64,000 nucleotides of DNA from Cetorhinus maximus (lineage: Eukaryota): assembly GCF_964194155.1 (NCBI RefSeq), contig NC_135900.1, forward strand, positions 18,972,001-19,036,000, read 5' to 3'. The position numbers were made by a program, and so were the translations under genes. This document shows positions 1-64,000 of this stretch, in pieces (positions within the stretch are counted from its first letter, which is position 1; each line of letters begins with the position of its first letter). The notes below the pieces were generated by a model. It was not told where the DNA came from. It searched no databases and worked only from the letters and a program-made list of their open reading frames with translations.

Positions 1-860
1 CATGTTTGTGCCTTGTAGTCATTATGTTCAAAGTACTTTACTGTCAGTGCTGCTCCTTTTGCTAGTTTACTTTGTTCTACCAGTTTCATTCAGGTCTAAT
101 TTGTTGAATGGAATCACATTCTAAAAATAAAATTGCAGTTTTCTCTGACTGTAAATTAGAGTACTTTTGACATGATTAGCAACTGGTCATATTAAACCTT
201 CAGTCAGCGACACAGTGCCATTTAGTAATTGTAAAAAAAAACACAGACGCTACAGTTATCAATTCCTAGACTATAAGATACACTAAAAGATGGAACTTGC
301 ATCTAATGTTTCTTGACTATTTTTGTATTGTACAATACTGTAAAATTTTCTAACGTGTTATAAAGTGTTAGTCTCTCTGCATAAATATAGTGATTGTATA
401 AAAGTAGTAAAATAGTTCTAAAATTATTTTTACATAGGGCACAAAAATAGTACAAGCTCAGAGTGGCGCACATCCTTGCTTAATTTTGTTGTAAATTTTT
501 TTATATATATTTTACCCATTTTTGGTGTTTTGAGTTGCAAACATTCCATGTTTTTCTTGCATTGCTCTTTGTCATAACCAAGTTTAGGATATACTCCAAG
601 CAAAAATTAGTTAGACGTTGCCATGTTTTATTATTTGAATTTCAGGTACTGATGTTTGCCAAAATTGCTGGTTTTGAGGAATGCCCATATGTTTTGTGCC
701 TGAGGTTGTCAAATGTCAAAAGTGCCAATATTGTAATACTTTTTGTAGCATGAGAATGATGATTTTACAAACATTTATCATTGCTACAGTCACCTGGTTT
801 ACAAGAGTCCTCTAGTTTTGAAGTAAAACCAAATTTTTTAAATAAATCATTGTTTATGTA
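1..860 (+). other. Probable 3' UTR end of the upstream gene (FRS2 by synteny), with poly(A) signal AATAAA at 841-846
   Basis: Repeat-free, AT/U-rich sequence with no credible ORF. AATAAA at 841-846 is followed by a GU-rich tract. FRS2 lies directly upstream of CCT2 on the same strand in human, so the identity is inferred from synteny only. Confidence 0.5.
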
Positions 861-1147
861 TTTGGCAGCTGCCCAGAAATTCAGCGTTTAACAGCTCTTG
901 AAGTTCACTGTGGAATAAGCTGCATCACGAGAAGTGAGCAATGTACTTAGTGTATGATTAATAAACTTTTTTTTTGCTGAATAACAACCATCTCTGGTGA
1001 CGTGGTTACCATTCATTTCTAATGTGGAAACTGCCCTCAAAGGTGGAGGGTGGCAACAAAGTGGAGCCTGATGCCAGCCCAACTGACTGGATGGTGAGCA
1101 AGTCTGAACAATGCGAGAACTAAATAATCCACCACCTAATGCCAGGG

Positions 1148-1341
1148 ATAAAATCAGAAGATGCTGGAAATACTCAGCAGCTGTGGTAGCATCTGTGGAG
1201 AGAAACAGAGTTAATGTTTCTAGTCCAATATGACCATTTTGAACTCGAAATGTTAACACTGTTTCTCTTTCTACAGATGCTGCCAGACCTGCTGAGTTTT
1301 TCCAGTATTTTGTTTTTATTTGATTTCCAGTATTTTGCTTT
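1148..1341. repeat. Short imperfect palindrome made of two inverted Penelope-like terminal repeats
   Basis: GATGCTGGAAATACTCAGCAG...GCATCTGTGGAGAGAAACAGAGTTAA is mirrored by TTAACACTGTTTCTCTTTCTACAGATGCTGCCAGACCTGCTGAGTTTTTCCAG. The same motif ends the GIY-YIG-bearing remnants at 25331 and 37280. Confidence 0.7.
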
Positions 1342-1497
1342 AACCTAATCCAGGGAGTTGTATGGATCCAGCACAGTGATCACACAATTTAGATTAGCCT
1401 TATCTCTAACCCAGTGCCTGTTCCACCCGAGGCTCAGGGGCTGGGATTCGTAGCCACTCTCAGGACGGGAATTACAGCTGGGCTCAGGAGGCGGGGA

Positions 1498-2403
1498 TAT
1501 ATATTAATGATCTAGATCTTGGTGTGCAGGGGACAATTTCAAAGGTTGTAGATGATATGAAGCTTGAGCGTGTTGTAAACTGTGAGGAGGCCAGTGTGGA
1601 ACTTCAAGAGGACATAGACAAGTTGGTGGAGTGGGCAGATAGGTGGCAGATGAAGTTCAATGTGGAGAAGTGAGGTGATGCATTTTGGTAGGATGAACAT
1701 GGACAATATAAAATGATGGGTGAAATTATGAAGGGGGTGCAGGAGAAGAAAGACCTGGATATATACGTGCATAGATCATTGAAGGTGGCAGGACAGGTGC
1801 AGAGAGCAGTTAATAACGCATATAGTATCCAGGGCTTTGTTAATGGGGCATAGAGCACAAGAGCAAGGAGGTTGCGCTGAATTTATGTAAGACCTCAGCT
1901 GGAGTATTGTGTATGGTTCTGGGTGCCACATTACAGGAAGGATTTGAACATATTGGAGAGAGTGCATAAGAATGATTCCAAGGATGAGAAATTTCAGCTA
2001 TGAAGATAGATTGGAGAAGTTGGAAGTTGGGACTGTTCTCCTTGGAGAGAAGAAGGCTGAGAGGAGTTTTGTTAGAGATATTCAGAATCATGAGGGGGCT
2101 GGACAGAGTAGGTAGGGTGAAGCTGGTAAAAGGATCAAGAACAAGAGGGCACAGATTTAAAGTGATATGCTAAAGAAGCAAATGTGATGAGGAAAAACTT
2201 GTTCACACAACTAGTGGTTTGGGTCTAGAATGCACTGCCTGGAAGTGTAGTTCAGTCAAGTCATTCAAAGGGGCCTTAGATTATTTGAATAGAAACAATA
2301 TGCAGGGGAAAGGGGAGGGCCACGGCATAGCTCATAATGCTCATTTGGTGAGCCGGTGCAGACACGATGGGCCGAATGGCCTTCCGTGCCGTTAAAATTC
2401 TGA
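1498..2403 (+). mobile_element. CR1-clade LINE, 5'-truncated (RT C-terminus and 3' UTR)
   Basis: Decayed RT C-terminal motifs (INDLD, WADRWQMKFN, PQLEYC) and the typical 3' end GATGGGCCGAATGGCCTTC. Confidence 0.85.
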
Positions 2404-3200
2404 TCACAGCGGGGCCGGGTGGGGAGCGGGGGCTACAGCCGGAGCTCGCGGCCCGGCTCAGAGGGCGGGGATTACAGCCGGAGCTTGGGGGGCGGGGCTC
2501 ACGGGGTGGGGACTACAGCCGGGGTTTGGGAGGCACGGATTACAGCCGGGTCTCAGGGGGCGGAGACTACAGTTAGAGCTCGCGGGGTGCGGATAGCAGC
2601 CGGGTTAAGGTGACGCAGCATCCGGCGGTTGGGCAGAGGCAGAGGGAACGGCGACGCTTGGGCTTTCATCATGGTAGGTGGCTGGTGTCGGAGCGCCCGG
2701 GGTCTTTGACACCGGCAGCTATAGCCGGGGTGGCCCTTCCGACAGTGGTTTCGGCGATGTGTATTTTCCCACGATTTTGGTCGGTTGGCGGAGGGGATTT
2801 GAACCTTTTGTCCTCCCCGGCTGAGCACGTGTTGCGCTCACGCACCGTCTCTGGGCCGCCTCACTTTTCCCTCCTCCCTCCCGGTGGAGGCGGTGGCTGA
2901 TCCCGGGGAGGGAGGGAGGATTTGTTTAGGCGTTTAGATTTAGGGATCGGCTTGAGTAGCAGAAAATTAAACGGTGGTGTAGGAGCCCCCGGCCTGGGGA
3001 GAAAATTGGCCGTTTTATTTTGTCGAACGCGGAGTCTGAGGCAGGAGGTTGTCCCGATGTCGATCTGGAGAGCGGACAAAGCGGCATCACGGAAAGTTCT
3101 AGCCCTTCTGGGGTGGAGTGTTATCCTGAGTCAGTGCGCAGGCGCGGCCCATCTCTCCGAGACACTCAATTCTGCAAAATGCGAATAAATTGCACCGCGC
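2404..3200 (+). promoter_or_regulatory. CCT2: CCT2 CpG-island promoter with GC-box/(T/C)TACAGCC repeats and a CRE-like TGACGCA (2611-2617)
   Basis: Sharp CpG/GC enrichment around exon 1, with several GGGGCGGGG boxes. Confidence 0.8.
2671..2673 (+). CDS. CCT2: CCT2 exon 1 (ATG only)
   Basis: TTCATC-ATG|GTAGGT within the CpG island; joins exon 2 in phase 0. Confidence 0.9.
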
Positions 3201-6200
3201 TCAGCAACTACCACTGCTACTTGCATTTTTATAGCACCGGTATCGTCACCAAACGCCCCCAAGTCAATTCATGGACCTTTTTATCAGGCTAGGTCGAAAT
3301 GGTTCTCTAGATATATGGGATACTTTATTAGCAGAAGTACACAATACAAAAGTTGGTAAGTTACGTACTTAACACAGGATAATCGGCACAGAAACAGCCC
3401 GATTAGTCCACGCAGCAGTTCATGCTCCTCTGCTGGAGCTTGAGGTTGTGCCAGAGCTCTGTACAATAATAGGTCACTGCTCGGGTACTGCCTACAGTTC
3501 TGAACGCCGCACTAAAGGAAGGATATGAAAGTACCAGGGCGGGTCCAGACTAGATTTACAAGGATGCTGCCAGGAATAAAGAATTTTAGCATTGAGGAAT
3601 GATTGCATAGGCTGACGTTGCTTTCTTTGGAACAGAGGAGGATGAGGGAGATTTGCTCAAGGTGGATAAAATTGCAAAGCCTAAATGGAGTGGATAGGAA
3701 GGACTATTCCCCTGAACAGAGAGATCAATCATCAGGGGCATAGATTTAAAATTAGTAGCAGAAGGTTTTGAGGGGAAATTGAGGAAATAGTTCATCCCGG
3801 AGGTGGTGGAACATTTCACTACCTGAAACGTTGGTAGAAGCAGAAGCCTTTGCATTTTTTTTTTAAAACCCTGGGTATGGAGGGATTTTCTTATGAGGAG
3901 AGGTTGAATAGGCTGGGCTTGTACTCATTGGGATTTAGAAGAATGAGAGGTGACCTTAATGAAACATAAAAGGTTCTTATGAGGCTTGACAGGTCAGATG
4001 CTGAGAGGTTGTTTCCCCTTGTGGGAGAGTCTAGGACCAGAGGGCATAATCTCAGAGTGATGGGTCGCCCATTTAAGACATGAGGAGGAATTTCTTCTGA
4101 GGGCTATAAATCGGTGGAATTCTTACCATAGAGGGCTGTAGAGGATGGGTCGTTAAGTATATTCAAGGCTGAGATACACGTTTTAAATCAGTAAGGGAAT
4201 CAACAGTTATGGGAGAAAGGCAGGAAAGTGGAGTTGAGGATTAGCAGATCAGCCATGATCTCATTGAATGGCCAAGCAGACTTGATGGCTGAACGGTCTG
4301 CTTCTTAAGAGGTCCAAGTTTTTTTGTTTTGTCTTATGCAGCTTAAGTGCTGTAACCTTCAGGGCTACGGGCCAATAAAGTTGAATTAGACTGAATAACA
4401 CCTTTTCAGCTGGCACAAACATGATGGGCTGCATGGGCTCCTCCTGTGCTGTACATTTTTTATGTTTTTAAAAATTGACGGAGACATTAGAACAGGTGTC
4501 CAAATGCTTGGTCAAAGTTATAGGTTTTAAGATGAGCCTTGTAAGAAGGGGAAAAGCTTAGGAAGTCCGGGACTGAAACAGTTGAAGTTTTGGCTTTCGA
4601 AGGAAATGCAGCATTTTCAAGAGGCCAGAATTTGAGGAATGCAGAGTTCTCAGAAGGCTAAAGGGCTGGAGGCAGTTACCGGGAGAGGGAAGAGTGAGGC
4701 TATGGAGGATTTGAACACAAGGATTGTGTTCCTTGTGTATTAAAAATTGATATTAGTGGATTAGGAACCAATGTAGGTCAGTAAGTACAGCAGTGATAGA
4801 TAATGAAAATAAAGCATTAAGATATGGGAAGCAGAGTTTTGGTTGAGTGCTAGTGTATGAAATGTTGAAGATGGGAGGCCGCCCAGAACATTGACATGGT
4901 CGTGTTTAGAGATACGAAAAGCCAAAAAGAGAGTTGGTGCAGTGCTCATAGGACGGAAAATAATTGCAGTGGCTGCTTTTCTGTTTACTGCTGTATTCTT
5001 ACTAGCTGTTAGGGAAATTGCTGTGCTGTGTAACTAGAGCTGCTCAGCTATGTTCTATTGAGCACTGCGGCTTAAGGTTGTAAGGTTTTAAATCCCTGCA
5101 CTTAAATCTGATGCACCTGCACTTGATTGGCATTATTCAAGCAAATACAGGTGGTTCAACTTTTCAATACAGTAGTATTTAGAAGTTGGGATAAATAAAT
5201 TAAAAAATGCTGTGGGGATGGTAATTCGCTACATTTGAAATTACTTTTAAGTTTCTTTTTTATATAGGCTTCCCTTTCATTTGCTCCTGTGAATATCTTC
5301 AAAGCTGGTGCCGATGAAGAAAAAGCTGAGACAGCCCGTCTGGTAAGCAATAATTCCTTGTTTAAGAGGTCCAAGTTTTTTTGTTTTGGCAAATGGGAAT
5401 AATACATCTAACAAACATTCAGTCTGGAAAAAGTTTAAAAGCAAAATTGTAGCAGTAGTGGGCAGATGTGATTAGCTGAAAATAGCAGTAGAGCTCAGAA
5501 TGAAATCATTTTTGTACTTATTTACTAATAATCTTGTCACTTTTATGTCTGAATTCAAGATTTGGATTGAACATAACTGATTATTGTAGTGTAGTTGAAC
5601 TGTTAGTTTCATTCCCTATAATGCAATTAATGTTCAGAGGCAATAATCCTAAATTTTCTTTGTGCTCCACTTATTCAATGTTTATATATGAACGACATCT
5701 TAAAGGGAACAGCTTGTGAGCAGTCTGCATAATACCTTCATGATTACTGTGCAGTTACACAACTTAGAGGGATTGTTGCTCAGAGGTCAATAATGGGATG
5801 AGTGGTCTAAGGAGATTTCTGTATGGTTCAAAGTATTCCATCATAATGTCCTGGAAAAACACATCTACAAATTAGGAGTAGGAGTAGGCCATTCTGCCCT
5901 TCAAACCTGCACCACCATTCAGTAAGACCATGGCTGATCTGATTATAACCTCAACTCCATATTCGTAGCTACTCACCTGCTTATCAAGAATTTATCTACC
6001 TATGCCTTAAAAGTATTCAAAGACTCTACTTCCACCACATTTTGAGGATCAGAATCCTAAAGACTCACTACCTTCAGAGAAAATATTTCTCCTCATCTCT
6101 TGTTTTAAATGGATGACTCCTTATTTTAAACAGTGGCCTAGTTCTAGATTCTTCCACAAGAAGAAACATCCTTTCCATATATACCCTGTCAAGACCCCTC

Positions 6201-9200
6201 AGGATCTCGTAAGCTTCGATGAAGTCACCTCTTACTCTTCTAAACTCTGGCGGATCCAAGTTTAGCTTGCATAAGACAACTCTCCCGTTGCAGATATTAG
6301 TCTAGTAAACCTTCTCTGAACTGCCTTCAATGCGTTTACATCCTTCCTTAAATAAGGACACCAATACTGTACACAGTACTCCAGATCTGATCTTACCAGT
6401 TCCCTGTATAACTGAAGCATAACCTCTCTACTTTTGTATTCAATTCCCCTTGCAATAAATGATAACATTCTATTAGCTTTCCTAATTACTTGCTGTGCCT
6501 GCAAACTAGCCTTTTGCAATTCATGCACTAGGACACCTAAATCTCTCTGCATCTCAGTGCTCTGCAATCTCTCACCATTTAGATAATATGCTTTTTTATT
6601 CTTCCTGCCAAAATGGACAATTTCATTGCACATATTGTACTCCATTTGTCAGACCCTTGCCCACTCACTTAACCTATCTATATTCCTTTGTAGCCTCCTT
6701 AGGTCCTCTTCACAGCTTACTTTCTGACCTATGTTTGTGTCATCAGCAAATTTAGCAACCATACCTTTGGTCCCTTCATCCAAGTCATTTATATAAATTG
6801 TAAAAAGGTGAGGCCCCAGTACTGATCCCTGTGGCACACTGCTCATTACATCTTGCCAACCCGAAAATGACCCATTTATGCCTACTGTTTCCTGTTAGCT
6901 AGCCAATCTGCTATCCCTACACCATAGGCTTTTATTTTTCACAATCTTTGACGTGGCACCTCATCAAATGCTTTCTGGAAATCTATGTACGATACATCCA
7001 CCGGTTTCCTTTATCCACAGCACATGTTACTATTTCAAAGAACACCAGTAAATTGGTGAAACATGATTTCCCCCTCTCTCAAAACCATGTTGACTCTGCC
7101 TGATTATCATGACTTTATCTAAGTGCTGTGCTATAACGTCTAAGCAACGACTTCTAATATTTTCCATATGACATGTTAAGCTAACTGGCCTGTAGTTTCC
7201 TGCTTTGTCTTCCTCCCTTTTGAATAAAAGAGTTACATTTGTTATATTTCAATTTAATGGAACCTTCCCCAAATCTAGGGAATTTTGGAAAATTAAAACC
7301 AATGCATTAACTATCTCACTAGCCACTTCTTTTAAGATCCTAGGACCAAGTCCATCAGGATCTGGGGGCTTGACAGCCCACAGCTCTGTCAATTTGCTCG
7401 GTACCACTTCCCTGGTGACTGTAATTTTGAGTTCCTTGCTCTCTGTTATGATACAGCAGTTTGTAAAGGCTGAGTTATTTAAAATCCCAGAAGGAAACTT
7501 TAAACAACTGTCATAACCTATATTTTCAATTGGTATGTTTTGAGTTGCAGCTCTAAATTCAGGAATAAGACCACCAGTTCGCCAGAGGTTTTTATATCAG
7601 ACTAAATTAGATATTTATTAATTTACCACAAATTAAAACATACACATGGCTACAAATTACTACTATCATAACTTATAAATTCCCAAATTAATCTTCATGA
7701 AGGCAACAATAACCAATAGACTTAACCAGACACCAGGCTAAGCATTTTCACCATACAAATTCAAAATGAGGTTCCTTTCAATTTGGTTCCTTCACAGACA
7801 GTTGTAGGCTTACAGGCTTAAATCTTACATGCCCCTGCCCTTCACACACAAACTCCTTTCTGTTATACCTAGCCTCCCCTTTGAATGCAAATTCTCATTG
7901 TATCACCAGGCACTTTGAACTCTACCTCTTCTAACAATAAAGCCCCTTTCATAGTACCAATTTTATTAGTAATATAAACATATTGCTTGATTTCTCCTAG
8001 CTAGGTGCAAGATTGCACCCCCAATCTTTGGTTTATTCAACAAAATGCAAATACACCCTTTACCTTTCTGTTTACATCTCAAAACTACTATACAATGCAC
8101 CCAGACTAGCTGGCTTTAATCCAATTAACACACACACGCACACAGACTACATCTCTATTTAAAAAAATAATTTCCAAAAACATTATATGCATTAATATCT
8201 CTTCATGAAGCTCCTTTGCACCTCCTTATTTACAGCTATTGGGATGTTGCTTGTAGACCCATAGACGCCTACAGAACAAGGAGGCCATTCAGCCCATCAT
8301 GTCCGGGTTGGTCAACAAAGGACTGACCACACTAACCCTATTTTCCAGTGCTTGGCCCATAGCCCTGGAGGCTATGGCAAAGCAAGTGAATATATAAATA
8401 TTTCATGTTACGAGAGTTTCTGGCTCAACCACCCTTTGAGGCAGAGAGTTCCAGACTCCCACCACCCCCTGGGTGAAGAAATTTCTCCTCAACTTCCCTC
8501 TTAGCCTTCTACCTCTTACCTTAAATCTATGTGCCCTGGTTATTGACCCCTCTACTAATGGAAAAAGTGCCTTCCTATCCACCCTATCTATGTCCCTCAT
8601 AATCTTATGCACCTCTATCAGGTCCCCTCTCAACCTTCGTTGCTCCAAGGAAAACAACCCCAGCCTATCCAATCTTTCCTCATAGCTCAGACCCTCCAGC
8701 CCAGGCAGCTTCCTGGTAAATCTCCTCTGCACCCTCTCCAGTGCAACCACATCCTTCCTATAATGTGGTGACCAGAACTGCACGCAGTACTCCAGTTGTG
8801 GCCTAACCAGTGTTTTGCACGGTTCCACCATAACCTCCCTGCTCTTGTATTCAATGCCTCAGCTAATAAAGGCAAGTATCCCATATGCCTTATTAACCAC
8901 CTTATCTACCTGCTCTGCTACCTTCAGGGCTCTGTGGATACGCACACTAAGGTCCCTCTGATCTTCAAGTACTTTCCAGGGTCCTGCCATTCATAGTATA
9001 ATCCCTTGCCTTGTTAGCCCTCCCCAAGTGCATTACCTCACACTTTTCTGGGTTGAATTCCATTTGCCACTGCTCTGCCCACCTGACCAGTCCATTGATA
9101 TCCTCCTGCTGTTTACCACCCTACCAATTTTCGTGTTATTCGCAAACTTCATGATCATACCCCTTACATTTAAGTCCAGATCATATATGTATGCCACAAA

Positions 9201-12200
9201 CAGCAAGCGCCCCACCACTGGAAACAGACTTTCAGTCACAGAAACATCTCTGTACAATTACCCTGTGCTTTCTGTTTCTCAGCCAATTTTGGATCCAACG
9301 TACAACTTTGCCTTGGATCCCATGGGCTCTTACTTTCTTGACCAGTCTGCCATGAGAGGCCTTATCAAAAGCCTTGCTAAAGTCCATGTAGACCACATCA
9401 AATGCATCCTCATCAACATTCCTAGTTACCTCCTCAAAAAATTTGATCAAATGTCAAACATGACTTTCCATTAACAAATCCATGCTGATTATCCCCGATT
9501 AATTCGTGTCTCTTCAAGTGCAGATGTATTCTGTGTCTCAGAATTCTTTCTAGTAACTTCCCCACCACCAAGGTTAGACTGACTGGCCTATAATTTCCTG
9601 GTCTATACCTTCCTTTTTTTTAATAATGGGACAACGTTAGCAGTCCTCTGGCACCTCACGTGTGGCTAAACAGGATTTGAAAATTACTGCCAGGTCCCCT
9701 GATATCTCTTCCCTTGCCTCCCTCAACAGCCTTGAATACCTCTCATCTGGGCCTGCAGATTTATCCACTTTTAAGGCTGCTAAACCCTCTAGTACCTCCT
9801 CTCTATGTTAATTTCCTCTTAATATTTCACAGTCCTCCTGACGTTTATATCTGCATCGTCCTTTTCCATTGTGAAGACTGATGTAAAGTATTCATTGAGG
9901 ACTGCACCCACGTCTTCCAGGTCCACACACACATTACCTTTATAGCCCCTAATTGGCCCTACTCTTTCCCTAGTTACTCTCTTGTACCTTCTATAGTGAA
10001 GTCTGATGCTAAATACTTATTCAATTCATCTGCCATCTCCTTATTTTCCATTATTATTTCCCCAGACTCACTTTCCAAAGGACCATTGCTCAACTTTTTA
10101 AAAAAAATCTATAGAAACTCTTACTATCTGCTTTTATCTTCCTAGCTAGCTTTCTCCCGTGTTCTAATTTTTGCCTTTTCATTATTCTTCTAGCCATTCT
10201 CTGTTGCTTTTCATATTCTTGTGCAATGATATGCTTTTTCACTAAGTTTGATACTATCTTTAACTTTAGTTAACCACGGGTGCTGGGTCCTCCCTTGGAA
10301 TTTTTCTTTCTTGTTGGAATGTAACCCTTTAAATGTCTGCCACTGCATCCCTATTGACCTATCCCTGAACGTAATTTGCCAGTTTAATTCCCCCCACTCT
10401 ACTGTCTCCTACTATTACTACATTCCTTTTTGCTCCCTCCACTTGAATGGCTTCCTGTGCCACAGTGCAATGGCCAGTCAGCTCATCCACCTGGCAGCCC
10501 CCACTAACGTCCCAACAAGCTGAAAGAACCTCAAACTTGTTGGACAATTGCAAAGGCTGGACTCCTGCCCTCTAGATCCCCTTGCCTGCATTACTCACAG
10601 TCATACCCTCCTGTCCCTAACCTAAGAAGACCCTATCCTAAGGGGTGTGACTGCCTCCTGGTACAAAGCATCCAGGTAACTTTCCTCCTCCCTGATGCAT
10701 CACAGTGTCTGCAGCTCGGCCTCCAGCTCAATGATTCTGAGCCGAAGCTCCTCGAGCCGCAAACACTTACTGCAGACGTGTTTGCCCTGGATCACAATGA
10801 TACCCAGGAGCTCTCCCATGTTACAGCTGTGACACATCACCTGTCCTGCCATGCTTAATGTGTTTAAATTAGCTGCTTAATTATTTTAATTAATTAATTA
10901 GTTTAATTAATGAATTTAATTAATTCAATTAATTATTTTCCCCTTATATATTTTATTAACCTTACCACCAGTTCGTGGACTATTTTTAAAGTTTAAGGAT
11001 AGAATGGACCTTAACCACTTACCAGATACTCGCCAAACTTCATCCCCTGTAGTAGAGTAAGAACCAATTCCTATAGGGCGAAAAGGTTGGAAAAGCAAAG
11101 GAGCACCTCCTTCACCTAATTCTCTCACTCACCCAACTCCCAGCATTCTTGTTCAAAGTTGCACTCCTGTGCCAAGTTGCACTGAGAGGCCTGTATTTGT
11201 AAACTTTGAAACTAAAGACTTAGCTCAGCCCCAGGTATAGAAAAACAGTTTCATCTAGTTTCCTTAATTTGTTAACTTCAACTGCTCTCTAGTGGAGAGC
11301 TTGTATATCCCTGCTTAAGCCTGGGTGAAATTTCGAATTTAAACAGGAAATTTCATTTAGATGTTAAATACAAACAAACTAGATTTTTAGAAAGAGACTA
11401 AGGTGCCCTTACTCACCCAACTCCCAGCACTCTTATTCAAAGCCTCGTTCCAATGTGACTTTTCCAACTTTCATTGGAATCCTGGACTGGTATATTTTTC
11501 TTCCTTTCTCCTTACTGTTGGCACTTCCATCACATCACTAATCAATGTCAATTACATGCACTTTTTAGTGGCTTGTTAGAAATTAATTGGACTGATTTGA
11601 GAGCTGATCCAGAGCTGACCAAACACAGGAAATGAAGCTATTGACAATTTATCCTGTTGTGTAGTGAATTTTATTTATGTTGCATTGGATAAAACCTTTT
11701 CAGCATTATGTATATGATTTGTTTCAGTCGTCTTTTGTCGGTGCCATTGCAGTTGGAGATTTGGTTAAAAGTACTTTGGGTCCAAAAGGCATGGTAAGTA
11801 GCCAAATTCAGGTTTAATGTAAATTTAGTTCTGTGTACACTTTTTGATGAGTTTATAGGCTTTTTTATTGTTATTTGCCCTACCTTTTAATTTTAGCATT
11901 GAACATTTACAGGAAAGAACATTCTGTTGGTGTTGCATATTTAAAGTGTTATTTATTCTATGACTGGATACAAGACCCAAAAAATAATTTTTATTCCTGT
12001 TTTAGGACAAGATACTGCTGAGTGGAGGAAGAGATTCTTCTGTGACAGTGACCAATGATGGAGCAACAATCCTTAAAGCTATTGGTGTTGATAACCCAGC
12101 AGCTAGAATTTTGGTTGGTAAGTTAATATGATTATTGATCTTGTACACAAAATTTAAACAATCCTTGAAATTATATTGCTAGATTCAAAAGTAGAATTGG

Positions 12201-15200
12201 GAAAGACCTGTTAAATAATGTATCAGTTCTATCGTCCTTCAACTTAATTTGTCCCTGGGTAGAAATGTGCATTAGTCTGAGTTGAATGTTTCTACAGCCT
12301 AAGTATTATGCTGTAGCTTTTCAATGTACTGTTATACAAGCACTTCAAGCTCAGTGAATGAGTTGTTGCAGGAAATTCTCCCAAAGAGAGCACCATGTAG
12401 TTAGCCTCATATTGGCAAGCAAATAAGATATGTACATTTGTGGAGGCAACACTGGCATACTGTATTCAAATTTGCTTAAAGTTAACTTGAAAGGATTTTT
12501 TTTTTTGTTTGGTTTGGACTTTTTTGGGGTTGGTGCTTGGTAGACCAATAATTTTGGGTAGAGTAGAGAAGGAAAAGCATATTACCTTGGCTGAGCGACA
12601 TTCCTAGCTGGAGAGTTTTAAAAAATGAAAATAGTTTGTTGATTGTTCTCTTACCAACAGAGCTGTCCAAGGTACAAGATGAAGAAGTTGGAGATGGAAC
12701 GACATCTGTGACAGTGTTAGCAGCCGAACTCTTGAGGGTAAGTGAATGCTTTCAGTTTGTGCAATTGCAAAATGTTGCCAAAAGAAAAAAGAATCCTTTT
12801 GCAATCTCAACATTTTTGTATTTTGCCAGCAATTGATTGTTTAGAGGTTACCTGCTTGTTAATTTATAATGGGAAATGATTAAAAATGTTAATCTTAGGG
12901 TATTATAAATAGGATGTATTTGCTGGTGTGTATTAAATGCCAGAATAAAATATGCAAACAATTGAGTACCCATTAATATATCTCCATTTTGATGGCTATG
13001 TTGCTATATATTCCAAATTGCACTAATGGTATTTCTTTGCACAAGAATGCCTTAAATGTTTTGAAATTCTAATGAATGTTTTGAATAATGAAGGGCAACA
13101 ACTTCCAGGTCGATAATGCTCTTTGCATGCCTCAGAGCATTTTATGATTGTGAGGAAAGGGGTACAGTGGATACTAAGAGCCAGGAAGTAGGAGGAGCAT
13201 GGAGACCATAGGGTTGGGGCAGGGGTGTGTGACTAAAATTCCCAGAGCACAAGAGCATAGGGTTGGATAAGTCTTTTACCCTTTTAACAGATTTTAAAAG
13301 CTAGAAACACTATTTTGTCACTTAATTTATTATTGGTAAATCATTGATCTAATGCACCTCTACAGAGCAGTAGTATGCATCAGTCTTGTGTCTGATGCTA
13401 CCAGAGCATGCAGTGCTGTCTGATGTTATATGACCAACGTTTTTTGAATTGATTGCCAAACAGAATTTAGGGCCTCACGCCTTTTCACATTATACATTTA
13501 TGTCCTATCATTACTTTCTCAGAGCTATAGCTTTAAATGACCTTCTGTGCATATTTTATAGAGGACAGATTGGTTGAATATTGAAGGCAGCTGAGACACA
13601 GCAGTAACATACTCTCAAAATATCATTTGTGATTTTGATTTATTGCCTTGTTGCTTTGGGCAAATTGGAAACCGTATTAGGGAGTCTCCAATAAGGAGTG
13701 GTGAAAGATAAGAATATATAGACAATTTTTCCAAGTCTTTGGAGGGGATGGGAATGTTTGACATACAGGTTGGTAGTTGGAAAGCATGGCAAAGTTTAGG
13801 ATGTATTTTTGAGGAAGAGAATGATGGGCCAGTTGCAGGTGAAATAGATAGTGTTTGATGTTGCCATTATGCAGGTGAGGAGGCTGGCTATGAGAATCTG
13901 GGACTGGAGTCCATTGACGGAGCAAGTAGTGTGTGGATTTCATGGATCTGATAAGTGAACTGGGATATGATGAAACAGTAACTGCAAAGGATGGAAGGCC
14001 AGAGGGAAAGCTGGAAGTTGGGGAAATGAAGGACACAGTATTCAGTTTTCAAAGTCTAAGTGAGGTGGTCTTGTAAGTTCCAAGATTTTTTCAGTTGTGA
14101 ATGTTATCTAAGGAGTGCTGGAGGTCTGAGAGGTAAAAGCAATTTGGACAATCTTGACATTAAGGAGTTTTGACTAGGAAGACGTGGTGACTGAATCGAA
14201 GCTGCTGGAGACCGTGAAGCTGAGCCAGTTGATGAGTTTTACATTATCACCTTGGCTCGATGGCAGTGTGCTCACTTGTGAGCCAGTTTTCAAACATCAA
14301 TCCAGGATAATGCTTAATAATGAAGAGAATGCTGCATTGTCAGAGATATCTTTAATGTGAATTTTCATGTTAACTGATTCTTAATGGCAACAGTAAATAA
14401 GTACATTTGCCTCTGACAGCAGAATGGAAAGTTGGAGTAAGTTGGATTAATACTTCCACAAATGCCACTTTGCAACTGCCACTAGGGGATGCACAAGATA
14501 ATTCACATGGCCTCCAAATTGAGTCTTGTCATTGAGTTTGGAAGCTTGACGTTGAGTGAATCACTGCTGTAACACTGCTCTGACAGTGGTTTAATGCATC
14601 AGTGTAATAATCTGTTTTGTTTACATAGGAAGTAATTAACATAAGCTCCATTTCTGTATTGTTTGTGCTTATGTTCTCATTGCATATTGGTTGTGTTTTT
14701 TAAAGAAATCATATATAATCAGCAATCTTACTGCAAAGGAATGTTTTTTGTGAATTTTGTTTAAATTGCTCTCAGGTATTAATTGTCGGCCTTAAATATT
14801 TAATTAATGGACTATTCGCTATCGCTGAGGAATTTTCTGCTTCCAAATAATCCAGTCAGTTGTTTGATTGGAAATGTTACTATAATATGCTTGGTTAGCT
14901 GTCAATAAAATTTGGTACTAAGCGATTTTATTTCTGAGTTCGATTCTATAGGCCTTTTTTTATCTTCTTAGGAAGCAGAATTACTTATTGCTAAAAAGCT
15001 TCATCCTCAGACAATTATTGCAGGCTGGAGGAAAGCAACTCAAGCAGCAAGAGATGCTTTGAAAAAAGCTGCAGTGGATCATGGGTGAGATCATTTTGTA
15101 CTTTATTTTATTTAGAAAAAAAGACTTAGAATATAAAAAGTAAAGGGATCTTCCTTATCAAGCAGTTTCATTCTAACTAACTCAACATTTAGTAAATGTT

Positions 15201-18200
15201 GCAAGGCAAAATCTTAATTTTCCTTTAGCCAAATTTCCCAGTTTTAAGATCTTGGAAATTCATTGATAACTACTTAGTCTTAAGTTATTTTGGATCTGAT
15301 AGGTTATTTTAAAAATGCTTTGAATTAAAGAAACTAGTCTAGAACCATCTTTTAAAGTTTTCAATTTTGATTTATATACTTGGATTTCAGATAGCATATG
15401 CTGATGCTAGAAAAAATCTCAAGTAGTTCAGATTTTCTATTTAAAAAGATTTTTTGATCATCAGCCAATAATTAACACATTTATAGCCTGTGCTGCTGTT
15501 AGATGCTTTCCCTTAGTTTTCCAATTACGTAGGGAAGACTTGTATGAATGCATTTTTTTTTTAGGGAATATCTCATTCTTTGCTCTTCAGTTTGCATTTA
15601 CGATAGAACAGAAGTCCAACATATCACTGGCCTTGGATAAACTTCAATTTAGCATATTCAGCTAGTCCATGGGCATGACTATTCTTATTGGTTGGGGAGA
15701 GAATGATTGCATATAATTTGCTGATCTTCATATCTTCGTGCTCGGGTATAGAAATACATACTGTGACTTCCCAGTTTTAAAAACTGAACTGGTTACAGTT
15801 TACCCCTTGCATCGTTTGATGTTAATCATTAGGGCTTTTTATATTGGATTGCATAATTGAGTAGTTGAAAGAATTGAAATGAGATTGGTGGTGCAAATAA
15901 TAAATTAGAGTACTTGTACAATTACGTTACCTTGCAATTATAAATGTTCTTGACGTCCCTCTGGCTCCTTTTTATTATCAGGGATGATGAAGCAAAATTC
16001 TGTGAAGACCTGATGAATATTGCCAGGACCACGCTCTCTTCCAAGCTGCTGACTCATCACAAAAGTCACTTTTCTAGTCTGGCAGTGGAAGCTGTGGTCA
16101 GGCTAAAAGGTTCTGGCAACCTTGAAGCTATTCATGTGATTAAGAAACTTGGAGGGAGCTTAATTGATTCCTACCTGGATGAAGGTAACATTTCAAAATT
16201 CATGAAAAAATGTTATAATCTAGATAAGTTTCTAGTAGAAAAAATTTGAGTTCCCCTTAGAATGATTAAGTGATGTCTGAAATAATGATACCAGAATGTA
16301 ATTTAAAAATAGCTTTTAGTGTAATCCTGATGCAGTTTACTTCGAATTCATGACAGTGCGTGTCTAATTTCAACAATATTCTTGCACGCATCTTGTGGAT
16401 TTCCACAACTATATTTCCTATCTGTCCTAACCCCCTCCCAGGCTTTCTCGTTTTCATAATTAGAAACCCCATAGTTTATGGGACCAAGCCACCCTACTTA
16501 AATCCAAGTCTTCAAGATCTTTTGCTGGTGTATGCTGTGCATTTGTGGCTGAATATTTATTTCTGTGTTGCACAAATGAGGGAAGGGATAATTTGAACAA
16601 ATTCTCCTTGCCTTCATTTCCAAATCTGCAAGATTAAAATTAGCTGTGATGTTGATATGAGCCATATGGTATTTATTCATTCTGCTGACCAATAATTAAT
16701 GGAATTTTTTTGTCATCCTTGCTACAAATTTTGCAGGGCTAGTGCATAAATATGAGTAGTTCAAGGAGCATTTGAGTTTTTGGAAAATGGTAATGATGTT
16801 CAATGATGAGATTAGTCAGATCAAGATAATATCGATCTCATCAAGACTGTTCAAATCTTAAAATAAGTATGTCCAATTGTTTGCAGGTTTTCTTTTAGAT
16901 AAGAAAATTGGAGTTAACCAACCAAAGAGAATTGAAAATGCAAAAATACTGATAGCGAACACCAGTATGGACACAGATAAAATTAAGGTGGGTGAGAATT
17001 GTCTGGGGTTCAGTTTCTGTGGTCTTAATGAAACTGCATGCCTCCAGTAGGCAAGGACAAGTGACTAGAATTACATTTGTTCATATTGTATGTTTTGACA
17101 GATATTTGGTTCGCGTGTGCGAGTAGATTCTACTGCAAAAGTTGCAGAAATTGAACTGGCTGAAAAGGAAAAAATGAAAGAAAAGGTGGAACGAATCCTG
17201 AAACATGGGATTAATTGTTTTATCAATAGGTAGTCATGGCATTTTTATTTTAAGAACATTATGATTTGCAAATCATTTGTATTAATGAGCTGCTTTTCTT
17301 TCAATTCAGTATTGCAGTAAAAGCAACAGTATATGAATACATTTCCATTTCTTTATTTCAGGCAGCTCATTTATAATTACCCTGAACAGTTGTTTGGTGC
17401 TGCAGGTGTCATGGCTATTGAACATGCTGACTTTTCTGGAATTGAGCGACTTGCACTTGTAACTGGTAAGGCAAAGAAGTAACTTGTAAGACACATTTGC
17501 CCTGTAGTTGAGTGGGCAGCATCAGAACCATTTCTTTCAAAAGATTGGTATCTGCTTTGCATATATCTGCTCATTATCCTTTAATTTCTTAGTATTTTAT
17601 TTTCCAGACATTCTGGTCTTAATTTTTTTAAACCTTAAATTTAATTTCTTTTTTCAAAATAGCAGTTTATGTGGCAATTTTGCCTGGTATTTCATAATAT
17701 ATGATGAATTTGTTGTCAAATGCCTAGAAATCTTGAATTTATTTCTAAGCCCATACTTTTCCAAATGCCAATTAATTTCTTCCAGGATTAATGCCTCTAA
17801 ATATTTCCAAATCACTGGCAATGACTGACCTGGCCTGTAGTTTATTCCTCCACCTTTTAAATTGTGAGAGATATCAAGAAACAGCTTAAGTCACTGGATA
17901 CAGCAAAGGCTATGGGTCCTGACAGCATCCTGGCTGTAATACTGCAGATTTGTGTTCCAGAACCTGCTATGCCCCTAGCCATGCTGCTCTAGTACAGATA
18001 CAACTCTTTTATACTCAAAATGTAGAAAATTGTCCAGGAATGTTCTGTTCACAAAAAGCAGGACCATTTCAATGTGGCCAATTACCGTCCCATCACTTGC
18101 TTCACAATTAGCAGCAAGGAGATGGACAGCGTCGTTGGCAGTGCTATCAAGCAGCTCTTGCTCTACAGAAACCTGCTCATCCAGGACAAAGCAGCACATT

Positions 18201-21200
18201 TAATTGGTATCTCAGCCACCATCTTAAACATTCATTCCCTTCACCTTCAACAGCACCTTCCAAATCTACAGACTCAACCACTTAGAAGAATAAGAGCAGC
18301 AGACACATGGGAACACTGCCACCATCCAGACTTGGAACTATATTGCCTTGCCTTCTCTGGTCCTGAAACTAAAAATCCTGGAACTCCCTCCTTAACAACT
18401 GTGGGTGTATCCTACACTACATAGACTTCAGCAGCTTAAGAAAGTAACTCACCACCACCACCTTGAAGGCAATTGGGGCTGGGCAATAAATCCTGACCCT
18501 GCCAGTGGCGGCCACCCAAATTAATTTAAATATCCCCTTTCCCCAAGGATCATTGATTCCAGCTGTGCCAAGTTGTGACCCATCCACCTTTGTACAGGCC
18601 TTTCCTGCCCCAGAACTGGTTCCAGTGATGAAAAACTGAGGGATAGGGCCATATTGTACTATGTTTTTGTGATCCACAAGTAGCTGATCACTGAACTTTG
18701 AGTAAACCTTTGACTCTAAACCAGTGTCCCTGATCATTTTACTAGTAGGAGAGTACTTCAATCCCAAGAGAGCTATTTTCACAGACTCTAAAATGTGCTA
18801 TGATAAAATAGACTGCATTTTGCATACTTTTTAATGCTGAGTAGGCCAGAGCTGTAAATATTGAATTTGTACATTACATTTTTAGAGAATGAAGAAATTT
18901 GTAAATCTCTGTATATTATTTTGTTTAGTTGTATGTAGGTGGTGGACATTAACTAACTGGTGATTCCACTATAAACAGACACAGACAAACTGTGGTTGTT
19001 GGGTTAGAAGGTGCTTGCTTGTAATGTGTAACTCTAAATAAATGATAATAAAAGTCTGTAAAGATTTGCTGCAGTTCTATCATTCACCACTGACTTTCTG
19101 GAGTAGAGCACCCTGTTGTAACATTTTCATCCTTGAAATTAAATTTTGAAATTCTTAAAATATGAAAAAAGTGTCGGCAGTGTTGAGAGAGCAAAATGTG
19201 TTTATGCACTTAATGAATATTGATCTCAAACGGTTTAGTGAACTACTGTGACTAATTTCAGGTGGCGAAATTGCTTCCACCTTTGACCATCCTGAATTGG
19301 TTAAACTGGGACACTGTAAGGTTATTGAAGAGGTCATGATTGGTGAGGACAAGTTACTTCGTTTCTCTGGAGTAGAGCTAGGTAGGTAACTGCTCACATT
19401 AATACAAGTCCTTAAGTAGCTTAATAAATTTGATATTTTTCAAGATTCTTGATAAAGTTGTTAAAATACAGTGTATAATAATTCTAACATATTAACTTGC
19501 ATCACTTACTATATCTTTCCACTCATCCTAAAGGTGAGGCATGTACCATTGTTCTTCGAGGAGCCACTCAGCAGATTCTAGATGAGGCTGAACGATCTTT
19601 GCATGATGCCCTCTGTGTACTTGCTCAGACAGTGAAAGAAACTAGAACTGTTCATGGTGGAGGTATGTTTTTTTTTTACTTTTATCGATGGCTTGCCAAT
19701 CACTCAGAAGTTTAGGTTTAGATAAGGTGCCAACTTTGAAACAGGGACTGTGATTTTGCCCACCGTGCATTTTGAACCCTACTGGAATCCCTACAAACTT
19801 TCACTTTTTAAATAAGTGATTTAAAGAGGTTTTTGATTAGTGCTGAAGTGTTGTTTGGACAAATTTAGTAACACCCAATGTATGAATGTTGATGCCACTG
19901 TGTTGCTGTGCTTTTTTAAACTCGTTACTGAACTGATACATGGCAAAAAGATGATTTGTGGAAATGCTAGTTCCTGCTTATCGGTTCCCAGTTCATTAGC
20001 CAATGTATCAAGTGAATTTTACAAAACTCCTAACTTTTTGCTAATACCACTTAGATGGGATTACGTTCAATAGATAATTTCTCCTTAATGAGTGAATGAG
20101 TCAAGAAACACTGGTTTCTACATGAAATTGGTGATGCGCTGTTATGACATGGCAGATGTGTACCAGGCGGACCAAATCCATGAGGGAAACTTGATCACAA
20201 CAGTTTTGCAATTTGTATTTATTTCAAGATGTATGCACTGAATTCAGAAGTAAGAAGCCCACCAAGGTTTTTGAAGTTTTTTTTTAAAAAAAACTAAATT
20301 AAAATATTTATTAACAAAAAAGACTTCGAGCACATACATAAAACCACAAATTACTACCATAATAACTCCTAAAATTCCTAAGTAACCTGACTCTGTTACA
20401 CCTCCTTTAAGGCAACGGTCCAAAGCTAAATTTTAGATTTTAAACAGCTCCAGCAAATTAACACAATACACTGGACTGTGGAATTCCAAATGACTTTTCT
20501 CTAGCTTCAGTTTCAGTAGACAGACTTTTGCAAAAATACTGGAGGCTTCGTTAAGACTATTTCACACACTTCTGTTAGATCTCACAATGCCTTCTCCTGA
20601 CACAGCCTCATTCTCCTTTGTATATGTTTCTCTCTTAATATGTAAATTCTGTTGTTTCATAAGTCTTTGAAACTATCTCCCTCGTAACATAAAAGCTTTC
20701 ACGTTGTCACAATACATTGTCAGTAACCCTTGGGGAAAAATAAACACATTCCTTACCCTTGCTTGTCTGGCCGTTTGTAAATGGACTGAGATCCCTTCGA
20801 AATCCTAATCTCCCTTCATTTATCTAAAAATGCAAACCCCCTTCACACCTTGCATGCTAAGCCAGCACAAAAACAGAATTACCTGGAAAAACTCAGCAGG
20901 TCTGGCAGCATCGGTGGAGAAGAAATCGGTTAACGTTTCGAGTCTTCATGACCCTTCGGCAGAACATTTTGTTTTTATGCTAAACCAGCATTCATTTTTA
21001 CTCATTAGCATGTCAAGCACCTAGCTTCTTTTGAAGAGTTAACACATGCAGTCTACTTGACTCCGAATGTAATTAAATCATACACAGACAGACCTAACTG
21101 TACTTACCCCCATAAACCTACTTTACAATAAACCAGAAAAATATTCCGAAAATTATTATACTTTGACATGTGTGTTACCAATTGTAATCCACAATAATGA

Positions 21201-24068
21201 TGGTAAATGGTTTGTCTATTTGTCTAATTTTAAAACTTTTAACAGATTAAGTGCTGTATATTGAATGATTCATGGGCGTAGATTTTTATCCAATACTTAT
21301 TTCGTAAAACCCATGCCCTGTTTTTGGTATGTGCCCTTCCACTCTCATCTAGGGTACCCAAAGGATCCATGCTTGGCTTTCTCTTCTAAAAGCTTCCCCT
21401 AGTGACATCACCCAAAGACATGTGTTATATAACTGCAAATATTTGTCCTGGTCAACATTTTAGTTCTCCACCTTGTCCTGTGTGCCTATGCAAAACCGGA
21501 ACTATGTTTCAGAAGTAATTCACTAATTGTGAAGTATTTTCAGGTTGCCTTAAAACATGGCGGATGCATGTTCTCTCTGCTTAATTTTATTCTTTTTTAA
21601 AATGAAGGGATTGTAGGTTATTTCTAAATGCATGGAAAGCTTGAGGTGAATGCCGAATTGGTGTTGGGACTTGGGTGGATGACGATCTTAGTACACACAA
21701 CCCCACAGCAAAAAATGTGAACCAACATCAAGGAGATTGGTGTATCTAATGTTGACATTTTTCAAGAATATAATTTAATGGCAAAAGCAATATGGAAGCT
21801 GACAGTTTAAGTTGTCAGCTTGTCCTGCATCTGACCCACCAAGCTAGTCTCAAATCAGAAGCACCCTCAGAAAGAATGCTGAGCAAATTCACTTGTTTGA
21901 GGGGTGCAACTAATGTTCCAGATTTTCTTAACATGCAATACAATAATTACCTTTTTGATAGGACTCTTTTCTTTCTCCAGGCAGCTCAGAGATGTTAATG
22001 GCACAAGCTGTGTCTGATTTGGCTGTTAGAACACCAGGGAAAGAAGCTGTAGCAATGGAGTCATTCGCTAAAGCACTAGGAATGGTAAGTTTCAGTACAG
22101 GGTTGTACCTCGCTTTCCACAGTCCCAACTTGCCACCTTCTGTCCTCAATAGGGAGTTAACTTTCAATGCTTTGATTACCAGAGTTGTTCAATGCACACA
22201 ACTATATAATTTAAATAATTTTGTATGCAATTGTTACCTAACTTGACTGTCCTGTGATGTTTAAGCTTTTATAATTGTTGTTTAATCATGCCAGTTAATA
22301 AGTGTTTATGGGGATTGCTATTAACTTGAACTATTGAGAGTAGATAATCTTAACTGCAGCCATCCACTTGGTTTCTTAATAACTGCAGATTTCTAAAACT
22401 GATATAACTTGCAAACCAATAATTCCAGAAAATGTATGTTCCTATGAATATTATAAGATTTTGCCAGAGGCATGTTTCACTTATGGCAGAAATGGAGTTG
22501 GTAGCAGTTTGACCGTACTTATCCATACTGGTTTAATGTTCCTACATTTGCTGCTGTACAATGTGAGCAAAGGAAAGGCCTTAATGGGCAGCTCAATTCT
22601 GTACCATGTTATGCACCAAATTTAAATCGTGTTCAGAGTTGAGATTCACTCTGAAATGGAGGGGAAATCACCTAGAGTTCCATCTTCTGTCATAGTTTGC
22701 ACTTGCACTATAAAGCACAAGATTGTAGATGTTAATACTTTATTCCTTTTAAATTAAGTTCTAATCACAGATACCAAGTAAAACTAGAATGTATCTACCA
22801 ATGAAAACCAGTTACTGGGAAATTATTCTTCCACACAAAATTACCAAGTTAGTAATGTCAGCAATAACCACTCCCATCAGTGGTTCCAGATTATAGCGCT
22901 GGGCTCGATGCTTGTTCTTTCCATCTTGTACATTAGCCATGTCATGCTTATAAACATCTGATCAGTCATTCTGCAAATTGTTCCACTGGTGCTGAATTGA
23001 ACACATCAAATATGGCTGAGGTACACCAATGATTTTCTCACACTATTTTAAGCCTCTGCTTACCATTAGCACACTGTGAAGCTGACTCTTGTCAGTATTG
23101 AATATGATGCCTGACCATGCTTGAGTACACAACTTTCTTGTACTTATAATGAAAATCTAAAAGCTTCACGTGTCCTGTGTACCAAAAGGATCATACGTCC
23201 TGCAAATTGTGAAAAAACAAATCAATTTGATGTACTATTTCTAAGCTTTACACTATTTGTATAAAAAAAAAAGTATAGTTAAATTTAAAACCACTTCTCT
23301 ACCTATGGTGCATTTATGCTTTTCTTTACCCCCAGCTTCCCACTATTATAGCTGATAATGCTGGGTACGACAGTGCAGATTTAGTGGCTCAGTTGCGAGC
23401 TGCTCATAGCGAAGGGAAAACAACATATGGATTAGGTAAGCAACCCAGCGGAGCTTTTTGAATTTGCTTGAAATGCATTTAAATTGACTTCAGGGCTATT
23501 ATGTAAAGTGATTTGCTGTAATAAGTAAAAATCTGCAATTTCTATTGTTAGACATGACCAATGGCACCATTGGGGACATGGCAGTGATGGGTATTACAGA
23601 GAGCTTCCAAGTGAAGAGACAAGTACTGTTGAGTGCAGCAGAGGCTGCTGAAATGATTCTTCGCGTAGATGATATTATTAAAGCAGCACCAAGGTAAAGC
23701 TTTATATATGCCAGGCATTGACTAAGATTAATAAAACTGTTAAATACAAAAAAATGCTTTGTGTGCATATGATCTGCTCAAAAAGAAAAACATTTCCTGA
23801 GCAGGATTCTGTTTTTTTTTGTGTTCACGTGCTGCCACTCAAAATTCCCTGCCTGCACTAATTTATGGAAGTCTAGTAATATATATAATGCATCAATGGT
23901 AGGAGAAGATCCTATATGTTGATTGCACCTTTGCATCTTTTATTTGTAAACTCTACATTGCAGGTAATGTCATTTATATATGATGGTCAGTACAATTGTA
24001 ATGTTTATTGGTAATATAGATTATATCTCTCTTTCAGGAAACGGGTACCTGATCACCATCCTTGCTGA
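2671..24068 (+). CDS. CCT2: T-complex protein 1 subunit beta (CCT-beta), complete gene, 16 coding exons, 535 aa
   Basis: Exons: 2671-2673, 5268-5342, 11728-11793, 12006-12117, 12661-12737, 14972-15084, 15982-16184, 16887-16987, 17102-17229, 17362-17465, 19262-19381, 19534-19662, 21981-22084, 23336-23435, 23552-23693, 24038-24068. They sum to 1608 nt in frame with GT-AG introns. The protein reads [26 protein letters not shown]...LGPKGMDKIL...TNDGATIL...GDGTTSV...[14 protein letters not shown]. Confidence 0.99.
3440..4470 (+). mobile_element. Two nested CR1-clade LINE 3' fragments (younger copy at about 3872-4337) in CCT2 intron 1
   Basis: Two successive YEERL-RLGL-SL / [12 protein letters not shown]-like segments and two 3' UTR ends. 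Confidence 0.8.
4490..4940 (-). mobile_element. Old L2/CR1-like LINE fragment
   Basis: Degenerate purine-rich segment resembling a LINE 3' region; recognised by eye only. Confidence 0.4.
5268..5342 (+). CDS. CCT2: CCT2 exon 2
   Basis: TATAG|[25 protein letters not shown]|GTAAG. Confidence 0.97.
7444..8209 (-). mobile_element. Solo LTR (Gypsy/Gmr1-type)
   Basis: TGTTATGA...TCATGA ends. Closely similar to 46105-46783, with similar architecture to the LTR at 59333 that is attached to a Gmr1 pol. Confidence 0.75.
8262..9985 (-). mobile_element. Second CR1-clade LINE (RT half) nested in the previous LINE
   Basis: ORFs [13 protein letters not shown] (9232-9450) and [20 protein letters not shown] (8403-8831), with its own 3' tail at about 8265. 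Confidence 0.9.
11728..11793 (+). CDS. CCT2: CCT2 exon 3
   Basis: TTCAG|[22 protein letters not shown]|GTAAG. Confidence 0.97.
12006..12117 (+). CDS. CCT2: CCT2 exon 4
   Basis: [37 protein letters not shown], with AG/GT boundaries. Confidence 0.97.
12661..12737 (+). CDS. CCT2: CCT2 exon 5
   Basis: [25 protein letters not shown], containing the GDGTT ATP-binding loop. Confidence 0.97.
14972..15084 (+). CDS. CCT2: CCT2 exon 6
   Basis: [37 protein letters not shown]. Confidence 0.97.
15982..16184 (+). CDS. CCT2: CCT2 exon 7
   Basis: [27 protein letters not shown]...[11 protein letters not shown]. Confidence 0.97.
16887..16987 (+). CDS. CCT2: CCT2 exon 8
   Basis: [33 protein letters not shown]. 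Confidence 0.97.
17102..17229 (+). CDS. CCT2: CCT2 exon 9
   Basis: [42 protein letters not shown]. Confidence 0.97.
17362..17465 (+). CDS. CCT2: CCT2 exon 10
   Basis: [34 protein letters not shown]. Confidence 0.97.
17870..18522 (+). mobile_element. Internally deleted CR1/L2-type LINE fragment in CCT2 intron 10
   Basis: [10 protein letters not shown] and ANYRPI motifs, then a 3' UTR with GCAATAAAT. Confidence 0.75.
19262..19381 (+). CDS. CCT2: CCT2 exon 11
   Basis: [39 protein letters not shown]. Confidence 0.97.
19534..19662 (+). CDS. CCT2: CCT2 exon 12
   Basis: [42 protein letters not shown]. Confidence 0.97.
20140..21168 (-). mobile_element. Solo LTR of the Gmr1-type family in CCT2 intron 12
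   Basis: TGTTATGACA...TTTGACA termini. The 5' part aligns by eye with the LTR at 59333 (GGCAG...ACCAAATCCA...GGGAAACTTG...TTTTGCAATTTGTATTTAT). Confidence 0.8.
20868..20976 (-). mobile_element. Penelope-like terminal-repeat fragment with a 14-bp target-site duplication and a hammerhead-like fold
   Basis: Flanked by ATGCTAAGCCAGCA (20854-20867) and ATGCTAAACCAGCA (20977-20990). Confidence 0.75.
21981..22084 (+). CDS. CCT2: CCT2 exon 13
   Basis: [34 protein letters not shown]. Confidence 0.97.
23336..23435 (+). CDS. CCT2: CCT2 exon 14
   Basis: [33 protein letters not shown]. Confidence 0.97.
23552..23693 (+). CDS. CCT2: CCT2 exon 15
   Basis: [46 protein letters not shown]. Confidence 0.97.
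24038..24068 (+). CDS. CCT2: CCT2 exon 16 (last coding exon)
   Basis: TTCAG|(R)[12 protein letters not shown]. Confidence 0.97.
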
Positions 24069-24265
24069 GCCATGAACATCAATAATGAGAACATTTGGAC
24101 TCGTGCCAACAGTGAACACGGGACATCACCCAATAGAACTAAAATAGAAAATTTGTATTTATAAAACTGTATCACATTTAAGTAAAAGTCTTGGTTCAGT
24201 TTAACTACAAGATCTTTCTTGTAGATGAGGCTCTTGAAGATGAGGCTGTATTCAGGTTGTCTTAT

Positions 24266-24271
24266 ATTAAA
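24266..24271 (+). terminator. CCT2: Candidate CCT2 poly(A) signal ATTAAA
   Basis: About 200 nt after the stop codon and followed by U/GU-rich sequence. AGTAAA at 24181 is an alternative. Confidence 0.45.
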
Positions 24272-25330
24272 GTTTTGTCATCACAAATCCTTATGCTGTT
24301 TACTTGAAGCATCTGTTTATATTTTCCTGAAAGATCAACAAAACCCACTATAGATTATTAACAAAATAGGAGAGAGAAAAAATTCTGCTCTCAGGTTTCC
24401 ATAAATCTTTGAAACTGTAAGTGTGAGCAAAAAATATTATTAAGATGAATGGAATTCTAACTTTATGCATCGAGTTAATGAATGTAAAATAATATAAAAC
24501 AATAGATGTTGAATATGTATAGTGCCTTGGTGGGGCCACTTTTGAGTATTCTATGTAGCTTCTTGGAGGAAGGATGTTACAGCAATGAAAAGACTCACTA
24601 GAATTATACCAGGTATAACAATGGTTAAAGCAATGATCAAAAGGGGTCAAAAAATTGGATCTTATCCTCTCTGAACAAATTATTAACTGACATCAGAAGT
24701 TTTAAGATTTTGAGCAGTTACTTATTATTTGACAGTTCAGTAGTAGTAAACTCAGGATTAACACAAAGGGGGAGTTATAACTTCATGAAGGTTGTTCAGT
24801 GTAGAATATTTTACTACAGATGTCTTCAGGTTGAGGCTGCAGCATAGCTTGAGATAATTGGATCACTTTATGCAAAGGAAGGCTGTGAAAGGATATGGGG
24901 AAGTGAGATGCTTATGTAGCCCCAATTAAGGAGTTGCTACAACCAAACAGATGCGACGCCTTCTCTGTTGTAAATCCTTTAGTTTTTGAACTTCAGTGTT
25001 TTACTATGCAGTGAATATTTTTGGTGTGACATATTTTGATATTAAGCAGACTTTCAAAGAGCTGGAGCATTTGTCATTTATTACTGTGGTGCGAAACATG
25101 GGAGGGTGAAGTAAATTTAAACGAGCAGCTTTCTCATTCCGAACTCTTGGTTTGTCAGGTTCCTGGGAAATATTTTATTTGTGCTATTTTTAAAATGGCT
25201 TTGGAGGGATCTGGATTCTAAAGGTGAGTTTAAATTACAAGTTTAATGCCAGTGCAAAGTAGTTTTGGTATAAGCTGATCTCCAGTTTGAACAACCTGCT
25301 TTGGTATTCCCACATAAGGAAAGATTGTAT

Positions 25331-27493
25331 ACAAAAGCAAAATACTGCGAGTGCTAGAAATCTGAAATAACAATACTGGGAATACTTGGGTCATGCAACA
25401 TCTGTGGAAAGAAAATGTTCAGGTGTTGGGTCAATGCCCTTTCATCAAAACTGGAAAAAGCTAGAGATGTAACAAGTTTTAAAAATACAGGCAGAGGGAG
25501 AACTAAAAGGCAAAGTTTGGGGTTACGGCAAGAGTGATTTAAATGACCAAGAGAATGGCAAGCAAAAAAATTGGAAATGGGACAAGTAAGCAAAAAGATG
25601 GGTTTACAGGAGGTGTCAACAAGAATAGCAGAATTATCACAACATCTGCCAGAAAAAATGGCAGAGGTTCACAATCTGCAATTGTTGAAATCAGTGATTC
25701 TAGAAGGTTGTAAAGTGCCTAATTGAAAAATGTGATGCTATTCCTTGAAGCAGTGTAGGAGACTGAGCAGGGACCAGAATGCAAATCGAGTGGAGAATTA
25801 AAATGACAGGTGATCAACAGCTCCATGTCACACTTGTGGACTGACCCGAGATGTTGCACACAACTGTCATCCAATCTGCATTTGGTCTCCCCGAAGTAGA
25901 GATAGCATGCACAGTGAATATGGTATACTAAACTGAAAGATGTAAATTCCTACTTCACCTAGAAGTGTTTGGGGTCCTTGATAATGGGAAAAGAAGAGGT
26001 AAAAGGGCAGATATTGCATTTCTGTGGGAAGGGCTTGGTTGGAGGGGGGGTGGGGGGTGCAGATTGAGGAGTGGACCAGGGTTTTGAAGTGGGATTGGAA
26101 GGAAGTGAAGATTTATTTGGTGGTGGCAGAAGTAGTTGAAGATGACCTTTTGACTGGAGACTAAAGGTGGAAGCTGAGGAACCCTATCATGCTTCTAGGA
26201 GGGAGGGAAAGAGTGACAAAAGTGCAAGAAATAGAAAAGACACAGTTGAGAGCCCTATCACCCATAGTGGAATGGAATGATCAGTTGAGAAAAACGACAG
26301 CGGATGCACTGGTATGAAGGTGGCAATATCTGAACAGATGCGATGGAGACAGAGAAATTACGAGGATAGAACAGAATCCTTACAGCAAATGGCGTCAGTG
26401 GGCTCACTTGGCTAGGAAATGAAGGCAGAAAAGTCGAGAAAGGGAAGATTCAGTGATGGACCATGTGAAGAGGTGAGAAGGGTGGAAACTGGGAGCAGCA
26501 TTGAAATGAGGCGAGGTAGGAAATGGCAACAACACAGACAATGTGAGAGGAAAAGGGGACTGAAGCACTGGAACAAAATGCCGTGTATCTCAAAGGCAGG
26601 CCCAGCTAGGGCCATGCCATAGCAACACTTTTCTGCGGAGTCAGGAGAAATTGTTCAGTATGAAAGCAAGTTCAGCCAGGCAGAGGAGGGTGTTGGTGGA
26701 TGAGGATTGTTTGGACCTCCATTCAAGGAAGCAGCAGAGAACCCTTAGGCATAGTGGGGAATGCAATGTAGAGGGATTGGATGCCCATGGTTAGGGGCAT
26801 AAGACTAAATTAAACTAAGACTAAAGTGGCAGAGGGCATTGGAAAAGTCGTGGATGTAGGTGGTAAGAGACTGGTCAAGGGAAGTAAGCTGAGATGGGAA
26901 GAAATCTGCCTAGACTCCAACTTATTCCATGTGGATTCCAACTGAAATCCCACTCTTCATTTTACAGATCTGTCGGGAGTACAGCTGTTTCCAAGATGTT
27001 CAGCTTGTCTTGAACCACTGATTTACCATATTTAGGCTTATTGCCTTGCGCTACCATATGTAAGCTCTCAATCTCCCTCTTCAGCACTGATGCACTCTTA
27101 CTCTCAGCTATCCTGGTCCACAGTTTCATTGTTAACCTCATTAAGTGCTTTAACAAAGAACTTTGATTCTTCTTCCTATTCGGGCATCAGGGATCGTAAG
27201 CTTCAACAACTCTTGGGTACCAATATGATGTCTTCACTTTTTCCCTCTGGTCTGTTGCTTCTTCCAATTTCAACCTTTACCTTGCGTTCACTATCTCCTC
27301 TGACCTTTATCTCTGACCTCAAATGATCAACCCTCAGCAAAGGCACCAGTTTCTTCCCCTTAGACCCACAGCTCAGTGAATTTCAAGCTTGTCATGATGC
27401 TGAGCTCTTCTCTCACTTCTGCCTCTGCACCCGTTTCTCCAGCGTTTCCTATTTTTATTACAGATTTCCAGCATCACGGTATTTTGCTTTTGT
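25331..27493 (-). mobile_element. Decayed Penelope-like retroelement (RT plus GIY-YIG) with ~40-bp terminal inverted repeat
   Basis: Minus-strand LVYHIHC...YFGETKCRL (about 25860-25940; GIY-YIG) and a VAM-GPS-ACL RT motif (about 26580-26635). The ends ACAAAAGCAAAATAC and GTATTTTGCTTTTGT are inverted. Confidence 0.8.
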
Positions 27494-27499
27494 GGGATA

Positions 27500-30400
27500 T
27501 ATGGAATATCCTTTGTTCTAGTGCTACTTAGGTCCTGAATTAATAGTGTAATTTTCCTGCTATTGGCCCAAGTTAAAAAATTTCATCAAATTCGCTTCCA
27601 AATTCCATCCTTCTCTCCTTTTTATGTTGTTACAGACAGGAGGGGGTTAGTTCAAACAGCTCTGTTTCCCTCTTACCAGCTGTCCTTAAACAGAAGATGT
27701 TTTGAATTGGATTTTTTTAAGAATAAGCTGTGGCATATTTTCTCAACCCCTCAGTTTTGTGTGACCCAACTTCACTAATAATCCTGCAGCAAAACCCACG
27801 AAAAGGAGTGTTAGCAACGTCCCACTCTGCTTTCATACAGTAAAGGGAGGGATAGAGGAAAGGAGGTTTTATAGTACAAGGACCACAGAGGAACTGAATG
27901 TTGGTTCATGTGAGTTCCAGAGTCCCAAAGTCAGAGATCAATGACGAAGTCTTTCAGATAGGCCTTCGATTGTTGGCTAGCTGGAGACAGAGTTGTAAGA
28001 TTCGTTTTTCAGGTGGCATTGATATCACAAGATGAAGTAGGCACGTGAAGATTGCATCAGTTCTGTAGGTTAGATGGGCCAGTGGTCCAACCTGGACAGA
28101 GCTTGCTTCTGTGTGGCCTGCCAGTTGGATGTTAACAGACTGCACAGATCAGAAAGGTAATACTAAACTGCTCAAAAGGTCAGGGTCTTGGGTCATGTGA
28201 CCTTCCCCACAGTGACTTCAACAAAGGATGTTTATCCAGCGTCTGGAATTTGGCTTAGTTTTTGGGACTGATAATGTCTCAGACGTTATGGGTTGAAAGG
28301 GGTGTCATTCATCTCGAGGGCCTGGTGTTTGGGAAGGCATTGACTTAGCAGACTTATAGACTCTGCTAGCAAGGCTGGCTTATCAAATGCAAATGGTGTC
28401 TCTGTAGCTCCTTTTGAAATTGGTCTTTACAGCCCCAGGTGGCCTGTTAGAAGCTCTAGGCATAATGAGGTGTGACATTCCCAAAACCCAGAGAATTATT
28501 TTGTTCTGGAGACTGCTGGGGATAATTTCCAGACAGAGTGCCAACAATCTTTGACTTTGTTCAGCAGAAAAGTCCAATTTAAAAATAAATAGCATTAAGG
28601 ATAAAGTTTTTAAATATACACAGGGTTGGGTTCAGTGTCAAGAGAAACCCAACAGGCCTTCCCCCTCTTAGGAAAAAATGAAATAGAATTCATTTTTTCC
28701 TATGTGGTCTTGCGAGAGAAAACCAGGAAGAGGTATGCAGTCATTCTCTCATTCACACTTGAAAGTCAAACACACAGCTAGAAGAGCAATGTCAGTTCCC
28801 TGCAGCATTTTTGGACCCGGGATTGGGCCTCCTTCCCTGCGATGTGGGTAACGTTTAGGTTGACCTGAGGGGGCATTCAAAATCTGTCTTTGGTGGGGAA
28901 GTCTATTCAAGGGTTAGAATTCTGAATTTTCTTTGTTGGGATCAGGTGTAAACAAAGCCATTGCTTTCAGAACAGTGTCCAAATCCTGATTATGTATGTT
29001 CCAAAGGGCCTGGGGTTTTACATGGCGGTTGGCATCCAGGTGGTTAATAATGGTCAGGTTGTTCTGGGCTATCTGTAGAAGGATTCTGGGCTTCTCACTC
29101 TGAGTACAAAATCTTTTGATAATAGGGCTGAGCAGCTCTTGTCCAGCTTAACTCTTCCCTGGTAACTTGTGGGTTCAGTTGTTCAAACCCAGGCACTGTG
29201 GTCACACTGATTGCCAGGAAATTGGGGTTTTAAAGGCGATTTTGGCCCCTTTCAGGGATCCCAGTTCAGTATCCTGCTTGGGTGCGAGCATAACGGAGAT
29301 GCTCCAGCAAGGTGTTATGGGTTGGCACTGCAACAGGCAGATAATCTTCTCCCAAACCTGGGCCAGCCTTTCTGGACCCAGATGATGAAGAGATTGCCCT
29401 AGGAAAGGGATCCATACCAGGTAGGGTTACAGTGATGCAGCCTGGTGTGCTTTTACAGGTCGCTTTAAATGCGGTGGGCAGCCCTGTCAGGTTGCCTCAA
29501 AATTCTGCATTAAGGTGGGTGAGCATCGGGTCCAATCTTGTTGGAATTTCACCGTTGGTCAGTTGGACAGTAGGAGGTTCAAAGTGGGCTTCACCTAGGT
29601 CTCTGCAATTTTACTGTTCCATGCTTAGCCTTTTGCTTTGGGAATGGGATTTCCTCTAAGCTGTTCCATGTCTTTTGGAACACTTCTGCCCCCTGGTGGA
29701 TGGTAAGCTCCTGCTGTACTTACCTGTTATTTTCAACAAACTGAGGCATCACCCTCACTCTGGTTCTATTTGGGAACTTACCCGGTCTCCATTTAAATTT
29801 GCCATGAAGCTATCAGCTAAGCCAGTCATTGGCTCCTTAGCATATGCGCTTGGCTTAGGAGTGGGTTTCCCTCTAACTTGTTTCATGTCACCTGGAACAC
29901 TTCTGCCCTCAAGTGCAGGTTAAGCTCCTGCTATATCCCCTTGTGGCTCTTCAACTGGGTGAGGTGTCTCACTCACTATCTGCTTGTCTGCTTGGGAACT
30001 CCCTTCGTCTCTATTTAAATTTGGAAAAAAGGTTTCTACACCATTCTTCAGGCAATTCCTTAACCTTTTTCTTGCCTATTTTAATAATTTGCCTTCCCTC
30101 AGGCTCTTCAACCACGTGGGGCATCTCCCTCACTATCTCTTTCCCTGCTCAGGGACTTCTCTGGCCTCGTTTAATTCTGGGATTTTCTGTGGGTCCGATT
30201 TAAATTCTATTGGCCCCTCCTGGACTTCTTTTAACTCAACAGGTCGAACTTAAGCTTTGTTAAATTCTAGCAGCTGTTGTTCAATGGTTATGGCTTTTAT
30301 TTCACCCTTTGGGGCCTCAGGACATTCTCCAGCTCCCTGCGCTCCTCCTGATTTCTGATGGCTGATGTTGGCTTCTTTTTCGCTAGCTAACACTTTGCTG

Positions 30401-33310
30401 CCAGCCAAATTGTTTCCGAGGAGTAAATCAATTTCTGCTACTGGCTGCTCGGACAAATCCCACCATGACAGGACCTGAAACAGAGTCACACTCTAGACCC
30501 ACAGGCTTCCCTCGCAACCTGCAGTGCTCTAAGTCTTGAGTGGCCTACTTATTACAGTGGGAACACACCGGTCTCCAGGTGCTCTCCTTTCGGGCTGCAG
30601 GAGGGCTTCTCACACTCTCGTTTGTGTTGTGTTTCTGCATGAAGGGCCTTTCCTATCTATGAAACCCCGCTTACCTTTCCAATGTCATGGGAATGGTTTG
30701 GAAAGGGTCTGCATAAGTGCCTAGGCTTATGGGTGAGATCGTAGCTGTCTGCTGTGAGGATTCTCTGCTCCTCTAAGTGCATCCATAGGTTAGAGGGTAA
30801 GCAGTATTTGAATTCCTCCAATAATATCGAATCACACAATCCTTCGTAGGTGCGTGGGATTTTTAAAGAACGGACCCAATTTGCTTTAGCTGTTCAAACT
30901 CAATGTGGGTCTAGGTGGGCTTCTTACGAGTGTTCCAGGATTGCTGGCGATATGCCTCCGGGACTAACTCATAGGCACTAAGGATGGCAGCCTTGGTCTG
31001 TTCATGATTAAAGAACACATCAGGAGCCAACATGGAGCAGACCTCTTGGGCTCTCCCTGACAGCTACCCTTGAATTAAAAATGTCCAGATACCGGAAAGC
31101 TATTTTAGTTGTCCTTCTACTTTCTCATAAGTGGTAAAAAAATGACTTTATGTCACACTCTTCGAATTTGGGAATGAATCCAGCATTCTTGAGGGCCTCA
31201 GAGTGGTTCTGGGGTAGGGAAATAGAGGGTGCTACCAGGTAGAGAGGTTTTCCTTTGCAGCTTCTAGCTGTTTGGTGTCTCTACCTTTTAAGGTTATAGC
31301 TCCATTTCCAATTTTCGGAGCTGGAATTCTTCTTTCTCTTCAGTTTGTCTTTCTGTCTCCTGAAATTCTAGCTGCAGCATAAGCTTTTCCAGCTCAAACT
31401 TGGCTAGGGGAAGAAATTCGGAGTCAGGATTGAGCTCCCCATCTACCTGCTCTGTCAGATACATGAGCTCCAAATGCTGTACCAGCAACTGGATCAGTTG
31501 ACTTCTTTTCACCTTACTGGGTAATTTCAACTCTACCTCCCTAGCTACAGCTTTCAGTTGCTCTAAGCATAGGGATGCTAGTGTCTCACCATTTAGGTCT
31601 CCTTGTCTCACCCAAACCTATGCATCAAAAGTTGCCATTTCCTTAGTGTTAGGAAAAATGGAACTTGCTGTGGTAAGTCCTTGTGGGTTTTTTTTAACGT
31701 TCCAGCCATCAAGTTTTACTTTTAACTTCCAGTTGGCTCCTTTATGTCAGATTTGGCTGATGTCTTAAATTTGGATTCTGGTCAAATTCGAATGGGTCAT
31801 CCTGGACTTGAGCTCCCAATTTCTGTTACAGACAGGAGGGGGTCAGTTCAAATGGCACTGTTTTCCTCTTATCACCTGTCCGTAAACAGAAGGTGTTTTG
31901 AATTAGGTTTTTTTTTTAAAGAACAAGCTGTGGTGTATTTTGCCAACCACTTGGTTTTTGTGTGATCCAATTTTACTAATAATCCCACAGCAAACTTGAG
32001 TTAGGATTAATTTAGCAGGTTACTTTATGGTACATATTCAAAACCCACAAAAAGGAGTGTTAGCAACGCCCCACTCCGCATTCAAACATTAAAGGAAGGG
32101 ATAGAGGAAAGGAGGTTTTGTAGTACGAGGACCACAGAGAAACTGAATATTGGTTCATGTGAGTTCCAGAGTCCCAAAGTCAGAGATCAATGACGAAGTC
32201 TTTCAGATAGGCCTTTGATAGTTGGCTAGCTGGAGGCAGAGTTGTAAGATTCGTTTTTCAGGTGCTTTTTTGATGTCGCATGATGAAGTTGGCATGTGAA
32301 AATTACATAGGTTCTGTAGGCAATGATGTGAAATCTTCCAGTAGAGTCAGGTCAGATGGGCCAGTGGTCCAATCTGGACAGAGCTTGCTTCTGTGTGGCC
32401 TGCTAGTTGGATGTTAAACAGCAGACTGCACAGATCAGAAAGGTAATACTAAACTGCTCAAAAGGCCAGGGTCTTGGGTCATGTGACCTTCCTTCCTCAG
32501 TAACTTCAACAAAGGATGTTTATCCAGCAACTGGAATTTGACTTTGTTTTCAGCTCTGATAATGTCTCAGCCATTATGGGTTGAAAGAGGTGCCATTTGT
32601 GTTGAAGATCTGGTATTTGGGAAAACATTGTCTCAGCAGGCCTACAGACTCCACTAGCAAGGTTGGTTTATCAAATGCAAATGTTGTCCCTGTAGCTCCT
32701 TTTGAAATTGATTTGTACAGTCCCAGGTGGTCTGTTAGAAGCTCCTTGGGCATAATGAGGTGTGACATTCCCGAAACTAAGAGAACCCATTTGTTCTGGA
32801 GACTGCTGGGGATAATTTCCAGACAGAGGGTGAACCATCTTCATTGTCTTTGTTCAGCAGAAAAGTCCAATTTAAAAATAAAATAGTAATGAGGATAAAG
32901 TTTTTAAATATATACAGAATTGGGTTTCTGTTCTGTGTTGGAAGAACCCAACAATATAATCCATCTCTGACTTCCCTGCCTTGGTTTTGCTGTCTCCATT
33001 TGTGTGGATAAGACCACTATCCACAGCACTGTCCACAATGGATTCCTAAACACCAGTGGATAGTGGATGATTTCCTATCCACAGCTACATTGTCTACACT
33101 TTCGTCTACCCTGTAAAGACTTTATTTCATTTTCTTAGTTTCTCTGCCTCATCGCATCTGTTCAGATGATGCCACACCCCAGTGCTTCTGATATGTTTTC
33201 CCTTCTCTTCAACTAAGGATTCTTCTCCATGCAGTTGACAGGGCCCTCATCTATGTATGTTCCATTTCCTGTATTTCTGTTGTTACCCCTTCTCCCTCCC
33301 TCCCCTCAAC
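27500..33310 (+). mobile_element. Penelope-like RT fragment (27500-27627 plus 32954-33310) split by the LTR element
   Basis: FIKFASN-HPSL-like sequence before the LTR continues as SISD...CKDFISFS-FLCL-RICSDDA after it. Confidence 0.65.
27628..32953 (-). mobile_element. Two-LTR Gypsy (Gmr1-like) element, non-autonomous: SCAN-like gag, zinc knuckle and protease remnant, no RT/IN seen
   Basis: Direct repeats 27628-28654 and 31824-32953 (TGTTACAGACAGG...CCCAACA). PPT complement GGCCTTCCCCCTC at 28655. Degenerate tRNA-Pro PBS TGGGAGCTCAAGTCCAGGAT on the minus strand next to 31824. Motifs ILLEEFKYCLP...HLEEQ...ADSYDLTHK and IDLLLGNNLAG. Flanks ATGT/ATAT resemble a 4-bp TSD. Confidence 0.9.
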
Positions 33311-35049
33311 CATATGGAATACCAATTAATAGTAAATGAGAAATGTTATAAAAAAGTTACTTTAATTTTCCTTATACTAACATCCATGTTTTTACTTCTA
33401 ACCTCGCTCATATTATTTTACTATTTTTATTTATTTTACTTTTTGTTCCCCACCCAATCTAACCTGTGCTATTATCTCTAAAGTATTTAGAATTAAATGT
33501 TCAGATAACTTGTTTCCTGGCTTATTCCATACGTTTTGGAAACTGGACCCAGTTTTTATTTTCCTCATCAAAAGAAGATGGAAAACCCAGGATATTGACA
33601 TGGTCAAATCAAAGACGAATTGAGCTGAATCTTTGAGATGCTTCCCATATAGTTTAAAGGGAAGTCTTATGAGCATTTAGTTGTGACAATGCTTTGATAC
33701 AAAGCTGTTAGGCAGCGGGACATTAGAAGTATGCAATCTCAAATGTTTGCTGATAACCTATTTTCTAGGTTGGAAACATTGTGTTATGAATAGTGCCTTT
33801 TTCTATGGGTGAATCTTCAATTTGGCTTTGACCCAGGTTTAACAGATTCTGCAGACTGCAGCAAATCTTGGTCTGGAACAATGAGCATTAATATTGTCAA
33901 TTGAAAAGGAGAGCGATAAGGGATTTGGAAGGATTCCAGTCTTCAAATCCTGGTATAAATAGAGCATGAAAATGCTTAACATTCTCCTCCATGGATCCAT
34001 GCCTCCATGCATCCTACATTTTAAAACGAGAAAAGGGTAAACTACAATCCTTAACCTGCTTCATACATATCAGTTCATATTAATTACTGGTTTAATCCTC
34101 AAATTCAAAACTTTTCTGTTTCAAATCCCAAAAAATCAGAAGTTTGTGGCAGGAAAAGTTGTTTCACGAATGTTTTTGTCAATATTATGAAAATAAAACG
34201 ATACACAATATGGGGGGGGGAAATCATATGTTATACGCAAGCCACATCAAGTAGGATAAGCAGTTTCCATATAAGGAAAGATGTCTGTTGACAATGAGTG
34301 AGTAATGTTTGCTGGTGTTTCTGAAGATTCCATGTGGAAGCTGAAAATCTAGGTGACCTTGTTTTATCATCATTTAAGCATACCCGTCAGATTGGTATAA
34401 GGTGTTTCTGCCACATTTTCCCACTGTTCCATTTATATCTTGGTTATGCTGAGGGTAGTGGTTGAGTTTTTTGAAAGTTGATTTGAGTACACCTTCAAAT
34501 GGTAAAAATTGTGCATGCTTCAACTATGATGTTCTTTTGAAACAATAAATGGGACGTGGTGAGCAATTTTGCATATTTTAAGTCCAGATCGAAGCACTCA
34601 TGACAGGCTTGTGGACAAGCGCAGTACAAGTTCTGGAAAGTGCCAGAAGCATGATGATTGGAGCATTCTCCCCTACTGACATGCATTCCCTTTATTGTTG
34701 GAAAATTACCAAATAAGGCATTGTTTAAAAAAAGCCAAAGAATGACTCACGAGTAATGAGGGACAAAGTGAATTTGGATATTAATTTATAAACTATGACT
34801 GAAAATCTTATTAGAAATGCCCTTTTACTCTAGTTCAGTGCTTTATTTTAAATTAGTAATATTCAAGGACCTTGTGGTTGTTGTTTTAATAGTGTTTACA
34901 TAAAAATAAATGACTATCGTCAATGTGCCATATCTATCCCTCATCCCTTAATCCTCGGAGGTACTGAAATATGTTGAGGTATGGCTTTTATCATGTGACA
35001 TTTGGCTCAAATTAAAATCCTAAAAACTCCCTCGAGTGTAAATGTTTTT

Positions 35050-35330
35050 GCTATTTGGTCCTGGGGAGTGAGAGGAGATGGGAAGGGAACATCACAGCTG
35101 ATCTCAATTCTACTTCACCCGGCATATATATGAATCACTAGATAGCAATAAAAGCTAATGACCTGGCTAGTTTATTGGTGTTGGCCAATATAAACACCAC
35201 TGCTGCCCTCGCTGACATCAGTATAGATGGTACAGATCAGCAATTAAGCCAGAGCTTTTCTGGTCTATGTGACTTAGTAAATGCCACCTTTAACAATTGA
35301 GCCTTCAGGACAGCTCCACACGCACTATGT
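35050..35330 (-). mobile_element. Old tRNA-derived SINE
   Basis: Minus strand GGCTCAATTGTTAAAG...ATAGACCAGAAAAGCTCTGGCTTAATTGCTGATCTG, resembling a decayed A/B-box head. Confidence 0.45.
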
Positions 35331-37279
35331 TCATCTAAAGTTATTTCCTGTTTGAAATATACTGTTTTCATTTTAAGAAAAGTACATACTTAGGTTCCTA
35401 CAACAAGAGAGCCTAACAGAAAGACAAAACACCATGGGTTAAATGGGGGGAGGGGGATAGAGGTGCAACAGAGGCAAATACATGGATGACTTCAATGATC
35501 AAGAAATCCATAAGCTCTTCACTCTTGTTAAAAGGTGAGCGTAAAGGAGACAAGGGAAAAGGGTTTTAGAACCTGTGGTTATTGCTAGACTGCTTTCCTC
35601 AGGCAACAGAGAATGCATGTTACAGTGCTATACAAAGGGCCAGCATAAACATTATTCCTGTGCAAATATATTTTGATAGTGAAGCAAGTTAAATCACCAC
35701 AGAAACAAAAACAGAAAGCACTGGAAATGCAGCATCTGGCATGTGAACATAGAGATTTTTCAGGTACAGGACCCTCTCCCATCCCTCATGAAATGAAAAC
35801 ACATATCTTAGAAGAAACATTAACACATTATGAATTCTAAAGCTTTAGGGAATGCATGGATATAAAATATTTTGTTCAGAGATAGGAAGCGTTATGGTAG
35901 TATCTGAAGGACAATGAAGGGCAAATCATCTAAACTGAGATCTGCATCGCAGTTTAATAGTGGCATTTACACTATCTTTGCCAATGTTGCACCAAACTTT
36001 TTGGCACACTGGTACAGAAAGATGGTATGATGACCGTTTTATAATATAGAAGTGCTTCTGCTATTGAATAGATTCTAGATGGTGATAAATCACCCTACTT
36101 CTGTGGAGTGGACATTGGTAACAACAGGGCAACTGTGAACATGCAGGATTTGGTTTTGGGCCTGTTGCTCAGAAATTGCAATTCTTTGTCATTTTAGCCA
36201 TGCAGCCTCATGCCAGCAGTTATGCCAAAATCCAAAATAGTCAGCATGAAAGCAATTGCCACTGTGGAGAACCAGACATCTCTACCTCCATGAGCATTTT
36301 CTCAGGAGGTACTCAAAACAAAAAACATACTTGGAAAGTGTTGATGCATTAGATGGCATAAGCCCAGGATTCTTTGTTACAAGAAGTTCTCCATTATTGC
36401 TAATGTAAAGGTGTAGGAGGAAACACAAATACTTCCAAATAGCGGCCTTGCTTTGCCCTTGCCTTGCATTCTAAACTGTTCTTAAGAAATTAAGAATAGC
36501 AGGTACGATTTGATGTGTGAGTGTAAAAGTGGAGTGCACTTTCCTCCCACTGCAATGCAAGGAGGCCTGGCAGCCATCGCCTTCTGTTTGAATCATTGCT
36601 GAGATGTTAGTAGTAACTGGATTGCTCGATGCTATGTGAAGACTTTCTGTTAAGCTGTTAAGAGCAGTCCTAAAATGAAATCACGCGAAAACAAAACTCT
36701 GAACTTTTGTGCTCGAGTTGCACCAATGTTGTGGAATTAAACACATATCCACTTAGGATACCAAGTGATTTGTTCACAGATCAGATACAGATTAGGTTGG
36801 ATGTACAGTAATACCCTACTTACTTCACTGTCTACCCTAGTTACTTCAATGTCAAGCATACTATCAGAAGCAGCCCTGTAAAACAAAGCAATGGCAGTGT
36901 TGTGGGAGGCATCAGATTCCTGTTGTGATTAGAGTTTTCTTGAGGTGCTTTTGACCTCTGGGTACTGTGAATGACAAATATCAGCAACCCACCATTTTGG
37001 GTCTGGTGATGCTCATGAAGGCCAGTAATGGGTTTCCCCAATGTTAGCCTCTATGGATTGTCTCCCATTATCAAAGTTCATTTGGGGAGGTGGGGGATCG
37101 TTTTATTAAACGCATGATTTGTGTTATTCCTTTTGCATTCCACCATAGCTCTCTCTAATATTCCCGCTCTGCCTGGCAGCCTTTATGTTTTCTCCATTGT
37201 CTTTTGATCAGAGATGATTTATCAATGTACAGTACTGCGCCATCCAAAGACCCTGTTATTTACAATATTAAAAAATACA

Positions 37280-38337
37280 TGAGAAATCAGAAAGTGTGAA
37301 ATACTCAGCAGAACGGACAATATTTGTGGAGAGGGAAACATAGTTCACTTTTAAGGTCAATGATCTTCCATCAGAACTGGAAAAAGTTAAGAGATTTAAT
37401 AGGCTTTAAGCAAGAGTCGTGGATGTAAGTGGGAAGAGATTGGACAAATGGAGAATCAATACAGGAAGAAGTCAGTTCTGTGGGCCAAGATCAAGCTGCT
37501 CACGTTACAGTCTCCTCTACACTGGGGAGACCAAACACATCACTTCACAGAACATCTCCATTCAGTCTGCAAGTATGACCCTGAGCTTCCAGTTCCTGCC
37601 GTTGTAATTGTTTGCCTCATTCTCACCTCACTGTCCTCAACCTCCTATACTATTCCCATGGAACTCAGTGGAAACTTGAGGCACAGCACCTCATCTTTTG
37701 ATTAGGAATTTTACAGCCTTCCAGACTTAACATCAAGTTCAACAATTCCAAGTCATAATCGCTGTTTCCGTTTTTATTTTGGGACAGCAACTGTTGGTGA
37801 TTATTCTGTTCTGTTTTCACCTCCTCTATATCCATCTTCTGTTTCGTTGCTTGTAACCATAAGACAGAGAAGCAGAAGTAGGTCATTCGGCCCATCGAGT
37901 CTGCTCCGCCATTCAATGAGATCATGGCTGATCTGATAATCCTCAGCGCCACTTTCCTGCCTTTTCCCCCATAACCCTTGATTCCCATACTGATCAAAAA
38001 TCTGTCTATCTCAGCCTTGAATACACCTCACGACCCAGCCTCTACAGCCCTCTGCGGTAAAGAATTCCACAGATTCACTACCCTCTCAGAGAAGAAATTC
38101 CATTACCACCCCCATTTGCCTTGCAACCATCATCCCCTTTGCCTTTAATGTTTAGCGCCCTTTTCCTCTTGTCCTAACAACATCACCCCATCCCCTGCAT
38201 TTGTTCTTGCTTAACATATATTATTACATCCCTGAACTTTGGTTTCCAGTTCTGAGGAAAAGTCACTGACCTGAAACAATTCACTTTGTTTCTCTCTCCC
38301 ACAGATGCTGCCTGGCCTGCTGAGCATCTCCAGTTTT
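37280..38337 (+). mobile_element. Penelope-like 3' remnant (GIY-YIG plus terminal repeat, with inverted 5' copy), interrupted by a CR1 3' end (37857-38100, minus)
   Basis: CSRYSLLYTGETKH...FTEHLHSV at about 37495-37570; inverted terminal repeats at 37280-37400 and 38240-38337. Confidence 0.8.
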
Positions 38338-38559
38338 TAATGGGTGAAGGATTTGAAGTCCTCGGGGGCAAGTTACCACTAGCAGAACAGTGTACCCCCT
38401 GTTATGTGACATTTCTCAGAGACAGAAAAAACGGTGCAATTAGCATGTGTTTTGCATGTATTTCTGCATAGTTAAAGCGAAACTGGAAATCTGAAAATGG
38501 CATTTCTTAGACGCCAGGTGGGGTTAAGTTGCTTTCAGTGTTTAAACTCCAGCACCTTT

Positions 38560-39402
38560 TTAACCGCAATCGTTGCTGCGCTCATTCTTCTCCGGCGTTT
38601 CCATGCCCGTCTCTTCCCCGGCTTGCTCCGCCGCTCTCTCCGGCGGGGCTTTGCCCTCGGCCTCGGGGCGATAGTCGGCCCACCTGCCCACCCTCCTGAC
38701 CTCCCCGGCCACCCTGGGGGCATTCCTGCACGGGTTGCGGTCGTATATCACCAGCTTCAGGTTCCGCATGTGGGCCAGGCTGGGGAAGGAGCGGATCTTG
38801 TTGCGGTCCACGTCGATCACCTCCAGGCTGCTCATCTCCAGCAGCACCTGGGGGAAGTCGCCGAGCAGGTTGTCCGAGATCCAGATGCTCTGCAGGTCCC
38901 GCAGCTGCCCCAGCTCCCGGGGTAGGCTGGCCAGCTGGTTGCAGCCGGCGTGGAGGACCCGCAGCTGCCTCAGCCGGGAGACGACGGCGGGCACCTGCTC
39001 GAAGCAGTTGCTCTCGATCCACAGCGCCTTCAGCCCGGCCAGCGAGCTGAGCTCGGCCGGCAGGTCGCACAGGGCGTTGTTGCCCAGGTAGAGGTTGGAG
39101 AGCTGGCGGAGGCGGCACACCGCCGGGGGGAGCTCCCTGAAGCGGTTGAAATCCAGGGCTAGGATCTGCAGAGCGCCCAGCAGGTGAAACTCGGCGGGGA
39201 GGCTGCTCAGGCTGTTGTCGCTCAGGTACAGTTTGACAAGTTCGGTGAACGCGCAGACCTGGAGGGGAAACCTCCTCAGGTGTCTCCCACTCAAATCCAT
39301 CGTTTTGTCCGGGGGCATCTCCTCCGCCTCGCCTCCCAGCAGGAACTTCTGGCACGGTTTGGACGGGAAAAGGGCAACGACAGACAGGACAGCGTTCCCC
39401 AT
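38560..39402 (-). CDS. LRRC10: Leucine-rich repeat-containing protein 10 (cardiac), single exon, 280 aa
   Basis: MGNAVLSVVALFPS...MDLSGRHLRRFPLQVC.F.ELVKLYLSDN...LQILALDFN...LKLVIYDRNPCRNAPRVAGEVRRVGRWA matches vertebrate LRRC10. It is convergent with CCT2, as in human. Confidence 0.97.
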   Translation of the reverse strand: MGNAVLSVVALFPSKPCQKFLLGGEAEEMPPDKTMDLSGRHLRRFPLQVCAFTELVKLYLSDNSLSSLPAEFHLLGALQILALDFNRFRELPPAVCRLRQLSNLYLGNNALCDLPAELSSLAGLKALWIESNCFEQVPAVVSRLRQLRVLHAGCNQLASLPRELGQLRDLQSIWISDNLLGDFPQVLLEMSSLEVIDVDRNKIRSFPSLAHMRNLKLVIYDRNPCRNAPRVAGEVRRVGRWADYRPEAEGKAPPERAAEQAGEETGMETPEKNERSNDCG

Positions 39403-39569
39403 TCCAAACGTCCACTACATCTTTCAGTCGGTCCAAGTCGTACCGCTGCTCCTGGGGTACCAAATGCTCTCTGAGCTTTTGAAAGTCCCCCCCCTCCACC
39501 CCCCTTCAATGTTTTTTTTTAAAAAGGGATTGCGGACAGGTTTCCGCAGCTTGGAAGGGGTTTTTTTTT

Positions 39570-39860
39570 GTTGCTGATAACCGAGGGAGTGCTGGCTGAA
39601 AAGCGAGTTGAACGTGACCTTAGAGCGAGGACCATATAAGTTAAGTTGCACTGTTAAGAATCCAGCACACACATTCCTTATCTACAGTCCCTAAGTGATG
39701 CTCGTCAGCGACAGTTGCCAAACCCGAAAGCAGTGGGTCACACACTCCGTTGAAATGTATGTGGCCGGCTCTGTCTCACACACACATGACTTCATTTCCA
39801 TAGCTCAGGCAACGCTGAATGCAAGGCAGACCCCAAAACGATTGTCCTTATAAATTGCTT
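39570..39860 (-). promoter_or_regulatory. LRRC10: Candidate LRRC10 proximal cardiac promoter
   Basis: GATA sites TGATAA (39575) and TTATCT (39678); CArG/TATA-like CCATATAAGT (39632-39641); MCAT CATTCCT (39672); NKE-like TAAGTG (39692). Confidence 0.5.
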
Positions 39861-39906
39861 GCTTAATTCTCGTTAATTAAAAAAAAATGCTGCAGTGTCA
39901 ACAGAG

Positions 39907-40247
39907 TTATATACGAACAAGGAGCAGGAGAAGGCCATTCAGCCCTTCCAGCCTGCTCCACCATTTAACAAGATCATGGCAGTAACCTGAATTATGCATC
40001 CTGCCTAACCCCCATAACCTATCACCCCCTTTGCTTATCAAGAATCTATCCACCTCTGCCTTAAAAATATTCAAAGGCTCTGCTTCCACCGCCTTTTCAG
40101 GAAGAGAGTTCCAAAGATTCTCAACCCTCTGAGTGAAAAAAAATTCACCTCATCTCTGTTTTAAACGGGTGACCCCTTATTTTTAAAAAAGTGACCCCTG
40201 GTTCTCGATTCTCCCGCAAGAGGAAACACCCTCTCCACATCCACCCT
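39907..40247 (-). mobile_element. CR1-clade LINE 3' end
   Basis: EAEPLNIFKAEVDRFLISKG followed by the 3' UTR. Confidence 0.85.
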
Positions 40248-40740
40248 ATATAATTTTTTAAAAATCAACGAAACTGTTTACTTTTTCTGCCTAATGCACC
40301 TTTGATTGGGTGTTTAGGAATGCTGACAAACACAAAGGTAGAGGAGGGACACACGCTGGCTCTGCTTCTTGTTATCTTTTCAGAATACCATCCCATGATA
40401 CTGTGTATTTTTTGGCTGCTCTCCAGGTACTTATTATCTAAAGCTCACCTCCACCCTAACCCCCACCCCACTCTCCGCCCTCATTCATTTCTATTTTGGT
40501 TGGGTTCTGTGAGATATAAATTGATTCTACCAAATCCTCGGTAAAGAGAAGAAATTTGAGATCTAGCTGTTACGCAAATGTAGATTATAATGTGAAAACA
40601 CAACTGTACGCTGCAAAATCTGGTCTTATTTCGGTCTTTTACATTACATCATAATACTGCTGATGTATATGGTTAACTTATAGACTAACTTATTGTCATT
40701 TGGTAGTACAGAACTTGAGTATTTCTGAAAAAAGAGACAC

Positions 40741-40778
40741 GCTATTGAAGCTTTTCGTCTTGCACTCACCAGGACAGC
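40741..40778 (-). ncRNA. Minimal type I hammerhead ribozyme-like motif (core mutated to CUGGUGA)
   Basis: Minus strand reads GCTGTC-CTGGTGA-G-TGCAAGA-C-GAAA-AGCTTC-AATAGC. Confidence 0.5.
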
Positions 40779-40893
40779 TACACAAGATAAAACATCAGTA
40801 AAGGAAACAAGTTAACGGTTAGCTGTTATCTGCTGCATTCTCCATGGCAATGCCTCTACCAATCAGAGTCCACTTGCCAACCAATCAGCTCTC

Positions 40894-43800
40894 CATAAGA
40901 CGTAGGAGCAGAAATAGGCCAGTCTGCTCTGCCATTCAATGAGATCATGGCTGATCTGATAATCCTCAACTCCACTTTACTGCCTTTTCCCCATAACCCT
41001 TGATTCCCTTACTGTTTAAAAATCTGTCTATCTCAACCTTAAATATATTTAACGACTCAGCCTTTACAGCCTTCTGCAGTAAAGAATTCCACAGATTCAC
41101 TATCCTCTGAGAGAGGAAATTCCTCCTCATTTCTGTTTTAATTGGGCGCCCCTTTACTCTGAGATTATGCCCTCTGGTCCTAGACTCTCCTACAAGGGGA
41201 AACAACTCTCAGCATCTACCCTGTCAAGCCCCCTAAGAATCTTATATGTTTCAATAAGGCCACCTCTCATTCTTCTAAATTCCAATGAGTACAGGCACAA
41301 CCTACTCAACTTCTCCTCATAAGAAAATCCCTCCATACCAGGGATCAACCTAGTGAACCTTCTCTGGACTGCCTCCAATGCCAGTATATCTTTCCTTAGA
41401 TAAGTGGAACAAAATTGTTCACCATATACTAGGATCCAACTAGTACCTTGTATAGTTTTAGCAAGACTTCCCTATTTATAAATTCCATTCCCTTTGAAAT
41501 AAAGACCAACATTCCATTTGCCTTCCCTATTACCTGTTGAACTTGTATGTTAGTTTTTTGGGATTCATGCACAAGGACTCCCAAATCCCTCTGTGCTGCA
41601 GCCTTCTGCAGTCTTTCTCCATTTAAATAATATCCAGCTCTTCTATTCTTCCTGCCAAAGTGCATAACCTCAAGATTTTCCCACATTATATTCCATCTGC
41701 CAAGTTTTTGCCCACTCACTTAACCTGTCGATATCCCTCTGTTGATTCTTTGTGTCATCCTCATTACTTGCCTTCCCACCTATTTTTGTGTCATCCACAA
41801 ACTTGGCGATAGTACATTCACTCATCTAAGTCATTAATATATATTGTAAATAATTGAGACACCTGTGGCACTCCACTAGTTACAGGTTGCGATCCCGAAA
41901 ATTCCCCCCTTATCCCAAGTCTTTGTCTTCTATTAGTTAGCCAATCCTCTATCCATGCTAATATACTACCCCCAACACCATTGGCTCTTATCTTATTAAG
42001 TAGCCTTATGTGTGGTACCTTATCAAACGCCGTTTGGAAATCCAAATATATTACGTCTACTGGTACCCCTTTATCTATCCTGCTTTTTACCTCCTCAAAG
42101 AATTCTAATAAATTTGTTAGGCATGATTTCTCCTTCATGAAGCCATGCTGACTCTGCTTGATTAGATTATGTATTTCTAAATGCTCTGCTATTACATCCT
42201 TTATAATAGACCCCAACATTTTTTCAATGACAGATATTAAGCTGACTGGCCTATAGTTACCTGTTTTTTTGCCTCCCTCCCTTTTTGAATAAGGGTGTTA
42301 CATTGGCCATTCTCCAATCCTCTGGGACTTTTCCAGAATCTAAGGATTCTTGGAAGATTACTACCAGTGCATCCACCATCTCTGTAGATACTTCCTTTAA
42401 TATCCTAGGATGCAACCCATCAGGTCCAGGGGTCTTATTGGCCTTTAGCCCCATTAGTTTCCCTAGTACTTTTTCTCTAATGTTAGTTATTGTATTTATT
42501 TCCCCCATCCCCCAACCCCACTTTTGTCCCTTGATTATTTAGTATTTTTGGAATGCTATTAGTATTTTCTACCACGAAGACTGAAGCAAAGTATTTATTC
42601 AACTCTCCTGCCATTTCCTGGTTCCCCATTATTATTTCCCCAGCTTCATTCTTTAAGGGGCCTATGTTCACTTTGGCCTCTCTCTTCCTTTTTATACATT
42701 TAAAGAAGCTCTTACTGTCTGTTTTTATATTACATGCTAGTTTACCCTCAAAGTTTATTTTCTCCCTTTTTTTTGGTCATCTTTTGTTCCAAATACTATG
42801 TGCATTTAAGTAAAGAGCCAATACTTTTGCCTTTTTACAGTTTTTCCCCATTTTGACCCTATTTGCTGCTTTTTTTTAATGTTTGTATGCTCTGTCCCTT
42901 CCTGTCACACTCTGGGTATCATTACCTAAATAGCTACCCTGCAAGACTGCCATGTCCTTTTGCTTTGTAAGCCTACATATCCCCTTTCCAGATCCCTCCC
43001 CCCCCTCTATTTAGTTTAAAGCCCCCTCTACAGTCCTAGTTATTCTGTTCACCAGGACACTGGTCCCAGCATGTTTCAAGTGAAGCCCGTCCCACTGGAA
43101 CAGCTCCCTTCTATCCCAGTACTGGTGCCAGTGCCGCATGAACTGAAACCCATTCCTCCCACACCAATCTTTGAGCCATAGACTCATAGACTTAACTCCT
43201 TGACTTTATTTACCCTATGCCAGTTTGCCCGTGGCTCAGGTAGCAATCCCGAGATTATTACCTTGGAGGTTCTGCTTTTTAACTTAGCTCCTAACTGTTC
43301 AAATTCTCTCAGCAGAACCTCCTTTCTAGTCCTATCAATGTCGTTGGTACCAACATGGACAATGACAACTGGATCCCTCCCCTCCCACTCCAAGTTCCTC
43401 TCCAGCCCTGAGGCCCTGAGGAGATGCCCTTAACCCTGGCACTGGGCAGGCAACACAGCCGTCGGGGCTCACGCTCATGGCTGCAGAGAACAGTATCTAT
43501 CCCCCTAATTATACTGTCCTCTACCACTACTATGCTCCTATTTCCTCCCCTACTGGAATGGCTCCCTGCTGTGGTCAGTTCGCTCATCCTTTCTGCAGTC
43601 CCCGCTCTATCCACACAGCTTGCAAGAACCTTGTAACTGTTGGACAGTTGCAGGGGCCGTGGCTCCTCGAACGCTACCCTCTGGGTCCCCAAACATACTT
43701 CACCTGCAGTCACACCCTCCTCTCCCTGATCACAGACCAAATTTGAATGACCTAATCTGAGGGGTGTGACCATCTCTTGGAGCAAAGTATCCAGGTAACT

Positions 43801-44280
43801 CTCCCCCTCCCTGATGTGGCACAATGTCTGAAGCTCAGACTCCAGCCCCTTAGCTCGGATCCAAAATTCCTTGAGCTGCATACACTTGGTACAGATGTGT
43901 TTGTTCTAGGTCACCTTGGTGTCCGGCAGCTCCCACATTACTTGTCCTGCCATCGCTATCGTATTTTATTCAGTTTATTAATTACTCCACTCTTTACACT
44001 TTATTATAATTCTTTTTTATACACACCAGTATCAATTTTATACTTAGCAAGCTATAGTTAAGAAAAAGAGAAAAAAAGACTAGACATCTAAACACAAACT
44101 AAAGACCTTACTTTACTTTAAAGACTAGAAACACTCACCAATCCTACTCACCAATCAGCTGCTGTCCGCGCACTTTTCCCTCTCAGGCACTTTAATGGTC
44201 TCACACGCTTCTCTCACTCTCTCACTTTTAAAGTCCCAGTTCCCCTCACACTCTTTCACTTTAAATGACCACGCTGTCTC
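40894..44280 (-). mobile_element. CR1-clade LINE with both ends, internally deleted (ORF1 SGNH esterase, ORF2 RT; endonuclease not seen)
   Basis: VVVEDSIIRG and VHVGTNDI (ORF1); TPGPDGLHPRILKE, QHGFMKEKSCLTNL and IYLDFQTAFDKVPH (ORF2); multiple frameshifts. Confidence 0.93.
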
Positions 44281-44332
44281 TTCTCATGCAGTATAAACTG
44301 TTGTTCCCTTTACTGTTGGTTTATCTTACATA

Positions 44333-44370
44333 GCTTTTCTGATGAGTGCAAGATGAAAAGCTTCAATAGC
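44333..44370 (+). ncRNA. Minimal type I hammerhead ribozyme-like motif with intact core
   Basis: GCTTTT-CTGATGA-G-TGCAAGA-T-GAAA-AGCTTC-AATAGC. Cores CUGAUGA (44339-44345) and GAAA (44355-44358), palindromic stem III AAGCTT, predicted UUC cleavage after 44364, stem I 5 of 6 pairs. Confidence 0.6.
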
Positions 44371-44899
44371 ATGTCTCTTTTTTCAGCAATACCCAGTATA
44401 ACTTAGTGAAGTTATCACTGAGAATAGTCCAACCAAAAATTAATCACACAGGTCCTAAGTTTCTGTTGCGTTACGTCCTAATTTTCTATTTCATAAAACC
44501 AAGTTTTTATCACCACATGTAGCTAATCAGAGGAGGGAGGGTAAGTGGCTAACCCTCCAACATGCTATCATAGATGTTTGCACCTACCAACCTGCACATG
44601 TTGTGTTTCTAATCTCTGTGCTGTTGTGAGGATGCACCAAGTAGTGGGAGAAAATTTGAGAATACATTATCCCTAGGTCAGTGCCACACAACTCCTGGAG
44701 GCTATGATTCAGCAGCATTGTTGGAGGCTTAATAGTCATGAACCAGCCTATTCTTTCGGCTGTGGATATTGTGTAGTGCTTCTTCGGTGAGAAGGACTCA
44801 CATCTCATTAGCGAGGCAATAACAATGCAATAATCTATGGCAATCACCTGAGGTATTCAATTGTTGGAGATGGGCCATTAAGATTAATTGCTTGGACTA

Positions 44900-45652
44900 T
44901 GGGATCTCAGCTGAGTTAGTTTCCAGACATGAGCTAATCAAGCCAATTTTTGAATACACGGACGAAGTCTTTTATTGAATCCCCCAGCAGTTGGAGAAGG
45001 AAGGTCACATGACAACCCAACCCTTTGTATGTTTTAAATACATGTTTTTCCAGCAGAACTGAGGATAAGCTGCTTAGGGAGAAGGCCTAAATGGGGTCCC
45101 TCCTGCCTCCTATTTCCTGCAACCCACCTGGTAAGTTTTGAGCCCTGTTTTCTGACCATGATCACCTGCTGCAGACAAAGATTTCTTCAAAGAATTCAAT
45201 CCAGCACTACTGTCTCCAGAAGAACAACCAACTCAGTCATCTACATCTTTAAATTGGAAGCATTGAGACCATTGAATTCAACCTGAAGTCAGCTGAGTCA
45301 CCAAACTACAGACTGCATACTCTTACTTTTTTTATGGACTCTTAATTTGGCCAATTTATCCTTCCTCACTCTGTAATCTGTATGTGTGTGTGGGGGAACT
45401 TGGAGTGTGCATATGTGTGTGTGAAAGTTGGTGCGCATTTTATAATTTTATGTCAATCAGTTTAAGTACATCTTTATTTGTTAAACTCAATAAAACTTGT
45501 CTATTTGTTCTTTTATGATCACAGCACTTAAAACAATTAAGTACTCAGTGAATTGGCAAGTATATTGTTTTCAAACAAAATAATCTGTTGCAGTCAAACG
45601 AAGAGAGGGCAAAGAGGGGAGCCATTAGACTCCTCCTCACCTGGTCATAATA
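44900..45652 (+). mobile_element. LTR fragment (Gypsy-type)
   Basis: GT-rich tract, AATAAA and the end ...CCTCCTCACCTGGTCATAA, the reverse of the TGTTATGA-type terminus. Confidence 0.55.
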
Positions 45653-46104
45653 ATATAAACTCCCAATGGTAATTAGCTCATCCTGGGAGCTGGGCCAGCT
45701 TTGATGCAGACAATCATAGAAACTTGAGTTACACTGTATGTAGTTTGTGATTTTAGTTGAATTGCACCAAAAACAATCAACACAACCAAGTAGAGACATC
45801 AGGCAGGTATTTTTTGGAGTCACCTTTGAGAATATTGACATCAGGTACCTTTGATAGGAGGTAACAACGGGGTATATATTAGAATATAGAGAGAGCTATG
45901 TTTATCCAAGGGATGTTTTGTTACCACTCAAGTGGGAGCAGTGAATTGCTGTATCTGTCTTCCCTCTATTAGCTCCCCTTTACTTTCTATCCATTTCCTC
46001 CTTCCCCTGGAATTCCAGTTACTCCAAAATTCCCAGCCCACAATAGGTTCTAACATAAACTACGTTCATTGGAATAATGTCATCATTATTGACACCATTG
46101 TTGC

Positions 46105-46783
46105 CCTTCAGAGGGAAATTTTAAACAACTGTCATAACCTAAAATTTCAATTGGTATGTTTTGAGTTGCAGCTCTAATTCAGGAATAAGACCACTAGTTC
46201 TCGAAATGAAACATTTATTAATTTACAGCAAATTAAACAGACATGCATGGCTACAAATTACTACTATCATAACTTTTAACAAATTCCCAAATTAATCTCC
46301 ACTAAGGCAACAATAACCAATAGACTTAAACAGACACCAGGCAAAGCATTTTCACCTTACAAATTCAAAATGAGGTTCCTTTCAATTTCTTCCTTCGCAG
46401 ACACAGTGGTCGGCTTACAAGCTTAGACCTTACATGCATCTGACCTGCACACACAAACTCCTTTCTGTTAAACCCAGTTTTTCTCTTCAATGTAAATCCT
46501 CACCAGGCCCTTTGAACCCCTTTCATAGTACCAATTTTATTAGTAGTATAAACATTGCTTGGTGTCTCCTAGCTAGGTGCAAGATTTCACTCCCACTCTT
46601 GAATGCTCTATTCAACAAAATGCAAATGTACCCTCTACCTTACTGTTTACATCTCAAAACTGCTATACATCAAAGCACCCAGACTAGCTGGCTTTAATCC
46701 AATTAACACAGACACAGACTAAACCTCCATTTAAAAAAAATAATTTCCAGTAACATTATAAATATTTATATCTCTTCATGACA
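46105..46783 (-). mobile_element. Truncated solo LTR, same family as 7444-8209
   Basis: Long shared stretches, e.g. TTTAAACAACTGTCATAACCT...TTGGTATGTTTTGAGTTGCAGCTCT and ...TCTCTTCATGACA. Confidence 0.85.
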
Positions 46784-46799
46784 AGTGCCCTGAAGCATT

Positions 46800-47135
46800 G
46801 TCAATGTTGATGTGTGGGCAAATATAGCAGCTGGTTTGTGTATAGCAAAGTCTCACAAGCAGTAATGAGTTAAATGAAAGAATAACCTGTTTAGTTGTGT
46901 TGGTGGAGGACTAAATATTGGCCATTGCATTCCATCCCCCAAGTGCCCCCCTCCACCACCCTAGCTTTATATTCACCTGAGAGAGCAGAACAGGCCTATG
47001 TTTGATATCTCATCCAAAGGACACTGCAGCACTCACTCGTAACTTTACTGAAGTGTCATCTTAGATTATGTACTCAAGTCCCTGAAGTGGGGCTTGAATC
47101 AATGAGTGAAGAATGCTACCACCGAGAATAGGTTG
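46800..47135 (-). mobile_element. tRNA-derived SINE (DeuSINE/SacSINE1-like)
   Basis: Minus-strand head CGGTGGTAGCATTCTTCACTC...TTCAAGCCCCACTTCAGGGACTTGAGTACATAATCT...TTTGGATGAGAT. Confidence 0.65.
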
Positions 47136-47403
47136 ACACCTGTAAAAGTAAAACAAAAGATAAAAAAGGACCCCGGTAGTGTTGTAACTGTAGCATTAAG
47201 TAACTCTTAAAACAGTGTCCAGAATGAAATGTTCAAATGCGTACAAAATCACCGCACAGCATGTTATACAATCCTCTGGTGATGCTGGCACTATAAGGGT
47301 TAATTTTCCTGTAGATTGTTTACATTCCCAGTTTGTATTGTCAGTGCCTTGTGGAATTTAGCAAACATAACATGTTGTATCAAAATGTTCTATCAGCAGT
47401 AGC

Positions 47404-47418
47404 AGGTCAAGATGTCCC
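47404..47418. promoter_or_regulatory. Near-consensus oestrogen response element AGGTCAagaTGTCCC
   Basis: One mismatch to GGTCAnnnTGACC, about 2 kb upstream of the protease ATG, in non-repeat sequence. Confidence 0.4.
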
Positions 47419-49279
47419 TTCAGTGCTGAACCAACAAGAGTTTACATGTGAAGGTTACAGATCAATACTATTGATGCAGAACCAGTCCTTCAAAGGCCTT
47501 CCTCAACACAAATTTTAAAATATCTATAACATTCATTTTCACAGGAAGGGGATAAATAAGCTGCAAGATATTTTGCTGATTTTAACTACCTGTTGACATT
47601 TTCCCAGTTGTCATTTTATTCTATTGTTGGATTTACATAGGGTTCAATAGATATGCAGCTTTTTCATGAGTTGTTTGAGCCGTGAAATTTCTTCAAAATC
47701 CAGATTATATTGACATGATTTTTTTAAAAATTGACACCAAGGACGTGCCAGGTCTGAGACCCTGGACTTAGGAATCTCGATCTTGCTCTAATGACACAGT
47801 TGGAAGAGCATTTAGTTCATGCGGGTTGCATTTTGTGGCATAGAAAACTGGCCGTGGTTCAAATCTCATATCTGAAGAGCTAACTTTATCCCCCTTACTC
47901 AACTCATCACGTAAAATGAGCATATGGTTAATGCAGTGGCCTGCCTAAATCTAGTATTAAGATTCTGGGTTTTTTTTTAACCAAAGCATTGAATCTTGGT
48001 TGTAGATTTAGCTTCAGTGGCTATGGAGGTGCCATTTATGCATAAGAACATTTTCTTTCCCGGAAGATTTCCCCCCAAAATCTTGCTTGCTGCCACTGTC
48101 GAAGTTGCAGCAATTGAAGTACTTAAGATGGAAATTTCTTTGAGGGGATCTCACATAACTGGCATGAGGAAGATAAGTTTGTGATAGGACACCAAATACA
48201 GGTACAACAACACCTGATGTATTATTTATATCTATCAGTGTCCCAGGCCATGCATTTATAGACACTTCTATCTGGGCATGTCAGATGAGTTATGTCTTTG
48301 CTGTTTCAACTTCTGTCTCTCACTAGAGAGTTGCTGCTCATCGTGCCACCAATCCAGGTTGACCTGCAGGTAACTTCTACTATAAGAACAGCTCTTCACA
48401 TAACTATGGTCACCATAGTGTTAAGATTTAATTCTACTAGATACTTCCATGCCACTAAAGTGGACATCTGCTAAATTGGCCAGTCAGTTGCCTGTAGATG
48501 GGTCCATATTTGGGTAATACTTTCATCACATTCCTTGTGGAAAGGCAGCATCATCTGGACAGAACTTTCTCCATTGGGGAAGGTTGCCAAGAGTCTACTG
48601 CTCAGGTGTATCAGGTATCAGGCACTCCTCACAACAACCATATTGTTTACATGAGCAGAAAGTGATTCTATGCAGTTAGCATTAAAGTGGTGTGTGACTT
48701 TAGAAACACTGTGATGTAAGTAAATGCGAGAAGTATCTATGTTAGACCTGTACTTGCCAGTACTTCAGCTTAACTCAGAATCCCCTTTCCAGGTACAACC
48801 TTTCTCTGAAAGAACAGCAACTACTGTTCATTGCTGGCTGTTTAACTGAAATTCCTAACATGTGTTCAAATTGGAGAAATGGATTATTGACAAAAAGACA
48901 TGCTCTTGCCACTATTTAAAGGCTGCGGAAACAAAAAAAAAGATTTCAGCTCAAAGTAGGTCAACTGCATCGAAACATCTACAAATGTGGCTGCTGCTTC
49001 AAGAAATTAGTTAAAAGTATTTGTCGTATTAGGCACTTCAAGGTACCAGTGGACTGGTGCAGGATACTGGGAAGGTGATCACACAAAGTGTCAGTGATGT
49101 CTTCTGGGCAACGCCATGGAAGAAAATGCACAAAAATGTGTCAACTGAAAAAAAAAAATGCCATGATTAGACTCACCCCAAAATTATTTAGGTACGGACT
49201 GTAATTTGGTTATTATTTTGGTAATCTAAAGTACTGTAGCTATTTTGAGGCCTTGAAAACTTCAAATCACAAAATTATT

Positions 49280-49348
49280 ATTGCATAATGTAAACTGTAG
49301 ACTTCTTGCTGCCAAACAGTGACGATGCCTTTTGTTTACCTTGTTTAC
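49280..49348 (+). promoter_or_regulatory. Hepatic-type motif cluster: C/EBP-like ATTGCATAAT and two FoxA TGTTTAC
   Basis: Motifs at 49280-49289, 49333-49339 and 49342-49348, 110-180 nt upstream of the ATG. Confidence 0.4.
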
Positions 49349-49456
49349 CACGGGGTCTTGATGAAGTAAATTCAATAAATTCGCTGAACTACTTCAGTGT
49401 TACTGGCGCAATTTGAAGTGATCAGCTCCAGTTATATCTGTCCAGTCAAAGCAGAA

Positions 49457-49512
49457 ATGAAATGGCTAGTAATAGTTTTAGTTTCAATTTACCTTACAGA
49501 ATCTGTCATCAG
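49457..49512 (+). CDS. nots: Nothepsin-like aspartic protease, coding exon 1 (signal peptide)
   Basis: GAA-ATG, MKWLVIVLVSIYLTESVI-AG|GTGAGT. Pepsinogen-type signal peptide; the phase-2 end matches exon 2. Confidence 0.85.
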
Positions 49513-50188
49513 GTGAGTGGTTTCTGAATTCTTTAAGGTTACTGAAGCGAATGCAGTGTCTTATGACAAATACATATCTTGAACTATTCAATTGTTGGAA
49601 GTAAACTTGCAAATGGAACTTTCCAGAAGCATGGGTGAAATCTGATTTTTAAAGTATTGTATGAACTAATGAGCTTGCAGTTGATATTCTTGTCTTGTTT
49701 CCATTTAAGTTAATAATGCATTTAAGTAATAAAACAATATTGTTGCTAATTGTACTTGTCAATTGAACATAGTTACATAAAATGTGGCATGCATTTTGTC
49801 CTTTCACCTGGCATATCTTTGCCAAAGCTTCTGTCCTTAAATCTGGGCACAATTGATGTAGCGCTATAGTGAATGTTTATCAGCTGGTATAACAGAGGTG
49901 CAATTTTTATTCCAATGTAACCAAATAAACTGAATATGACACTGTCAACCTATTTTTGATTGTTGGGTACCAAACTCAAACTGGTGCTTTGGTTGCCTTT
50001 TGATCAGCATGAAAAAAAGTGAAAGAAAAACTTAAAATCTATTTTTCTTTTGTGCCTGCTGTTATTTTCAGTTGCGTAACAAGAATTTAAACCTGCCTGT
50101 GAATATGGAGCACTGCGCATTCGTATGTAAAACTTTTGTTTGGAAATTTCCTCCACGAGCATTGGTTTAAAGAATGAGAAATATCTAT

Positions 50189-50778
50189 GGGCACAGTTTC
50201 GCCCTGGTCAGGTGGGCTCGGCGGGGGCGAGCAGGAGCGGTTGGGAAGCCGACCGTCATCCGTGATCGGGGCCCAACCGCGATTTTGAAACGTGCGCTCA
50301 GCGCTGCCTGTGTGTGTGTGTGTGGGAGGGGTGGGAGGAGGACGAGCGCGCAAGCTCGCCCATGCGCGTGGGTGCGCACAAGAAAAGCTCCCTGAGGCTC
50401 AGAGCTGCCTCAGGGAGATGAAGATTTTGAACAATGAAAATAAAGAATTTAAAATGTTTATACCATGTCCCCTCATGTGACGCTGTCATGATTCTGTCAT
50501 GTTAACATGTGACATGCTAGAAACTAGTTTGAAAAATGTTTATTTATTTTTTTAATCACGGAATGAAACCTCGTCCTACGTAAGGTTGGACGGGCAGCGA
50601 AAAATTTAATTCAAATTGGTACTTTAAGGGCCTTAATAGGCACGTTAATGGTCGGCCGGCGCGCTGCCAACTCCCGTGAGCGCCTGCCGACCGAAATATT
50701 GCACGAGTGCGCGATGACGTCGGGACGCTCGCCCAAGGTCATCACGTGTCATTTTACACTCGGCCGGATCAGGCCCCC
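50189..50778. mobile_element. GC-rich non-autonomous DNA transposon (Harbinger-like MITE)
   Basis: Reverse-complement similarity to 60197-60902 (CTGCCTCAGGGAGAT, CATGTCCCCTCATGTGAC, GGCCTTAATAGGC). Confidence 0.7.
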
Positions 50779-53505
50779 ATGTCATTCATGTTTTATGGTA
50801 AAATCTGAAACGCCAGCCAAATGAAACATTAGCTTGGAAGATAATTCAAGAATGCAAGACTGCTCTTTGCATGTTTCGAATAACTTAACTGCAACCAAAG
50901 TGTGGAACGACATTGGCAAAAGCATCACAAGTGCAGCAGGAAGGGATTTATGCACATGAGTTTTGCATATAGCCTGACCTAGTCAGAAATCCTAGGCCTA
51001 TGCAGAATAACAGCACCAGGACAAGAGTGAGGGTCCTACCAGCAGTAGTGTCAGATGCACAGGTGAGGGTGGTGGAAAGTTTGGGAGGGGTGCAGAGCAA
51101 GGCTGCAACTCTGTATTTAAAAAGCTGCATCCAATTAAAAGACTGAGCAAGCTCCTGGTAAAGGGGCTGAAATAGCTGGTGCATTCATGATGGGTTGAAG
51201 GATGGCAAATTAGAATATTTTTAAATGTCAAGCGACTAGGGACAGTGAAAGAGCAAAGAGATAAATGTGCCTACGTGCATAAATCACTAAAAACTAGTGT
51301 ACAGATACAAAAAGTAATCAAAAAGTTTAGTGGAATGTTGATCTTTCTCTCAAGGAGTTTGGAACATAAAGATGAGCAAGTTTTAGTTGTATAAAGCCTT
51401 GGTTAGTTGCGACACGGAATCGTCCCAGATTTGCACTAAGTGCAGTAACGAGCGGGAAAAAGAACGTTTTACCCGCCGGCTGCAATGGTTTTCGTGCCAT
51501 ATCATCCCAATGCTGGGAAACACGTCTCCGATTCACCCACCACGTCGTCACTTCACTGCCTCCTCACACTGGGCAGCCGTGCGCACACCTCTCAGTGCTT
51601 CCAACCCAAGACTGCTGCACAGAAGACATGGCCCTGAAAGGCAAGAAGACTGCAGCCTCCCCGATTCAGTGACACATCCCTGGAATGCCTTTTAGATGCA
51701 GTGGAGGCCCGCTGTGATGTCCTCTACCCCCACTCTGGGTGAAGACCAGCAAGCAAGGTCACCAGTCCAGCATAGGAGGCGATGACAGCAGTGGTCAGCA
51801 CCAATGCCCTGCAAAAGAGGACAGCCATCCAGTGCCACAAGAGGATGAATGGTCTCATCCATTCCACCAAGGTAAGTCACTCTTCTCATCACTTTCAACT
51901 CACACACTCACAAACCCATCACACATCCAGAGGGATTTCACAGCTCAAGGGACAATGCCACTCAGTCACACACACATGCCATCACATCTCCATCAGGCTC
52001 ATATCCTCTTAAACTTGCGTCTCATCCCCACTATGGCTCCACTCACCACACAGACATTCCATGCAGTGCCACACATCCTGCTCACACTCCATCTGTTTTC
52101 GTGCAGGAGAAGGTGGCTTAAAGCAGCAGGGAGTGATCCAGACTGGGGGTGGAGTGGCTCACTCTAGGCCCCTCACTTACTTTGAGAAGCGTACCATCGT
52201 GCTGCCTAGAGAGGACGTGGACCGTGCCTGCAGAGACAGTGAGGTCGGCAGCAAACACCCTCATGAGGATCCTGCACCACATCATTCCTCTCTCAACACA
52301 ACTGTGAGTGCTCCCTCTCCTGCTTTTGACTCTGTTGCTATGCACTAATTATCTCTACTTTGGTTCACAGGGAGCTCTGCCAAGCGACCGATACCCTCAG
52401 CCAGCTACCAGTCCCTCAGCTCCATCCAGGTCCTCACCTCCTCCATTGAAGAGTTGGAAATAAGCAGCCTGGAAGACCCATTACAGCGCTTACTCACACC
52501 CTCCACAAGCACAGAGACACACACCTCAGTGGGACCTAGATCTAGAGCAGGCTTGGGTTCACAATGTGGTGGTCACCACACGGACACACGTCCACCACAG
52601 GTGGAGGCAGGTTCAGCCGAGCTCCCCGGCACTTGGAGGACTGCTGGGGAAGAGGCACCTATGAGGTCTGAGTCAGATGACAAGCCTCTGGACTTGGCCT
52701 TCCAACTCATTGTGGAGAGTCAGCAGAAGGCGGGGGCACATCACGAAGCCCTCAACGGAGTGGCACGCAGGTTGTAGGAGTGTGTCCGCCTGCTCTTTGA
52801 TGAAATGATGCCCACATGTGCACAAGGGAAGGATGGCCAATGCCATGGAGACCCTTGTCCAGCAGGGCACAGAGATGCATGCAGACCTGCACTCCATCAT
52901 GGTAGCTATGGGTGACTTCCTGTAGTGGCAACGCGAGAGGGAAACGAGGCACCTTAACGTCCCTCCAGGTGTTCCTTTCCCTCAAGGAGTCAGGCCGGGC
53001 ACCCGAGGGGAAGAGGAGCAGCAGCTGGTCACCTCTGGGTCACACACTCAGGAATCTCAGAGGCTGTCCTCTCCCTTCAAGTCCCCTTTGCCTGTGGCCC
53101 TTTCAACTTTGTCCTCTGTCACAGCAGAGGGAGCCCACAGGAGGACAGCCAAAGGAAGCCGGGGCCCCCAAGGCCTTGTCTCTGCACAGGACCCATGCCA
53201 AAGTCATCAGAGGCAGTAGGGTCAACAATTGCATAGGCTGTCTCCACCCCTCTTGCAGATGCCCGGGCAGCACCTAGATGCCCTAGTTAAGAAATTCTGA
53301 TCACAATTGGTTACGCAGGTGAACACATTTTGTCACTTTATAATCTGTAAATATATTCACCTTCACTGAATAATGCGCAGTGGTGTCTTTCAGCTTCATT
53401 TACAGGCTTTGCGCGTCCTCTCCCTGCATTCACCCCCCCTTCCACCACCCCACTAGCAGTTCAGCTGCACACAGCCAGCCCACAAGTGATTCTGGAGGGA
53501 GATGT

Positions 53506-53575
53506 GCGCGTGTGTGTGTGTGTGTGGGGGGGTGTGTGTGTGTGTGGGGGGGTGTGTGTGTGTGTGTGTGTGGGG
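53506..53575. repeat. (GT)n microsatellite with G-runs
   Basis: Seen directly. Confidence 0.9.
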
Positions 53576-54559
53576 CAGGGCCTTTCGGAGCCTCGTACAA
53601 GCTCTCTCCCACGCACGCGGATCTTTTTTCCTTCATGCTCATCTCAGTGTCCTGAGCATTTTCAATGCTGGGGTTCACTTTCAGTTGTCCATCTGAGCCG
53701 ACCTGCATCTCCACCCATGCACTGACCACACTCCCATGCAGCACCTGTTCCTGTCCACCATAAGAACATAAGAACTAGGAGCAGGAGTAGGCAATTCAGC
53801 CCCTCGAGCCTGCCCCGCCATTCAATATGATCATGGCTGATCTCATTTTGGCCTCAACTCCAATTTCCCACCCTCTCCCCATAACCTTTCAACCCATTAC
53901 TAATTAAAAATCTGTCTATCTCCTCCTTAAATTAATTCAGCATCCCGGCATCCACTGCACTCTGAGGTAGTGAATTCCACAGATTCACGACCCTTTGAGA
54001 AAAGTAATTCCTCCTCATCTCTGATTTAAATCTACCACCCCTTTGCCTAAAACTATGACCATGAGTCTCCTTTCACTTTTGGATTCAGAAGCATGGTGTG
54101 TGTAACATTCTTCTTTAGCTCACCCATCCTTTTCCCTTCTCCCATCACCCATGTCCTTTCCCTCACCACTCACAACCCCCCTGGCATCACATTCCATGTC
54201 TCCACTGTCACCTACCAGCCACAACCCTTTTCTTTCAGGGATGTCCTGGTGAACGTGCACATTCCCAACCCTTCCTGAAAATCCCAACCCCATCCACGTT
54301 AACATCCCTGACCCCCTCCTTCCCGCCCCCAGGGTCCGTGTCTGCCTCCAAGTCCCCACCCTTGCCATCCCTTCTACCGATACCGTCCCACCCTCATCCC
54401 CCCACCCTACCGGCTCACTCTGCCCTCTCTCATTCTCACCATTCCCTTCTATCACACCCCCCCCTCATTTCACTCCCCAGTAAACAGTCATCGACTCCAC
54501 AGACCCCTCCCTTGCACATTCACCCGGACACCCCCGTCCTTACTCCTTCCCCCTTGGAA

Positions 54560-54770
54560 CTCCTTCCCCCCTTCCAGGATTCCTTCCCCCCAATTACTTC
54601 TTCCCCTTTCCTTACTCCTTCCTCCATCCTTATTTCTTCCTCCACCCTTACTCCTTCCGCCTTCCTGATTCCTTCCTCCACCCTTACCTCTTCCTCCACC
54701 TTTATTCCTCCCCCCTTCCTCATTCCTTCCTCCACGCTTACACCTTCCTCCCCCTTACACCTACCTCCCC
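54560..54770. repeat. Polypyrimidine ~18-bp degenerate tandem repeat (CTTCCTCCACCCTTACTC-like)
   Basis: Seen directly; it explains the long low-complexity ORFs on both strands. Confidence 0.8.
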
Positions 54771-57251
54771 AGTTTCCGTACTCTGCCCCATTACCCCTCC
54801 TCCCTCCAACCTCACCCCCCGACACCTTCGTCCCCTGCACCAATGTCAGCCCCCCAACACCTTCACTCCCCCCTACCAACATCACCCCCCAACACCTTTG
54901 TTTCCCCCCTCCCAATCTCACCCCGCCGGACACGTTTGTTTCCCCCCTCCCTCTCCCACCGCACCACAACCCCCCACCCTGTCCGGTACACCTTCCTCTC
55001 CCACTCACAGCTGGGCCTTCCTCTCCACCCCCTTGATGATCAAACGTAGCAGGGCATGGCCAACACACTGAAGTCCCGAAGCAGATCCTCAGTGGTGACT
55101 TTCCACCTTTTGTGAGCTGCTTTGTGGTGGAGCCAGGCCCTCCAGCATGTGATGCAACGTTCCTCGAGGATCCCATAGTTGTCAGGCTCCAGCATCTTCT
55201 GCTGCTTGGATGTCCGCGATGTGAGCAAGGCCCTGACGGTAAGTCCTGACTTCTGCATGTCACACTTGTCAAGGTGTGTTCTGCGATGGTGTATTTTCCC
55301 ACCGACATGGGTGGTAATTTTGACGTGGGGGGATATTCCGGTGAGCTGGGCTTATAATGATATGCAGATTTATTATAATGAAGTTCCCGACGTCCGGCAG
55401 CGGGAACTGCAGCCCGCCATTGATGAGCGGAGTGGACGGGTTTCACAACATCATGAAACTGATTTTTGGCCTTCCCGCCATATTGTTGGCTCAGGGAGCA
55501 TGGAAAATTCTGCCTCTAATCTGAAATACCTGACCTGTACCGTAGAATATATTGACCTTGGAAGAGGCACGTAACAGAATTCCTGGAATACCAGCATGGC
55601 TTAAAGGGTTAATTTATGAGGACAGGTGAAGGATTTGGTAAGGAATTTAATTACTTTTTCTACCTTTTCCACTAACTTTCACTGATTTGTGTACAAGGAC
55701 ACCAAAATCTCAATACTCACCCACAGTTCCTTGTCTGTCACTGTTTAGAAAACATTTTGATTTGTTGAAACCAAAGTGGATGACCTCACACTTCCCCACA
55801 TTGAAATCTTCTGACAATTCTGCCCAATCAATTTATGAAACTATTTTCAGAACACGGAGGGAACAATCTTGAAATTAGGCATAGAAGTGAAATTAGGTGT
55901 AGAAGAAGGAAGCCCTTTTCCACGCAGAGGATGTGAGAGATTTGGAACTCTTTTCCTCAAACGGATGTGGATTCTGGTCAACTGAAGATTAAGGTCAATA
56001 GATTTTTATGAGGTAAGGATCAAAGCTGGGTAGTAGAAGTTGAGGTACAAATCACTGATGATCTGAAGGCGGAACAGTCTTCGGAAGGAGAATGGCCTAT
56101 TCCTGTTCCTCTATTCATTGGATCAGTAAAAGTTATTCAGTTGAGTAACAGGGCAGGTAAATGAATCAGAGGGAAACAATTCCCTGCCACAATAATCAAG
56201 TGGTGTCTGTATTGCATGGCACCATGTTCTTTGCTCCAAGAGCAAAGTCATTTGACAGCATTTATGTCAAGTGGTTCAAATCTTGTACTGCGTGCTAGCA
56301 CATTGAAGTCTGATATTGTAGGTCTTTGCTTCCTGGAACCTACTATTACTATTATCTACTTCACAATTCTTGAGAGACAATGACTAAAGGACTTCTTCAG
56401 GCAGCTAACACTATGCATTCTTCCTGCTGAAGAAGATAACGCACAATGCCAGGTAACGCCAGGCCACAGGAGAGGTTCTGCTGATATCTGACACTTGACA
56501 GCACATAAAGTGGAAGTAGTAAATAATTAGATTCAATTTCGGCTTGACACTTGGGATAGAGATGTGAGAGTTCCTGTGCCTTCAGTAGATTCATTAGAAT
56601 GTATCTTTTTTTCTCATTTAATGTTTATTTATGTTCTCCAATCTCTTCAACGCAACTTTCCTCAGAAGCGATCCTGCAAAGTGGCTGATTATGATAGAAT
56701 TCTGATCAGGTAGATTCAAGCTAATAGTAGTGCTTGGACCCTCCATAGCTGCAAACCAGGAGACAGATTAGAAGGTTGCTGAAGAACAGGACCCTATAAT
56801 TCCCCCTACCAAAGACAACATTAATGATCATTCATCCAATCCATCATTCACCCTTTCCCTTGCACTTAGCAGCTCAGAGGCATACTCCACGGGGTTCAGT
56901 TGGTATAGATCAGGAATGGCCATTAATCCGTCCTCACCCTCCAGGTGCACTCCAAGCAGTGTCCACCACAAGCCTCTGATTGAGCAGCAGAATTTGGGGG
57001 TGGGTCACTGTCCTTCATAAGGGTGGCAGTCCTGGCAGCAGCCACTTAATTGGTTGCCACTGGCAAAAGATATACCGAGGCTCCACTACTCGCAGAAACG
57101 AAGTTGACCTCATTTCCAGCCTCAGCAGAGGGACTTCTGCCACCTACTTAAAATTCAGCCCTGGGTCTCTGAAAGAACATCTCTAGAGGCTCATAATATT
57201 TTTTAGCAGCTGCCTACATCTCAGATCTCAATCCCTCGGGTGGAACATCAA

Positions 57252-58625
57252 AGAAATCATAGAATCATGGAATGGTGATGGCACATAAGGAGGCCATTTG
57301 GCTCATCATGTCCATGCCAACTCTCTGCAGGAGAAGGCTGAGAGGAGATTTGATAGAAGTATTCAAAATTATGAGAACACTACTTTAACCAATGGTGACA
57401 TGAGGAAAAACTTTTTTACACAGCAAGTGGTTGGGATCTGAAATGCACTGCCTGACAGTGTGGTGGAAGCAGGTTCAATTGGGATTTTCAACAGGGTCAG
57501 TTAGTCCCACTTCCCTGCCCTGTACCCTGCAACTTTTTTCTCTTAAGGTGCCTATTTAATTTCCTTTTGAAAGCAACCTTCTCTAAGGAGGACAATGCCA
57601 GCATTTCCAATCTAGTCACATAACTGATGTTCCTCTGGAACCATTCTCATCAATCTTTTCTACACCCTGTTTAAAGTTTTCACATCCTTCCTAGAGTATG
57701 ACTTCAATATTTGGACACAATACTCCAGTTGAGGCTGAATCAGAGTTTTAAAAAGGCTCATTAACTCCCTTGCTTTTGTACTCTATATTCATCTATTTAT
57801 AAAGCCCAGGATCCAGTATATAATTTTTTAACCACTTTCTCAATCAGCCCTGCCACATTCAAGGATTTGAGTGCATATACTTTAGGTCTCTGTGTTTCTG
57901 CAACCCCTTTAGAATTGTGCCCCTTATTTTATATTGCCTCTTCTCATTCTTCCTACTAAAATATTTCACTCCACACTTCTCTGCATTAAATTTCATCAGT
58001 CACATATCCGCTCATTCCACCAGCCTGTCTGTCCTCTTGAAGTGTATCACTAACCTCTTCACAGATCATAAGTTTTGTGTCATCTGAAAATTTTGAAGTT
58101 GTGTCCTATATAGTCAAGTCTAGCATTAATATATATCAAGAAAAACAGTTGTCTTAGTACTGACCCCTGGGGTGACCCACTGAATATCTTCCTCCAGTCT
58201 GAAAAACACCATTCACTACTACTCACTGTTTCCTGTCATTCAGCCAACTTCATATTCATGCTGCCACTGTTCCTTTTAGTTCATAAGCTTCAACTTTTCT
58301 GGCAAGTCTATCATATGGCATTTTGTCAAATGCCTTTTGGAAGTCCATGTACACTACGTAAACCATATTACCCTCATCAGCCATTTCTCTTATCTCATCA
58401 AAAAACTCAACTCAGTTAATTAAACATGATTTGCCTTTCCTAATGGTTTTTCCTAATTAATTTGAAATTATCAAAATGACTGTTAATTTGTCCCAGATTA
58501 TTGTCTCTAAAAGCTTTCCCACCACCAAGGTTAAACTGACTGGCCTGTAGGTTCTGGGTTTAAATTCACACCCTTTATGGACAAGGGTGTAACATTTGCA
58601 ATTCTCCAGTTCTCTATCACTACTG
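57252..58625 (-). mobile_element. Decayed CR1 LINE fragments (mostly minus, with a short inverted piece at about 57330-57495)
   Basis: Minus-strand VYMDFQKAFDK-like and YRPVSLT-like motifs. Confidence 0.75.
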
Positions 58626-59332
58626 TCACAATTAAAGAGGAAATGTTAGAAGAGGACAGAGAAAATCTCATGTGATCCACAGGATAAAACCATTAACAAA
58701 GCCAAATAAAGTTTTCTTAAAAGTTGCAATATATTACTGAAATATTTGATTTAAGGACTGTTGGCGTTTTGATTTCTTGTATGAGAATGTACAGCAAACA
58801 TTGTGCCGATGAGATTAAGATCAAGATTAAGTTGTAATGTGTAACATGCTATGAGTAACATGGATTTTACTTAGACCATAGGGAGGCTAGCAAAAGGAAG
58901 CAGGTCATTAATGAGCTGAAAATATATATGTAAGCTGGGATTCCTATTGGGAAACCCTTTGTGCAGCCTCAAATACTGGCTTGATAATTTCCTGGGAGAA
59001 CAATGCTTTCTAACAGCGTCGTAAAATTCAGGGCTTCCCGAATACAACAAAAAAAAATCCAGTAACTGGAACTTGATTGAGTTGGTAGCATTCTCATCTG
59101 AGTTGCTCGGTGGTGGGCTCAAATCCCACTGAGTTTATAGTCAGTGAGTCAGTATTTCTTAGCAGCCCCATCACAAGGGTGAGAAAATCAACAGAAGAAA
59201 CCAGAGCATAAGAAGTACAACAGGGGACTGGATGTGAAAAAGTGCAAAACAAGGATTTTAATGATGATTAAAAAAAGAGACTGAATAAATAGAAAAAAAA
59301 CTTAAGGGAACGTTCAGAGTTTTGTTACCAAT

Positions 59333-62300
59333 TGTTATGATATGGCAGGTGGTATTTGCCAGACTGACCAAATCCACAAGGGAAACTTGGCCACGCTATC
59401 ACAATGATTTTGCAATTTGTATTTATAATGAGAAAGCTGGTGCATTAAAGTCAGAAGTAATGAGTCCACTATCACCTTTAGAGATTTTAAAGATTAAGTT
59501 AAAACATTTATTAACAAAAGAAGAAAAAACTTAAACACACACAGTTATAACAGTTCCCTATTTACCTAACCAGATTCCCAACTACACACCCCCTTTAAGG
59601 CAACAGTTCAAATAGACTCCAAATTTATAAAGCCATCCAGCAATATTACCACAAGCACCCACTGGACAATAGGTTTCCAAAGGCTGTTAACACAACTTTG
59701 GTTACTGGAACAGCAAAACTTCTTCAGGGTGGCTAGAGGTTTTTTCTCTAAGTCTGCTTCACACAGTCACCTTTCAAGATCTTGAATGGCCACCCCTCAC
59801 ACAGCCTTCCATCCTTCTTTAAATATATTTTATCCCTTTTTATTTGTAAATCCCATTGTTTCCACTTGTCTTTAGAAGTTACTTTTCCAAGAATATAACA
59901 ATCTTACATGTTCTCATATGGCCAGCCCTTTTGGAAAACATCAACTTAACCTTGCCTTATTTATCTTTCCAGTTGTAAATATTTTCCAAGTCCATTTGAA
60001 AATCAAATGCTTCTCCACTTACCTAAAAATGCAAATTCCATTCACACCGCACCTGTTGACGTCATCCTAGCTTTACTCATCTCCATTTCAAATGCCTGTT
60101 TTACACCTCACTTCTTTGATAATTTAAATCTTGCAGTCTAATCATCTCTAGTTTAATTAAGTTAGCCACACACACAGAACCATGCACACACACATAGGCC
60201 AGAATATTGCCATTGATGTGCCTGGGGGGGTGCGGGCCTAACACGCCGACGCGTAAAATGACGTGAGATGATGTCGGGCGTGTGTCCCGTCATCATCGTG
60301 CATCATTTCGCTACTGCGTTCAGCGGACGTGCACCAAATTTGTCCAGAAATTTTAAATGATTGTGGTCTGTATAAACAGTTGTTTCTGAAGAATTGCTGG
60401 CAACATAAACCTTGAAATGCGCGCCCACCGAACTATCAAAGGCCTATTAAGGCCATTAAGAAAGTAGTTTACGTCATTAACACTGCTGCCCATCCAACCT
60501 TAAGGTTGGCAGGCAGGCTAAGAGCCCAAGCAGTCTTCGCGTTTTCCTGGAAACCTCATCCATGGGCGGGATGAGGTTTCCTGAAGATTTCATAAAATTA
60601 ATAAATAAGTTTGGTGAACATGACAAACATGTCCCAGCAACACTGTCACATGAGGGGACATGTTTAAATAATTTTTTACTTGAATTTTAAAAATTTTTGA
60701 TTGTCTTTTCAATCTCCCTGAGGCAGCTCTGTGCCTCCCCACCACCCACACAGGTAGTGCTGAGCGCTATGGAACGCCTATTACGCTGGGCAGGCCCTCC
60801 ACGTAAAATGGCGGCGCGCAGCCAATCGCGGGCGGTGATTGGCTCTGTGCCTAGCCCCACCCGCTCCTGCCCAGCTCGCCCGACATGGGTAAGATTCAGC
60901 CCATAAGCCTGCTTTAAAATATCCCACAATAATATTAGGAACAATATGATAGTTTCTTGACACCTCCATCCTTATGGAAAAATGAACCGTCATAATTTTA
61001 AAGGACGGTTTCATTTTCTCAACCCGTCTTACACTGGTTACTATACTTAATCATATATACAAAACTATTATACTACCAGGTACATGCATTAATATAACAA
61101 TATACACAAATCCTTTGTATTAACAGAGGTCATTTCAGTCCAGTGTCCACGTTTTAAATCTTCAACTTCCTTTGAACTTTAAACTCTCGATAATGCATCT
61201 GCAATTAAATTTTCTCATCCAGCCACATGTATAATCTGTAAATTAAACGGTTGCAGTAATAAACTCCATCTTGAACTTTGGTCTCGAAATTTGTCCAGAA
61301 ATTTTAAATGATTGTGGTCTGTATAAACAATTGTTTCTGAAGAATTGCTGGCAGCATAAACCTTGAAATGCTGCATTGCTAACATCAGACCTTTATCGAT
61401 GGATGAGTATCTTCTCTGATGTGCATTCAGCTTCTGCAAAAAATATCCTACCGGCTTTTCAATTCCTGTTTCATCTTTTTGTAACAACACAGCGCTAATA
61501 CCCAAATCACTTGCATCAATTGCCAACTTAAACTGCTGGGCATAATTAGGTGCTGCAAAAACTGGTGTAGTAGTCAACACAGTTTTTAAACTGTCAAATG
61601 CATTCTGACACTCCTGTGTCCATTGAAATTTGTTTGTTTTTAATAGTTCAGTCAATGGAGCAACCACACTGCAAAAGTTGGTGCAAACTTCAGGTAAAAT
61701 CCACTCATGTCCAGAAATCGCAAAACTTCCTATTTTGTTGTAGACACTGGGAAATTCACGATGGCTTTTACTTTCATATCTTTTGGAGCCACCTGACCAT
61801 GTCCAACATGAGATATGTAACTCAAGCTTTTGCAAATTCACTCTTCGCCAAGTTCACCACCAAATTAGCTTCTTGCAGTTGATAAGATAGTTTTCAGATG
61901 TTGTAAACGCACCTCCCATGTTTGATTGAAAACTACCAAGTCATCAATATAAACAGCACAATTGCTCAGTCCTACAATTACTTTGTCAGTGTTTGAAATG
62001 TTGCTGGTGAATTCTTCATACCAAATGGCATAACTTTAAACTGATATAGTCCATCCGGCATTACAAAAGTTGATATCTCTTTTGTCCTTATGATAATGGT
62101 ACTTGCCACTATCCTCGCAGCAAGTCAATCTTTGTGATAAACTCTGATTGTCCCACTTTCTCAATACAATGTTCCAACTGTGAAATAGGATATGAATCTG
62201 CTTTTGTCACTGTATTTACTTTTTGATAATTCACACACAGTCTTTGTGTTTCATCTGTTTTCGCCACCATCACAATAGGTGAGCTCCAGTTACTGCAATT

Positions 62301-63632
62301 AGACTCCATGATGTCATTCTGAAGCATGAATTTGATTGCTTTTTGTACTTGGGTTAATTTTACTGGATTTAATCTATAAGGCTGTTTCCTTATTGAAACG
62401 GAATCCCCCACATCTACATATGTGTAGCTAAATTTGATTTCCCCAGCTTATTCCCACAAGTAGCTTTGTGTGACTGCAAAAGCTTCTCCAAATCACTTTG
62501 ACACTTGTCTGGAAGGTAACTCAATATTACATTTAAATTTTTAAGTATTCCCTCATTGTCCAATTTGATTAGAGGAAAGTCACTTTCAGAACCCTTCATT
62601 TCTACCTCTTTCTCTTTATCTACCACTACTAATACCTCCTTTTGTTTATCTTCCCTGTCAAAGTACTTTTTAAGCATATTTACATGACACACTCTTTGCT
62701 TCTTTCTTTTGTCTGGAGTATTTACTAAATAATTTACTTCGCTCAGTCTCTTTTCAATCCTGTAAGGCCCACTAAAACTTGCCTTTAATAGTTCATCTGA
62801 CATTGGTAACAAAACTAACACCTCTTCCCCAGCAGCAAAACTACGAGCTTTTGCCCTCTTAGCTGCATTTGTCTTCATCACCTGCTGTGATATCTTTAAA
62901 TGTTCCTTAGCTAACTTAGATGCTGTGTTCAATCTTTACCTGAATTTTGTCACATAATTCCAGAGAGTAGTTTCTGAACTCTGACCCATTAGTTTCTCCT
63001 GAATCAATTTAGGTGGTCCCCCAACTTCATGACTATAGATTAATTCAAAAGGTCTAAACCATGTTGATTCATTAGGGGCATCCCAAATAGCAAATAACAA
63101 GAATGGAATCCCTCAATCCCAGTCCTGTGGATAGTCTTGACTATAAGCCCTCATCATAGTTTTTAGAGTTTGATGTTATCTCTCTAAAGCACCTTGTGAT
63201 TCAGGGTGATAAACTGATGACTGAAACTGTTTTATCCCCAGGTTGTTCATTACTTCCTTAAACAGCTGTGACATGAAATTCGAACCCTGATCTGACTGTC
63301 TTTCTTTCAGTAACCTATATCTTATAAAAAATGTGGTCAACTCCTCTACAATTCTCTTTGCTGTATTATTTTGTAAAGATATCGCATCCAAAAATCTTGT
63401 AGGCACATCCATGATTGTCAGCGAGTACTGATTTCCACTTTTACTCTTAGGGAGGGACCCTACACATTCAACCAAGACCCTGGTAAAAGGTTCCTCAAAT
63501 GCTTGAACCTGAATTAAAGGTACAGGTTCAATCACTGCTTGAGGTTTTCCTGTCACCTGACATGTGTGACATGATCTACAGAATTTGACTACATCTTTAT
63601 GCAGTCAAGGCCAATAAAAATGGTGTGTAATC
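59333..63632 (-). mobile_element. 5'-truncated Gmr1-lineage Gypsy element: integrase-RT-RNaseH plus 3' LTR (59333-60962)
   Basis: IN (HFYWP..C..C, QSDQGSNF, YHPESQGALER) at 63630-63176; GPY region 62414-62932; RT (IRKQPYR, WSSPIVMV, KIDLLRG, YIDD) 62411-61900; RNaseH (IDASDLG, YTDHNHL) 61215-61841; PPT complement at 60963. Confidence 0.93.
60197..60902. mobile_element. Harbinger-like MITE inserted in the LTR, with 3-bp TSD ATA
   Basis: Imperfect TIR GGCCAGAATATT / AAGATTCAGCCC; ATA at 60194-60196 and 60903-60905. Confidence 0.75.
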
Positions 63633-63789
63633 TAAGATAATCACAGAGAAGGGAGAATACTAGAGATCAATTGAAAATTATGAATTGGCAGCATTTTAAT
63701 ATGTGAAGAACGAACCTGCATATTGTGATCTGTAATTTGCATTTCTTCAAGTGTGATGTATTTAATTGAAAATTCAATGCATATTACAG

Positions 63790-63970
63790 GATTCCTCTAA
63801 TCCGTTTTAAGACAATAAGAAGAGCCTTGAGTGAACGTAACGAACTCGAAGAATTTCTCCTACATCACAATTCAGATGCCTTTGTCCGCAAATATAAAAG
63901 CTGTTATCCTTCAGCAGTTTTAATGATTCATGTTGGCACCACTTCTGAGCATTTATCAAATTATATGGAT
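63790..63970 (+). CDS. nots: Nothepsin-like aspartic protease, coding exon 2 (propeptide); the gene continues beyond the window
   Basis: TTACAG|(R)IPLIRFKTIRRALSERNELEEFLLHHNSDAFVRKYKSCYPSAVLMIHVGTTSEHLSNYMD|GTAAGT. 181 nt, no stops; A1-family propeptide ending at the conserved L-x-NYMD intron. Confidence 0.9.
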
Positions 63971-64000
63971 GTAAGTTACCATTATCATTGATCGGAGCTA

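Follow-up and report, generated by a model that had tools for sequence, protein, structure and literature searches.

A nine-exon aspartic protease gene begins beside LRRC10

The window is a 64,000-nucleotide stretch of the Cetorhinus maximus genome (G000:C23:18972001-19036000), and positions refer to it unless a contig is named. It holds CCT2 exons, LRRC10 and the first two coding exons of a pepsin-family aspartic protease gene, whose seven further exons lie beyond its 3' end.

5268..23434, + strand: CCT2 exons (chaperonin subunit beta)
about 38560..39414, - strand: LRRC10, a single open frame, divergent from nothepsin
49305..49456, + strand: probable proximal promoter with 5' untranslated sequence, conserved in a bamboo shark
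49457..49512, + strand: nothepsin exon 1, coding part (signal peptide), a 100% match to residues 1-19 of P0001
49513..63789, + strand: intron 1, 14,277 bases, GT..AG, about 65% repeated sequence
63790..63970, + strand: nothepsin exon 2, encoding the A1 propeptide (including Cys57) and ending where the mature chain begins
63971..64000, + strand: start of intron 2
G000:C23:19046074-19046191, beyond the window: exon 3
G000:C23:19048064-19048182, beyond the window: exon 4
G000:C23:19049400-19049599, beyond the window: exon 5
G000:C23:19054022-19054132, beyond the window: exon 6
G000:C23:19058251-19058392, beyond the window: exon 7
G000:C23:19061514-19061612, beyond the window: exon 8
G000:C23:19061734-19061925, beyond the window: exon 9

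Exon 1 begins with the ATG at 49457 and contributes 56 coding bases before a GTGAGT donor, and exon 2 comprises 181 bases between an acceptor ending in ACAG and a GTAAGT donor. As proposed in the original prediction, which had paired two phase-compatible exons 14.3 kb apart, they splice in frame into 79 codons without a stop. Exon 2 alone matches the Pfam family A1_Propeptide (PF07966) past the curated cut-off (E 4.6e-11). The prediction had also called for a search for the remaining exons, and a pepsin-family search of the genome matched further exons just 3' of the window exons. In all there are seven, both catalytic motifs are present and the downstream part is intact. The database protein P0001 maps letter for letter, as a single solution, onto nine exons (C23:19021457-19061925) with 1218 bases including the stop codon, GT..AG boundaries at all eight introns and 405 encoded residues that include both catalytic aspartates. 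The pairing of the two window exons is not due to chance, because the seven further exons reproduce P0001 exactly.

A protein search with exon 2 picked out 15 of 31 candidate proteins, every one from a shark or ray. The three best match at 100% identity and are NCBI nothepsin isoforms X1-X3 of Cetorhinus maximus (P0001-P0003), so the gene had not been missed, as the prediction held, but was already annotated under this name. In P0002, the exon 9 acceptor lies six bases further on. P0003 lacks the last exon, its replacement sequence matches several downstream places, and an isoform of this kind probably cannot fold.

Splicing can also be followed in contigs from relatives. Contigs of runs X1, X2 and X3, which come from one sample of a related organism and are presumably RNA, leave out precisely the 14,277 bases of intron 1, a gap with GT..AG ends. 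X4 contigs span junctions 7/8 and 8/9, and those of X5 and X6 span 8/9. X5 lacks junction 1/2 and X9 has no listed 8/9 joint, blanks that carry no evidential weight. A decaying gene or a chance pair of exon-like pieces is scarcely credible and is refuted at the sequence level: exon 6 begins with a four-residue deletion when compared with P0004, the closest relative, and this and the truncated isoform would suit decay, but the frame is open across nine exons with canonical splice sites, the protein is 95% identical to P0004 on an end branch of 0.006, the contigs of relatives are spliced, and the deletion is in frame within a loop of variable length.

Several observations concern the surrounding sequence and the compared gene models. 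A gap in the loop of the exon 6 deletion also occurs in the teleost row P0081. The annotation of P0015 (Narcine, an electric ray), with a long repetitive N-terminus and no exon-6 region, is probably a gene-model error. On the minus strand within intron 1, positions 61215-63604 contain broken retrotransposon-like frames that by eye resemble reverse transcriptase, RNase H and integrase, and further LINE-like fragments are found at 6262-8858 and 41818-43905.

The neighbourhood is conserved but BEST3 is gone

Three further neighbours were placed on the same contig outside the window.

C23:18858300: YEATS-domain exon
C23:19174672: Rabin8-like exon, from a splice-site scan and Pfam
C23:19522490: KCNMB exon

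The order on C23 is thus YEATS-domain gene, CCT2, LRRC10, nothepsin, Rabin8-like gene and KCNMB. Pfam named four of the 12 candidate neighbour exons; exons between these neighbours, on which Pfam is silent, we read by eye as presumably belonging to FRS2, MYRFL and CNOT2. Genome profile searches with Sec2p (PF06428) and NDT80 (PF05224) gave no match, which does not imply absence. According to the available part of PMC13389413, the nothepsin gene (nots) block of four cartilaginous fishes is bounded by ptprb and cpsf6/yeats4, and the locus described here fits a block running from cpsf6/yeats4-frs2-cct2-lrrc10 to rab3ip-ptprb. These neighbours support a conserved locus. Nothepsin and LRRC10 are divergent as predicted, lying on opposite strands, with start codons that are about 10 kb apart rather than closely spaced. 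Given this distance and a gap that is 48% repeat, we rejected a shared bidirectional promoter.

BEST3 had been expected in the adjoining sequence, but there is none within 673 kb. Twelve bestrophin exon queries against 673,000 bases without N around the gene gave a best tblastn E of 0.17, and nhmmer and hmmsearch of the same bases returned nothing under E 0.9, while a control exon planted in this background scored E 6e-34. Neither BEST3 nor a remnant was found between nothepsin and the Rabin8-like gene (G000:C23:19061926-19174000). Two genome-wide searches recovered three bestrophin loci, none on C23; BEST2 is the nearest family member for one of them and BEST1 for another. The third (L067, G000:C18:32451429-32456967) can be assigned at the family level only, with one exon identical at 60/79 positions to the BEST2-like and at 50/79 to the BEST1-like exon. 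Because the locus searches were empty and none of the three loci is on C23, we conclude that BEST3 is gone from the locus and probably from the genome. L067 differs at positions common to the other two bestrophins, including some within an exon's acidic stretch, and may be diverging or decaying. In medaka, best3 lies less than 25 kb from cct2 (available part of PMC13389413); this adjacency, seen in medaka and turbot, is not a defining feature of nothepsin.

The gene is a nothepsin orthologue

To place the protein, we built a tree from the mature parts of 65 sequences (IQ-TREE, LG+C20+F+G4), for which 55 of 241 database proteins were hand-picked for breadth, parts of two invertebrate proteins served as outgroups, and P0192 was left out as its first catalytic motif is absent. 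For comparison, exons 3-9 were rebuilt at nine further pepsin-family loci in this genome, without internal stops, and named cathepsin E and pepsin A proteins were gathered with one exon of the C8 locus. The query falls inside a group of 32 rows on a branch with support 100/99, recovered in 100% of 200 bootstrap trees. The group includes nothepsins of chimaera, sawfish, coelacanth, sturgeon, gar, bowfin, bichir and teleosts, and it also takes in bird, reptile, amphibian and echidna proteins named cathepsin E-like. Group labels were drawn after the first tree, so weight rests on the support value and on the rows named at source, 11 of the other 31 being called nothepsin, rather than on a count of labels. 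An AU test rejected a clade of the 13 chondrichthyan and 17 cathepsin E rows (p-AU 0.0009). The tree that the original prediction had suggested, with nothepsin, cathepsin D/E and pepsinogens, thus sides with nothepsin.

The propeptide agrees. The predicted resemblance to nothepsin was based on the motif D-x-F-x-R-[KR]-Y-x-x-C-[FY]-P, which occurs in 79 of 121 proteins from the exon-2 search and one further protein search and in none of 120 cathepsin E and pepsin matches; a relaxed form raises the first count to 106/121 and leaves the second at 0/120. Together with the database name and the neighbours, these results make it almost certain that the gene is the nothepsin (nots) orthologue.

A competing assignment, to a paralogue of the cathepsin E or pepsinogen type relocated beside LRRC10, would explain why most shark orthologues are auto-named cathepsin E-like (NCBI calls P0001-P0003 nothepsin) and why the best solved-structure match, among the 60 chains listed, is cathepsin E (E 1.2e-111). 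The latter is the single result leaning towards the outcomes that the prediction had named as contrary to it, and it arises because no chain among those 60 is named nothepsin. The same naming confusion is described in PMC13389413, and across the portion shown, the catshark protein P0005 matches the catshark nothepsin sequence of that paper. Other contigs of the same genome moreover carry distinct genes of the cathepsin E, pepsinogen, cathepsin D/napsin and renin-like types. The true cathepsin E of this genome groups with named cathepsin E and stands last in the C8 pepsinogen cluster. With the tree, the AU test, the motif and the locus all against it, the paralogue reading is refuted and we give it next to no credence.

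The C8 cluster itself (G000:C8:3.13-3.69 Mb; loci L002, L004-L017, L019-L022, L024 and L026) contains pepsinogen and cathepsin E genes, with at least 23 matches to the exon-5 region. Fourteen pepsinogen A-like copies lie on the same strand and repeat about every 21 kb; 13 copies that were compared are 95.7-99.9% identical around the exon of the exon-5 region, taking the assembly copies as given. The gene counts in PMC13389413 are four for whale shark and 18 for catshark.

The encoded protein has the features of an active pepsin-family protease

The nothepsin sequence has one catalytic motif per lobe (DTGS at 100 and DTGT at 280), and Ser103, Trp107 and Thr283 are invariant across all three groups compared. 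The flap tyrosine is Tyr143. The mature chain has six cysteines, the propeptide one (Cys57), and there are three N-glycosylation sequons. AlphaFold2 modelling (mean pLDDT 83.6, pTM 0.85) predicted a structure that resembles those of pepsinogen, cathepsin D and cathepsin E, with a TM score of 0.92 to cathepsin E by target length. Pepsin-family hallmarks are present: the bilobed fold, the flap tyrosine, Trp39 (in what we take to be pepsin numbering) and the disulphide cysteines. Lys53-Tyr54 presumably corresponds to the Lys-Tyr pair of pepsinogen. The signal peptide is assigned from the hydrophobic N-terminal helix at 2-13 in the model. It is very probable that the protein is an active protease.

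The upstream region gives a hint of liver-type control

The region directly upstream of the ATG (49305-49456) contains two TGTTTAC sites, at 49333 and 49342, which we take to be forkhead-type sites. This pair is a hint of possible liver-type control; across the window TGTTTAC is not enriched overall (15 versus 10.3 expected, a count reached in 8 of 100 shuffles). The bamboo shark protein P0009 has a 49-residue N-terminal extension that matches two different frames of 49305-49456; the extension probably results from misannotation of conserved promoter and untranslated sequence. A contig of run X1 begins at 49408 and cannot show a start site. Oestrogen-element-like sites are at chance level, with one (47405, one mismatch) versus 1.73 expected. 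A perfect oestrogen-element core is found at G000:C23:19091882 (119882 in window numbering), about 30 kb 3' of the stop codon.

A segment of the C-terminal lobe differs in sharks and rays

Sharks and rays share a change in the C-terminal lobe. The Gly-Ala motif ([ILV]-G-[AVL]) that follows the second catalytic motif is present in 0/11 sharks and rays, compared with the one chimaera, 33/35 bony-vertebrate nothepsins, 13/13 cathepsin E and 5/5 pepsins. Over residues 301-320, the identity to bony nothepsins is 0.26 for sharks and rays and 0.50 for the chimaera. The stem branches are 0.33 changes per site for cartilaginous fishes and then 0.32 for sharks and rays, compared with 0.23 for the stem of shark-and-ray cathepsin E. 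In the model, whose alignment included non-shark rows, a helix is kept at 290-296 and confidence is 55 at 301-310. Judged from these alignments, the segment at about 290-310 is rewritten in sharks and rays, and the function of the protein may have shifted.

The protein could be a nothepsin orthologue that does a different job in sharks and rays, with broader or uterine expression or an altered substrate preference, instead of being a female-liver yolk protease. The two long stem branches, the uniform absence of the Gly-Ala motif and oestrogen elements no more frequent than chance would fit such a shift, as would the expression of vitellogenins in many tissues, including the uterus, in two live-bearing sharks (available part of PMC10015161). 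On the other side, every catalytic residue checked is invariant and the helix at 290-296 is kept in the model. The orthologue is also kept alike in egg-laying and live-bearing species, going by the reproductive modes that we assume for them. We regard a changed job as possible but rather unlikely. Less likely still, and speculative, is a broader scenario in which the rebuilding of the C-terminal lobe in sharks and rays produced an altered protease of yolk or uterus, which these fishes retained as they switched to live birth, while therians lost the gene; in this shark BEST3 would also have gone from the locus.

Proposed role

The preferred reading remains that of a yolk protease: we consider it highly probable that the conserved CCT2-LRRC10 locus carries an intact nine-exon nots gene whose product is likely an oestrogen-driven, female-liver protease of yolk precursors. 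Signal peptides, propeptide block, acid activation and paired aspartates are established features of the pepsin family (MEROPS A1). By analogy, the signal peptide would direct the protein into the secretory path as a secreted or endosomal zymogen, the propeptide would block the cleft until removed by acid, and Asp100 and Asp280 would then activate a water molecule for peptide bond cleavage. Oestrogen-driven expression in liver, transport to the oocyte and processing of vitellogenin would follow the examples of trout and hen, from which alone these steps are drawn. In trout liver, nothepsin is induced more than 4475-fold by oestradiol (PMC4556936), and in laying-hen liver it is 35-fold higher, with the protein present in yolk (PMC3495648). 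The available parts of these papers present the yolk role as a link or suggestion, the hen paper as a suggestion, and PMC13389413 describes the physiological role of nots as largely unknown. For this shark, we lean towards a female-liver yolk role by analogy.

The original prediction that placental mammals lack nothepsin holds for placentals and falls short as a placental-only loss: cartilaginous fishes have kept the gene, and among mammals only monotremes have not lost it (PMC13389413), with pseudogenes in marsupials and placentals (available part of PMC2865498). Nothepsin was lost together with yolk in marsupials and placentals, whereas the present gene and the remaining shark and ray matches are intact, which makes shark nothepsin a possible marker for whether the yolk-processing kit survives maternal feeding of embryos. 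Vitellogenin survives maternal feeding of embryos in sharks according to the available part of PMC10015161, in which the word cathepsin does not occur.

Comparison with known nothepsins and related proteases

Nothepsin in cartilaginous fishes is already published: PMC13389413 (2026) reports it for whale shark, catshark, skate and elephant shark (Fig. S6, Tables S1-S2), and the genus Cetorhinus has no match in its sequence table. The gene described here lies in the same interval, and its product is 87% identical to catshark P0005 and identical to NCBI P0001, differing from its closest relative P0004 by the in-frame exon 6 deletion. The rewritten segment and the missing BEST3 were not met in the literature searched, although Fig. 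S6 of PMC13389413 may show the BEST3 gap.

Like the bony-vertebrate nothepsins (trout, zebrafish, chicken cathepsin E-A-like and monotremes), with which it forms one clade, the protein has the propeptide motif with its conserved cysteine and, in the rows shown, no poly-proline run before the last strands, and its gene lies beside cct2, as in the available part of PMC13389413. It differs from them in overall identity (about 50-58%) and in the helix-loop at about 290-310 that is rewritten in sharks and rays, and its locus has no bestrophin, unlike that of medaka. Oestrogen control has been shown in trout and is a candidate feature here.

With cathepsin E (PDB 1tzs) and pepsinogens A and C (MEROPS A1), the protein shares the fold, the two catalytic motifs and the flap tyrosine, and its gene has the same intron phases in exons 3-9. 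Those proteases have a shorter propeptide without the nothepsin motif and belong to a separate clade and a separate locus, the C8 cluster; PMC13389413 describes a ctse-pga-pgc cluster, and the gene described here lies outside both that cluster and the cathepsin E clade.
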